Positions 1 through 64,000 of a stretch of 64,000 nt of DNA are shown here, in pieces. Every line of letters begins with the position of its first letter. Position 1 is the first letter of the stretch. A model generated the notes under the pieces. The model was given only the letters and a program-made list of their open reading frames with translations. It ran no database searches and was not told where the DNA came from. Source of the stretch: Ginglymostoma cirratum (taxonomy: Eukaryota). Made by a program: the position numbers and the translations under genes. The stretch is taken from positions 18,984,471 to 19,048,470 of the forward strand of contig JAHRHZ010000035.1 of the NCBI GenBank assembly GCA_024137785.1, read 5' to 3'.

Positions 1-224
1 CTATCCTCTCCTCTATCCATCCTCTATCCGCCTCCCCCTCTCTCCCTATTTATTTCAGAACCCTCTTCCCCTCCCCCATTTCTGATGAAGGGTTTAGGCC
101 CGAAACGTCAAGTTTTCCTGCTCCTATGATGCTGCTTGACCTGCTGTGTTCATCCAGCCCCATGCTTGTTATCTCGGATTCTCCAGCATCTGCAGTACCT
201 TTTATCTCTGATACAATTTTAACC
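1..224 (+). mobile_element. Penelope-like element terminal repeat (family A), cut by the window edge
   Basis: Near-identical to the right arm of the 52056-52876 element, which carries GIY-YIG endonuclease sequence. Ends with ...cttttatctctgatacaattttaacc, the reverse complement of the left end of the 39118 element. Confidence 0.88.
78..113 (+). ncRNA. Minimal type I hammerhead ribozyme motif
   Basis: attt-CTGATGA(82-88)-a-GGGT ttag GCCC-GAAA(102-105)-c-GTC(107-109)-aagt. The core is intact and ATTT/AAGT can form a short helix I. Predicted cleavage after C109. Confidence 0.75.
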
Positions 225-2129
225 TGTGTTAAGTTTTGTATTTTGTTGTATTTTTGGTTATGTCAGTTTTACTTTATACCAATGTAAAATTTCTGTTTAA
301 GCCAAGTCTAAAAATGAAATGAGCTACCTATTTCATCTCCTTTCTTTCGAAGGTGGAGGTGAAAATTGAATAGCACACAAAAGGGAACAAAACTGGCACT
401 TTCTATTCAGCTACTGAAAGTTCTGCTGTGGTTGCTGTTAAATTGTAGTGCAAAGCAGTCTATGTTGAGTATTGTATTTTTCTTGTATAATGGTTAATTT
501 CTTTGAGCGGTGGAAATTAATCTTAGTCAGTTATTTTTTAGGGAGGGGTAACTCCATCTGTTTATTCATAAAGTAAGCAGATCTATTACCTTGGTGCGGG
601 CAAGAATGTTTAAGTAAATAATTTGTCTCCTTATGCATTTGACCCGTATTTATGAAATTCTAACACTGAACAAATTAAATGCCACAAATAAGAGAGAATC
701 TCCTATCCATTCAATGACTTTGAAACTTTCCTCATGAAACACCTAATGTTTTTAGGAAACTATCACCATTGATATTTACTGGGCCACTGGCAATTTCATC
801 CACTTTTGCATTACTGTTGGGGGTTAATGTGAATAACTCACAGAAAAGAGTCACAAGGATTGCTAATAATCCATGGTTATTTATAGAAATACAAGTAAGA
901 TGCCAGCTTCAAACGGCCTGCTGCATTACCATGATTTTTGTCTGCAGTGTTCTCTTTGCTGTTCATTAGCTTGAAATGACTAGTACTATTTAAAGCTACC
1001 TTCCTCTGCTCAACGCTGGCTTGCACTTTTAAAAGGGAAGATACACAGAGGCTGTAGAAAGTGCAAAGATAATTGGGAAAAGTGCTATGCTACAAGCCAT
1101 GATGACTGATCAGAGAAGAGAGAGTGGGCCAAATTTTCCACCAGCTGTACTGCAGTTGGAGAGAGATATACTGTATCTCTGATCCACCAGGCGCACGATC
1201 AGAACATGAGATAACAGAAAAGTTAATATCAGGATTATAGTTCTGGAAACCTGGGTGCAAGGCAGGAAGTTTAATAATCTCACACAGGTGGCCAATGAAT
1301 TTTCAAATGTCATAATATATCAAGTGTACTACTAGCCTCAATCATTGCTCAATTCATTACATTCATATCATTTATCGACTATCAATTAATCAGCACTTGT
1401 ATGCACCTCCGTAAGCGTCAACTCATCCTCACACATTTAACACTGCTTCAGGTCTCAAATCTATACCATAAAGATTGCATACATTGGCAACTGTCCAGGT
1501 AAATCAACCTAGATATTTTCCATAACATTCATTGACACACATCCTCTCTATCCCAGGAGAAGGTGGCACACAAGGCAGCAGGGACTGACTGGAATGGGAG
1601 AAATACGTGCACACATTCTAATGTTATGAAGAGATGATGCTTGCTGTTATATAGAGGACTATCGCTAAGGCTGGATCCAATTCTGTGGGTGGGGTGGGGA
1701 TGGCAGAACACAGGTGAAGAAGAGTAATTGAAGAGGAGAGTATCTGCATATTTAATCATCTTCCTCATGCTACAGTTACTTTTCAAAAGGAGATTGTGAC
1801 ACAGCGCTCCCTACCTCTGAATGATGAAGCCCAGGTTCAAGTTACATCAGCTCCAGAACTGTGTAGTTATATCTCTGAACAGGTTGATTAGAAAATATCT
1901 ACAATCTCTTCCGACTTAAAAGCTACACATCAGGTAATACATACCTCTTATTTTCTCCTTTTTAAACACATGCACATTCTTGCTTTTCCCTCTCAAACAC
2001 CTAAGAACTGCAAATTTGCCCAGATAATCAAAGAAGAGCAAGTAGATAATGAAGATAAGCCACAAAAAAAAAAAAAAAAATCCAGATGCAGTAATGGTAG
2101 TCAGAAAGGGATTGAATAGTTTAGTTTGT

Positions 2130-2960
2130 TTTCAGGCAACACAGGTGCCACCATCACAAGCATGCAAACTATTGCTCAAAAGGTGGTGATGGCTAATACA
2201 ACAGCCCAGTGCAGGCATGATAGATATAGGATTGCTGAGGAACCACACTGTCGAGTGTAACAGCAGCAGAAAGAGCAGACTACAGTAGAATGAATGTTTT
2301 GAATTCCTTTCATGATAGTGATTATTGTTACACCTCAAATATTTACATCTAGGTCAATATACAGGATTATAGCGAGAAGGTGGGAGACTAGAAGGAAGCG
2401 AGATGCTCATTTAGAAAGCTACCATTGACACAATGGGCCAAATTACCACCTACACTGCAACAATCTGATCAGTATGATGCAATTTGCCATCACACACCAG
2501 CTTCACGTTGAGAGTAGAACTTTTTTTTTAAATTTAGCTACATAGTACAGTTGACTAGAGGCATCTACTGAGCAACGTGTGTGTGGTGACACCACCCTTC
2601 AGTACAGGGATTGTAAACTCTCATGCTCACTCTCCCTGTCAGGAAGTAATGAGATGAAGGTATCAGTCTTTGATTAAAGTGCCATCCTTCATGTAACAGT
2701 GCACAGGAGACAGGTGCATGTTTAACAACCATCTCAAAAGTTGCATAGAATCAGACGCACAGAAGTTCAGTTAGTTAGCTTGACAGCTATAAGCAATGTG
2801 GTCATTGATCTGCGGAGGTTGGAGTTATGGTTATATAAGATTTCAGTTCTGGCTTCTTTAGTGAAATATAGGTATCTCAAGCATTGATTGCCATTGAAGT
2901 TCAGGTATGAGAATTGCTCCCTAAATGCCTTTACCAGGTAAGGTTTCTGGCTCAACAGAC
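2130..2960 (-). mobile_element. Degenerate PIF/Harbinger (HARBI1-like) transposase remnant
   Basis: ORF 2767-2955 reads KPY..AFREQFSYLNF...QCLRYLYFTKEA.TEI...TTLLIAVKLT, followed after a disruption by NFCAS. This resembles the Harbinger transposase N-terminus (FREQ.SYL....QCLRRLRF.KE...TALPVAVKVT.ALNFYASG). Frameshifted; the downstream (low-coordinate) boundary is uncertain. Confidence 0.6.
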
Positions 2961-4653
2961 CTTCTTCCCTCTTTCAGGAATGTACACTACTCTGTCTGAC
3001 CTCTGCATATCCTTATTATGCTCACTGCCATGTCTCAGAGTAACTGGTCAGTGCTTAAATCTTTAAAAGGCAGCAAAAACTTACAACTCTTTCACCACTC
3101 CTGGTGGACTACAGAAGCAATGAACTGTAGAAAGCACCCACAAATGTGTAAAACTACAAAAATTAACCTGAAAGTGGTTGGTGAGCTCTGGGTGAGGAAA
3201 GTGATGAGCATATCATGAGTACTTATGAATAACAGATCATGCTTCATTGTCCCATTTGACAATACAAATGAATTTTAATTTTTAAGTCTTAGTTTCAATT
3301 TTAAGTGGAAAGTTTAGTTTCTCTCTTTGCTTGTTAGCTAAAGAACTAGTTCACAAAAATCAGGTTAGTTTGATCATACTCTGGAATTTAAAATAAGTTG
3401 GGACACTCCCACATGGCTGAGCTCTTCCCAGCCAGGACATGAACAAGGTTAAGGATGTCTTTGACCTTATGAAGTTTCCTTCTACAACTAAAATGTTTTA
3501 AAAGGGTCTTGTCTGTTATAGCTGGGAGGATGCTAGAACTACATCTGTCAGCATAAACTTCCAATGTTAAATTGGACACTATGTACACAATGTCAATTGT
3601 GTCACAGCTTTTTAAATGCCAGTTAGTTTTTATAAAATTACATTTCACAATGTAAAACCTCTAACTGTGAACAATTAGTGAACTGAGCCCCAAAGACAAT
3701 TATATATTCAGGGCCTCCATGTTCTTTGTAATTTACATTTTATAACTCAAAACTTTCAATCAAACTTGGGAGAGATTTGAAATAATTCTAACATTTCAAA
3801 CTTCCAGAATCCACACTAAAGAGTGATTATAAACCATAAGACCTAGGCATTTCTAAATAGATATACAGAGTATAAAAACAGGCAAGTTATGTTGAACGTT
3901 TATAAAACTCTGGTTAGCCACATCTAGTTCTGGTTGCCAAATTTTACAGTACTTTTGAGCTTAATCGTACAACTTTTCACATGCACTAAACAACAGATTA
4001 AAAAAAAAACCGATTTCGGGGACAGAATGAGTGTCTAGTTTTTCAAAAATTGTTTGTAGTGGTGCCCAAATTACAGAGTTGGTTGAAAGAAAACTTACTG
4101 CATAGCTTTAAAAAAATTCCTGCAATTTTATTGTGCCCCTCAGGCAGGTCAAAGCTTGAGACAAGTTAACCTGATAGCATTACACTAAGTTTACTTGTAT
4201 TACTCTAGCAACTGTACACCAGAAGTATTTCATTGACTCACTCTGGGACCTCCTAAGGTTTTGTGTTATTCAGAAAGGCCTTTTTTTGAAAGTGTGGGTG
4301 CACCAAATCTGGTAGTGTCAGAACTTGTTTTCCTACATATTTCTCATGCATTAAATTAGATCAATAAAGTAGGCAAATTTTACAACTGTAGCCTCAAACT
4401 CAAGTACCACTCAAAAAATTAAAAAAAACACAACTCAAATCAATGCTGCCAGTAAACTATGGTTTTCAAATGAAAAATGTTAGTGTTGGTAGATATTTTA
4501 TTTTAAGCCATGTATTTTGAATCATTATTAGCATAGCTAGAATTTTATTTTGCAAGGTTATTATTATTCAAACTTGTTAAAACATGAATTACAAAAAAAC
4601 TTAGGAAATTAGGATTTTTGGCTAAGTCAGCATGACTATGACGGCAAACTGTT

Positions 4654-4786
4654 TCAGAGATAGTAGGAACTGCAGATGCTGGAGAATCTGAGATAACAAG
4701 GTGTAGAGCTGGATGAACACAGCAGGCCAAGCAGCATCAGAGGAGCAGGAAAGCTGACGTTTCGGGCCTAGACCCTTCTTCAGAAA
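4654..4786 (-). mobile_element. Solo Penelope-like terminal repeat (family B) with hammerhead core at 4756-4783 (minus strand)
   Basis: Identical by eye over ~130 bp to 50760-50891. The minus strand reads CTGAAGA-a-GGGT ctag GCCC-GAAACGTC. Confidence 0.85.
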
Positions 4787-4824
4787 TCTGAAGAGTTTTC
4801 TGAAGTGAATAAGACAGATAAGGG

Positions 4825-5130
4825 AAAAAGAAATACCTTGTATTTCTACAAACTTCTCAGGACATCCCAAAGCACTTTACAGCCAATGAAGCATTTTTGA
4901 AGTAATCATGATAGTGATGTTCAAAATGTGACAGCCAAATTGAGCACGATGAGCTCCCACCAACAACGACTTTGTAAGTATCAGATAATATTAGTAATGT
5001 TGCTTGAAGAGTGGGTATTGGCTAGGCTGTGAAGTAGGGAAAACTCCTTTGGAATATTGCTGTGGAATCTTTTCCATCAGTACTGCAATGCAGTATCTGG
5101 TGCACAAATCTCAAGGTGACCCAAAAAATC
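4825..5130 (-). mobile_element. Old DeuSINE-type (SacSINE1-like) SINE fragment
   Basis: Contains caggacatcccaaagcactttacagccaatgaag...gagctcccac, which is reverse-complementary to the 3' half of the copy at 11360-11790. Confidence 0.6.
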
Positions 5131-6393
5131 TTGGCTCAGGTGAAGGTCCTACCACTCTCACTATCAATAATGATATACATCAAAAAACAATTGAAGATCA
5201 ATGATGGGAAGGACTTCTTGCCTCTACAATTTAAAAGCAGCTATTGCAAAGGTTTCAGGAGCTGAATGGAAAGTGCCAGTTTTGTTCCCTCAAATGTCCT
5301 CCATTTTCAGCTTCACCTTCCAATGAAGGGGGGTGAAATGGACAGTTCATATTATTTTCCCAAGTAAACTATTTCATGTTTAGACTTGGTTTAACCAGAA
5401 ATGTTGCATTGATAGAAACTAAAACTAATAAATATGAATTATCTCAGTTGTCAATTCAACAATGGAGCTCTCAAAATTTTTGGCGCGATATTTATTGATG
5501 TAAGTTTTGCTGCAAGAGTTTCATTAAGTAATTCCATATTGCTGGTGCTGGGTATAGGCTGCCAAAGAGAACAGATTTTACTTCAGACTGATAAATCATC
5601 CCGCCACCACCAGATAATTTTAAATAATGTACTTCACCACATATTGAACAAGTAATATAATGCATCCAGAAGGGTGAACAGAAACTTTTGAAAAGCTATG
5701 ATGCAAATATCAGAATTTTACTTCATTCACTTTTATGAGAATTTAAAATGTTCAGTTTTTAAATATTTAAATAATGAGTAAAATGATTAATGCATCAAGA
5801 ATAAACAATTTTAAAATGCAACTTACAAATGTAGATGCATGCTAATTTTCAATGTTGAACTTCTTCTAATTTAAAACCCACAGATTGATTACACTCAAAA
5901 GAGCTTATTGCTATGGATAAAAATATCAATATTTCAAAATATGAAAATGGCTGGGCTAGTGAATAAGTTTATATTAATCCTTTGGTCTGCTTAATTATGC
6001 ACTGTTTCCTGCTCTGTAAAGTTGGATTAATGTTTCTGCTGTTACTTGCCTAGTTCAGTTGTCGTTAAACTACATGAGGGACCCCAAACAACTTTCAGTT
6101 CAGTCTAGATTGGCTGAATTTCTGTTTGTAATGCTAACAAAGGCCAATGGAAAAGAAACAGCATTGATTTATATTTTTGTTCACTTTTCTTTTGACACAG
6201 TAAACTTAACATTTCTCATGGAACCTTAATCTCAGACAGACTATGAACACAATATGCTGAAGCTCTGTAATGAAGGTGTGATGTATCTGATTATCAACTG
6301 TAGGGAAAAACTAAACACAATAGTGAGATCCAAGATATAGATGAAGATCTTACATTATTGTTCAAGTGCAAAATGATATCAGAAACTAAATAT

Positions 6394-6725
6394 TAGAATC
6401 ATAGAATCCCTCCAGGGTGGAAGCAGGCCATTCAGCTCATCAAATCCACACCGGCCCTCCAAAGAGCATCCTACCCAAACTCACACTCCTACCCTAGCCC
6501 TGTAACACTGCATTTCCCATGCTAACCCATGGCTGGCTGCTATGGGCAATTTAGCATGGCCAAATCACCCAACCTGCACATCTTTGGACTGTGGGAGGAA
6601 ACCCAATCACCCAGAGGAAACTGACGCAGACTCGGGGAGAATGTGCAAATGCCACATTCAAGTTAGCCAAAGTGGAATCAAACCTGGGTCCCTGGGGCTG
6701 TGAGGCAGCAGTGCACTGAGCCATC
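6394..6725 (-). mobile_element. HE1-type V-SINE (tRNA-derived head, CR1-derived tail)
   Basis: On the minus strand: a tRNA-like head with a B box (ccaggtttgattcc), a V-domain (tttgcacattctccccgagtctgcgtcagtttcc) and a CR1-like tail ending in ttctatgattcta repeats. Confidence 0.85.
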
Positions 6726-6849
6726 CTAAATATATTCCTTACTGGTTCAACATGTATAATTCAAAAACTGTTAAGACAGTTAATGAAACAATATAAGCAT
6801 AAAAGCCTCTTACGTTGATCCAAAATTATTGGTGTATTTCAATAGAACA

Positions 6850-9500
6850 CTGAAGCTTCCGAATGACTCTGACTGTAACTTGGTGGAAACCAATTGATAG
6901 CAGTAAGAAATGAGCTGAGAACTGGAATTCAGCATGTGTCCAAAAGTGGACATGCAGCTCATGGTCTTCAGCTCAATCTGCGCATTGTATTTTACAGATG
7001 TATACTGATAACTGAAGTATGTGAACAAACTAACAAAAGTCTGAATTTGTATTGGCAAACCAGATTTACTGTTGCAAATAATGATCCAATGAAGAAACGT
7101 TCTGCCTGCGTTAGATGCCAAAGATGCATTCTGGTAAGTCCAGATGGGCAAAGATATAAATTTGTTGGCAACAATCAATGCTTCATTTGAAGGTAGTGGC
7201 CAAGGTGCACATTGGTTTCTGAGAAATAAATGCACAAAATGCAATGAGACAAATAACAAAACAGTGATTATTCAGGAAATTGGGAATAAAGATGGAAAAC
7301 ACATAGGAGATTAGGTGGCTTGTGGAGACATAAAATGTGTTTGCTCAAGGGTCATGGAGAATGTTTTTGCTCAAGGGTTATAGATCTGAAACAACCTAAC
7401 CCTTTTACTTTATCTGATGTTATCACAGTGACATTTTGGTGAACAAATAATATGCTAATCTTATGATTATCTTAGAGGGCATAGCAGGATTCATTGTAGT
7501 CTGCTTGAGGCATCAAGTGAAAGCAGCTTGAAAATAATGATATGGGCCACATTACGTATTAAGCTGAAGGCACATGAGAAAGCTAAAGTTTCTTTGTAGA
7601 TGCTGAAACCAATTTGCCTCCATCATTCAAGCAATGTCTGATGTGCTGAAATGTCTTTCAAAGATTTTCCTATATTTAATGCCTGTAACTGGACCATTGA
7701 CATGTATGAAAGTATGGATTAGAAATGGATATGTAACCACTATCAGTTTGTAACAAAAGACAAAAAGAGAAGTACAGAATATTCAGTTTGTGGAATGCTG
7801 ATTTGAAGAAGAAAATCCCTTTATACTATACTGTGGTGCATTGGAATCAGATCTTGGTACAATGATCATCGCAAAAGGATGGCCAGAAAGATACACCCCA
7901 AATTTTACCAGGAGTGAATAATGTACAAGGTGAGATGGAGATGCTTGTCAGGATATATGATTGTAAGAAGTATTAGAAGTATGTCTATAGAAATAACTTT
8001 TTGATAGGGATTGAATATAAGTTATTTGGAGGTGGAATAAGGAATCACTTATTTCAACATCCAAATGATGAAGAATATTTGCAGAAACACGCATTGAAAT
8101 TACAGTACAAATAAGGAACATAAGTGTGCATTGCTGATACATTCAGGAGAGAGTAATTACCTAGACAAATAAAAAATGATGATCATAAAGTGCTCCTGAA
8201 AATAAATGAAGAGATCAGAAACATTAATATATACTATCTCCTATGTTGGAACTGTGACTCACTGGAATCTAGCTGAAAATTTAAACACTATAAAATGTAA
8301 CATGTAAATTTAAATATGTGACCAAAAATAATGCCATTTATACTGTGATAAGATGTGACAATTTTCAGCCTGACCAGTAGAATCAAAGGAGACTTTGGTC
8401 AAAGGAAATTGAGTTTCTTAGAGAGAAGTGGATGATATGCTCTGGCCATTTTGGAATTACAGAATACCTGTACAATGCCAGATACTTGTCATATGCCAGT
8501 GCAGCGTGAATGCTGAAATTAAGTCTACATTCATCAATGTAGCATTTTAATACATAATTCACAGACTGAGGACATTTTGTATCTCACAATCTTCCTGACA
8601 GGTTGTAGACAAAGGAAGTTGTATATAAATTCAGGGTAAATGGAAAAAAGAAGTCATTGCATTAAACTATTCAAAGTTAACTTCAAGTTAACTTCAATAA
8701 ATCGCTAGGATGTGTTATTGCAAGACTAAAATCATATTTAATTCTTGTGGCATACCAAATAAAGTTTAGCCCATTTATTTAACTAAAGTACAGTACTTGT
8801 TGAAATAGTACACAGAGAAATTTGATGTAAACAAGTTAACCAATGCGTTAACATAATGCACAGAGCAATTTTGGTCCTATTGTATGAAATGGCAATGCAT
8901 TTTTGATCTCAAGATTGGAGTTAAAATGAAAAGATTGGGGCTTTATCCATATAACCAATATTTAAAATCAGACACAGTCTGATGGTAGAATGGAGAATGC
9001 AGTTAAAATAATGGAAAAGATTGATGAGGAAAGCTAAGGCGGATCAAGGTCCTTGCTATCCCTAATTGACTGGAGAAACACTGTAACTGAAGGATTTGGC
9101 TCTTCTCCAGTGCAAATACTGGTGGAACAAAGAACCAAAATGTTATTTCCTTTTCAAAACCAAGGATTATGGAAGGTGTTTGTGAAAGCTAGAAAAAGGA
9201 TGAGAAGGGATAATCATACTATTACAAAAGAGGAATGGAACAGTAATTGAAGTTAAATGAAGAAAATGCAACCATGATCAAACTGATAGCAACAATCATT
9301 AGAAAAGGCAGCAGGGCAACTGGTAGGTTATTCCTAGACCTATAAAGTGAAGCGTGTAGGGAAACAGTGTCAACATAATTGCAGGGAACTTGTGAAACAA
9401 AAGAATTTTCTGATTAATGTACAAGATGCTAGCTGGATCAGGATACTTACAGAAGCAAAGCAGACATTGAATTACCAACTGCTGCTACTGACAGCTAATT
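6850..9500 (+). mobile_element. Highly decayed Ty3/Gypsy LTR-retrotransposon internal region
   Basis: Fragments in the expected order: zinc-knuckle-like KCTKCNETNN (7228-7257), IIAKGWP (~7865), integrase QSDGRMENAVKIM (8975 onward) and LSLIDWRNTVTEGFGSSPVQILVEQRTKMLFP (ORF 9053), compare LALLDWRNTP..G.GSSPAQ.LMGRRT.TLLP. No LTRs recognised; boundaries approximate. Confidence 0.65.
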
Positions 9501-11359
9501 CAGACATGATACAGCAACAGACCCAGGGCTCTTGTGGAGTAGTGGTTGTATTCCTACCTCTAGGCCAGAAGGTCTGGTTCCATTTTGACCTGCTCCAGAC
9601 GTATGGTATATCATAACGTATCAGAAAAGGTTGATTAAAACAAATAACTACAGAGAAGTGTCTGTTCTGAAGGACGTTCACTGGACTGGAACCGTTAACT
9701 CTTGTTTCTCTCTCCACGGATGCTGATTTCCAGCATTAGCAGTTGTTTGTTTCATTTTCTGTTATTATTAGAGAGAAAAGTTGACTGTCTCAGAGCCTGC
9801 AGTCGGCAAATCCCAACAGAGACCATTAAGAGGTCGTTCACTTGAACTTATGTTGAAGTGGAGAAATGTAACTAAAATTCGATTAGTTTTAATGTTAGTA
9901 TGTTGAAATTTCCAGCTGATTTTTAAAGAGCTGTAATATATCTTGACCAATACAGAGATTAGACCTAGACCATAAATTTTCATATTGTTATCACTGCAGT
10001 TCCAGTGATCACCATAAATCATAGGTAAACATACAACTGGATTGAGCCAATTATCTCGATATTATGGAATTGCTTTGTGACTCCTAAATAAAATTTCAGG
10101 TGGAAAATAAACTACTGAATATGCGGTAAGCGGGCGGTATTGCTACAATTATCACCATAGTTATTCAACAGTCATTTAATAGTGTGTTTGGACATGTTTT
10201 ATACAGCATTTAAACACTGTAATACGAAGTACTCCAACACAGGTTCACGATGGACTCAGATGATCCAGTGAATAAATTGTGCTTTTCAGCATTTCAATGC
10301 ACTGATAACAAGAAAACTTTGCTGAAGAACTAGGAGCAATTCCCACCGTTTTGTATCGAATAATGCGTTGCGCATCTATGACCAATCTCAAGAGTACAAC
10401 TTGTACCGTAAACACACACGTAGTTCAGGCTTTGTTGCATTGCATCGCCAATGCATTCATTGGATGAAGAATGTACTGATTTCACAGAACAGTCCTTTCA
10501 ATTGGGATTGCTGTACGTCTTCAGATAGCCACACTGCTTCACGTTACTTTCTGGATGAAGCCATGACACTTTCAAATCAATCCGTCCAGCACATCTAAAG
10601 TTCAAACAACCCACAATCAAACTGGGTTTTGACTTGTCGCCAATGGTAAATAAATGCCTTGTTCGAGTCGACCCCATCCTATTTCGAAAGCGAATAGTCT
10701 CGTTTTATTTTACACTGCTGCCTCGTAGCTGGTGGTGCAATAGATCTCTGTCTAGAAATTCCGCCCGAACTGCACTGGAACAAACATGCACAATTGAAAA
10801 TCCTACGGTATATTAGAAACATTGAAGGGCAACAGAGCAAGCAGAGAAGCTTCTCTGGAATGAGATTGCAGATCAGTGTTAGTTGGCGTGTGGTCTGTGT
10901 TCCCTTCCTAGGTGTCTTTTCTAACATGGATACATTACAGCTTATTCTAAAAGAACCTTAGCTTCAGGATAGCCTCCTAAATGATTATAACTGATTTCAC
11001 ACTTCTGGGCTAACTGAAATCAGGATCCGCACATATGGAACGAAACCGTGTCTATGGATAATAGTACATGTGTTTACATAGAAGTTAAGCGTTCGTTTAA
11101 GGGAAGTCCCTACGCCTTCTTAACCTGGAGATTTTAACCCCCAAACTGGGGTGGTGTTCATCAAGTCATCAGCACCTTCCGAGTGTCCATTACGCATTCA
11201 TGAGTTTGCCAATAAACACTATGTCATTGTACTGTGCATCAGAATTGGGGCAAAAGCCAATCTGCCTGCCGTATACCGACCCTGACCGAATTCATCTCAA
11301 AAAGGGGCACCAAAGTTGTCTTGTAGTAACCCCCACTGCCCAGACTGACTGCAGTGTGC

Positions 11360-11790
11360 GTGCCAGTCCGCGGTTCCGCTGGTAACACACTGTTCAAGAG
11401 GGTGTCACTTCAAGTGGGACGCCAGGAATGCGAGCACTGAAGTTAACACCGATATTACACTGAGGGGCGCCGCACTGGTGCAAATAACATTCTTTTTACA
11501 AGATGTTAAACTGAGGCTTCACTTGCCCTCTCCTGTGGCTGTGAAAGATCCCGTGTCAGTCTTAAAAAAAACACAAGGGCAAGGTCTCCGCGGGGCCAAT
11601 CATTAACATCACAAAAAAAAATCTGGGTATCTGGCCTCACTAGTTTGCTATTTGTGGGAGCTTGCTGTCCCCAAAATGGCTGCCGGCCCCAACATTTCAG
11701 TAGCGACTGCTCTTAAAAAGGTACTACATTCTCAGTTCTGCGAAACGTCCTTCAGACGTGAAAGGCGCTACGTGAATGCAAGGTATTCGT
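11360..11790 (+). mobile_element. DeuSINE (SacSINE1/AmnSINE1-like), near full length, diverged
   Basis: Deu-domain-like segments agatgttaaactgaggc...tgtgaaagatccc and tgctatttgtgggagcttgctgt...aaaatggctgcc, plus a 3' end gtgaaaggcgctac..aatgcaag. Confidence 0.7.
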
Positions 11791-12714
11791 TCAAATAACA
11801 GGAGGCATGGCGGACGACTGGGGTAGCTAGGACCTTGCCCCTCTCTGTGAATTAACCGCTCGCACAAATTAAACGGTAGGGCCATTGGAGTTTTTGCCTA
11901 TTTGGCCACCAGATTCCCTTTAAGCACGGTAGATAGTATTCCACTACAAAAGGTTATAGTTCAGTCAGAATTGGCAGTCAAGCAGAGAAACTGGTACATT
12001 CACCCAGTCCTCCAACCAAAGTTCTCCGTTAGTGGAGAGGGAGAAATGGTTGATGGTTTTAAATAAGTTTCGTGCGTTAATCATTTTCTCCATTTTCCGC
12101 AGAGCAACAGACTCACCCTCGCTGCTGGAGAGATCTGACCAGTCAGTCCGTTTCCTTGCCATTCTCCTTATGACGGGCTAAGGCCGGGGAACTGCAAACT
12201 GTTGACTGCTGGGGGAGAGTTGTGAGCTATTTAGTTCAGGAAGGGTCTCTGTCGAGCACTCTAAGTACCTGGCTCTTTGACTCTGCTGCTGTCAGTTACA
12301 CCCACAGTCCCAAGACATTAGCTTCATGTCAATTTCAGTCTCCGACATGTCCAAGCCTCCCTAAGAAAACACCTTTCCCCAAATCAACTCGAAATATGTC
12401 AATAGTGAAATTTTGAATTGATTTTTTTCCGACCTTGAAAAGTGGATGATTAATATGAATTGTACTTTACAGAGATGGAAAGGCTTTGGGAGGGAAGGTG
12501 GGTTGGTGGAATCCAACTGAACGGGAAATTAGCACCGTTTACAGAGACCATGTCTACAGAATTACTTTGGTCATTTCTTTTTCTTAAATGGGAACCTCTT
12601 ATTGCACGAAACGTGAAAGTGCCCACTGAAGACGCGCTGGCCTCATCCTTACTGTTACCAAATATCCAAGTGTAGGATGCAAGGAAGTGTGGCTGGACAT
12701 GTCAGATGTGCTAC

Positions 12715-13340
12715 AAGAGAGCACACAGAGAGCACATAGCTCGAAGTTCGTACACACACGTGGATACATATACAGCTACGCACAGAAGTACACACAGTTA
12801 CATACATGTACGCGTACACACACACGAGGCTACACACAGCCACCCACATACGCAGTTATACACAGGCAAAACTTCACACAGAACCACATCTACAGCTACA
12901 CTCAAGAGCTACACATGGCCACACACACCGAATATCAGACACACAAATCTATTTATATACAGCTACACGTACGACTATAGACACACATATCCACACAAGC
13001 ACACAAATCTACACACACACAGCTACACACGTTAACAACGTTACAGACACGCAAATTTACGCACTGCCACACACAGATAGCAACAGGCGCACAAATCTAC
13101 ATATATACAATTACACACACAGCTACAAGCACAAATCTACACTCATACAGCTACACAGAGACCTACACACACGAAGCTACAAACAGCTACACACACACCC
13201 ATACACACAGATACCCGCACACACACAACCACACATATCCATACATACACCCACACCCATACACACACACACACCCATACACACACGCACAAACCCATTC
13301 ACACACACACACGCAAACACGCACACAGCGCCAACACACC
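12715..13340. repeat. CA-rich degenerate tandem repeat / low-complexity tract
   Basis: Recurrent acagctacacac and cacaaatctac units decaying into (CA)n. Explains the H/T-rich spurious ORFs. Confidence 0.9.
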
Positions 13341-14479
13341 CGCTTAAAGCAGAGACATTGCTAGTGCTCAATGGAATCGAAAGGGAGCAGGTCAACCACA
13401 AGCTTTTAGTCCCCTTCGCCACTGGGTTAAACTCCTACTCAGCTATGTCACAGGGGAGATCTTGTTTACACTGCAAATGCTTTCCGATAGAGCTGACAAC
13501 ATTCCAATATTTCCCTGTCCTTATGCAAATTACTTGCAGGTCTTTACCCAGGATGTCATCTGCCATCATGAAAACCTTAAAAATGGGTCTGAAATTAGAA
13601 ATTGTGAGGGTGCAGGCTAGGGCAGCTTTGTTTACTAATCTAACCTGCAGTGTTTTAGATTTATAGCAGCTTCTCTCCTTAGCAATTTGAGCAAGAATGA
13701 AACGCTGTTCATAGGTACTACAGAAACATCCAGATGCAAATAGATATACGTTGGACTTTTACATAACAGTTATTTAGGCACATATCCATAGATACCGCTC
13801 CACGAACGCATTTCGATTGTAATCTGAGTGCCATCCCAGCAATATGATTCCGAGGTAAAACAAGTGCAGGCGCATTGGATCCATTTGCTAAGCACGAGGA
13901 TCATTCTAAAGATTTGTGATAAGTCGTGTGGAGTTTTGAGCTGAGGAGAAAATGAAACGAACAATTTGCGTAAAGAAGCCTATCATGGGGATTGGGGGCG
14001 GGGGATATGGGGTGGGCAAAGGGGCAAAGGATTGTAAAAACAATCACTTCCTGTGCTCCTGTCCAGACAGGACCAGGGACGGTATTCACCACCTTCCCAA
14101 TGCAATGGTCTCACCTATCGGCTTTCAGTCAATCACTATTCACTCGTTTGGAGATTCGTACTCATTAAAGCTAATGCAATAACCAACCACTTCTTAGACT
14201 GCATTTTCTGCTGAGGGACCCAAGACTGCCCGTCCCCAGATCGGTGTTAACCACTTGGTTTCAGTTAAGAGACAGCTCAGTAAAATGTAGGTGACTATGA
14301 TAACTTGCCATCATTAAAAATAAACTGTGGTAGGAATTTAACTACATATCTCAACGAGCCAACGTGAAAAAAAAAGTGTCTGGAAACACACACAGCTAAA
14401 AGCTCGCTAACAGACAGATAAACCGTGTGAGCGCTTCTTGCTTGAGTTTGAAGTCACAGCGGCTAGAGTGAACGAGAGG

Positions 14480-14781
14480 AGTTAAACTTCCTCTCTCACT
14501 CCCTCCGGTCAATCCTGATTACACAGTAAGATTAAACAGATCCCTAAACCCCTTGCACTTCCACATGGACTTTCTCCAGAAGCTGACAGACCAGACGTGT
14601 CCTACACGATCGAGTCACTTCACTTCCTGGCTTCCAGCAACTACATCACCAAACGGAAAAGTGGAAAGGAAGATTTTTTTTCCAACAAAAAAAATTGAAC
14701 TCCAGTAAATATTTAGCTCTTAAAAAAGCCGGCAGTCTGTGCTCAGAGCTATAAAGTCGAGGATCTGAAACTTCCAACCAA

Positions 14782-14819
<38 letters not shown>

Positions 14820-15175
14820 TCTCTCTCGTCTCTCTCTCTCTCTTTCTCCACGGCTAAGAAATCGCAGGCGCTGCGTTGATGTCCACATTCGCAACGTAAT
14901 CAGACTGAATACCCCCTCATCCCTCCTTGCAAACAGGATTTTCTGGTACGCCTGTAATCAATGCTGATGCTGTCTCACCGCGCTCTACTCCCCAAACACA
15001 GGGGCTGAAACCGCAGCTGTGCACCACTGGATTTTATACTTTGACCTAGTAGAGGGGCACGAGAACAGGAGGGAGACAAAGCAGAGGGAATCTTTTTTTC
15101 CATCGACCACTCAAAACTTCTCGAACAGTTTCCTGGGTGTTGCGGAACCAGCACTTTCAAGAATCGACGATCCCC
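14480..15175 (+). promoter_or_regulatory. Probable Lhx6 proximal promoter / 5'UTR
   Basis: Immediately upstream of exon 1. TATA-like TATAAAG at 14750-14756, Nkx2-type CCACTCAA at 15107-15114, and retained CpGs. The TSS cannot be determined from sequence. Confidence 0.45.
14787..14849. repeat. (TG)15 microsatellite followed by an imperfect (CT)n tract, ~330-390 bp upstream of the Lhx6 ATG
   Basis: Direct inspection. Confidence 0.95.
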
Positions 15176-15253
15176 ATGTACTGGAAAAGTGAAACTCTGG
15201 CTCCTCTGTCAGAGGGGAACAAGGTTCTATCTGAAGGAATTCCAGCTGAAAAG
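15176..15253 (+). CDS. lhx6: Lhx6 coding exon 1: MYWKSETLAPLSEGNKVLSEGIPAEK
   Basis: ATG at 15176. The MYWK start matches the long Lhx6/Lhx8 isoform N-terminus. Donor AAG|gtaaca at 15254, phase 0. Confidence 0.9.
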
Positions 15254-16179
15254 GTAACACACTTCATTAGTACCGGGGACCGAGAAAGAGTGGGCTAGAA
15301 CTATTACGTGTGCAAGTTAATTGGGTGAGGGGGGATTTTTTAAAACAAAATAAGTCAACTTTCTGACCAGGCGGTGAGCGCCTCCTTTGCATTTTATACA
15401 TAGAAAAAAACAACCGGCTGCAAAACCTGGACAAGAAGGGCTTAGAAATCATTTAAATTCGGACTGAGTGGACCCTGTGTGTCTTGTGAACTTAATGTGG
15501 GATTTCTTAAGAGCAGGATTGGATTCCATATATTCAGGGCGAATTTGAGGAATGGACGTCTAAAACACAGGACTGGATTAAAAATTGTTCGGCATTTCAA
15601 CCAAAAAAAAACCCGGCGTTTAGAATGTAAGTGGCTAGGTGCAATAGTAAATGGGCCGCAGCAACATCAGGGAGAGTTTTCAACCGGGAAGCTAAAGGCA
15701 GAACAGGATATTGCAGTGTGGTGTTCTGTTTGCATATATTTCAAATCAGCTGCTTCAGCTGCGATAGTGAGCATTACCATTTAATTTTGAGGAATATATT
15801 CAAAATAAGTGTATGTATTGTTTACCAGGGCATGGGAAACAAAGCGGATTGTTAAATGCATGATGTAATGTCAAGACAAAGTGAGCCAAAAAAAGGCTTT
15901 AAATTTAACTGAACTGCTCGACCTCGTGCAAGTTGTGTCGTCTCCTTAAAATGCAACTAATAATCGAAAACGTGCCTTTTTTCCATTTAATCCAGCACTA
16001 TAGATCCAAAAATTACTACCTTCCCTCACAGTATTAGCTGGTTAAAAAGGGGCATTTGCAATTGTAAATCTCGATCTGAAATTAAAAGGAAAGAAAAAGA
16101 GGTCTTCTGAATAGAAAGAAAGCTTTCAGGCTGACCACTTCACACTCATCCCCCAGTTGTTCGTTCAAAAATATTAGAT

Positions 16180-16420
16180 TTTTAATTACTGCCATTTAGG
16201 AAATCAAATTTCCAATTCTGCGGTGCCCGGATGCCTTATTGATTGACAGCTGTAATTGACACCCTGGTTGGCACTTATCTTCCGGATTTCATCCAGTTTC
16301 TAATTGCAGGTAGTTTATTTCTCTGCCTTGGATTGCACAGAAAGTGAGCGATTACTTCAAGAGCCCAGGGTTAAGTGGAGAAAAGATCGAATCAAAATTA
16401 AAATTGCTTCATTAAATGCC
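16180..16420. promoter_or_regulatory. Candidate conserved enhancer / alternative promoter in intron 1
   Basis: TGATTGACAG (16240-16249), TAATTG (16253 and 16301), TACTTCAAGAGC (16353-16364) and TTAAGTGG (16371-16378) within ~140 bp. Confidence 0.6.
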
Positions 16421-16571
16421 GTATTGTTGCATAGATTTAAATGCCCACTAGAAAAATATTATTTATTATTTTAAGCGCATATATAAACGTCCAGTTCTTC
16501 TTTAAAGACCTTTATACCACTACTTGCAGCAAGCATTGCATTCATATGTCTGGTTGAAATTTCTCTTAAAG

Positions 16572-16643
16572 GTAATGTCAAAGGACAGCCAGCATAAACA
16601 AGGCACCTCGCGCTGTGTGGAAAACAAAATTTCTCAGATCATG
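16572..16643 (+). CDS. lhx6: Lhx6 coding exon 2: VMSKDSQHKQGTSRCVENKISQIM (contains the alternative start Met at 16575)
   Basis: Acceptor ttctcttaaag|, donor ATG|gtaagt, 72 nt, phase 0-0. Same length and VM...RC.E...M pattern as mammalian [24 protein letters not shown]. Confidence 0.85.
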
Positions 16644-18194
16644 GTAAGTATGAGAGCATTTAAGATGAACATAATTTGTCAGAACTTGTTTCATTCGCTC
16701 AAGGCTGGCGGTGTACCTGTAGGTTTGATGCTTTTCGTATAAAGCCCGGTTGTTCGTTTGAAAGTCACAGGATCCCACTATACATTGTTTTTGTCGATGT
16801 CAGGGATTAAACAATCAACGCTCTTACATGCCGGGCCGCCTCGGTCAAACAATCAAAGTTTGCAAACAAAAAAAAGTCATGGCGAATAACAGACAATGTT
16901 AACGGCGTGACTTTTTTTATATGTTCTCGTTGATTCAATGCAAGCTTATTTCGCCTCTAGGAGAGAGAAAATATGTTTTAATGTTAAGAATATTCTTACT
17001 TCATCGATATCATTTAGCACTTAAAGCTGACCGTTACTTTCCGTGTGAAATTGACATTTTAGGGGTCGACTGAAACTTTGCAGAATATAGATGTCCCTTT
17101 TGTACACAAAAAAATCAATTCGAATTTAGCCCTGTTAATGTGTGCTCGGTCTTATAGGATAAAGGGATGAATATGTGGACGGACATGATTAACTATTAGA
17201 GCGCCGGCTATTTTGCTGTTTAATAGTGAAACCGTCACATAGTTGTATTTTTAAAATGACAGGGATCAAAGCATGCTCAACATGTATACGTCCATCCAGC
17301 TGTCACGGTGAAGTGCATTTTGTTGGCCAAACTCATAATATTTAGATCCCCTGTAACAACCCGTGTCAAAGAATGCGTTTCCCTTCGAACTGCCCAATGC
17401 AAGAGAAACTGATGTAATGTTACTTCTGATGCATAGTATAATTTATTTTTTAAAATGTTCAGAATAAAACATCCGTATTGTTAGGGACGTTATTGCATGA
17501 AGTTAAGTGTATAAAATGTGGGCCAGATTGCAGTACATCTATTTTTTTTAAAAAATAGACGGAGGAGCGATAAAATCATGTTGGTTAGTGGGCAGGTGAA
17601 CTGTAGCCCTGGTGGCGCACACTATCCGAGGGCGCTTACTGCTAAAACAATTCCTTCCTTCTTCGATACATCTTTACTTAAAACAATTGCCGCCATTTAC
17701 GAATGGTTTCTGAGCGTTAACAAAAACCCGCAAAAAAAATCGATCATCAACGATGTTTGATTGCCGCGTTTTGAATGTGATCATCAATGTTATGGCTGGA
17801 CTAGTCCCTAAAACTGGCATGTATACAAATAAAATCAAGCCCTGTTTAGAGAGATGTGCAGCTGGTTGAGTCTGAAATGCGTGAAATACGTGTATTGGAT
17901 AATGATTTATTGAACTGAGACCGGGCGGATCACCTGCACTTCAGTTCTTAATGTGAGGAATTAGTTTCAAATAATTAATAAGAAAATACAATACAATCTC
18001 ATTTTCGACGTAATGCTAAAACTGATGCTTGATGCAAATTGTCAATGACAACAGAAATTAATTGTGTTTAAAAGGTTTTAAACATTAAAATGGGTTTTTT
18101 ATGCAAAAAAGTGAAAGTGCTCTGGAACTGTTACTTTAAACCAGTATGCAGTTGAATAAAATTGATTCTTCTCCCCTCCTGTCCTTTTCGACAG

Positions 18195-18377
18195 TCCCAC
18201 TCTGATGCTGACACATTGGGAACTAACGTGGAGAAGGATGAGATTCGATCTTCCCCTAGTCCTCCATCTACTCCCTCGATTTCATCTCCGCCTTCATCCT
18301 CTTACTCCATCACCTCTGCCGACAAAAACATCTGTGCCAGCTGTGGTTTGGAAATCCTGGACAAATATCTGTTAAAG
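18195..18377 (+). CDS. lhx6: Lhx6 coding exon 3: SHSDADTLG...PSTPSISSPPSS...KNICASCGLEILDKYLLK (start of LIM1)
   Basis: Acceptor ccttttcgacag|, donor AAG|gtgaat, 183 nt. Lies within ORF 18162-18389. Confidence 0.96.
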
Positions 18378-20347
18378 GTGAATATATGATACAAAGAGGA
18401 CTGCGCCAGAGTAACATCTCGATACCCAGTCATCAAATTCATGCTATTTGAATAACGCGCGCTCAGCGAATAAACAGATTCGATTCAATTTAATTCAATT
18501 CAATTAAAACAAAACTAAGGAAGGTCATGACCATAAATATCCTGGAATGTTGAACTCTACTCGTTAACACGTCTAATCAAAAATTGGTCTTTGATTGAGG
18601 CTACTCTGCATCAGTTCCGACTTAATATCGATATGTTTTATGTAGCAACTTTGGCAAGAAAAGTAACATTTCTGTATTTTGAATCTACAGTCCAACAAGG
18701 CGTCAAATCCTCTGAACCTGAGGGATAGAGGTGCACTGGCCCATTCCAGTGTCTAGGTACAGATGATGTGGGTTGGGAACAACATTCTCAGTCTCTGAAA
18801 TATAGAGTCGACAGGATATCTCAAAGCACCGTGTGTAATCTATTCAATATAGAAAAAGGCCGTTTCATAATCTTTGAATGCATCAATCAACAACCTCCAA
18901 ATTCGGATTCTGTTGGAAATTTCCCAAATCCCCTTTATATTAATGTTGGATGTGTTAGGGAAAACGGGGTAGATGGAAAATAAACCGAAGTTGGGCCGCA
19001 GTGAATGGGAATGAGGAGATGGTGCTGCATAAATGACAGAATATACAAGTTTGCAGTATTAACCGATGGGTTTTCAATCTGTACAAAGCAGCAATGCTAA
19101 TCATTCTAGACAGAAATATTGACTGAACTGAACAACCATTTTAATAAAATAGATTACAATGTTTAATACTGGAAAAGATATCTACCCAAAGGGAGGTGCC
19201 TACGAGATATAAACGACACATGCAGTTATATCCGTTGCTGCACACCAGTCATTCTGGGGTTATTATGATGTTGCCAAACTGTGATTTCAGCCGAACTATT
19301 AGGGGAGTGCGACACCAATTCATTTCAAAGGGAAGCATTCCGATTTCTAAACCTTGACCTTATGATTTATTAGCTGTTTTTTTCTCTAGATGCGTGTATT
19401 TAATTAATGGCTGTATGCAGTCACCATCCATTGATCAATCCTGTATTGTTGGCAAGGCTGAGAACTGGAGTTCCTGCTAAACTTTAAAGCACATCAAATT
19501 CAAAGTTCTGTTGAATGCACTATTTTCGACCTTTTGATGCTGGAAAGCAGATGAGGAATGGGGGCGGGGCGGCGGGTGGAAACAAAATAATAATTTAATG
19601 TCAAATTATGAGAAAAACTCTGTGGAGTTCCAAGCAGAAGGGACAGGCTGTATTATGTGAATGTTTACATCTGCTTTGCGAGAAGCTCTTTACAGAGACC
19701 TTTTTTTAGGTCTTTGCTGAATCTATTTCAACTCTTAGCGCCAAACCTTACAATTTTCGCCTGTATATGCTTAACCTGTGTGCCGCAAATAAAAGCAGTT
19801 CCCTCTTAATTAATGCTGTCGTGGATCGTAATAAATGGCTCAACGAGCAACATTAACCGTTCAAATAAACTCAATCCTAATGTTTCAATATTTCAGAACT
19901 CATGACAATCTGAGGCAAGAATATGATAATCTCGTGATTTTCATTATTCCCTATAGTTGACTTGTAGAAGTTTTTGTGTCATACTTAATGGCTAAAAGTA
20001 TTAACGCGCCTTGCGCTTTCAATTTATGCGACCATTCTTTGATGCCGAATCAAAAGCTAGCAATTCATTTATATACAAGATATGTAAATATATCAAAATA
20101 TAATGCTAATACTTTGGGAAGTTTCAGTGCAAACAGAACACTGTTTCACATGTTCATTTTTGCGTACTCTTACCGGAATATTGTCGCTGGTTCTAAAATA
20201 GATCTGACAAGTATTATTGGAAGTAAATTTAAACGGGATGGTCATGAATGTTAGCCTCAATCTAACACTTACGGCTCATTTGATGTGTTTAAGTGAAGTG
20301 TTTAATCTGACTGTGACAGTTGATGGGTTTTGTACATGACATTGCAG

Positions 20348-20469
20348 GTGAATAATTTGATCTGGCATGTTCGTTGTTTGGCTTGTTCAGTCTGCAGGAC
20401 CTCCCTACGCAGACATACCAGCTGTTACATTAAAAACAAAGAAATCTTCTGCAAAGTGGATTATTTCAG
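20348..20469 (+). CDS. lhx6: Lhx6 coding exon 4: [41 protein letters not shown] (rest of LIM1)
   Basis: Acceptor ttgcag|, donor AG|gtaagg, 122 nt. LIM Cys/His/Asp zinc ligands are intact. Too short to appear in the ORF track, so translated by hand. Confidence 0.97.
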
Positions 20470-23400
20470 GTAAGGACCTACATTTCCCCTGGAGAATTGT
20501 GAGCCTTATTTTCCTTCCCGTTTGGTAAACTGCTTTTGTTAAAGTAAAGCAATGGACAGTGTACTTTCGAGAGCTCAATATGAAATAATTCTGTTAATGT
20601 TTCATAACTAAACTTCAAGGCATTCTTAAAGATAACATCTTATTGAATTACCGGATCTTTATTAAAACAATTTTTCATTATTGCAAGTTATACATTTATG
20701 AAGCAATTGGTACCAGCAGCAGTTGCACTCTGTATGTGGGTGGCTGTCTGTATGTGGGTGCTTGCATGTGTCGGTGTCTGAGAGTTTTTACACCGGTCCT
20801 TTCAGCAAGTCACTAAAGCAGACCCCTTGGATCAGGTATCCGAACAGGTGATTAGTTTCTCCTTTATAGAGTGGTGAGGATTTGAAAGATCAGAATAAGA
20901 TTCATAACTCTGATCATGGATTAAAAATTCACTCAAGTCTCATCTAAAACCAGTGCCCCCGTTAAAGCTCGGGGACTTGGCCTAAAAACACCGAATGATT
21001 CATCCATCCTGCTAAACAGGACTCCTCAATTGCGTTGACTTTTTTTTACTCATTCTGAACTAACTTCTTGGCATGTGTCTAAACGTTTATATCATGGCGG
21101 TATTTTAGATTCCGCTTTCTTTCATAAACCTGCGCGATTCATTTAGACAATTACATGAAAATAATCACCACGGCTTCCACGATGTGCAATGTAGGTAATG
21201 TAATCATTACAGAGGAACAGAAATGCCTTTGTGTGCGTCCGGCGAGGCCGGCTTTAGTATTGTGTGCCACGCTGAAACATTTTGCAAGGTCAGAATTTTC
21301 CACTTTTTTCTTTCTCTCTCAGAACTGGGAAATTACTCTGCCCCTTTTTATTAATCAACTTGTCAATTTAAGTTCCCTTTGTAATTTCAAGTCTCAACCA
21401 CCGTGTGCGATCATTTGGATTGAATCCGGATTGCCACTGCTGGTTTGCACTTCATGGTTCCACAGAGAATGTTTGTGGTGTGTGTTGTATCTTAAAGAAG
21501 CGATTGAAATACAATCCCAGAACCATTAAATCTCGCACAGGCATTTTGTGAAGAATTCATTTCACATTGCAAGGATTTAGCTTCAGGGCTCTGCGCAACA
21601 TTTCCAGACCTTTTTTTTTCCCGTTCAAGTGTTGATGGTGTCTCAGGATCCGACCTTAAGATCAAACCCTGTGCGATATCCATTGAAAATAATGCGGTGC
21701 GCTCCGCACAGTGGTGCTAGTCTATGGTTAATGTACAGGATTGTTACAGTAAAGTTAACATCAGTTTCAGGAGTTTGAATCGTGTGCAGAAATTCTGATA
21801 GACAATACATTTCTCCTCACGCTGCTGATAGTTGATGTAAATCCACTAAATGAGAGGTATAACCATAATATTTTTGCTCGCACTATTAATGTTCCCATGG
21901 GAGGCGTTTCTAAAACGTTCACATCAAACGTTCCACCAGTGAGTACCAGGGTTACATATAACCATGACTGTGTTGTTTAGATCTGCATCTGAGTTTGGTG
22001 CAATTATTTATGTCTGTCAGCAAAAAGGTATCAATATTTCACCAGCTCAATAACTTTACCATGGTGCAAATCATAGTGGTACAAATGTTGTGCAAGTCTA
22101 ACATTGACAAGCTGACCAAACCACGAGTAAAATGATCCTTTCATATTTTAGTTATTTGACACCTTTTTAAACTTGCTGCGGATCTTTTACCCTGACTTCG
22201 AACTCTATTAAATGAACAATATTTTTGCTTGGAGTGAATATATTTTGCAAATATATCATGGCGTGTGACACGTGCTGTGACACCCTGTTAAATCAATTCC
22301 CTTAAAATTTCAAATAAAGTTTGGTTTATTTAGAGCTATCATATTCAAAGTTGTTTTCCAGGCGAGTGAGAGTAGTGCATACCCCTCAATATCGAATCCT
22401 TCCAATTGTGTGCGGGTGTCTTTGTAAAATAATCAGACTTCATTTACTTCAGGGGAACTTTTTTTTCCCAGACAAGTTGGATCTAACGCATTCTTTTAAT
22501 TGTCTGTTCAAATTGAAAATGTTCAAATTCACAAGAGGGTTGCCCTGAATCAGTGACGTTTAAGGTGCTGATATAGAATTTCATGCCTTAGGACGTTGGA
22601 TTTTGGTAGAACTTCTAAAGGGTTCAGACTACTATCTTTTTTTTCTCTTTGCTTTAAACCAAAATATTCGCCAATAACCGAATCTTTCAAACACTTGTGG
22701 TTTAGCAAAGCTGAATAAAATGGGAAACTTTCAAGCAAAAACAATTGATCCTAGCCGTCAATCAGACAATATAGGGTTCGTGTTATCAAACTTTGTTATG
22801 CTATATATATATTTAAAATGTATACAAATAAAACGACACTGGAACAACTAGGTTTTCGGGATTCTTATTGAAGTAAATTGACTTTTGCCACATAGGCGAC
22901 AGAGTAGGCAATAAACTTGTACCTTATGGACCTTCCCGCTCCTTGTAGAGGTACCTTTTGCAAAAAAAATGCCACCAAAATAGGTGTTGACATTTGACAT
23001 GCCCGCCATCCAATCGGTGTTTCCAAGAGACCTGAGCTGAGAATAATTGAAAGCAGTGTTATAAATTGCCCAGGGTAGTGGTAATTATGTGCTTGAGCAC
23101 AGCATTTAGCATCTGGGCGCGTAAATAAGCATGTCTGGGTAACCTTTGTTACGAAGAAATATGAATATTTTCCATTTGTAGCAGTGAGTTAATTTGCACT
23201 GTTTTCGCCTTTTCCACGAAACTGACGGTGGGAAGAGGGTGAGCGGTGGTCAGACTGTTGGTGTGCTCGTTATCTAAAAATCATAGCAAACAAAACAGCG
23301 AATATTTAAAAGATTTATCAGAAGGGATGGAATACAACGCGGTGCCTCTTCCAGCTGATTCACGCCACTGCTGCGAATATCCACGCCACATCATGATTTC

Positions 23401-24410
23401 AAACCCTTTGGTTTCTTGCCCCTAAAACGGTTGACCTTATTGAGGATTTGTACAGGGCACAACGGAGGCTCTGAAGATATATAATTGAGATTAGAGATTT
23501 GAAGCCCGTGATGACCTGCACATTGTATCATGGTTTGACTGCAGCAATATCTCATCCACGAGGTGGGTGGGTTCTCCCTAACACGACGCTACCCTTTTGT
23601 AAAGCTGCTTCATTCAGTGTAATTAAACTAACCAGTAAAGGGAGTTAGAAACATAAGCGGCAGTGATCGGAACAACTGTTCAAGATTGGAACAATTTCAA
23701 GTCAAAGACAATTTACATGAACGTAAATTAAGGGGAAAAACAATTTGTGTTTATAGCTAAATTGCAACAGTGACTAAACAGTGTTTCATATGTGGTAAAA
23801 CACTTTGGGACGCTCTAAAGTAGTGAAAGGAGTTATATAAAAGCAATTTTTAAAACCTTTTAGCGTTATAACACATCAGTGGCGAGGGAGGTTTCCCTGC
23901 AAAGCCGGGTGTATTTATCTTAGCGCTCATCTTAACGCTCGTACAATTAACATGTCTGCGGCGCGTTTGTGTGGATTTACGGACAGAATGGGATTCTTAC
24001 ATTTGGAGGTTCTTGTGCGAAGGACTTTGTGATGGGGCTGCAGAATGTCCAGCATGTACGCTGCCCTTTTTTGTGCACCATCAATCTGCAATAAGGCGGC
24101 AGTGCACTTGTAACGTGCTTTTCAGAGCACGGCGGGATTCACCTGGACACTTTCTCCCCATATTCCATTCATGTAGTCCGCCCGCACTCACTGCTGTATA
24201 GATTAGGGTTTAAATGTCGAACAGATCGGAGGAAACACAATCCAGTGCTTCCTACAGTGTCGCAAAATCCAAGGTGGTTGTGTCTGTTAGCTAAACTCCT
24301 AAGGTTTATTCAAGTTACTAACCCATTCCTAGCAGTTTAAACAAAATCTAACCTTCTTTAGGAAAACAGACTTGGCCTTGGAGCAATGCAATCAGATGTC
24401 TTAGTTTAGT

Positions 24411-24615
24411 AAAACAAAGAACTGCGCATGCTGGAGAAGCGAATCAAACAGAAATGGAAATTGCTGGAGGAACTCGGCAGGTCTAGCAGCTTCTGTGGCG
24501 AGAAAACAGTTAATGTTTCGACTCCAGCGACTCTTGAACGGTTAACCTCCCGTTAACTGTTTCTCTCTCCACAGATGCTGCCAGACCTGCTGAGTTTCTC
24601 TAGCAATTTCTGTTC
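24411..24615. mobile_element. Older fold-back copy of a related PLE terminal-repeat family
   Basis: gaaattgctggaggaactcggcaggtctagcagcttctgtggcgaga is inverted against tctctccacagatgctgccagacctgctgagtttctctagcaatttc. A decayed hammerhead half lies on the minus strand at ~24512-24536. Confidence 0.65.
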
Positions 24616-25009
24616 TTATGTATTTCAATTGCTTAGTATGTTAGCCGTGCCGTGACATAAGCAAAGTCACGTTATACTGTAAAAACCGTTATCAAATAAC
24701 ATCCCTCAAAGTACGAGGGTGTCGCTATTATGCTAGAAACTGGGTGTGGTTGGCACGTTCTCATTCATCTTATCTCAGTAATAAAACTCACTCCTATCAG
24801 TGAAAAGAATGTGAGCATTATTAATATTTCCCCTCCTTGCAGGGTAAGTGTTACATGTTTCAACACCAGATCTCCAGTCGCCGGCTCTACGAGTCCATAA
24901 TGTTCCCTTAGCAACCAGGCTGGCACCAAGAAATTAAAGTATCCAATTAAAATGGTAACTAGAATGCCACGTGATGTCATCACACCACTCGGTGCTACAT
25001 CGTCCCTTC

Positions 25010-25415
25010 TCCTGAGAGCGAGGGATATGAGCCCTCCCTGAGAGATGTAGACCCTCACTGAGAGAGATGCAGACCCTGACTGAGAGAGATATTGCCCCCC
25101 ACAGTGAGAAATATAGACCCTCACAGAGAGGGATATAGACCCTCACTGAGAAAGAAAGATGTCCTCACTGAGACATATAAATCCTCACTGAGAGGTATAG
25201 ACTCCCACAGAGAGAAATTCGGGCTCTGACTGAGAGAGATATTGGCCCCCCCCCCCCCACTGAGAGTGATAGAGCCCTTCACTGAGAGAGGTCCTCTCTG
25301 AGACATACAGACCTTCAGTGAGAGATATTGCTTCCCCCCCCCCCCTCCCCGCCTACACACACACAGATATAGTGTTCCATAGAGAGATATAGGTCCTCGT
25401 TGAGAGAAATACAAG
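25010..25415. repeat. Degenerate minisatellite, ~22 bp unit (ccctcactgagagagat.taga)
   Basis: About 15 or more imperfect copies, interrupted by poly-C runs. Confidence 0.85.
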
Positions 25416-28400
25416 TTTTTAGTGAGAAATGTAAGCTCTAGCTTGCATAGTTCTGCTCACTTCATAGGACAAGCAGAAAATACATTGGGAATCCATTGGA
25501 TGGGTTTCCTTTGACAAAGTGGGCGGCAGTGTCGGTCGTCTTTAATAGGAACGGTGAGATAGCGGCGAGATTTCTGCTGGCATGCCCTCTCCTTTTGTAG
25601 GAGTAAACTCTCAAACTCCCTTTCAGCTGAAAACAGCAAGTGAACAAAGCTGGAAATTTCCTTGGGACATTTAGCATGTATTGAAACAGAAAACAGTGTA
25701 AAACTCTTGCTCACGATCCTTCAGCTGATTTAATAGGGCTCAAATATCAAGGAAACCAGAATATTGTATTTGACTCCAGGCTGGGAAATGTATACAGTAA
25801 AAAACATAGCCGGGTTCGACCTCTAGGAACCTCACCAGCTGAGAAGGAGCGCACAGTGTGATGCGTCTTGTGGTCAAATTTGAAAGTCTTGAATGGCAAA
25901 TCTACAACAAAAGGAACCGCAAAATCCGACAGGACTACTCTGAGCTGCAGCAAATTTATCATTAAGACTGAACAGATAATTTCCCAGCTAAGTAAGGGAC
26001 ATTCTACTGTATGGGCATGGTCTGAAAAATTGCAAGTTACCCCGTGGCTTAGAGGTAAAGGCATCAGGTTTGAGGTGTACAGACCAGAGAAGACACTGAG
26101 GGAGCTCAGGAACATTGCTGGTTATGATATCCTACTCACAACCAACTCGTGTCATCCTGCAAGCGAATGAGAGCAGCAATATGAAACTATACTCAAAGAA
26201 CAGCAAAACATCCATCGGCGGGTTGGGGGGCAGGGGGCAATGATGGAGCTTAGTGAAATTTCTAACTTAATCTAAAATAAAATGAAAAATGCATTGTGAC
26301 AGTTCGCATTCCATCGGAATGAAGTATTAGGTAGCTGCTTTATCTTCTGGCTTGTGTCTTTCAGGGACTGTGACAATCACAGCGGAATTTATACAATAAT
26401 GAACATTAACAGCGCTAAAGTGACTGCTCACAGGGTATATGTTGACATCTACGTTCTGTACGTTTTAGTTGAATGCTATCAGCATCGGCTTGTTTTGCGA
26501 ATACAATTTTGTATATATTTAGATATAAAGTTTTCTCGCTACTACGTGGATTGCAAGTTCTAAAGAGCATTCCCCATTTATAGTCATTTTTCCATCAGCT
26601 GACTTTGTGCAGCTAGGCTAACTTGAAATTACCCAGACGCATTTCACTTAGGACCCTTGCAGCCATCAAACAGATGTAACATTCATCCCATCTGTTTAGG
26701 TTGGACTTGAACACAGCTCCCAGAGTTCAGAGGGCTCGGTCTAATGCCACCGTACAACCTGAGACGGTGCGTTTGTTTGAAATTGACTCAAACTATAACC
26801 TTGTCGGAGAAATTGACCGTCAAGAACATCTTGTTCATCACTTGAAATTGCCCCAGTAATCAAGCACATCACACTCATTTTTTATATTATTGTGACTAGA
26901 GTTCTGTATTTTCAGGTACTGAGTATGTACATTACACCCCAATTCAAAGTAAGATGAATCCTAATTCAAATGAGTTCTTTGAAGCCTGATTCTTTATGGT
27001 TCAGTAAAGCATTAATGAGCCCAAAATTAATAGTGCTCTAGAAAGAAAACTGGAATTGTTTCAAATATGAACTTACAGGCATTAGTTAAAAAGTGTTAGG
27101 CATTGTTTTTAAAGGATTGGATCATTGAAGAGGAGTGATTTTGCTTCATATACTTTTTATTCCTCATCTTTGTTTCAACTTTTCTTTGAAAAAATGTTCA
27201 TTGTGGTAGTGGGATATTGGTTTTGGATGACTCTGGAAATTGAATCCAGGAAGTGATGCTAATAATTAGTTTGCAGAGCTGCGCTGATCTGCTGTGTTAG
27301 TACTCTGTGGGTATTGGTTTGCCATGAAAACTTTGGAAGTTAAGAGATTCAAATGTTTGGATTGTGCTGCAGATGCTTGGTATATGAACTGTATGGAGTG
27401 TTGCATGGGCAGCATTGTCAATCGGTACAAGTTTAAAATGTAGAGAAGACAGAATGATTTCAGATGATAGTTACCTCAACAATGTTTTATTTATTGTAGA
27501 CTCGGGAGCTACAACTGGTAAACAAGTGCTTTCATTTTATTACTTTAGTTTATTTAGAGTTAACTTTTTATATAATCAATCTCAAATATTGTAAATCCCA
27601 TTATCGTTCTGTTTAAGCTTGTTTTTTCACTTTCACTGTCATACTCCCCAGCCTAGGTGTCCAAAGCTAACTTTCAATTCTCACAGGTTCCACAAGTAAT
27701 TTATGTATAATCACCTAAATTTCACAGCCTAAAACTTAGAATAATTCTGTCAAAGTTTTAATTTTGTCCAGATACAAGAATATATATTATAGTAGGCAGA
27801 CATGCTTAGCTTAAGGCTTGAAAAATTGCATTAGTTGGTTAGTTCTTTGTTCTGAAAGTTCTTTGTTGCTATGTTATGACTGTGTGGTTTATTAACACAT
27901 TAAAATAGCTAAACATACACTTTGTTCATGCATAGGCAGTCTTACATTTTGTCAAACACACTGATATACATTAAAACAACTGTTATGATGTTTCCTTTAT
28001 AGTAATTACGTATTCCTTGAACTTTAATGTTTATAAATAAATAAAACATATCTAGATTGAAGGACAAATGAACAGTATGAATTTTTAAAGAAGATTTTTG
28101 AAGTATCGTTTTAAGTAACACACCCCAAAGCCTTAGCTAACTTACCTACTTTGAACACGAATTCCTTCCAATATAGGGATCACCCCAAAGCCAACAAAAG
28201 TATCATGTTATCCTCCAAAGGCACTTTGCAATAGAATTGCATGAGGACATCAAAACCTTGTATGGATGAAGTTATCTTAAACAAAAATGAAAGTAAGAGT
28301 GGAAAGGGGGCATTCTTTCTCATTGCAAAAAAAATATACTGCACAATAAAATTAATGGTTCATAACAATTTGTCCCAATAAAACTTCATAACACTGAGCA

Positions 28401-31400
28401 CCCTAGGTCTTAGTGGGAAAATATCTCTGCGTTATGGATGATATTCACATATACACAGAAGTTCAGACTGACAAATCCCAATCTTCACTGTGGTTTTGCC
28501 GTGCCATAACAATTCAGATTCTTATCGTATACAGACAAATGCATCTCATTATGAGGGATATACTACTTTGCATTGTTCTTGCAGAGCAAGTTTATAGAGT
28601 TCCTTGCCTCATGCTAAAAATTAAACTAATGCACCTTGGAAGTATTATTCTACTATATAGTGATTGAAGGACAAACCTTGATCATAGAAGATTGAATGAT
28701 CATAATGTGTTCTTTTTCTGAACACCATTCAGAGAAACAGTTCAGGAATTTATTGCACTTGGAATATCATGTCAGAGAAATTCCATGAGAAAGTAAATAC
28801 AACATAGAATATCTTACAGTTCCATGTATTAATAATTTTCAATAATGAATTGAAGTAATTCTGTCAGTCTATCCCTTTGAGCTATTCAAAATACACTTAG
28901 GTTGAGCAAATGTATTCTTCAATATGATAAAACTACCTCAGGTGTCATATCTTATTGTGTAACTTATATTTATTTCAGTACTTTTTATTTTGCAAATATT
29001 TATTTTCTGTGCTCTTTCCTACTGACCTTCAGTTCGTACGATTATATTTGGGGATTACACTACCTCCTTATTTACACCTTTTTAAAAAATTTTTGGTTAT
29101 TTCCTGAAAGATGGACATTGGGTCTTCATCTGGACTTTCCAATCAATGGAAGCTATAAAATCCAGTTTGTGCCCTTTATGCAAAGGGTAGTAACATACGT
29201 GCAGTTAAGCTTATGCTTTTACTGTAATAACAACTTTAAAAACTTATGCCAGAAAAGTTACCCGGATATAAATTGAGACCAGTCAACATCTTGGATCCAA
29301 TAAATACAGTGAAAGGACAGATCACACACAAGAAAATAAACTGAAGCCAAGCAATTGGCTCCAATATTGTTGCATAGTTGGTAGTGCAGCCAAAGTTGGT
29401 ACCTGTTTGGCTTCAGACATTGTTCTTTTTACTGACCAAGTTTAAGCTTAACAAATGACTGATGAATGTATTGTACTGACGGCAGGCAAATGCCCACAAG
29501 GCAATATTTTACCAATTATAGTCTGAAAACTGCAGCCAAGATTTTTTTTAACATTCACATAACACCAGATTTATGGGAACAAATAATTTGCCTCGAATAC
29601 TGATGTCACAATGGAACTTTGACAACCCATATCAATTTTCTTGACATTTTAAAAAGTCCATTAAAATCAAATTGGAAACTTAAATGAACCAACATACATC
29701 TGTTCAAACAGAACACTGGATTGATCTCCCTGTGTCTGCCAGCAGATCATAAGACACAAAGGTTCTTCAAAGTGTTAAAGTGATCTGTAGCCTAAGTTCT
29801 AGTACAGTTTGAATTACAATGTGATCATTTAAAAATACAAATTTATATCTTACCGTATTTAGACAGAATGTTTAAAAAATGAAAAATATTTACTGCAGCA
29901 ACCAAATTGGGGCACAAATTTATATGTGGTTAAATTGGCAAGATTCTAAAATGATAGCATCATAATCCAGCAGAAAAACATAACATATTGAGACAATTTC
30001 ATCAGGATATTAGTTACTCCTGAAACAAAGTCTTTAAATTCAGACATACAAAATTTGAGTCAAAGAATTTTTTACATGCAAGAAATTCATTGAAAGGGAT
30101 ACATGAAACAAATCTTGAAAGTATTTCAGGTTTCAAAGCTAGACTGGAGGACAACAGGAATAGTGATTGAAAATTTGTAATAATCTAATGCTTTTGCAAT
30201 AGCCTTTTTTTTTCAAAATCAATGTGTCTGTTCAATCTCCATTGAAATGGAGGCTAATCAATATCTGTGACAGCTAACAGTATTTCTCAAGCTACATTTT
30301 AAATGAAGATGCAATGGCACTCAGTAAAGACAGTTTAAGGCAAATTATATTTTGAAATTAATACCTTTAAAATATATTTGGATGTACTAATTAGTCAAAT
30401 TAGCGGTATTTTAATTTTCTATATTTTGTTGTTAATACTTTAAGCTGGTCCTTAGTGCATCCATCTGCAATTAAAGGTTTTATCAAGTACACTGACAGAA
30501 TTGCTTCTCATCTCAAAATTTAATAGTACGGAACATAGTTAAAATGCATCTGACTGAAGGTTCAGAAATTGCCTTAATATACTGGATTGAAGTTTGAGCA
30601 TTGCACTTTAAACATCTTTCTTTATTTGAAATTTTCTTCGTATTGACTGACAGCTGCTCATCGAAGGAAAAAATGAACTCATTTAAACTCAATTCTCTCA
30701 CAATTAAATTTAGACTTGTACATTGTGAAACTGGGAGTTGTTTCATAGTTAAAGTGTGTTCAATGGAATTGTCAAATAAAAGAGTGCATTAAAAATCAAT
30801 GACTCCCAAATATACTTTATTGATGTATTTAATGGTGTAGAATGCTTTGTTTAAGACAGCTTGGAGTAGAAATCCTGAGGGCAAGAATTTAGCTGCTGTG
30901 AATTCATATTTTAAAGCATTTTAAAATCATTTCAAGAGTCACAAATAAGGAGTGGCTTGCAAGAGATACAGAAAAACATTGTTGATATGGATATATTTTT
31001 ATCATGCTTACTTGCCATGTCTCTTGGGCCAGGGTTGCTGCATCAAAGTTGCATGTCTCAGAGCAACACTGGCTTTGCGCTGAAACATTTCCTTTGCAAG
31101 ATCTGTCCCGTCAATTAGATTCTTTCAAATACTGGTGGTGCCTTTGTGAATTTTTATGAAGTTGCAAGGAAATGTTGGCAACTATAGGTAAACTAATCTC
31201 AGCATGATCGCAGCAGAAATTAACGTATTCTAGTTGAATAGTTTATGTAATGTAATTAAAGCAAATAAAAGATATTCTGAGTTGACAGTATCTGATGTAA
31301 GAATCAACAGAATCTGAGTGAATGTGGTGTAATGTATGCTGGTTACAAATTCAACAGACAATTAGAAGAAAAAGAAAGAAAAGATGTACATTTTTAGAAG

Positions 31401-34400
31401 TATGAATTTAAGTCTTGAGGAACTATCTTTGAACTGCAGTCAGTGTTGTAAGGTGGGAACTGTGGCAACCAATTTGTACACAGGTCTGAGTACCAGCAAT
31501 GTGAGAATGACCACATAATTTGTTTTCTCATGATGTTGATTTAGGAATAAATATCTCTCCCTTCCTCTTCTTGAAGCCAGTACTATGGGACTTCTTAATT
31601 TCTGAAAATGCAGACAGGACCTCAAGTCAGTGTGTTATAGAAAGGAGGGGACTCCTGAAAATGTAGTAATCTTTCGGTGCTGCATTGAATCATTCCTCTA
31701 GTCTTTCACGCTAAAATCTTTGGAGTGAATCTCAACCTTTGGATTTAGAGGTGAAAGTCCTACCATTAAGTCAAAGTTTTACATTCTCGGTACCTGAGCA
31801 GGACTTTAGTTTCCACCCACCAACTGCATAACTCTTAGTTACGAGTATGTAAGTAGGGACTTCATTAAATATTTTTTATAATCATAAAGAATACTTAATA
31901 ATCCAGTGGCTAAATGTAATTAAACTTTCTTATGGAATGAATGCTTAATGGAGGTTACATTCATCATCTGGGATTTACTGTTTTAATACAGTACTTGCAG
32001 ATGTGCTTTGGCAATGTAAGAGGAAACCTGGTTTATCACTTTTCTGACTATAAATCTGTACTGTTGGCAGTTAAATAAATGTGTCCTTACCTTTAAAGAA
32101 ATAAAGTCTCAGATTGTAAACTAAGGATCTGCTCACTATAAGTATTATGGCAAATTTCTAAAAATACTCTCCATTGTTACAAATGTTGATTTTTGAAAAT
32201 AACTTGAATTCCTATTTATTTTGATTGATAGGAAAAATTGCAACAATAACAAGTTCTGGCTTCTATTACCCTTTAAAGACTGATTTCCTTTTTTTAGTTT
32301 GTGAGAAACTATTATGTTTCCCATCGCGTATTGCTTCCTGCAATAATATTCTGCATGAACGTAAGGCTAAATGAAACTGGACCAACTGAGAACAAAGCAC
32401 GGAGCAAACATATGTTATCTTTATGGAGCTGTAAATGTTGAACATTATAGTCTTAGAATATTCTTTGGTTTAAAAACTTGCCATTCTACCAAAGTCCTTC
32501 CCTTCAAAAGACTACCATCGGTAATACATTTCCAGTGGTTATAACAGAAAGCAGTTCTTCAAAAATACTTGTACTTCACTCACACAAGGACATTTACTGT
32601 CCTTTAAAGCATTCACTGACCATAATAGCATTTTGGGACATTTATGTAAGTTGGTGAGAAATAGCAGCTAGAATATGACTGAGTGTATGCATATTTAACT
32701 GAAAAAGGATTAGCCCAACTGTGAAGCTTATTGCGGTCAAACAACCTGTTGACACTGGCTAACATACTCATGAATAGTAGAAATCCAATGGACTAACCCC
32801 AGCTTGGACAGGCACTAGCAGGAGAACGGGCTGAGGAAGTTGGGGAGGACAGGACAGGAGGATTTGGTTTGCCAAGAAAAGTTTGGAAATTAGGCTGGGA
32901 TTTGAAGGCAGAATTAAGTAACTGAACTTAGTAGTTGCATATTGTATTGTATTCACAACGCACTTTTACTTACTTGACAAAGTTCTATATCCATCCATTT
33001 TAAAAGGTGCTATGCCAGTATCTGGGTCAAGGGGAAGAGATGTTATTGTAAGATGGTAATTATGTTTCTGTTTAATGTATTTCTGTTTTTCTTCAGTACA
33101 GTTTGGCAGAGAGATTCCATTTAAGTTTCTGCCTTTAGCCAAACTAAAACTGCACTACATAGTTCTAAGATGGTACATAAATGCCAGCAATTTGTTAAAG
33201 TACACGATGAATGTGTAAGGATGTTGTTGTCTTGGTCCACAGCAGGCATGTGGAGACAGCAGCTAAACTGGAAAAGCTCTGCTTCTAATGAAAACAGATA
33301 TCACAAAATCAAGGCAATTACCAATGTTTGAAGGACAATTGCACACAAATTACAAGCCTGGAGAGGCTGAAGGGTCACTGTCCAATTGGGTTTTGTTTGT
33401 TCAACTGAGTGCAGCTACTGGTAGCAGGACTTAAAAATTTGTTTGTTGGATTCTAGGACAAGTCATAACGTTTTACTGTTCTTCTACCTCTGTCAGTTCA
33501 TTTTCTGTTCAGTGAGCCAAACTATTTTGTTTAAATCTTTAATGTTTGTTAATTTTACATAATCATATAAACTCACAAATAGGTTTTGTTTATTGTTTAA
33601 ATTAATTTGGAAAAATTGAAACTGCAACATATTTTTTGCTTCGGTGTAGGTGATGAGTTGGCAACTTTTTATAAAAGGCATTCTGGAAGTAAAGCCTAAA
33701 GTTTCTCCTTCAATTTTAAAATCTTCAAGTTCAACAGGTCATCAAGTTTATTTACACTTATTAGTAAAAAGAACTGCTAATGGAATAATTTCTCCATCAG
33801 ACCACAGATATGTGAAGAATTTTTTTTAATTAAGGAGAAAATCACTACAGAGAGCAAAATAAAAATGACAAAAGGTATCTTATTTAGCAGCCATTAAATG
33901 CTGTGTCTTTATCCAAATTAATTAAGTATTTTCAAAATATTAATTACTTGGTTTATGTGTATGTACAAAATGCAAACTGTCTTGGAAATTTTAGATTACA
34001 GTTAAATATTACTGTACTACCTGATAAACTTGCATGTGTCTTAAACTTTACCCTGCAAACTTATGTACATGTGGGCCACCAAATTAAATTTGAAAATGGC
34101 TTTCAGAAATTAAGTGGTAAAAATGGTCACTGAAATCTGAGTTTGACAGCTCCAGGCTGGTCCATTTTTGCTTTCCTTGGCCCACATCTCCCATCTGAGA
34201 CCCTTCATCTCTGGCCTTATATCTTTCATTCCCGATTCTGGTTTCTCTGCGAGTCTTGTGAAAATTAAATAATGAAGCAGCAAGCCGCTCAGAAACATAC
34301 ATATTTAGTAATGGTGTCATCTATTGACGTATTGTTAAATAATACAAGCTGACTCTCAAATTGAAATGCAGTAATACAAATGCTAAGAGTTACAAACACT

Positions 34401-35587
34401 GCCTTTTGAAATTCCACCATGCGCTAGAATGTAATAATTTTGTTTGATATACTTTTCAATCAAATCCACGTGTGCCACTAATGATCATCAGATTACAACT
34501 GGCGACCGTGGAAAGGAACAGAGAGAGAGGGAACCTGAACATTGGAATATAGTGTTAAAGATTCATTTCCTAAAATTGTTATAAATATCAAATTAATTGC
34601 ACAATAACTCAAACAGTTTATGTCGAAGATAGTTGATGCAGATAACTGTACGTCCTAAGTTTCAGCACTGCAAGAGTTAACAGTTGAATTGTAACGACAG
34701 AGCTGATACTCGCCTGTAAGAGATGATTAATACCGTCATGGCATTTCTCACACAAATAAACACAAATCCATGTTAAATAGCGTCTGCAGGTTGTGTGTTA
34801 TAAACACCTTATTGCACAGTCTGGCCTTTGCTTCTCTTGGCTCGTCCTCCCAAACTATAGCCTTGTCTCTGAATCTCAAAACTTGGATTGTGGAGTTGCA
34901 GTAAACAAAGGACTGTTAATTACAAACAGGACAAAAATAAATTACAAAGTTGCAATGCAATAAGCAGAGCCGTCAACCTTTGGGAGAAGGCGTCCCTTAG
35001 TGGGATTTGTGATCAAAAAGAAATAGGGCAGTTACACATATGGAACTATTTTTTTTAAAATGTGCTGCATTTAAAATGTGTCATATTATTAAACCATAGG
35101 TTTGAGTCTCCACTTCAAATCAGTAAGTTTCGACGCGCATGATTATGTTGCGTAAATAGAAAAGAGGGAACGAGCCTCTTCTAGGAAGATACCATTCGGA
35201 ACCTGTAGGAAAGTAACATTTACAAACTGTAATGTAATCTTAACTTGGGGGGGAAGCACACCCCTGGGCCAATCCATAATCCAGCAAAGAGTATTGTCTT
35301 TTTCTGAAACCCTGATCAGGCCCCTAGTTTAAGAATCAAATGACGATTGCCAAATTCACCGAAGCAGGTATGCCTTCAGCTGTTTCTAATGGTATGAATT
35401 AATGTTGGGGGCATGCGGGACCAGATTTCTTTAATTACTTTTTCATTAGATGTCATGCACAAAAACTCACAATATTTCAGACCACCCACCATTAAAGCTT
35501 CATTTCCTGACATTTTATGATACATGACTTCATCTACTCATCTGAGACTTAATTGCATTTTCTGATGTATTGTTTCCTCTTTTTCAG

Positions 35588-35808
35588 CCGGTTTGGCACG
35601 AAGTGCGCCCGCTGTGGTAGGCAGATCTATGCCAGTGACTGGGTACGGAGAGCACGGGGTAATGCCTACCACCTGGCATGCTTTGCTTGTTTCTCCTGCA
35701 AGAGGCAGCTCTCCACAGGGGAGGAGTTTGGGCTGGTCGAAGAAAAAGTGCTGTGTAGGATCCACTATGATACCATGCTGGAAAACCTCAAGCAAGCAGC
35801 GGAGAATG
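35588..35808 (+). CDS. lhx6: Lhx6 coding exon 5: [18 protein letters not shown]...[20 protein letters not shown] (LIM2)
   Basis: Acceptor ctctttttcag|, donor G|gtaatt, 221 nt. Lies within ORF 35553-36053. Confidence 0.98.
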
Positions 35809-38800
35809 GTAATTGTGGTGAGATTGTTAACCTGATTGATTTATGTGCTGAATGTGCTTTCCTAACAACAGCAAAGAAACACAACACATACTGTTTATGT
35901 ATCTACCCAGTTAAATGCTACAGCATTTTTAACCAAGAGATGTTGTATTTTGGATTCACATTTCTTTGGGGTTTTTTTAAAGAAAGAATTGGAGTGCAGG
36001 TAAAATGTTCAATTTGTGAAATGTCACACCACATTCACTTGCAAATTCTTTAAACAAGTCAATCTAAACAAAATATTATAGAATGTGTGAAATGAAGGAG
36101 ATTTGGCTTCTGGAATGTTCTGGTGTATCTTGGTGATACTTGGTAAAGTCTGGCTACAATTGTGCTGGTCATTGAGTAGCATTTGATGTCTGGTTCAGAA
36201 TTCTGTGTATCTGGGTGTATTCTGTGTTGTACCTTGAATCAGAAATTGTTTGTGATAGGAATGTTTGGAAGGTGCCTTGGTGTGTTGGAGTTCTGTGCTT
36301 CAAACAGGAGTTAAGCTGGAACTGTATGTTCATGTGATATAAAAATGCCTACAATACAATGACTCTTTGGTTAGAGCTAATGTTGATTGTGTTTTTACAT
36401 CTTTTCTGCCCATTGCCTACCTTCCTTAATCCTGATTTTGCCCCTATATATCACCACATGCCTGGTGTAGGTGATCATTACATGTCTATCATCAATGGCA
36501 ATTCAGAACTGGACAACAGGACATAATTACATGTGGAAATATGTCAATACATTTTGTTTCCCTCTGACCGTTGAGTGCTTTGTGCCCATATGATACTTCA
36601 TTTAATAATTTGAGCAGGGAACACATTAAACTCATCTTCCTGAGTATTCACAGCCAGCAACAGGTCATAAAACTAAATGGTAAAGAGGCACTTATCCATT
36701 TATTTTGGTGTAACAACAATTCCTTTCTTTCAGTTGTGCAAGGTGGGCATTGCTAGCTGGCCAGCATTTATTGCCCATACCCAATTGCCCTTCAGAAAGT
36801 GGCAGTGAACTGCCTTCCTGAACTGCTGCAATCCATGTGCTGTAGGTTGACCCACAATGCCCCTTAGGGAGGGAATTTGGGTGTCTTCTTAAGTATGTAA
36901 CACTCTCTGCATTTTAATGGCCTACACCTGTCATTCTTATGATTTGTTGAATTTACATTAATTATCTAGTTAAAATTATAGACAGTTTTCATTCTGAGGA
37001 TCTACAACCACCTGTAACTGAGATTGCTGTAAACATATCTTGCAGAGATTTTGCTTGTGGTGTCAAAGGCTTAGAATGGAGTTGATAGGATATGTAGAAA
37101 TAAACTATTTCCTCTGTCGGGGGAGTCCATACACAGAGGTATAACTTTTAATTAATGCCAGGCATTCGGTGGTGATATTGAGAAACAATTGTGCTTTTAC
37201 ATGGGAGTGTAAATTGGAATAGTCACTTCCAGAAAGCTGTTAAATGTAGGGGTCAAAAAACGTAACTACTGTGATTGTTAGATTTTTGTTTGGTATGGAG
37301 TCAAGATGGGTAAATGGAGTTAAAGTACATATTGGTCAGGATTTTATTAAATTGGTTCTAACAAGTATATGCCTATCTTCCTATGTTCCATGCAATTCCA
37401 ATTGAGACAGTAGAATTAAGGTACAGCACAGTGACAATCTGCTTTGGCTGGATAATTGAGTGGTTTGTTTGAAAATAACAATAAATTGTTCATCATTATA
37501 ATTGCTTTCCTTTGTGTTTTGTACATCATGACAACATTTCCAAGAAGCAGTAGCACTTAATTACCCTGAAATAATATTTCACAGCTGCAAACATCTACTA
37601 TTATTCCAACAAATCTATTGGTAAATAAGTGACTTATTGTAGCAGTTATATTAAAAGTATATTAGCATAGATATGGTGAAACAGACACGGTCTGTTTAGC
37701 AATGAACATTAAGCCCACAATGATCATCTTGGAGAATTTTATCAGAAAGGCACTATAAAAGTTTTTACAAGCATCTTGAATGTTATCTTAGCTTCCTGCT
37801 CTGCTGTACTATTCTGTTTGGTTACCAATCCATGCTGATTCTGTTGAAGAATAATCCAATCCCCTGATACCTGCATTTTTGTTTTCAATGTTATAGAGTT
37901 CCCTTTTTGAAGGCTTCTATTAAATCTGTATCCGCCATCAGGCGATGCATTTCAAATCCTAACCACTGTACAAAAGCAAACGTTGGAAATCTGAAATTAA
38001 ACCTGAAAATACTAGAAATACTCAGTGAGCCAAGCAGCATCTGATGCAAGGTCATGTAACTGAAATGTTCATGTTGTCTTATTCCACAGATGCTGTCTGA
38101 CCTATTTCCAGCATTTTCTGTTTTTATTTCTAACCACCTGTTCCATTTTAAACTGAAGCTTTTCCTCATGGCCTGTTTTTTTTTCGTCAACCACCTTAAA
38201 TCAGTGCCCTCTGGGTATTGACCATTTGAAAATTGGAAACAGTTTCTCTTTAATTACTGTATCTAAACTAGTTATGTTTTAAGCACCACCTCTCAAATCT
38301 CCTCTTAGTCTTTGTTAAAAAAATTGCAGCGTCTACAATATATCTAATGTAACAGTATTCCCTCCTTTCTGAAACAATTCTGATAAATCCTAACAAACCC
38401 TTTTTCCTGAAGTGTGGCTTTTCAGAAGTGGACACAATATCCTGGCTGGAGGCAAGATGATGATTTATAAAAGTTTAACTTCCCAGCTTGTCCAGAAATG
38501 TTATCTCATATTAGTAATGTTTCTTATTTTGTAGTGGGGCCTAGGGTTGATTGCCTTAGCCAGCAAAATAACGTGTAGTGGGTGGAATCCCAATGTTTAC
38601 TTTGAATGGTGCACTGGTACTCTGGCCTTTAATCAGAGGCTATGCTGGGAAATCAGTCGCATCAATATACTTCATTGAAGATAAAGATGCTTTCATGTTG
38701 CAGCTCTCATGTCCACTTATGTTGGTCTTACAAAATAATTGGAAATTAGAATATGCAATCATTTTAATCTTAATGGTTATAATACACTGTTAAGATTACA

Positions 38801-39117
38801 CTATCCTTGAACTATAATAAGAATCACTCACAACTTTGCCAATGGGAAAGGACTGCACTTCCAACAGCACCTTTAGTAGCAACTTATTAGCTCATAGTTT
38901 CTGTCTCCGTTATGATAGTATCGTATTATTTTGTTATCTATTTTTCACACACAATAAATGACCAATGATAAAACTAACAATAACTGGTTAGCCGTGCAAC
39001 AATGTGCATTTATATAGTGGCTGTAACATAATAAAACATTCTTAAGCGGAGCACGGGGCAAATAAAGTTAAATTAACACAAGGAGATGATGGGACAAATG
39101 ATGCAGTCTTTTAAAGG

Positions 39118-39659
39118 GGTTAAAATTGTATCAGAGATAAAAGGTACTGCAGATGCTGGAGAATCCGAGATAACAAGCATGGGGCTGGATGAACACAGCA
39201 GGTCAAGCAGCATNNNNNNNNNNNNNNNNNNNNNNNNNNNNNNNNNNNNNNNNNNNNNNNNNNNNNNNNNNNNNNNNNNNNNNNNNNNNNNNNNNNNNNN
39301 NNNNNNNNNNNNNNNNNNNNNNNNNNNNNNNNNNNNNNNNNNNNNNNNNNNNNNNNNNNNNNNNNNNNNNNNNNNNNNNNNNNNNNNNNNNNNNNNNNNN
39401 NNNNNNNNNNNNNNNNNNNNNNNNNNNNNNNNNNNNNNNNNNNNNNNNNNNNNNNNNNNNNNNNNNNNNNNNNNNNNNNNNNNNNNNNNNNNNNNNNNNN
39501 NNNNNNNNNNNNNNNNNNNNNNNNNNNNNNNNNNNNNNNNNNNNNNNNNNNNNNNNNNNNNNNNNNNNNNNNNNNNNNNNNNNNNNNNNNNNNNNNNNNN
39601 NNNNNNNNNNNNNATGCTGCTTGACCTGCTGTGTTCATCCAGCCCCATGCTTGTTATCT
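39118..39659. mobile_element. Fold-back Penelope-like insertion (family A) spanning a 400-N gap (39214-39613)
   Basis: Inverted arms on either side of the gap. TSD cagtcttttaaagg at 39104-39117 and 39660-39673. Confidence 0.88.
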
Positions 39660-41389
39660 CAGTCTTTTAAAGGAATGTTTTTAAGAGGGAGAAGTGGAAC
39701 GGTTTTGGAAGAGAATTCCACAGCTTAGGTTCTATAGCTAAAGGCAGGGTAGTTAACAGTACCGCAAGAAGAATTAGGGATGTACAAGAAGCCAAATCAG
39801 GAGAAACACATAAATCTGAGGGTTGTTGAGCTAAAGAGATTAGAGATGGAGAAGAGGAGATGACATGAATGAATTTGAAAACAAAGATGAGAATTTAAAA
39901 GTTGAAGTATTGGAAAATGGGGGGCCAGTGTGCACCAGTGAGCTCAGGTACAATTGTTGGCCAGAACTTCATATAAGTTTATAAGCAGCAGAGTTTTCAA
40001 TGTGCTCAGGTTTACGGAGGGTTCAAGCTGAGAGGCTAACTGAGAGAGATTTGGAATAGCCAAGATTAGAGTTAACAATTACATGAAGGGATTCAGCTGC
40101 AATTGAACTGAGGGAGGGTTGGAGATGAGCAATGATTTGGAGGTAGAGATTGGTGGTCTTACTAATGGAGAGGATATGAAGTCTAGTCAGGGTATCTGAC
40201 AGTTAATGAACATTTGTTTCCTGTACTGTAAAACCAGCAAAAATGAATAAAGGTGCAAAAAATAAAGAGAATGCCCACCTGTTTAGACAGCATCTAGGGG
40301 AAGAGGCAGAGTCAATAATTCATTCTTCAAGGAAAAGATCTTCATGACAATATGATTTCCCCGTGAGTCTCAAGTTTAAAATATTAAACTCATTGAAATG
40401 AATGAGAATCCTCACCACCAGAAGGGTGATGGCAGAGTTAGGTAGAAATATGAGACATAGCGTTGTGGTCCCTCATCTTGATTCTCAGGCCCTTCCATTG
40501 GGTTACGGGCATTTGTTCAAATAGAGTGAGGTCTTCATTAATCAATGCAAATCAAGAACTTATTGCAAATTTTACTGCCTTCTGAACAGCATTGTGATTG
40601 TGCTTAATAAAACCTGCCAAGAGATAGTCAGTGCTCTTCTATTTAATGCTAGAATTAGTTTTGAGGGAGCAGAACAAGCAAGGCAGTGTTCTTCCAAGTT
40701 CTGCAGGAATAATGCAGGATTCACCTTTATTCTTGTCTGGGTTGGCCTCTGAGTTGTCAAGTATTATGTCATGATGTTGTTCACTACGTGTATGTTGATA
40801 AAGTATGGTTCTAGAAACGAATGGGGCCTCTGCTCAGAAATGTTGAGCACCTAAGTAATTGCTACTCCACTTTGATAACATATCCCTAAACACTCATGCT
40901 TACAAAAATCTGTCAATCTCTTTCCAAAAATTTACAATTGACTCTCCAGCCCCAACCATGTATTGAAGGAAGAATTCCAGATTTCCATAATCTCTGTGGG
41001 GAAGGAGTGTTTCTGTGGAACTTATCACATTTCAGGTGCTCCACATTTGCTGGGGTTATGAAGCTGCAGACCAAACTTGAGCAGTGTACAATTTTGTAGG
41101 ACTACCATTTGTAGGCCATTGATCCAAAAAATGCAGTAGAGACCCAAAGCCCAGGCTTGCTTTGGTCTCCCTTTCACTTACAGTGTGACCATGTGAAACT
41201 CAGAGCACAAGCTGGGGCATTTGAAAAAACATATTTTTGCGATAGAGCTTCAGGAAGAACTAGTCTTGTTTCAATGACTAAAATTAACAATAACCCCCTG
41301 AGTTGGAAATAGAATTGCTTTTCATGGAATGCAGCTGTAATATTGCACTTAATTCACTTGACATGAATACATTGTTTTTCTGATGAGAC

Positions 41390-41910
41390 TGTAGATCATA
41401 GGAGCAGAAGTAGGTCATTTAGCCCATCGCATGTTCTCTATCATTCAATGAGATCATCCCTGATCTAATAATCCTCAACTTCACTTTCTTTGCCTATTTT
41501 CATAACCCTTGATTCCTTTACTAATTAAAAATCTATCTGCAGTAAAGAATTCCATAGATTCACTACTCTCTAAGAGAAGAAATTCTTCCTCATCTCTTTT
41601 TTTTAATATGGGTGACAACTTATTCTGATATATGTCCTTTGGTCCTAGAATCTCTCACAAGATGAAACAGCCTTTATTCATCTATCTTGTCAAGATCCCC
41701 AAGAATCTTGCATGTTCCAATAACGTTGCCTCTATTCTTCTATATCCCAATGCCCATTCTACTCAACTTCTTCTCATTGGACAATCCTTCCAGTGTAGCG
41801 AAACTTTTCTGGATTGTGTCCAATACCATTATATTTTTCCTTAGGTTAGAGGTCCAAAACTGTTCACAGTATTCCAGCTGTGCTTTGTATTGTTTTAGCA
41901 AAACTCTGTA
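41390..41910 (-). mobile_element. CR1-type LINE 3' remnant
   Basis: cataggagcagaagtaggtcatttagccc tail and ccaaaactgttcacagtattccagctg (minus-strand LEYCEQFW). Confidence 0.7.
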
Positions 41911-44099
41911 TCTTTGGGTTAATTATTGTACATTGTACTTCATGACTCCCAAGTGTACCTCAGTTGTCTTCAGTGAAAAGGGGAAAGCTTTGGTGTGGAG
42001 AGGAAATACAAAGTGCTATCGTACCAAGCTTTTTAGGCTGTTACACACAATGTATGGTGAGATATCTCTAAAATATTGCCAGTAAGTGAGCCTACTCACT
42101 AATGTTGGTGTCTACAGACTTGGGGATATCACAACACGGCCCAGCAATTTAACATGATGTGCATCCTTTCCAATGAATTAGACTTCAGGATTAGTAACTT
42201 AGCTGATTATTTCCCTCCCTTGTCTAGAGGCATTGAGATATTCCAATGCCCAAAAATTTCCAAGCTTAGATCCCGAAACCAACACAGGAATCAAATCTAA
42301 ACTCCTTCCTTATCTTAATGACTCAGTAACACACCATAACGTGCAGTTACTCATTGAGCCACTGAGGAGGTAAATTGCATGGCTTAGTGCGCAGAAAATC
42401 AAAAAAAAAGGCTTATGTTTAGGATATCTGAAGAGAGGGAAAAGCCACCAATTCAGCTCAGTCTGGCCCTCTTCCATGCATTTCTCCTGGTACTTTAGCA
42501 TGGAGTACTGTTAATGTTAGAATCATAAAGTCTACAGTGTCTGCTCTCGCAATGGAAAGAGATTGACCAGAGGCAAGAGCCCAGGAGAGAAGAAAATAGA
42601 GAAAAGTTGAGGAAAAATTGTAAATAGAAAAGAAGCTTGTGTTCACAAACATAAGCGTGTACTGTTTAACTAGGCCAAAACATAACTACAGTTTGCCAAA
42701 TATTTCTCAGATGTCATGGCAATAGAGACACATTGGCCAAGGTTTAAACTCACAGGCATATTCATCTTGTAAATTGATCCCACCCATACATCTCTTCATT
42801 TGATCTCTTGAAGGAACCATTTTAAGCTAAAGATAGAAATTTAATTGCACTTCTTGAAACCAATATTTTCAATGACAACTTATTTTTGCAAAATTCCAAT
42901 TAAAGTAAAATAAGAGGTGTTATGGATGGACACTGATCTTGGTTATGCATATTATTTGATTGATAACCTATGCAGCTATTTGTATATAAGGTGGTCCCCT
43001 GGGATACTAGAATTGTCCAGATAGATTGCAATGGTCTATTCTATTCTTTATAGTCCATATTTCCCACTTATGTTGAAAAGATTCCCCACTATAAGAAACA
43101 GTTTAAAAAATCTGAAATTAGATTTAATACATTTCTAGAGTAAAAGCGTTAATGGAATGAAAAACTCTACCTACACAATGATTTGTAAAATATACTTCCT
43201 TGAAATGGACAGATGAAATCCCAGAGCAATTACAAAATGGTTAAGAGCCTTTGCTAAGAGCATATGGGACATTTCTACATGTCTACATGGTCTCACTGAC
43301 ACACAAACGTCTTATTGAACTTTTCCTCCAACTTTCCCTCTCAGACATTAGAAATTGGTATCTTTCTCCAAGAATGCAAAATCTTGGATGTAAATTGTAA
43401 CTTTCACAACCCAGAATATCCCAAAGTGCTTTACTTCCAGTGAATTACTTCTGAAGCTGCAATGTTAATATTTTTATAGAGGAAATGTACTGTAAGAGAT
43501 GACCTCAGTCACTGATTATTGGAAGAACTGATTGACATTTGTCAGGCATTTGAATTTTACAAAGTCTAAGTTCTAACTCCAAATTAACAATTGTCCTTGG
43601 GCCTTATTCTTCTAAAAGAGGTTCACATATCAAGTGGAAATTTTCAATGATGGAACTGGTAGGATCTATTTAGGAATTAGAACTTTGTAAGTGCTGCAGT
43701 ATAAATAGGCAGTGAATAAATACTAATATAAAATAGATCATTCTGTTCGTTATACCCTCAATTGATACTTTAATTATTATTTTTATCTGAAAATTCAGGG
43801 GAGCGATAGTGTTGAGGACTACAAATATTTGGAACAGTGCTCCGAGATTCAAACACAGGCTGAGAGTTGCACTCTACTTTTTGTCTGAATTTGGGAAATT
43901 TTTCCTTGGCTCTTCTTTAATATTTTCCTTTATATAAGCAAGTGGCTGTTGTGTTTAAAACAAGCTATTGAGAAATCAGATTGTTACATTTGTTTGTCCA
44001 ATTATTGAACGCACAATTTCTGTGGCAGTGAGGACATTTCTTCTTTGCTTAGGTGCAAGTTGGCAAAGCCAAGTCGTAAGGATACCCAAATGGGCAGTA

Positions 44100-44420
44100 A
44101 GTTTGTTTTTATTCACTCATGGGATGTGGGCATCCCTGGCTGGCCAGCATTTATTGTCCATCCCTATCTGCCGTTGAGAAATGGTGATGAGCCACCTTCT
44201 TGAACTGCTGTAGTCCATGAGGTGTAAATGAATCCACAATGCTGTTAGAAAGGGATTTTCAGGATTTTCACTGAACAACAGTAAAGGAATGGCAATATAA
44301 TTCTAAATCAGGATGATGTATGGCTTGGAGCGGAATTTGAAATTGATGGCATTCCCATGTATTCGCTGCCCTTGTCCTTCTAAGTGATGGAAGTCTTGGG
44401 TTTGGAACTTGATAGCAAAG
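44100..44420. mobile_element. LINE 3'-end repeat; further copies at 36745-36880 (same orientation) and 48840-49115 (opposite orientation)
   Basis: Shared gctggccagcatttattg.ccat.cc.a....cc.t..agaaa.tgg..gtga motif. Clade not determined. Confidence 0.6.
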
Positions 44421-45959
44421 GAGTTTCATCAGCAGTGCTCTAGAGTACTGCAGACTCTCACAGCCCAAATATAATATTACTGAGTGTAGAATAGAGGGCT
44501 CCAAACTTCCATCACTATGTGTACAACCCTGGTACCGTCTTGACATGAAGTCCTTTTCCTAAATCTCCTTCCCTAGAAAGATTGTTACCCATTGCAGGTT
44601 TTAATCACTGTCCATAAACAATATTGGCAGAAATGCTATTGATCAAAATGGATGAACAGCTGCCACAGCATGATACACATTGTACCCTGACAACTGGTAA
44701 CACCCCCAGTTGGAGGCACCAGGCTTCATTGATTTTTTTTTTTTAAAGAAACTCTTATGAACCTTAACAAAATAAATGCGGAGAAACCATTTCCCTTGCC
44801 TGGAGAGACCAGAGCTGGAGGTCATAAAAACTCAGGATAAGTTATCAGCCATTTAGTACACAGAAGGTGGTAATTTTTTCTTCATTTAGAGGATTGTAAA
44901 TCTTTGTAAGATTTTGCCTCAGACGGCTTTCAATCCTCTGTTGAGTACATTTAAAGTGTTAGACGCCAAAGATATCAAGGCATGTGGATAGGACAGGAAA
45001 GTAAAGTTGATTGGCTATGATCCTGATGAATGGTACAGTGAGCTCAAGGAGCCGTGTGATCTACCCCTGCTCCTGTTTCTTTATATATAAAAAAGATTTT
45101 ATTTCAACGGTTTTTAGTTAACATTCTTCACATTTAATTTTGGTTGGTCGACCTTTGTGGAAGCCCATCATGGTATTGTGTATTTATAGATTTTTTTTAA
45201 AGTATGTGAAATGTTAGGTAAGAAGTTAATGAAAACCAACGAAGGCAATGTGGGTCAACCATTTTCTCCTGAATCTTACAATGCTCTGCAATCTTACATA
45301 AAATAATGACCTGTTCCATACATTGTTCATAAGAACAAAAAGGGGTCTATCCCTTTCTGATTACCTGATGGGCACCATACAATAATCAAAAAATAATCAC
45401 AAAAGTGATTGGTATCAGTGAAATTATTCAGTAGGTTTTGGGCTTGTGTGTTTTTTTTTCCCCTGTAAGTAAAACAAAACAGTTGAATTTTGGAACAGCC
45501 AAGAAGTATTTACATCCTATTTATCAATAGCAGAATGCTAGTTCTGAGGAATGACACTAGTTCTTGCAAATCTCCTCCAATAGCATTCTTTTTCAGTGTG
45601 ACTTTTAAACATTGGTGATCTTCCCCAACAGCTGTCTTGCTATTAAAATGCTTAGACTTAAGCAGTTAAGCTACAAAATGTTAGAGTTCAGCTGAATTTT
45701 GACACACAATACGATCATCAATGGACACACAGAAATAAAGGATTTTACTTGTGTTTGCACTGAATAGATTGAATGCTTGTCTCCTGCTATAATCACAACG
45801 GAAAGCTCAAAATATTTCACGTTCCCAGTCTTTTCTTTGATTTAAACATTGTGCAGCAGCATGTTGAATGGCTGAATAGCTCAGACACACAGTAATTTCA
45901 TAAGTTCTTCATCTGAATAATATTGTTTTTTAATGGTTGCTATATTAGAATTAAGTTCT

Positions 45960-47190
45960 TTGACTTGTCTGTGATGCCTCTCTTAGGCTTGCCACTCCTT
46001 CACCTTCACCCCGTAGCCCTGCGTATTCTTCTTTTTCAGATAATAATCCAAACTCCTCTTATATGCCTCGATTGAATCTGCTTCAACCACAATCTCTCAG
46101 GCCGTGCATTCCAGTTCCTAACCAGTTGCTGTATGCTGAGGTTTTTCTTCATGCCATTATTGCTTCTTTTGCCAATTGCCTTAAATCTGCGCTCTCTGGT
46201 TCTTGATCCTTTTCACCAACAGGAACTGTTTCCCACTATTTACTTTCTTTAGATCTATCATGACTGTAAACACGTCTATCAAAAATCTTGTCAACCATCT
46301 CTTTTCCACAAAAACAGTCCCAATTTCTCCATTACATTTACATATTTAAAACCATTCCTGTGAACCATGCCGTCCACTTCTCTAATGCCTTCACATCTTT
46401 CCTAAACTCCAGTTGAAGCCAAACCAGTGTTTTAAAGACGTTTAACATAACTTCTTTGTTTCATACTCTATGCCCCTACTGATAAAGTCTAGGATATTGT
46501 ATACTTTATTAGTCACTCTCCCAACTTGTCTTCCCACCTCCATAACTGATGTACATATACATCTATGTCCCTCTGCCTCTGCAACCCATTAGAATTTTAC
46601 CTTTGCTTTATATTGTCTCTTCGTGTTTTCCTACCAAAATTATTTACTTCACAGTATTACTTTCATCTGCCACTTGATAGCATCTTCCACCAACCTGTCT
46701 CGGTCCTTTTGAAATTACATACGACCCCTCACGGTTTTCAACGTTCAGGTTAAATTTTGAAATTGCGCCTTCAACACCAAATTTAAGATCATGAATATAT
46801 ATCAGGAAGGGCATGAATCCTAACACTGGCCCCTGGGGAACTCTACAATAAAGCTTCCTCTTATCTGATAAACAGCTATTAATGACTACTCTCTGTTTTC
46901 TGTCACTTAGCCAATTTTTTCTATTGTCCCTTTTATTCTACGAGTTCTGACTTCGTTTACGCTGTTATGTGATATTTTTACCTAGTGTCTTTTGGAAGTC
47001 TATGTATACCACAGCAACAGCATTTCCCTTATTAAACTTCTGTCATCAAAAACTTGACCAAGTTAGTTAAATCCAGTTTGTCCTTAGATTTCCTTAAATA
47101 ACCTCAATGTGACTTAATTTTGTCCTGAATTATCATTTCTAAAAGTTTTCTCATTTTTAAGGTTAAACTAGCTATCCTGAATTTTCTGGG
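45960..47190 (-). mobile_element. CR1-type LINE ORF2 (RT) remnant
   Basis: Minus-strand PQG.VLG...FLIYIHDLKFGVEGAISKF (ORF 46644-46826) and VYIDFQKT-like motifs. Many frameshifts. Confidence 0.75.
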
Positions 47191-49833
47191 CTTGTTATAT
47201 TCGTTTAAAAAAAAAGACTTATTCCATGTTTTTTTAAGTAGTTTCGTTCAATGAGTCAGCTTGCTGAATAGGCCCGTTCACTGCCGTGTGCCTGTGGTGC
47301 AATTATGTAGTAAGATTGAAAAAGCAGCAATTTTAGGAACAAGGAACAGGGACAGGCCATTGAACTTATCAGACCTATTCTGCCATTGAAGTAGATCCAT
47401 TATTGATTTGTGTCTTACCTGTCTTGACCCGTAATTCTTAGTTTGTTGCTGTATAGAAGAATTATCAACATTTAGGGGTTTGACATTTTCAACTAATTTG
47501 CAGCTTTCTTGGGGGGAAGAGAGTTCAAAATTTCCATTACATGTTGTGTGAAGTGCGTTCTAACATAATCATGGTTAGCAGTGGATGCCCCTTGATTCAA
47601 GAATGGTACCTATGCAGGGTTGTGTATTCCTGCTACGGGTCATTATCTAACATCATCCTGAATGGCTTAGGTCCAAGTTTAAAGCTATGCTCCATTGTTC
47701 TGAATTCACCTGCCTACAGAAATAGTTTATCTCTATCTCTGCTTTCAATTCCTTCTGATCATTCTAAATATCTCAATTAGTTAAAGGGAATAGAAGAGTA
47801 GACTCTGCTATCTCCTAATGTAATGCCTTTTAGTCTCATTGTAAGTTTATGAATCAGGGCTGCATCCTTACATGATAGCACAGGTAATTAACCAGTTTTC
47901 AGGAGGCGGTCCATTAAGTTGTGTTAAGTAAAGACGATTTTTCAGTGAGAATCAGGTGAGAAATTGTAAAGCTCAGACCGGTTGATTTACTGAGTAGTTT
48001 TAAATTGGTTATGAACAAAAAGTTTAAAAATATATAATTATAAGACCCTGGGGAGGCTGTGTGATTATGAGCTAAGCTGGGAAAATGGTAAGGCTGCATC
48101 TCAAGCATAAGGTAGTGTTGCAGAAATATTATGAAGATCTGTTGTTTTTGTCCAAGACTAAATAGCCACAGAAGCGTAAGCTTAGGTGCAGGGCACTCAG
48201 TCTCTAAAATCTGCTTGTCATTCTTTTTGATCATAGCTAATCTGTACTAAACTTCACTTCCCCTGTGTTTGTTCCATATGGCTTGATGTCATTACCTGAC
48301 AAGAAATAGATCCAACTGTGTCTTGTAAATTTCAATTGACCCAGCGTCCAGCTTTGGGTTGGGGAATGAGGTTGGGCACTCACAGAGCATGCCAGATTTT
48401 AACTACCTTTCTTGTAAATTGGTTTCACTTCTGATTTCCATTCCTGATTTCAATCCTCAATCTCTTGTCTCACTAATTTCAAGATTGTGCCCTCTTGTTG
48501 TAGTTTTCTCTACCAGAGGAAATTGTTTTATTTTAGTATCTCTTTCTGTAACTTTAAACAGAAACATATAGAGGGTAGTAAACTAAATGAAAGTAGACCA
48601 ATGGATAGTCAGCAGCTATTCCTCAGTTTGAAGGTGAGGTCTTTTCAGGGCCATGGATTTCTGCAGTGGGTCTTCATGTCACGGTACAGGCTGGTTTTCA
48701 ACCTGTAGATCTTTGGGTACATGGGAAAGGATGTCCCATGAGGTCATGTGATCCAGAGTGCAGGATTTGTTTTGTTTCCTTCTCTCTCACTGTTCTGCCT
48801 CAATTAATTGTAGAGATTAGCAGTATGTACCATCTACAGGATGCACTTCAGCAATTAACTGACAGCACCTTCCAAACCTGTGACCACTTCCATTTAGAAG
48901 GACAAGGGCAGCAAATACAAGGCAACACCACCAACTGCAAGTTCCCCTCCAAGCCACTCACATCCAGAATTGGAAATATATTGCCATTTCTTTACTTTTA
49001 CCAGGTCACAAAGTCCCAGGACTCCATTTTTGGCAGCGCTATGGATATATCTGCACCACATGGACTGCAGAAGTTCAAGCAGGTGGCTCGCCCGATTCTC
49101 CTTGGCAATAAATGGTGTCAGCAATGAACACATCCGTTAACATCCAGAGCATTCAGTGTTCTTTGTGTCAGTGATGAGGTGTTGTTGTGGAGTAGCAGAC
49201 AGGTATTGAAGATACATTGAGCACGTTCTGGAGCGGTGAGCTAGATGAGGATGTATTAAAACGGTGCCTTCTTTGACTCAACGGAGCAGGGTCTGAACTA
49301 AGTATGTGTCCTACAAAAACGGCAGATTCTCCCGAAACCAAGTCCAGCACTAAATAATACCAAGTGCGTGTATTTTTTTCTGTGACTCTACGCGACAACC
49401 AATTCTATTATCGCATCGACAGGAGAATTTTAATGACCGCACAAAATATGTTTTCTATTTGTTTAAAAAGAAGACAATCTGACCTTTTGAAGGCCGGTGA
49501 TATAAAGTGTGTGCTTGTATCTGAAGGTGACCAGGGCTGATGAAAATGTGGAACTAGTGAGGATCAGAAGCCGGCAGAGATCAGGCATTATGAAATAAAA
49601 CTTTCCTCTGATCGATGCCAGTTGGTTGAGAATATTGTTCTGTTGAGTGCAGTTCAAGGCTCAGTTCAAATGCAGAATTTGATGCTGTCCCTTCCTTTGA
49701 GCCAGGAGCCCTAGGTTCAAGCGCTACCTGCCAAAAGGCGTGTAATAACACCTCTCAACAGGATGGTTAAAAATATCTGGAACTTGACATCTGACTGGTC
49801 AGATAGCAGCAAAAGCAGTTGGATTTTGTTGGC

Positions 49834-50430
49834 GATAACAAGCATGGGGCTGGATGAACACAGCAGGTCAAGCAGCATCATAGGAGCAGGAAAACTCGAC
49901 GTTTCGGGCCTAAACCCTTCATCAGAAAACGTCAGCTTTCCTGCTCCTNNNNNNNNNNNNNNNNNNNNNNNNNNNNNNNNNNNNNNNNNNNNNNNNNNNN
50001 NNNNNNNNNNNNNNNNNNNNNNNNNNNNNNNNNNNNNNNNNNNNNNNNNNNNNNNNNNNNNNNNNNNNNNNNNNNNNNNNNNNNNNNNNNNNNNNNNNNN
50101 NNNNNNNNNNNNNNNNNNNNNNNNNNNNNNNNNNNNNNNNNNNNNNNNNNNNNNNNNNNNNNNNNNNNNNNNNNNNNNNNNNNNNNNNNNNNNNNNNNNN
50201 NNNNNNNNNNNNNNNNNNNNNNNNNNNNNNNNNNNNNNNNNNNNNNNNNNNNNNNNNNNNNNNNNNNNNNNNNNNNNNNNNNNNNNNNNNNNNNNNNNNN
50301 NNNNNNNNNNNNNNNNNNNNNNNNNNNNNNNNNNNNNNNNNNNNNNNNTGATGCTGCTTGACCTGCTGTGTTCATCCAGCCCCATGCTTGTTATCTCGGA
50401 TTCTCCAGCATCTGCAGTACCTTTTATCTC
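49834..50430. mobile_element. Fold-back Penelope-like insertion (family A) spanning a 400-N gap (49949-50348), minus-strand hammerhead core at 49898-49925
   Basis: Inverted arms. TSD tggattttgttggc at 49820-49833 and 50431-50444. Confidence 0.9.
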
Positions 50431-50759
50431 TGGATTTTGTTGGCATTCATTTGGCCGGCTGGTTAAACACCAAAGCAATGGGGAATCTGATGAGTCAAGC
50501 TCCTTTGCATCGCAAAAAGTGGGTGTGACACAGGGAGCAGGGTAAAAGATGAAAAGCGGTCTGTGGTGCACAGCTATACCCGTACACCCCAATATCGTCT
50601 CCAATTTACAGCTTTCTTTCAGTCCAGCTTCAAACTGGATGAGGAGTCACTCTAGATTCGAAACGTTAACTCTGTTTCTCCTCACACCTGCTGAATTTTC
50701 TGAATAGAAACCGAAAGAATGGCGGATGCTGTAAATCAGAAACAAAAACAGAAATTGCT

Positions 50760-50891
50760 TCAGAGATAGTAGGAACTGCAGATGCTGGAGAATCTGAGAT
50801 AACAAGGTGTAGAGCTGGATGAACACAGCAGGCCAAGCAGCATCAGAGGAGCAGGAAAGCTGACGTTTCGGGCCTAGACCCTTCTTCAGAA
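50760..50891 (-). mobile_element. Solo family-B PLE terminal repeat nested in an older related element (~50705-51100)
   Basis: Identical to 4654-4786. Flanked by agaaattgct / agaattgct. The host resumes at ~50893 and has its own hammerhead-like core at 50947-50976. Confidence 0.85.
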
Positions 50892-51295
50892 AGAATTGCT
50901 AGAAGCTCATCACAATTGGCAGCATCTGTGGAGAAAAATCAGAATTAATGTTTCGGGTCCAGGAACCCTTCCTCAGAACTGATGCTGGCTAGGAAAATGT
51001 TGCTTCATTTGTAGACGATAGGGTGAGGGGAGGGGGTAAGGAGTAAACAAGGGGTGGGCATAGAGCCCAGAGACAGAGAAGAGCATTTGGGCAGTTTTCT
51101 GTTTCAAGCTGACAGGCGCATTCAGCGCATTGCAGATTTATAACCTCAGATGTAAATGGATGGGGGAAACAACATGAGAATTTCAGAGAAAGTAGGAATG
51201 GAGCAGGGTTTTCTGAAAGTTCGGTGGCACAGTCACTTTCTGAAGTGAGGACCATTGAATGCCTTGTGGTTTATTCGGACTGGTTTGTGGCTGTC

Positions 51296-51507
51296 AGTAG
51301 GCCAAGCAGGATCAGAGGAGCAGGAAGGCTGACGTTTCGGGCCTAGACCCTTCATCAGAAATGATGATGAATGATCATTTCTGAAGAAGGGTCTAGGGCC
51401 GAGACATCAGCTTTCCTGCTCCTCTGATGCTGCTTGGTCTGCTGTGTTCATCCAGCTCTACGCCTGGTTATCTCAGATTCTCCAGCATCTGCAGTTCCTG
51501 CTATCTC
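51296..51507. mobile_element. Fold-back family-B PLE insertion with two inverted hammerhead cores (51331-51358 minus, intact; 51381-51408 plus, GAAA>GAGA)
   Basis: Inverted arms around a short atgatgatgaatgatcat spacer. Imperfect TSD tgtggctgtc (51286-51295) / tgtagctgtc (51508-51517). Confidence 0.85.
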
Positions 51508-52055
51508 TGTAGCTGTCTGTGTTGGCTGGGCTTCTGCAATCAGCATGGAGTGTTTCAATGCACATTGCATGGTGAGAGTGGTCCGTGCTCTTGTATGAAG
51601 CGACGTTGGAACCTGCTTTCCTTCTCAATCGCAGTTTAATGTATTGAGGCTGCAGTGTTACAGATTTCTTCATGTGGGTTAGTACACGGTTCTTCATTCC
51701 TCAGTATGGTTTAAGAAGGTAAAAAGATTGACAACAAATGACAGGGAAGAATTTCTGTGCCCACTGACAGCAAACTGAACACTTAGCTGAACGGAAATCG
51801 AGACCCACAACGCGTTAGAAACAGGAACAATTCTTACTCCATTCACCTGCATGTTACTTATTTCTGCCTGTTTTGTATTAGGCCGCCTGCGGAATTATAA
51901 CACTATCCTTGGGGAATATGAACTTTCATCCTGACTAAAGCCTCCTCAAATGTTCCCGGTTTATGTTGTTAAAAAATCAATATTTTTTTTAAAAAAACAT
52001 TATTTTCAATTGATGGAAACGTCAATCGAGGTAAAGAGATTTGAACAGAAGGAAG

Positions 52056-52876
52056 AGATAAAAGGTACTGCAGATGCTGGAGGATCCGAGATAACAAGCA
52101 TGGGGCTGGATGAACACAGCAGGTCAAGCAGCATCATAGGAGCAGGAAAACTTGACGTTTCGGGCCTAAACCCTTCATCAGAAATGGGGGAGGGGAAGAG
52201 GGTTCTGAAATAAATAGGGAGAGAGGGGGAGGCGGATAGAGGAGAGGATAGGTGGAGAGGAGGCGGATAAGTCGAAGAGGCGGGGATGGAGCCAGTAAAG
52301 GTGAGTGTAGGCAACTCCCCCTCTCATTCCTCAGATGACATGTCCATCCTGGGCCTCCTGCAATGCCACAGTGATGCCACCCGAAGGCTGCAGGATATCA
52401 TATCAGCAAATCATATTCAGCCTGGGAACCCTGCAGCCCAATGGCATCAATGTGGATTTCACAAGCTTCAAAATCTCCCCTCCCCCAACCGCATCCCAAA
52501 ACCAGCCCAGCTCATCTCCACCTCCCTAACCTGTTTTTCCTCTCACCTCAAGCCACGCCCCCATCTCCTATCTACTAACATCATCCCGCCCCCTTGACCT
52601 GTCCGTCCTCCCTGGACTGACCTATCTCCTCCTCACCCCCCTACCTACACTCACCTTTACTGGCTCCATCCCCGCCTCTTCGACTTGTCTGCCTCCTCTC
52701 CACCTATCCTCTCCTTTATCCATCCTCTATCCGCCTCCCCCTCTCTCCCTATTTATTTCAGAACCCTCTTCCCGTCCCCCATTTCTGATGAAGGGTTTAG
52801 GCCCGAAACGTCAAGTTTTCCTGCTCCTATGATGCTGCTTGACCTGCTGTGTTCATCCAGCCCCATGCTTGTTATC
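52056..52876 (+). mobile_element. 5'-truncated Penelope-like retroelement with inverted terminal repeat and GIY-YIG endonuclease C-terminal remnant
   Basis: 52312-52480 encodes NSPSHSSDDMSILGLLQCHSDATRRLQ / QQIIFSLGTLQPNGINVDFTSF (frameshifted), which matches the PLE GIY-YIG C-terminus (HFN...H....R...E...I..L.TL.P.GLN). Arms 52090-52311 and 52644-52876 are inverted. 15-bp TSD ttgaacagaaggaag at 52041-52055 and 52877-52891. Confidence 0.92.
52781..52816 (+). ncRNA. Minimal hammerhead ribozyme motif, sense to the Lhx6 pre-mRNA (inverted twin at 52154-52181)
   Basis: attt-CTGATGA-a-GGGTttagGCCC-GAAAC-GTC-aagt. Predicted cleavage after C52812. Confidence 0.75.
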
Positions 52877-53639
52877 TTGAACAGAAGGAAGTTAGTTGAT
52901 AGCGAAGGTTAAGGAATAAGCTGTAACATGATGAATTTGGGTATCCCTCAATTATCTGATTGACTTTGACTTTGAGCATGTATCTCAAAGTCCGAGCCTA
53001 TGTTTCTATCCTGATTTCACTTACACGGCAGAGCGTCCATTTCAAAGCAACCATTCCTCTCTGTAACCAGAAAGTCAAATTGAAGTTTTCGCTCTGCTCT
53101 AACTCACCTTCGCCTCTGAGGGAATTAGGTCTGTGACTCTTAATAAATGGCGAGACGCTGGCATTCCTTAGTGTCGCTGCCTTGTGTTCGATTCATAATT
53201 TATTGTGCCTGTCTACTTCATATTTCTACTTTATATGAATTAATTGCAACAATATAAATCATTTATGTCAATAAACCAAGCTTTACATGAACCTTTTTTC
53301 TACAATATCATATTGCAATAATTAAATCATGTGTTTAAACAGCTAATGTGTTTACACAATGTCAACCATGCTTGGTTTATACAGAAATAATATTCCTTTT
53401 TTAAAAGGTGCAAAACAAACAGGTTAGAACAAACTCCTTGTATTTTTCCTCCATTCAGACCCTTGCTACAGAGCAGTGGCTGTAACACTTTGCAAAACGC
53501 AGTATAAGTACAAGTAACTTTTCAGCATTTTAAACGTTGGTTTGAAAATGTAATGAAGTGAGACTATCAGAAGTGTGATTTTAAACTTGAAATGATGACA
53601 ATCTGTGGTTTGGCTGATTGCAACAGCATCATGTGAAAA

Positions 53640-54370
53640 TCAGAGACATATAGTAAAAAGGAGACCGAGTCGGCCATTTGGGCCCACAGGCCTACATCAC
53701 CATTCAATATGATCATGGTTGATCATCCAACTCAATAGCTTATTCCAGCTCTTCTGCTTTATTCTTTTGATCACTTCAGCCATATCCAACTCCTATCTGA
53801 AATCAAAGAACAAAGAACAATACAGCACAGGAACAGGCCCTTGAGCCCATTAAGACAGTGCCAATACATGATGCATCTCTAAGCTAAAAACCTTTTGTCT
53901 CTACATGGTCCATATCCCTACATTTCCTGTCTATTCATAACTGTCAAGATGCCTGTCAGACATTGCTATTGTATTCACCTCCACCAACTCTTCTGACAGC
54001 GCATTCCAGGCACGTACCATCTTCTGCTTTTTTAAAAAAAAAACACTTGCCTCTCACAGCTCCTTTAAACTAACCCCTATTTACCTCAAACCAATGTCCC
54101 CTAGTAACTGACATTTTCACCTTGAGGGAGAAAAGACTCCAGCTATTGTTTGTCCAATCTTGCCACCTATCCAGTACCCTTCAAACCATGCAATACAATG
54201 TTTTGCATGGACTGGATTCCACAGGATCACCTCTCTCTGGGTGAAGAAATGGCTCATCATCTCAGTACTTTAATGATTTACCCCGTATCCTCAGACTGTG
54301 ATCCCTGGGTCTGGACTCCCCTGCCATTGGGAACATCCTGTATCTAAACTGTCTATTCCGGTTGGAACGT
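53640..54370 (-). mobile_element. Nested CR1-type LINE 3' fragments
   Basis: Two CR1-like tails (gacatatagtaaaaaggagacc...ggccatttgggccc and aaagaacaaagaacaatacagcacaggaacaggccc). Confidence 0.6.
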
Positions 54371-55182
54371 TATAGGTTTAGGATGATGCAAATGATCACG
54401 ATTATGTGCAAAGAAATGCTGGATGTGGTTTATTTGTTTACATTTCTGGTAATCTGTTTATGCGAGTGACTTTTCCTCCTAATCTTTTGTAGTTACAATT
54501 CTCACTTTCTATTATTACCAGATTTATTGTTACCTCAATAAAGGACCCTAGACATCCCAGCAGATCTGTAAATTCTGGTTGTGGTATTGTTGGAACCACA
54601 TTGCTTTGTTGTTTTTAGGTCCTGAGATTCTTGAAGGCAGGGTTGGAAATCTTATTTTCTGCTGAGCCTTTACTAAAAGTCAAAGCAAAGAAAATTCATT
54701 GCAGACATGGGACAATTCAACCAGATCTGACTGTGGTAGGAGTGGAGGAAGCAATGTTATCCCACCCTCGACCCTTTGTTCAGTCTTATTATTTCCTTTT
54801 AGTCCTCTTAAATCAGTAACTCACTCCAACATTACTTTTATTGGAAGTAGAGCATTATTTGTACAATACATTTCAAACCCAAGGCAAGCTAATTCCTGTT
54901 TATAGAAAATAAATTGACTTAAAAATGATCATAACTATGACTACTCCTACGGTATTCAAATAAAAACAATTATTGCAGATGCTGGGCATTGCAAATAAAA
55001 AAATAAAAAGCACTAGAGAAAGTCAGTATGTGTTGAGAGAGAAACAGAGTTCATGCTTAAAGTCCAATATGAATTTTTGTCCTGTACAATATTTAGCTTT
55101 GCAATTGTACCTATCCTACCTGCCTGTACATTACAAGGTGACCTATCATGTCAATATTCATCTTTCATATTTTTGAATTTAG

Positions 55183-55283
55183 GTAATGGGCTAACCTTGG
55201 AGGGAGCTGTACCTTCAGACCAAGACAGTCATCCGAAACCAGCCAAGAGAGCACGGACGTCATTCACAGCAGAGCAATTACAG
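55183..55283 (+). CDS. lhx6: Lhx6 coding exon 6: [33 protein letters not shown] (linker and homeodomain start)
   Basis: Acceptor tttag|, donor CAG|gtagca, 101 nt. Confidence 0.97.
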
Positions 55284-56037
55284 GTAGCATTGCGGCAGGG
55301 ATCCCCGTCATTCTAACAACATGACAATCCATTTTATGATCAGGCACTTCCCATTCATATTGCTGTTTCTATTTCTGAACGCTACTTTTTGAATACCACC
55401 ACTGCCTGTTGAGAGGAGCATGAGACAACTAAACAGTCCAATAAAACTTTTATCTCTCAAAGTCATTCATTAAATATTGTAGTGCTTTCCTCATTAGATC
55501 ACATCATTATTTTAACTTTGTACTTTGTGTTGTTCAACTGTATCTGTCATCATTCTGCCCACTCTATTCATTTATTAATTTCCTATATAAGATAACAAGT
55601 CTTTATGCTAAAACAGAGACCTGAAGCGCTTGACACAGTTGCTGTATTGAAAGACATATTCCTGGCCAGCAAGTTATCGTTAGAGTGAGACAGTAGTGAA
55701 GAATTATTTATAAATACTGTTTAGTTTTGAAAGAACCATGGTTTACTAAAGGGACACCCAACTCCAGATGATCGAAATCAAAGAGTCTCATTTGTATGCA
55801 CATTGATCAGAATTGCTCTCTTAGGCTATTTCAAATTTTGGATTCTAAACTATCATAGCAACATCTTGTTACAAAATGTAGATCACATGACAGTTGCTAC
55901 ATTTTTATTACCTTGTCAATGACCATCTTTACCTTTTTATTAGATAACAATTGATGTCAAGTGAGAGACACTGTCTTACAAACTTTATATTGTACTCTGC
56001 CTTTGCTGACAGTACTTTTCACACTATCTGTGTACAG

Positions 56038-56133
56038 GTGATGCAGGCACAGTTTGCACAAGACAATAATCCTGATGCACAAACACTTCAGAAGCTTGCA
56101 GACATGACTGGCTTGAGCAGACGTGTTATCCAG
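56038..56133 (+). CDS. lhx6: Lhx6 coding exon 7: [32 protein letters not shown] (homeodomain)
   Basis: Acceptor tgtacag|, donor CAG|gtatga, 96 nt. Confidence 0.98.
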
Positions 56134-57129
56134 GTATGAATATGTTCACATAATGAAGAGGGTACAGATATTTGTGAATTAAGTAGCTGCAGAAATGACA
56201 CACCACTGAATACCTCATATCAAATAATAAGCATTTTTCTTTTGGAGCAATCACTCATTCAAAACAATTAGATGAAATGAAATGATTGTTATTGACCATT
56301 TTTATTTGGATACTCCTCTTGTGAATGCCAACAATAGGTGGAGCAATAAGTGCACATGGACAGGAACAGAGTGTTGCACGACCGAGTGAAAAATTGGCAG
56401 CAACAGCTACCTGTCACAGATATGGCAATGGCATCAGAATTGTACTGGGATTATACGCACTGGTTCTGATCATTCACACTTCCGGAAGATTATGCCTCAT
56501 TGAGGCACCTCTTCTCTAAGCAGCCATTCTCTCCTCTGCCCCCACCCCAGACTGAATTGACACAAGCTACTGGGTGGCAGTGTGAGAAGTGGCCGAGACA
56601 GCATGAGAGATTGGTCATTGCTTTTCTGTGGCAGTCCACACATGCACTGGTGCTGACATCACTGCACAGCTCATGCAGACATGAATCCTGCATCTATCTC
56701 CACCTGCTGACATCACTGGCCCCGTCTGCTCATGGTTTGATGACTATTGTATCGACCATTTTATTAGCCATTTTAGTATTCAGGTAATTACTGTACTTTT
56801 GTGGCTCTATGAACGAGCAGCGTTATTGATGCAGCCAGTTCCCAGAATTTATTACATTCTATCATTTTAGCTGCTGGGGCTCGTTTTCATTACAGGAGAC
56901 ATTGAACGTATACTTTAATAGTCCTTTCCATGGAAACTTCCATAACAAGAGGACAATTAAGTGGCTGGCAGCATGGTAGGTGAGTTCATGCCACGTTCCC
57001 TCCTTCACCTTGACTAATTCTATGGGGGAAAGGTTCATGGACAGCCATCCTGGCCCATCATCAATTATGGCTCTTGAATGGACAATTAATGCTTGATTCA
57101 TGTTTTCCAACCGAAAGACCACGACCCTA

Positions 57130-58210
57130 ACCTTTAGACTATTTCCTCTGCTTGAGCCTCCCCAAACTGGAAAAATAGCTATGCTCAATTATTCTACCTA
57201 TTGGATTTAATTTCTTGAAAGCATTGATCAAATCACACTTTAAACTCCTTAAAATCCAGAGAACACCATCCTAACTTGAGTAATCTCTCTACATACTTTA
57301 ACTGTTGGACTTAAAATATTATTCTTGTAAATCTGTGCTGCACAACCTCCTGGGTGTGGTGCTTAGTCTGCTCACAGTGCTCCAAGTTTGGACCAAGCAC
57401 GACCATCTATAATTTTAATTTAACTTCTGCCTTGCTAGTTAGTTAGTCAGCCTAATTATTTTCTGTGCCTCGTTCATAACATTTGATCAACCATGTATAT
57501 GGACCCCAAGCTCTTTTCGTTGTTAGATTTTCATAATTTTAGGAAATTATTCTGTTTTTAGGTGCAAAGTGGATGGCTTCACATTTATTTACATTGAAAT
57601 CTATTTATTATGTATTTTGCCCATTCATTCAATTTATTATCTCAATGTATTAGCTCCCAACTACTCTGCTGAAGATGCCATCTATCTTCATTGTACTAGC
57701 AAACTTGGATATGTAGGTTTTTAACCCATCATATAAGCTATTAATAAACTTATAAATAATTGAGGCCCCAACATGGACCATTATTGTTCAACACCAGTTA
57801 CACCCACCTAATTAGAATATCTACCCATTATCCCTATTCTGTCTCCTGCTGATCATACAATTTCCCAACAGGATTGATAATTTGCCTTCAATTTCATGAG
57901 CTTCAAATTTAGCTGATCACATCTTATGAGAGATATTATCAAATGCCTTCTGGAAATGCATTGTTTAAATAACATCCATAGACATTCTTCAAACACTATT
58001 TTAGTGACCACTTAAAAAATTCCATCAGTTTGTCAGTTGTAATCCACCGTTTATAAATTCATGCTGGCTTTGTTTGAGCAGCTAAACAGTTTCAAGGTGT
58101 TCAGTCAGTCTATCTTTAATTGTAAACCCCAACATTTCCTGACAACAGATACTTTATTAACTGGGCAAAAATTCCATGATTTCCCCTCTCACCTTTCTTA
58201 AATAGCAGAG
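57130..58210 (-). mobile_element. Old CR1-type LINE RT remnant
   Basis: Minus-strand FQKAFD (ttatcaaatgccttctggaa on plus) and ISKFAS (tagcaaacttggatat) motifs, heavily decayed. Confidence 0.65.
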
Positions 58211-59689
58211 TGGCGTAGGCAGGGTGAGATTTTGGAAGTGTCACTGTATCACCAAATAGTTCAATGTAAATTCTCCTCCTCAAAAACTTGCATCAATATC
58301 TTCCATGATATTATACCAACTAACAATTTGTTTAGTAAAATCATGAGATTCACAATGTAAATCAGCTAACATCATCTCTGAAATCAGAATTGATTTAAAA
58401 TGAAAATATAATGTTAAATTTGTCATTTCAAACTAGATTGTAATGCAACATCTATTTGATGGTTTTACTATGAAACATAATCCTTATTGTACAGAGTCCA
58501 TTAATATGAGTTGAATGAAAGACATGAGTAATATAAATGTTCTGGCTTCATATTAAGTATGACTTGTGATTCATACTCCTAAAATGCAACAAATATTCTA
58601 AATATGGCTATAGTATTGGAATGATCTCACTCAATCCGCATATATTGGCATGGATTTACAGAGTACCTGACTTGGCAGTAGTGTTATATACATCTTTAAG
58701 ATGTGGATCATTATAACTCAGACATGCCTTTGGTACTCATGTTATTCAGTTCACAGTTGCTCAGTGTGATGTCTTCTATCACCTGATTCCTGTCCTGTGC
58801 AATCTATATACACCCAAGATATGACACCACTTACTATTGCTCCACCTCTGTGTATTTTATCTTTCTAGGGATTTTTAAAAACAGTTTTCCATCAGTATTA
58901 ACATTTTCAGATTATATGGAATGTTATGTAAGTGAAAACATGTTTCATTGGAGTATAATGTAAACTGATCAGTGTTGGAAAATTCCATGTGTTAAGCAAT
59001 CTGAGTTCAGTTACCTTACAGTCCTGGATGAACTAAGAATCAAAGCAGGTTCCAGTGCAATGAGTTCATCCTTGTTTGTTGTCTGGTTCTGAATTCTGGC
59101 CACATTTGATTCATGTGGTCCATGACTGTTCTTCTACACCTAAATTGTCCAGTATTCCCTAAACATATTGTGTTCCTCTTAGGAAGTGTTTTCTTTCCAT
59201 CCAGTTCATAGAGTTGGTGAGCTGCAAGTTGATTTATGTCAAATTCAGACAGATCTTCCAAGGTGACAAATATTGAAAAGGAAAATTTCAGCTTGGAAGA
59301 AATTACACAACTCCAGATTCCGAGAGTAACTTTCATCACCTTACAGAATTTGGCTTTCATGATGAAAGTGATGGAACACAGACACACAATGGCAGCCAAG
59401 ATGCAGGGAGGAGTTCCAATGTAATATGCTTGTTGATATCAGTGTATCTGTTTTCCATATGTCTGACAATAATTGCCACCTGGTTTGTGTAGCAACAATA
59501 TTTTCCTAGAATTATAATGGAGTAATATTGAGGTATTGATTTGATGGGGAATTTAAATCCAAACATTTTATTCTAAATATTATTTCCTGCTATCCAAATC
59601 TGAATTTCGGCTGTGGATTTGAAGTGATAATTTTTTAGATTCACAAATCTAACTTTCAGATTCATTTTTTTAATGGTGCAATGTCCCTG

Positions 59690-60020
59690 TAGCTGAAGTA
59701 TGTATTTGCAGCAGGTCATAACCCAGTGGCCAGTTCACTGGACGGGAGGCCTTTGGGTATGTGGGCATCATTTGCTCAATGAACGTAGCCAAATCAGTGC
59801 AAATGTTATTGACTTCATGAAGAGTGTATGGTGATGGAATTAACATGCTCTGGAACCTCCTAAGTTGGTGACCATCTCCTACCCTGATATGCCCACATAT
59901 TTGCAGCAACAAGTTGATTTCCAACTCTTCTGCATCCATCTATCCAGTGCTAAACACTGGATTCACAAGAAGGACATGTGCATTGAGCTACAGTGGTCAG
60001 CCTGGGTATACCTAATTTAC
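59690..60020 (-). mobile_element. Possible second Harbinger transposase fragment
   Basis: Minus strand shows GIPR...caatgcacatgt (compare GFP.V.G.IDCTHV) and later ATFIEQ (compare TR..IEQ). Weak and frameshifted. Confidence 0.35.
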
Positions 60021-60395
60021 TGTTTGCCCAGCTGGAGATCAGAATTGTATGTTACATGGATGTACAAATTTATAGCTCCCATTGGTTCTGCTTGTAGTGG
60101 TGCATGATAGAATCATCCAACACTGAAGGAGGCTTTTCAAACCTTTTGAGTCTGCACTGGTCCTCCTTATTATGCATAAATTCTTATCAATTGCTTTGAG
60201 TGTACACCTAAGTTGTGTTTGTATTTGTAATCTAACTAATTTATTTATAACTCAATGGGGTATTTTAGATTTGTTCTTAAGTTTGTGTGAACTTTGTAGT
60301 TTTATGCAGCGGAAAAGATTCCTGATCGTTCGTTCAGCTCAATTGAAGGTTTTATCATGGGGTACCATGATGGAATGTGTCTGTTGCTATTGTAG

Positions 60396-60570
60396 GTCTG
60401 GTTTCAAAACTGCAGAGCACGACACAAAAAGCATACGCCACAACATGCAGTAGGTCAACCAGGTCCCCCTCGGTCGCGCCTTCCTCCGTCCCTATCAGAG
60501 GACATTCATTACCAAGCTTTCAGTCACCATGAGCGGACCAGGATGGTGGCACTTCATGGTTATGTGGAAA
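60396..60570 (+). CDS. lhx6: Lhx6 coding exon 8: [58 protein letters not shown]
   Basis: Acceptor ttgtag|, donor A|gtaagt, 175 nt. Contains the WFQN recognition helix. Confidence 0.97.
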
Positions 60571-61884
60571 GTAAGTAGATGTGTTGCATTCTGTTCCCCT
60601 TTATTTACGTAATATTCTAATGACCTCCTTTATCCAGTCATGTGGATTTCTGTAAAGTGTAAAGCATTGGGCATAAGTACAATTTTTATCAGATGACACA
60701 ATTTAAAGTCAAATTGTCTTCTACTGAGTTGAGAACCCTGAGTGCTAGATAAGATTTTAGTTAATCTGGGCCCTGATGCCACCATAGAAAGGAGCCATTG
60801 TCCTTAAATCTAATACTTGACACCAGACAGTTTAGTTGGATGGAAAGATGTAAAACTGTAACTCTTTCCTCTTGAATGACAATGACTGAGTGGTAGTCCT
60901 TGACAGCATATAGGATATTAATTGGCACGGGAATGTAAATCTGAAGCAATACTTCACAATAAACTGTTATGATAGGCTAACATTAATGAAAGTGATATTA
61001 GGAAGAAGTTATTTACAAAGTGACCATCATTTGAAATATTGTACAATTCAGGGTTGTGGAATAAATATGAAGAAACTTGATTCATTCTCCAAGGTCCAGT
61101 TGGAAGACATGATGATTGGGAGCTCATGAGCATTTTCCTAGATGTGTGAGCTAAAATGGGCCCAATGGCATTCATCACGTATAGTTATCCTGTGATGTGA
61201 ATTGCCATAGAACTTTTTTTATGCAATTTCATTGAATTTTTCATTTATACACCATTTACCTGTAATGATATTGCTGAAGTTAACTTTTTACAATGCTACA
61301 ACAGTGCGTGCTAGGTAGAAAGTTAAAACTTTTCAGGCATCTCTGACCAGGTTATACACTTGTTATACTGTTGATTAGAAGTAATCTTATTTATAATTAC
61401 TGTTATTCTCTGGTTTGCAATTAACATCACAAATTCCTATAGACTGTCCAGCATCTGAAGCAGATTCCCCCAGACCAGTGGAGTTTAGAATCATATTTGC
61501 ACAGATCTGGGAAGCAATTGCCTTGAATCCTTGTTTAGCCTAAAACAGTTTGAAACAAGGCACTAATGTGTGATGAAAGTTTTTTTTTTATCCTTTTAAA
61601 AAGAGGCTGTTTGTTTTTTTAGAATACAAGCACACTGAGTTTCATTACATCATTTAAAATAACAAAGGAATTTCACATACAAGATTTAATCCAGATTTTC
61701 AGTTTATTGTCTAGCAGGTTGATGGTGAATGACAATGGGAACATTAGTGATCACTTAGTTTTCAAGTTCACTAAGATTTGATATGCAATCCAGTCCAAAT
61801 GGATGACACTTTACTTTGTGTTTGTAACATCTAGTTTTAAACTCACATTCAGTGAAATGGCTTCTCAGCATCTACCCTGTGGAG

Positions 61885-62880
61885 GCATAGTCATAGAACT
61901 GTACAGTATGGAAAGTTGGTTCCAACTTTGTTCCAACGCAATGATGCCGACCAGATATCCTAAATTAAGCTAGTCCCATTTGCCAGCATTTGGCTCACAT
62001 CCCTCTTAAACCCTTCCTATTCATTATACCCATCCAGATGCTTTTTAAATGTTGTAATTGTACCAGCCTCTGGCCACTTTCTTTGGCATCTCATTCCATA
62101 CATGCAGACCTTGGCTATTCATCCTATCCATGTCCCTCATGATCTTATAAATTTCTATAAGGTGACCCTGCAGCCTCCGATGCTGCAGGGAAAATACCCT
62201 AACCTATTCAGCCTCTCCCTATAGCTCAAACACTCCAACCCTGGCAACATCCTTGTAAATCTGTTCTGAACTCTGTCAAATTTCACACTATCCTTCCTAT
62301 AGCTGTGAGACCAGAAATGAACGCAGTATTCCAAAAGTGACCTAACCAATGTCCTGTACCAGCTCAACATGGTCTCCCAACTCCTATACTCTATGTACTG
62401 ACCAATAAAGGATCTATGAACTTGCACTCCAAGGTCTTTTTGTTCAGTAACACACCCCAGGACCTGCCCATTAAGTGTATAAGTCCTGCTCTGATTCTCT
62501 ACGAATTTTCTGCATTTCATAGGACAGCCCTTTTATTCCATAAAATCAATCTGTTTTACTTTGATCTCCTCAACCAAGGACATATATACTCCCACTAGAG
62601 GGAATGCAATGTGTATACAATAATCCTGATATAAACTTACTGAAGTCCTCCATAATTGCAGCAAGAGCTCTTTGGTGTTATACGCCAGTGTCCTTGCAAT
62701 AAAAGCTGGAATACCAACTTTCCACCTAATTGCTTTCTGTGCATATATGTTGATTTTGTGCTTCATGTGCAAGGACACCCAAGTCACTATGACTACCAAC
62801 ATTAGTCTTTTGTGAATTAGTCTCCCTTCTTTTAAAATCATTAACTGTGATTATCTTCTCCCTGTACCAACGATATCACG
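61885..62880 (-). mobile_element. CR1 (HER1-like) LINE 3' portion plus an adjacent older CR1 fragment in the last intron
   Basis: ORF 62155-62520: YTLNGQVLGCVTEQKDLGVQVHRS...IEYRSWETMLSWYRTLVRSLLEYCVHFWSHSYRKD...RVQNRFTRMLPGLECLSYRERLNRLG, the canonical CR1 ORF2 C-terminus. Confidence 0.9.
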
Positions 62881-62961
62881 CTTTCACCATGTAAATTCTT
62901 CTGCAGTGCTAATGTGCTATGTTCAAATGTATTGCTATAGATGCTCTCCTCTTATTTTTAG

Positions 62962-63041
62962 GCCATCCATTTTCAGTATTGACAACACAGTCTATTCCAC
63001 ACCAAGCTTTGGCTCTGCCACAGTTGCCAATCAGCCGTTGA
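62962..63041 (+). CDS. lhx6: Lhx6 terminal coding exon 9: SHPFSVLTTQSIPHQALALPQLPISR*
   Basis: Acceptor ctcctcttatttttag|, phase 1 matching exon 8, TGA at 63039-63041. Resembles the SHPFSVL...PQLPLSR C-terminal isoform of mammalian LHX6. Confidence 0.92.
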
Positions 63042-64000
63042 TCCCTCCATCAAAAACAGTCTTTGAAGAACAGATGGCATTCATGGATCGTGTGACAAGC
63101 AAAAATTTAATTCATAAATCCCACTTGTGTAAAATCTAAGTCATGTATTAAGATGTAATGACCTATCTACATCCTGTTCATGGCTTGGTTTTCAAATAGT
63201 ATGAAATTCAATTCCTTACATAAGGAAACAAGATTAGAAAATGCTGGAAACACTCAACCAACAGGATCTTCAGATAACAGCCAAGTTAACCTTTCAGACG
63301 TGGACCCTTTGCTAGACCAGTTTTCCAGCATCTGGGGTATTTTGCTTTTTGTTCATTGTCTAAGGACCATTTCACTAATCCGAAGGCTGGACCTTTTGAT
63401 TTTGACAGGATTAGGACCGACCTCGATGAAAACCAATGTTTTTGCCCATTTTGTTTCTAGTGACAGTATTAACGTTTTTTCTACACCAGAGGTGATTAAA
63501 GCAGCTGCTGCGACCAATCACCTCTGCATTGTATCAGTAATATTTGGCTTGAGGTGAAATGACTTTGAACTTTGATTTGCTTCTATTTCATTTATTGACA
63601 ATGCAGTATGAAGGCGTTCTGCATTGTAGTTCATGCCTCCCAATATTAGCTGCAACTAGGTCATCTTTAAACATCCTGGTCTAGTATCAGTCAATGTGGA
63701 TGGTTCACTTGTACTGCATTTCTTGAATTGGTATTTTTCAGCTCCCAAAATCACTTGGCAGAATAATAACTAGCATTCCTTCAGCCCATCAACTCGAGTC
63801 ATGGACAAGGTGCTCCAGTCCATGTTTTAAAAGCCTAACGTTCGGGCTCTGTTTTGGGTCTTCTTTTCAAAATGACTTGCAAATGGAAACTTCCCCAAGT
63901 ATATTCTGTTATTGTACCACTTGCAGATCAGCCAGTCCACATCAACCAGGAATTTACTCACTACACTGAGAATGCATCACCCTGCAGCAACAGTATGGTG

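Follow-up and report, generated by a model that had tools for sequence, protein, structure and literature searches.

Short repeats in a 64-kb stretch of Ginglymostoma cirratum DNA (contig JAHRHZ010000035.1, hereafter the window) raise the question of whether they carry hammerhead ribozymes, from which element they derive, and whether the ribozymes take part in its spread. The original prediction placed seven intact cores, and a 28-nt core pattern matches all seven places without a mismatch: 82-109(+), 4756-4783(-), 49898-49925(-), 50862-50889(-), 51331-51358(-), 52154-52181(-) and 52785-52812(+). None of 100 shuffled sequences contained a match, even with three mismatches allowed, and a structure descriptor gave seven matches in the window versus zero or one in ten block shuffles. 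The further claim that every young terminal repeat has the core was too broad, as the eighth young arm in the 64 kb (51381-51408(+)) carries three mismatches, among them a change of GAAA to GAGA and a break in the helix III palindrome. The catalytic positions (C3-U4-G5-A6-N7-G8-A9, G12-A13-A14, A15.1-U16.1 and H17) are intact in seven of the eight young arms, and the extra nucleotide between 9 and 10.1, the G10.1-C11.1 pair and a paired, covarying helix II are all present. Positions 15.2-16.2 of helix III form the palindrome ACGU with no loop 3 in all seven intact cores; as had been proposed, such a zero-loop helix can pair only between two molecules, judging from the sequence and a published model (PMC4209133). 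Helix I, on which the original prediction was silent, has 4 bp in family A, exclusively A-U and G-U (3 bp in the copy at 49925, A2), and just 2 bp (U-A, U-G) in subfamily B.

Rfam hammerhead models gave no match in the window up to E 10 and none in seven related loci up to E 1. Because Rfam detects none of the cores, the Rfam check first suggested for this locus would return a false negative; such scans overlook the minimal hammerhead (min-HHR) class entirely. Rfam matches to miRNA families in the window reflect fold-backs only. An exact 29-nt pattern had no match in a set of genome contigs.

Support for a ribozyme comes from relatives. In six of seven relatives with 47-53% amino acid identity, the motif lies 106-130 nt beyond the end of the protein match; the seventh terminates before the ORF end. 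Four of the six motif-bearing relatives have C at position 4. Over seven aligned rows, 88.9% of cells are paired, five of nine pairs show two-sided changes, and the covariation score was reached by none of 500 shuffles, with helices I and II both covarying. Within the window by itself covariation is weak (27 of 500 shuffles reach the percentage paired and four of 500 the score; helix I is 60% paired). A model built from four loci outside the window (R1) ranks the seven cores first, with E values of 4e-7 to 4e-5. Across nine lineages, a tally that omits the older copies E and C for core indels, majority conservation is 0.96 in the core versus 0.47 upstream and 0.54 downstream, a difference partly built in because the rows were registered on the core. 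A core no better conserved than its flanks, which had been named as grounds for abandoning the idea, is not what the nine lineages show. With the core better conserved than its surroundings and its helices covarying, the identification as min-HHR stands: the cores are almost certainly minimal type I hammerheads of a PLE pseudo-LTR (pLTR).

A PLE origin had also been proposed, and an ORF remnant (P0001) akin to shark RT/GIY-YIG proteins bears it out. The remnant is 89% identical (63/71 aa) to a whale-shark protein (P0002) and 82% identical to one from zebra shark (P0003). P0002 matches RVT_1 at E 9e-5, below the cut-off, and GIY-YIG at E 9e-5, above the cut-off. A YIDD motif and a CxxxxCxxC linker are visible in the closest proteins, the linker being present in both P0002 and P0003. 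Since a CX2-5CxxC linker marks Neptune and Nematis (Craig 2021), the element is probably a Neptune-type PLE, the clade being assigned by the linker motif alone, which Nematis shares. Its ORF would combine RT with a C-terminal GIY-YIG domain, as read through P0002, the window itself holding only the last 71 codons. Pfam assigned no family to the 71-aa remnant, ten PLE proteins compared with the window by tblastn revealed no trace of the ORF outside 52184-52817, and a protein search for an ORF start in frame with the pLTR matched none of 95 candidates. Among 130 proteins searched for the motif, P0003 alone reads across the core, apart from one unrelated PASAV match. An ATG within the core was considered as ORF start and rejected; it is missing in B1 and B2 and runs into a stop after 13 codons in A.

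The gap-free main insertion (52041-52891) displays the structure most fully. It is bounded by 15-bp target-site duplications at 52041-52055 and 52877-52891. Next to the left one lies an inverted, 5'-truncated arm, A3 (52056-52311, minus strand), consisting of pLTR plus a 34-nt tail, 94% identical to 52644-52877, with its core at 52154-52181 and a long end 98 nt beyond the cleavage site. The C-terminal end of the RT/GIY-YIG ORF follows on the plus strand (52313-52529, frameshift near 52394). Core A4 (52785-52812) lies on the sense strand in the pLTR, 256 nt past the ORF stop at 52529, and reads CUGAUGA, an extra A, a 4-bp helix II, GAAA and the ACGU palindrome, with cleavage predicted after the C at 52812. 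From there, 64 nt of pLTR (52813-52876), alignable with relatives L003, L005 and L007, run to a short tail-less end. Upstream, a TATA-like word (52750-52755), 35 nt from C3, may mark a promoter, and a word at 52779-52785, which we take to be initiator-like from the usual consensus, has an A at -4 from C3 and may mark where transcription starts; the AUUU within this word supplies helix I with its 5' strand.

Other family-A insertions repeat this pattern of an inverted truncated copy, a tail on one side and a target duplication. A fold-back at 49820-50444 has 14-bp duplications at 49820 and 50431, a short minus-strand arm (49834-49928) with core A2 (49898-49925) that begins 3 nt upstream of C3, a partial plus-strand arm from 49927 that begins inside helix III, and a tailed end reaching 50430. 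A third fold-back (39104-39673) also has 14-bp duplications. Runs of 400 N at 39214-39613 and 49949-50348 conceal the interiors of these two insertions, in the third fold-back including the core region. Target duplications of 15, 14 and 14 bp thus accompany all three family-A fold-backs with both flanks visible, and none of 4975 random flank pairs had 14 bp or more in common. Arm A1 (1-222, plus strand, core 82-109), cut by the window edge, has the longest 3' end, 113 nt beyond the cleavage site.

The original prediction distinguished two PLE families, A and B. Two groups do exist, but at 82 of 93 nt identical (about 88%) they are subfamilies, and ORF sequence in the window accompanies family A only. 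Subfamily B comprises two solo minus-strand arms, B1 (4655-4787, core 4756-4783) and B2 (50761-50892, core 50862-50889), and a short fold-back of B3 (51295-51363, minus strand, intact core 51331-51358) and B4 (51376-51509, plus strand, broken core 51381-51408, E 0.17 with the relatives-only model). B1 and B2 agree over 132 of 132 nt, in keeping with the recent activity that had been supposed. No B insertion has a duplication above chance length (B1 none, B2 7 bp, B3/B4 6 bp). B1 is followed by a pair of tiny pieces of the core start, both on the sense strand. B2 is nested within a related terminus of greater age and like orientation, D (50893-50980, minus strand), whose variant core (50947-50976, E 0.005 with the relatives-only model) has a 5-bp helix II and a helix III decayed to ACAU. 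Further old copies are a degenerate core E (50635-50667, plus strand), with helix II GAGUC/GAUUC, which model R1 misses, a fold-back C (24404-24625) with a decayed core, and plus-strand termini F (9661-9768, decayed core from 9667, E 0.24 with the relatives-only model) and G (38041-38127, decayed core).

The 5' ends of the copies cluster at the core edge, possibly a new observation. Five of the eight young arms begin 3-5 nt upstream of C3 (four of six when counted per insertion), for which random truncation gives binomial P values, rough and post hoc, of 3e-4 to 6e-8 per arm and 9e-4 to 1e-6 per insertion. None of the eight begins at the predicted cleavage site; as a genomic proxy for the RNA 5' ends to be looked for after GUC, this points against cleavage-site starts. 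The clustered ends lie about 30 nt downstream of the TATA-like word. With a word set picked after inspection of the sequences, TATA-like words occur at -36 to -39 in L001, L002, L003, L005 and L007 and are absent in L004; at -35 to -39 they occur in three of the four lineages that have the motif after an ORF and preserved upstream sequence. Subfamily B has no long reference copy in the window, B3 and B4 have 7 upstream nucleotides in common, more than a start at -4 predicts, and the arms at 49927(+) and about 24549(+) begin inside helix III and so coincide with neither the cut site nor the predicted start. A TATA-directed start also has against it that Penelope of D. virilis uses an internal promoter without a TATA box (PMC2377424).

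Taken together, we favor, with a probability of roughly 0.7, a reading of these repeats as 5'-truncated insertions of a Neptune-type PLE of cartilaginous fish whose pLTR carries a min-HHR. A promoter in the pLTR would start transcription some 4 nt ahead of the core, making the hammerhead the first part of the RNA. The PLE protein would nick target DNA and prime reverse transcription from either of two internal positions, some 64 and 98-113 nt beyond the cleavage site. Where priming falls in the 5' pLTR, synthesis would run out of template at the RNA end after roughly 95-135 nt and leave short copies; where it falls in a 3' pLTR, the long arms with ORF sequence would result, and fold-backs would come from priming twice or from a template switch. 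Because the copies retain the whole core, their templates were presumably uncleaved. Helix III would require two molecules joined through the ACGU palindrome, the hammerhead being probably slow and protein-assisted, and any action would fall on tandem transcripts of master elements; the dispersed copies in the window are most likely inert. The 5' ends suggest that the short copies are run-off cDNAs of uncleaved transcripts and not a separate SINE; we put their origin by run-off from a start site at about an even chance.

An independent non-autonomous SINE-like or retrozyme element, made from short masters and moved by the PLE protein, would also yield short copies, and B1 and B2 are indeed solo 132-nt copies with the same ends, and all four B arms are short. 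PLE-derived retrozymes are reported from one chondrichthyan genome (bioRxiv 10.64898/2026.07.22.740005), pLTRs alone are enough in cis for mobilisation (PMC3846280), and an internal promoter, such as the TATA-less one of D. virilis Penelope (PMC2377424), would permit independent transcription. The window copies are, like metazoan non-LTR retrozymes, non-coding and PLE-related with a type I HHR (PMC7229834; bioRxiv 10.64898/2026.07.22.740005). However, those form head-to-tail arrays, the classical ones with canonical HHRs and circular RNAs, whereas the window copies are solo or head-to-head with a minimal HHR; none of 15 TRF rows is a tandem array of these units, and the sole close same-strand pair is B2 within decayed D. 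Family A moreover gives long ORF-bearing arms as well as a short arm, and the TATA-like word found upstream in long copies is missing from the short ones. The separate retrozyme/SINE-like system originally envisaged is therefore improbable. Reverse transcriptase stalling or snap-back at an upstream pyrimidine tract or palindromes, in place of a transcription start, is a less remote but still unlikely cause of the 5'-end clustering: family A has a long C-rich stretch immediately upstream, small palindromes occur at the junctions of B1 and B3/B4, and palindromic junctions are known in PLEs, yet three of eight arms run straight through the tract, and the spacing of the TATA-like and initiator-like words fits the edge.

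Somewhat more credible, though on balance we doubt it, is a hammerhead that is vestigial in the shark subfamilies and kept through overlap with a promoter or protein-binding region, not for cleavage. The weak helix I fits this, since relatives have 3-6 bp with G-C pairs, as does the lack of arms beginning at the cut site. In folding predictions the core can be hidden by pairing of CUGAUG with CGUCAG. Other predicted folds weigh against the favored reading itself: helix II is missing from the fold of the short RNAs that run from -4 to the long end, and, in a model without tertiary contacts, forming the hammerhead dimer costs 12-21 kcal/mol relative to a pair of folded monomers for window copies, compared with 1-12 for three relatives, while dimers of other structure are far more stable. 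The best predicted dimers form via the near-palindromic GGGUCUAGGCCC; a helix-II-swapped dimer through it was rejected as a likely misfold in which helix III is not built. Also in keeping with a vestige, only one of nine Xenopus dimers cleaved, and HHR mutants of an anole PLE had no effect on insertion in vitro (PMC11167929). Against a vestige, both young subfamilies retain every catalytic position despite flanks that differ by about 12%, helix II keeps its pairing through changes (34 of 36 pairs over nine shark lineages), and helix I of 2-3 bp occurs among published min-HHRs (PMC4209133). With helix I at 2 bp in B and fold-backs burying the core, self-cleavage of the window copies is doubtful; measurable dimer cleavage might be expected at a little below even odds for family A and would be unlikely for subfamily B. 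That the motif is a chance resemblance spread by repeat copying, or an assembly artefact, is scarcely conceivable: the empty Rfam searches hint that way, as do two runs of N and an arm of mixed A/B sequence next to a gap, which suggest local trouble in the assembly, but distant relatives have the same motif in the same place with compensatory changes, and the main insertion is gap-free with target duplications.

The favored PLE reading can be set beside known systems. The window motif fits the PLE min-HHR consensus NNN CUGANGAH G..C GAAAN NU H (PMC4209133 Fig S3), sharing CUGANGA plus one extra base, G10.1-C11.1, GAAA, palindromic 15.2-16.2 without loop 3, a short helix I and mostly dispersed single motifs. 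It differs in that its helix I lacks a G-C pair, standing at the weakest end of the published 2-6 bp range, and its 4-bp helix II is at the short end. RT, Cys linker and C-terminal GIY-YIG in the closest proteins, with pLTR, inverted truncated copy, one-sided tail and target duplication, recall Neptune-clade EN+ PLEs; an inverted copy and a 30-40 bp tail are typical PLE features, and the 14-15 bp duplications exceed the 8-10 bp given for PLEs of rotifers. The anole Poseidon element PAc likewise has an HHR in the pLTR and two 3' end points separated by a tail. Its RT starts at two internal sites, the RNA it mainly uses is uncleaved, as we infer here, and its HHR cleavage is assisted by protein; it belongs to a different clade, and its ORF begins at helix II, unlike the window copies with their absent or stop-bound ATG (PMC11167929).

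The motif class (described in 2014; PMC4209133) is already in the literature, as are the PLE that hosts it and the dimer model, so the basic finding adds no more than another entry to a list. The available portions of that set (Table S1/Fig S3, PMC4209133) hold no cartilaginous fish, and the literature searched yielded no min-HHR from a shark PLE, though PLE-derived repeats with an HHR are reported for one chondrichthyan. More tentatively, the promoter of a Neptune-type PLE may direct transcription to begin on the 5' strand of helix I, the abundant 95-135 nt shark copies being integrated 'strong-stop'-like cDNAs of uncleaved RNA; no paper stating this was found in a literature search thin in subscription papers. 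If true, the points at which copies begin in shark genomes would preserve a fossil record of the start site as opposed to the cleavage site, and would serve as a test of whether the hammerheads of PLEs, whose role is still called unclear, ever cleave the template for transposition in vivo. These families are useful material, being young and dense with 5' ends clustered at the hammerhead edge, and a genome-wide end map together with subfamilies of 2-bp and 4-bp helix I would offer a cheap route to that role. Published opposite-strand pairs lie 100-700 bp apart, those in the window 631 bp and 50 bp, and the Acropora 'Neptune' row of Fig S3 (PMC4209133) is close to subfamily B.

All seven hammerhead cores of the original prediction carry the pattern CUGA(U/A)GA-A-GGGU(U/C)UAG-GCCC-GAAA-CGUC without a mismatch, and none of 100 shuffles matched it, even with up to three mismatches allowed. 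A structure descriptor found seven matches in the window versus zero or one in 10 shuffles; a looser form added an older variant in terminus D, one of the older related termini (50947-50976, minus strand), and two chance-like matches, each with a core mismatch. That every young terminal repeat has an intact core was too strong a statement, since the core of the eighth young arm (51381-51408, plus strand) is broken. Rfam, proposed as a check, misses these cores: none of its hammerhead models detected them in the whole window, a 141-nt stretch or the related loci. At every position the motif matches the minimal type I hammerhead (min-HHR) consensus in the accessible portion of Cervera and de la Pena (2014, PMC4209133), where opposite-strand motif pairs 100-700 bp apart are also noted; the motif class is already known. 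In terminus D the helix III palindrome has decayed, and young arm B2 sits inside this terminus on the same strand (50761-50985, minus), placing two hammerhead motifs 87 nt apart.

Scanning genome contigs with a 10-protein alignment yielded seven related loci (L001-L007) with Penelope-like element (PLE) ORFs 47-53% identical. They look like animal PLE DNA and lie in two genome bins; both bins are bacterial, which suggests contamination by host DNA. The motif occurs 106-130 nt past the end of the protein match in six of the seven, and the remaining locus, L006, stops short of the ORF end. Four of the six form one family with C rather than U at core position 4 (L001:2615, L002:4119, L003:1991 and L005:2062, with TATATAAA at -39 relative to core position C3), which the strict descriptor overlooked and inspection recognised. 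L001 also holds a second, unrelated min-HHR beside a (TA)n run (4739-4771), with a helix II of 6 bp and a helix I of 5 bp. In an alignment of three window rows and four locus rows, 88.9% of cells are paired and five of nine pairs changed on both sides; the covariation score was reached by none of 500 shuffles, a control that relatedness can inflate, and support is weaker for the window rows alone. Over nine lineages, with rows registered on the core, conservation is 0.96 in the core versus 0.47 and 0.54 in the flanks, and 34 of 36 helix II pairs are kept. A covariance model built from four related loci, with the window sequence excluded, placed the seven cores on top (E 4e-7 to 4e-5), followed by D, B4 and F; nothing else matched to E 2. 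The downstream region and tail are also alignable between the shark and the relatives. The motif in relatives, the covariation, the core conservation and the model ranking thus argue against a core no better conserved than its flanks, one of the outcomes named at the outset as fatal to the prediction.

Aligning the main element to the window with BLAST showed that the repeat units are arms of a single terminal repeat. The main insertion (52041-52891) is free of gaps. It opens with a 15-bp duplication and an inverted arm whose end lies 98 nt beyond the predicted cleavage site; an ORF end and 256 nt of spacer precede the core, and the element stops 64 nt past the predicted cleavage site, where the duplication recurs. 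A further two family-A fold-backs, insertions with two inverted arms, have 14-bp target duplications (14-bp sharing between random flank pairs, 0 of 4,975), and one 400-N run hides content in each. Duplications above chance length are absent from the B insertions (none, 7 bp and 6 bp). According to the available portions of Craig et al. 2021 and PMC3846280, PLEs typically come with a truncated copy in inverted orientation, a single terminal tail of 30-40 bp and difficulties in assembly. The N runs (39214-39613 and 49949-50348) are the only two in the window, exactly 400 each; the first has exact reverse complements on its flanks, and the second is B-type in the 20 nt to its left and A-type on its far side. 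Both lie inside family-A fold-backs, and this arrangement suggests assembly breaks at palindromes. B1 is followed at 4779-4812 by two very small sense-strand pieces of the core's beginning, which resemble aborted second arms.

Families A and B agree at 82 of 93 aligned bases. Arms A1, A3 and A4 are identical across 92 nt, A3 and A4 representing one event, and B1 equals B2 in sequence; both families have therefore been active recently, as originally proposed. Older related termini (C-G) are dispersed through the window.

The ORF remnant at 52313-52526, translated with an X at its frameshift, matched 11 of 105 candidate proteins, the best being from whale shark (P0002, 89%) and zebra shark (P0003, 82%); bamboo shark and ray proteins reach 54-71% and many others about 50%, a range of matches that fits a shark host. 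P0002 has a GIY-YIG match above cut-off, an RVT_1 match below it and the Cys linker that marks the Neptune/Nematis clades. P0003 extends into the terminal repeat, with LMKGLRPKRQ across the core versus LMKGLGPKRQ in the window, indirect evidence for the hammerhead motif in a second shark.

As judged from the sequence, helix III lacks loop 3 and so requires two molecules, which makes helix I intermolecular too. The helix I strands are AUUU/AAGU in A but only UU/AG in B. Relative to two monomers, the predicted hammerhead dimer costs +12 kcal/mol for A4 and +16-21 for A2 and B; for three relatives the cost is +1-12. In predicted monomer folds of several copies CUGAUG pairs with CGUCAG, masking the core. 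Helix II and its loop are nearly self-complementary (52790-52804 and other cores), so the best predicted dimers join helix II between molecules, a pairing that could either help molecules dock or trap them in a misfold. Within fold-backs the opposite arm pairs with the entire core, whichever strand is considered, and such copies would thus be silent in host pre-mRNA. Among known systems, the Schistosoma test case had no monomer and low dimer activity (PMC4209133, accessible part), one of nine Xenopus dimers cleaved (bioRxiv 10.64898/2026.07.22.740005, available text) and dimer cleavage is attributed to Lunse et al. 2017 in the consulted section of a review (PMC6765202). For an anole PLE hammerhead, the available portion of PMC11167929 reports that protein was needed for cleavage, that insertion in vitro did not require the ribozyme and that no reads lay at the cut site.

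The match to the long copy ends 3-5 nt above C3 in five of the eight young arms (four of six insertions), and none of the eight begins after GUC; the 39-kb insertion, whose cores are hidden, was omitted from this count. Under random truncation, such clustering has rough post hoc odds of at most 9e-4. In long A copies, TATTTA lies at -35 and the A of an initiator-like word at -4. TATATAAA or TTTAAA occurs at -36 to -39 in L001, L002, L003, L005 and L007 and is lacking in L004; the initiator-like word at -4 recurs in B3, B4 and D, and is missing from A2, B1 (where it is at -6), B2, F and G. The scan used consensus TATA-like and initiator-like words, picked after inspection, with backgrounds of 0.4% and 1.3% per position. 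In the accessible parts of the sources, a TATA/Inr pair is noted in a rotifer pseudo-LTR (PMC3846280), while D. virilis has a promoter without TATA (PMC2377424). Within 52750-52761 the TATA-like word and a pyrimidine tract overlap; the tract, which terminates in CAG, resembles a 3' splice site as well, some 24 nt upstream of the core. D. virilis has an intron whose end falls at helix I.

The simplest reading of these edges is run-off from uncleaved RNA: transcripts would start at hammerhead helix I, internal sites would prime reverse transcription, and the cDNA would run off the 5' end, making the short copies by-products of an autonomous element. The separate retrozyme/SINE-like system first envisaged for them fares less well. 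Retrozymes would call for tandem arrays, absent for these units, and for canonical motifs, whereas those here are minimal (PMC7229834, available portion). An independent SINE sits poorly with family A, which makes both long and short forms, although B, whose arms here are all short, may yet be such an element. The 5' edge might instead come from stalling at the C-rich tract. The 5'-edge pattern is the part deserving genome-wide attention.

The species tables in the accessible part of PMC4209133 include no shark or skate, and these families were not found described in the papers searched on hammerheads and PLEs in sharks. The available text of a 2026 preprint (bioRxiv 10.64898/2026.07.22.740005), whose supplements may bear on this point, reports HHR-bearing tandem repeats in one chondrichthyan.

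On the plus strand, the repeats at 49.8-52.9 kb have a LIM-domain exon (35604) on one side and homeodomain exons (55254-60399) on the other, and therefore probably lie within an intron of a LIM-homeobox gene (exons 35553-35810, 55240-55290, 56030-56100 and 60395-60450, plus strand). This gene resembles Lhx6, and an open frame at 62155-62532 (minus strand) presumably corresponds to the C-terminal portion of ORF2 in a CR1-type LINE. PLE expansion in whale-shark introns is described in the available part of 10.1101/443036. A 22-bp minisatellite (25020-25242) and a degenerate (CA)-rich repeat (12981-13327) in the window are unrelated to the hammerhead repeats.
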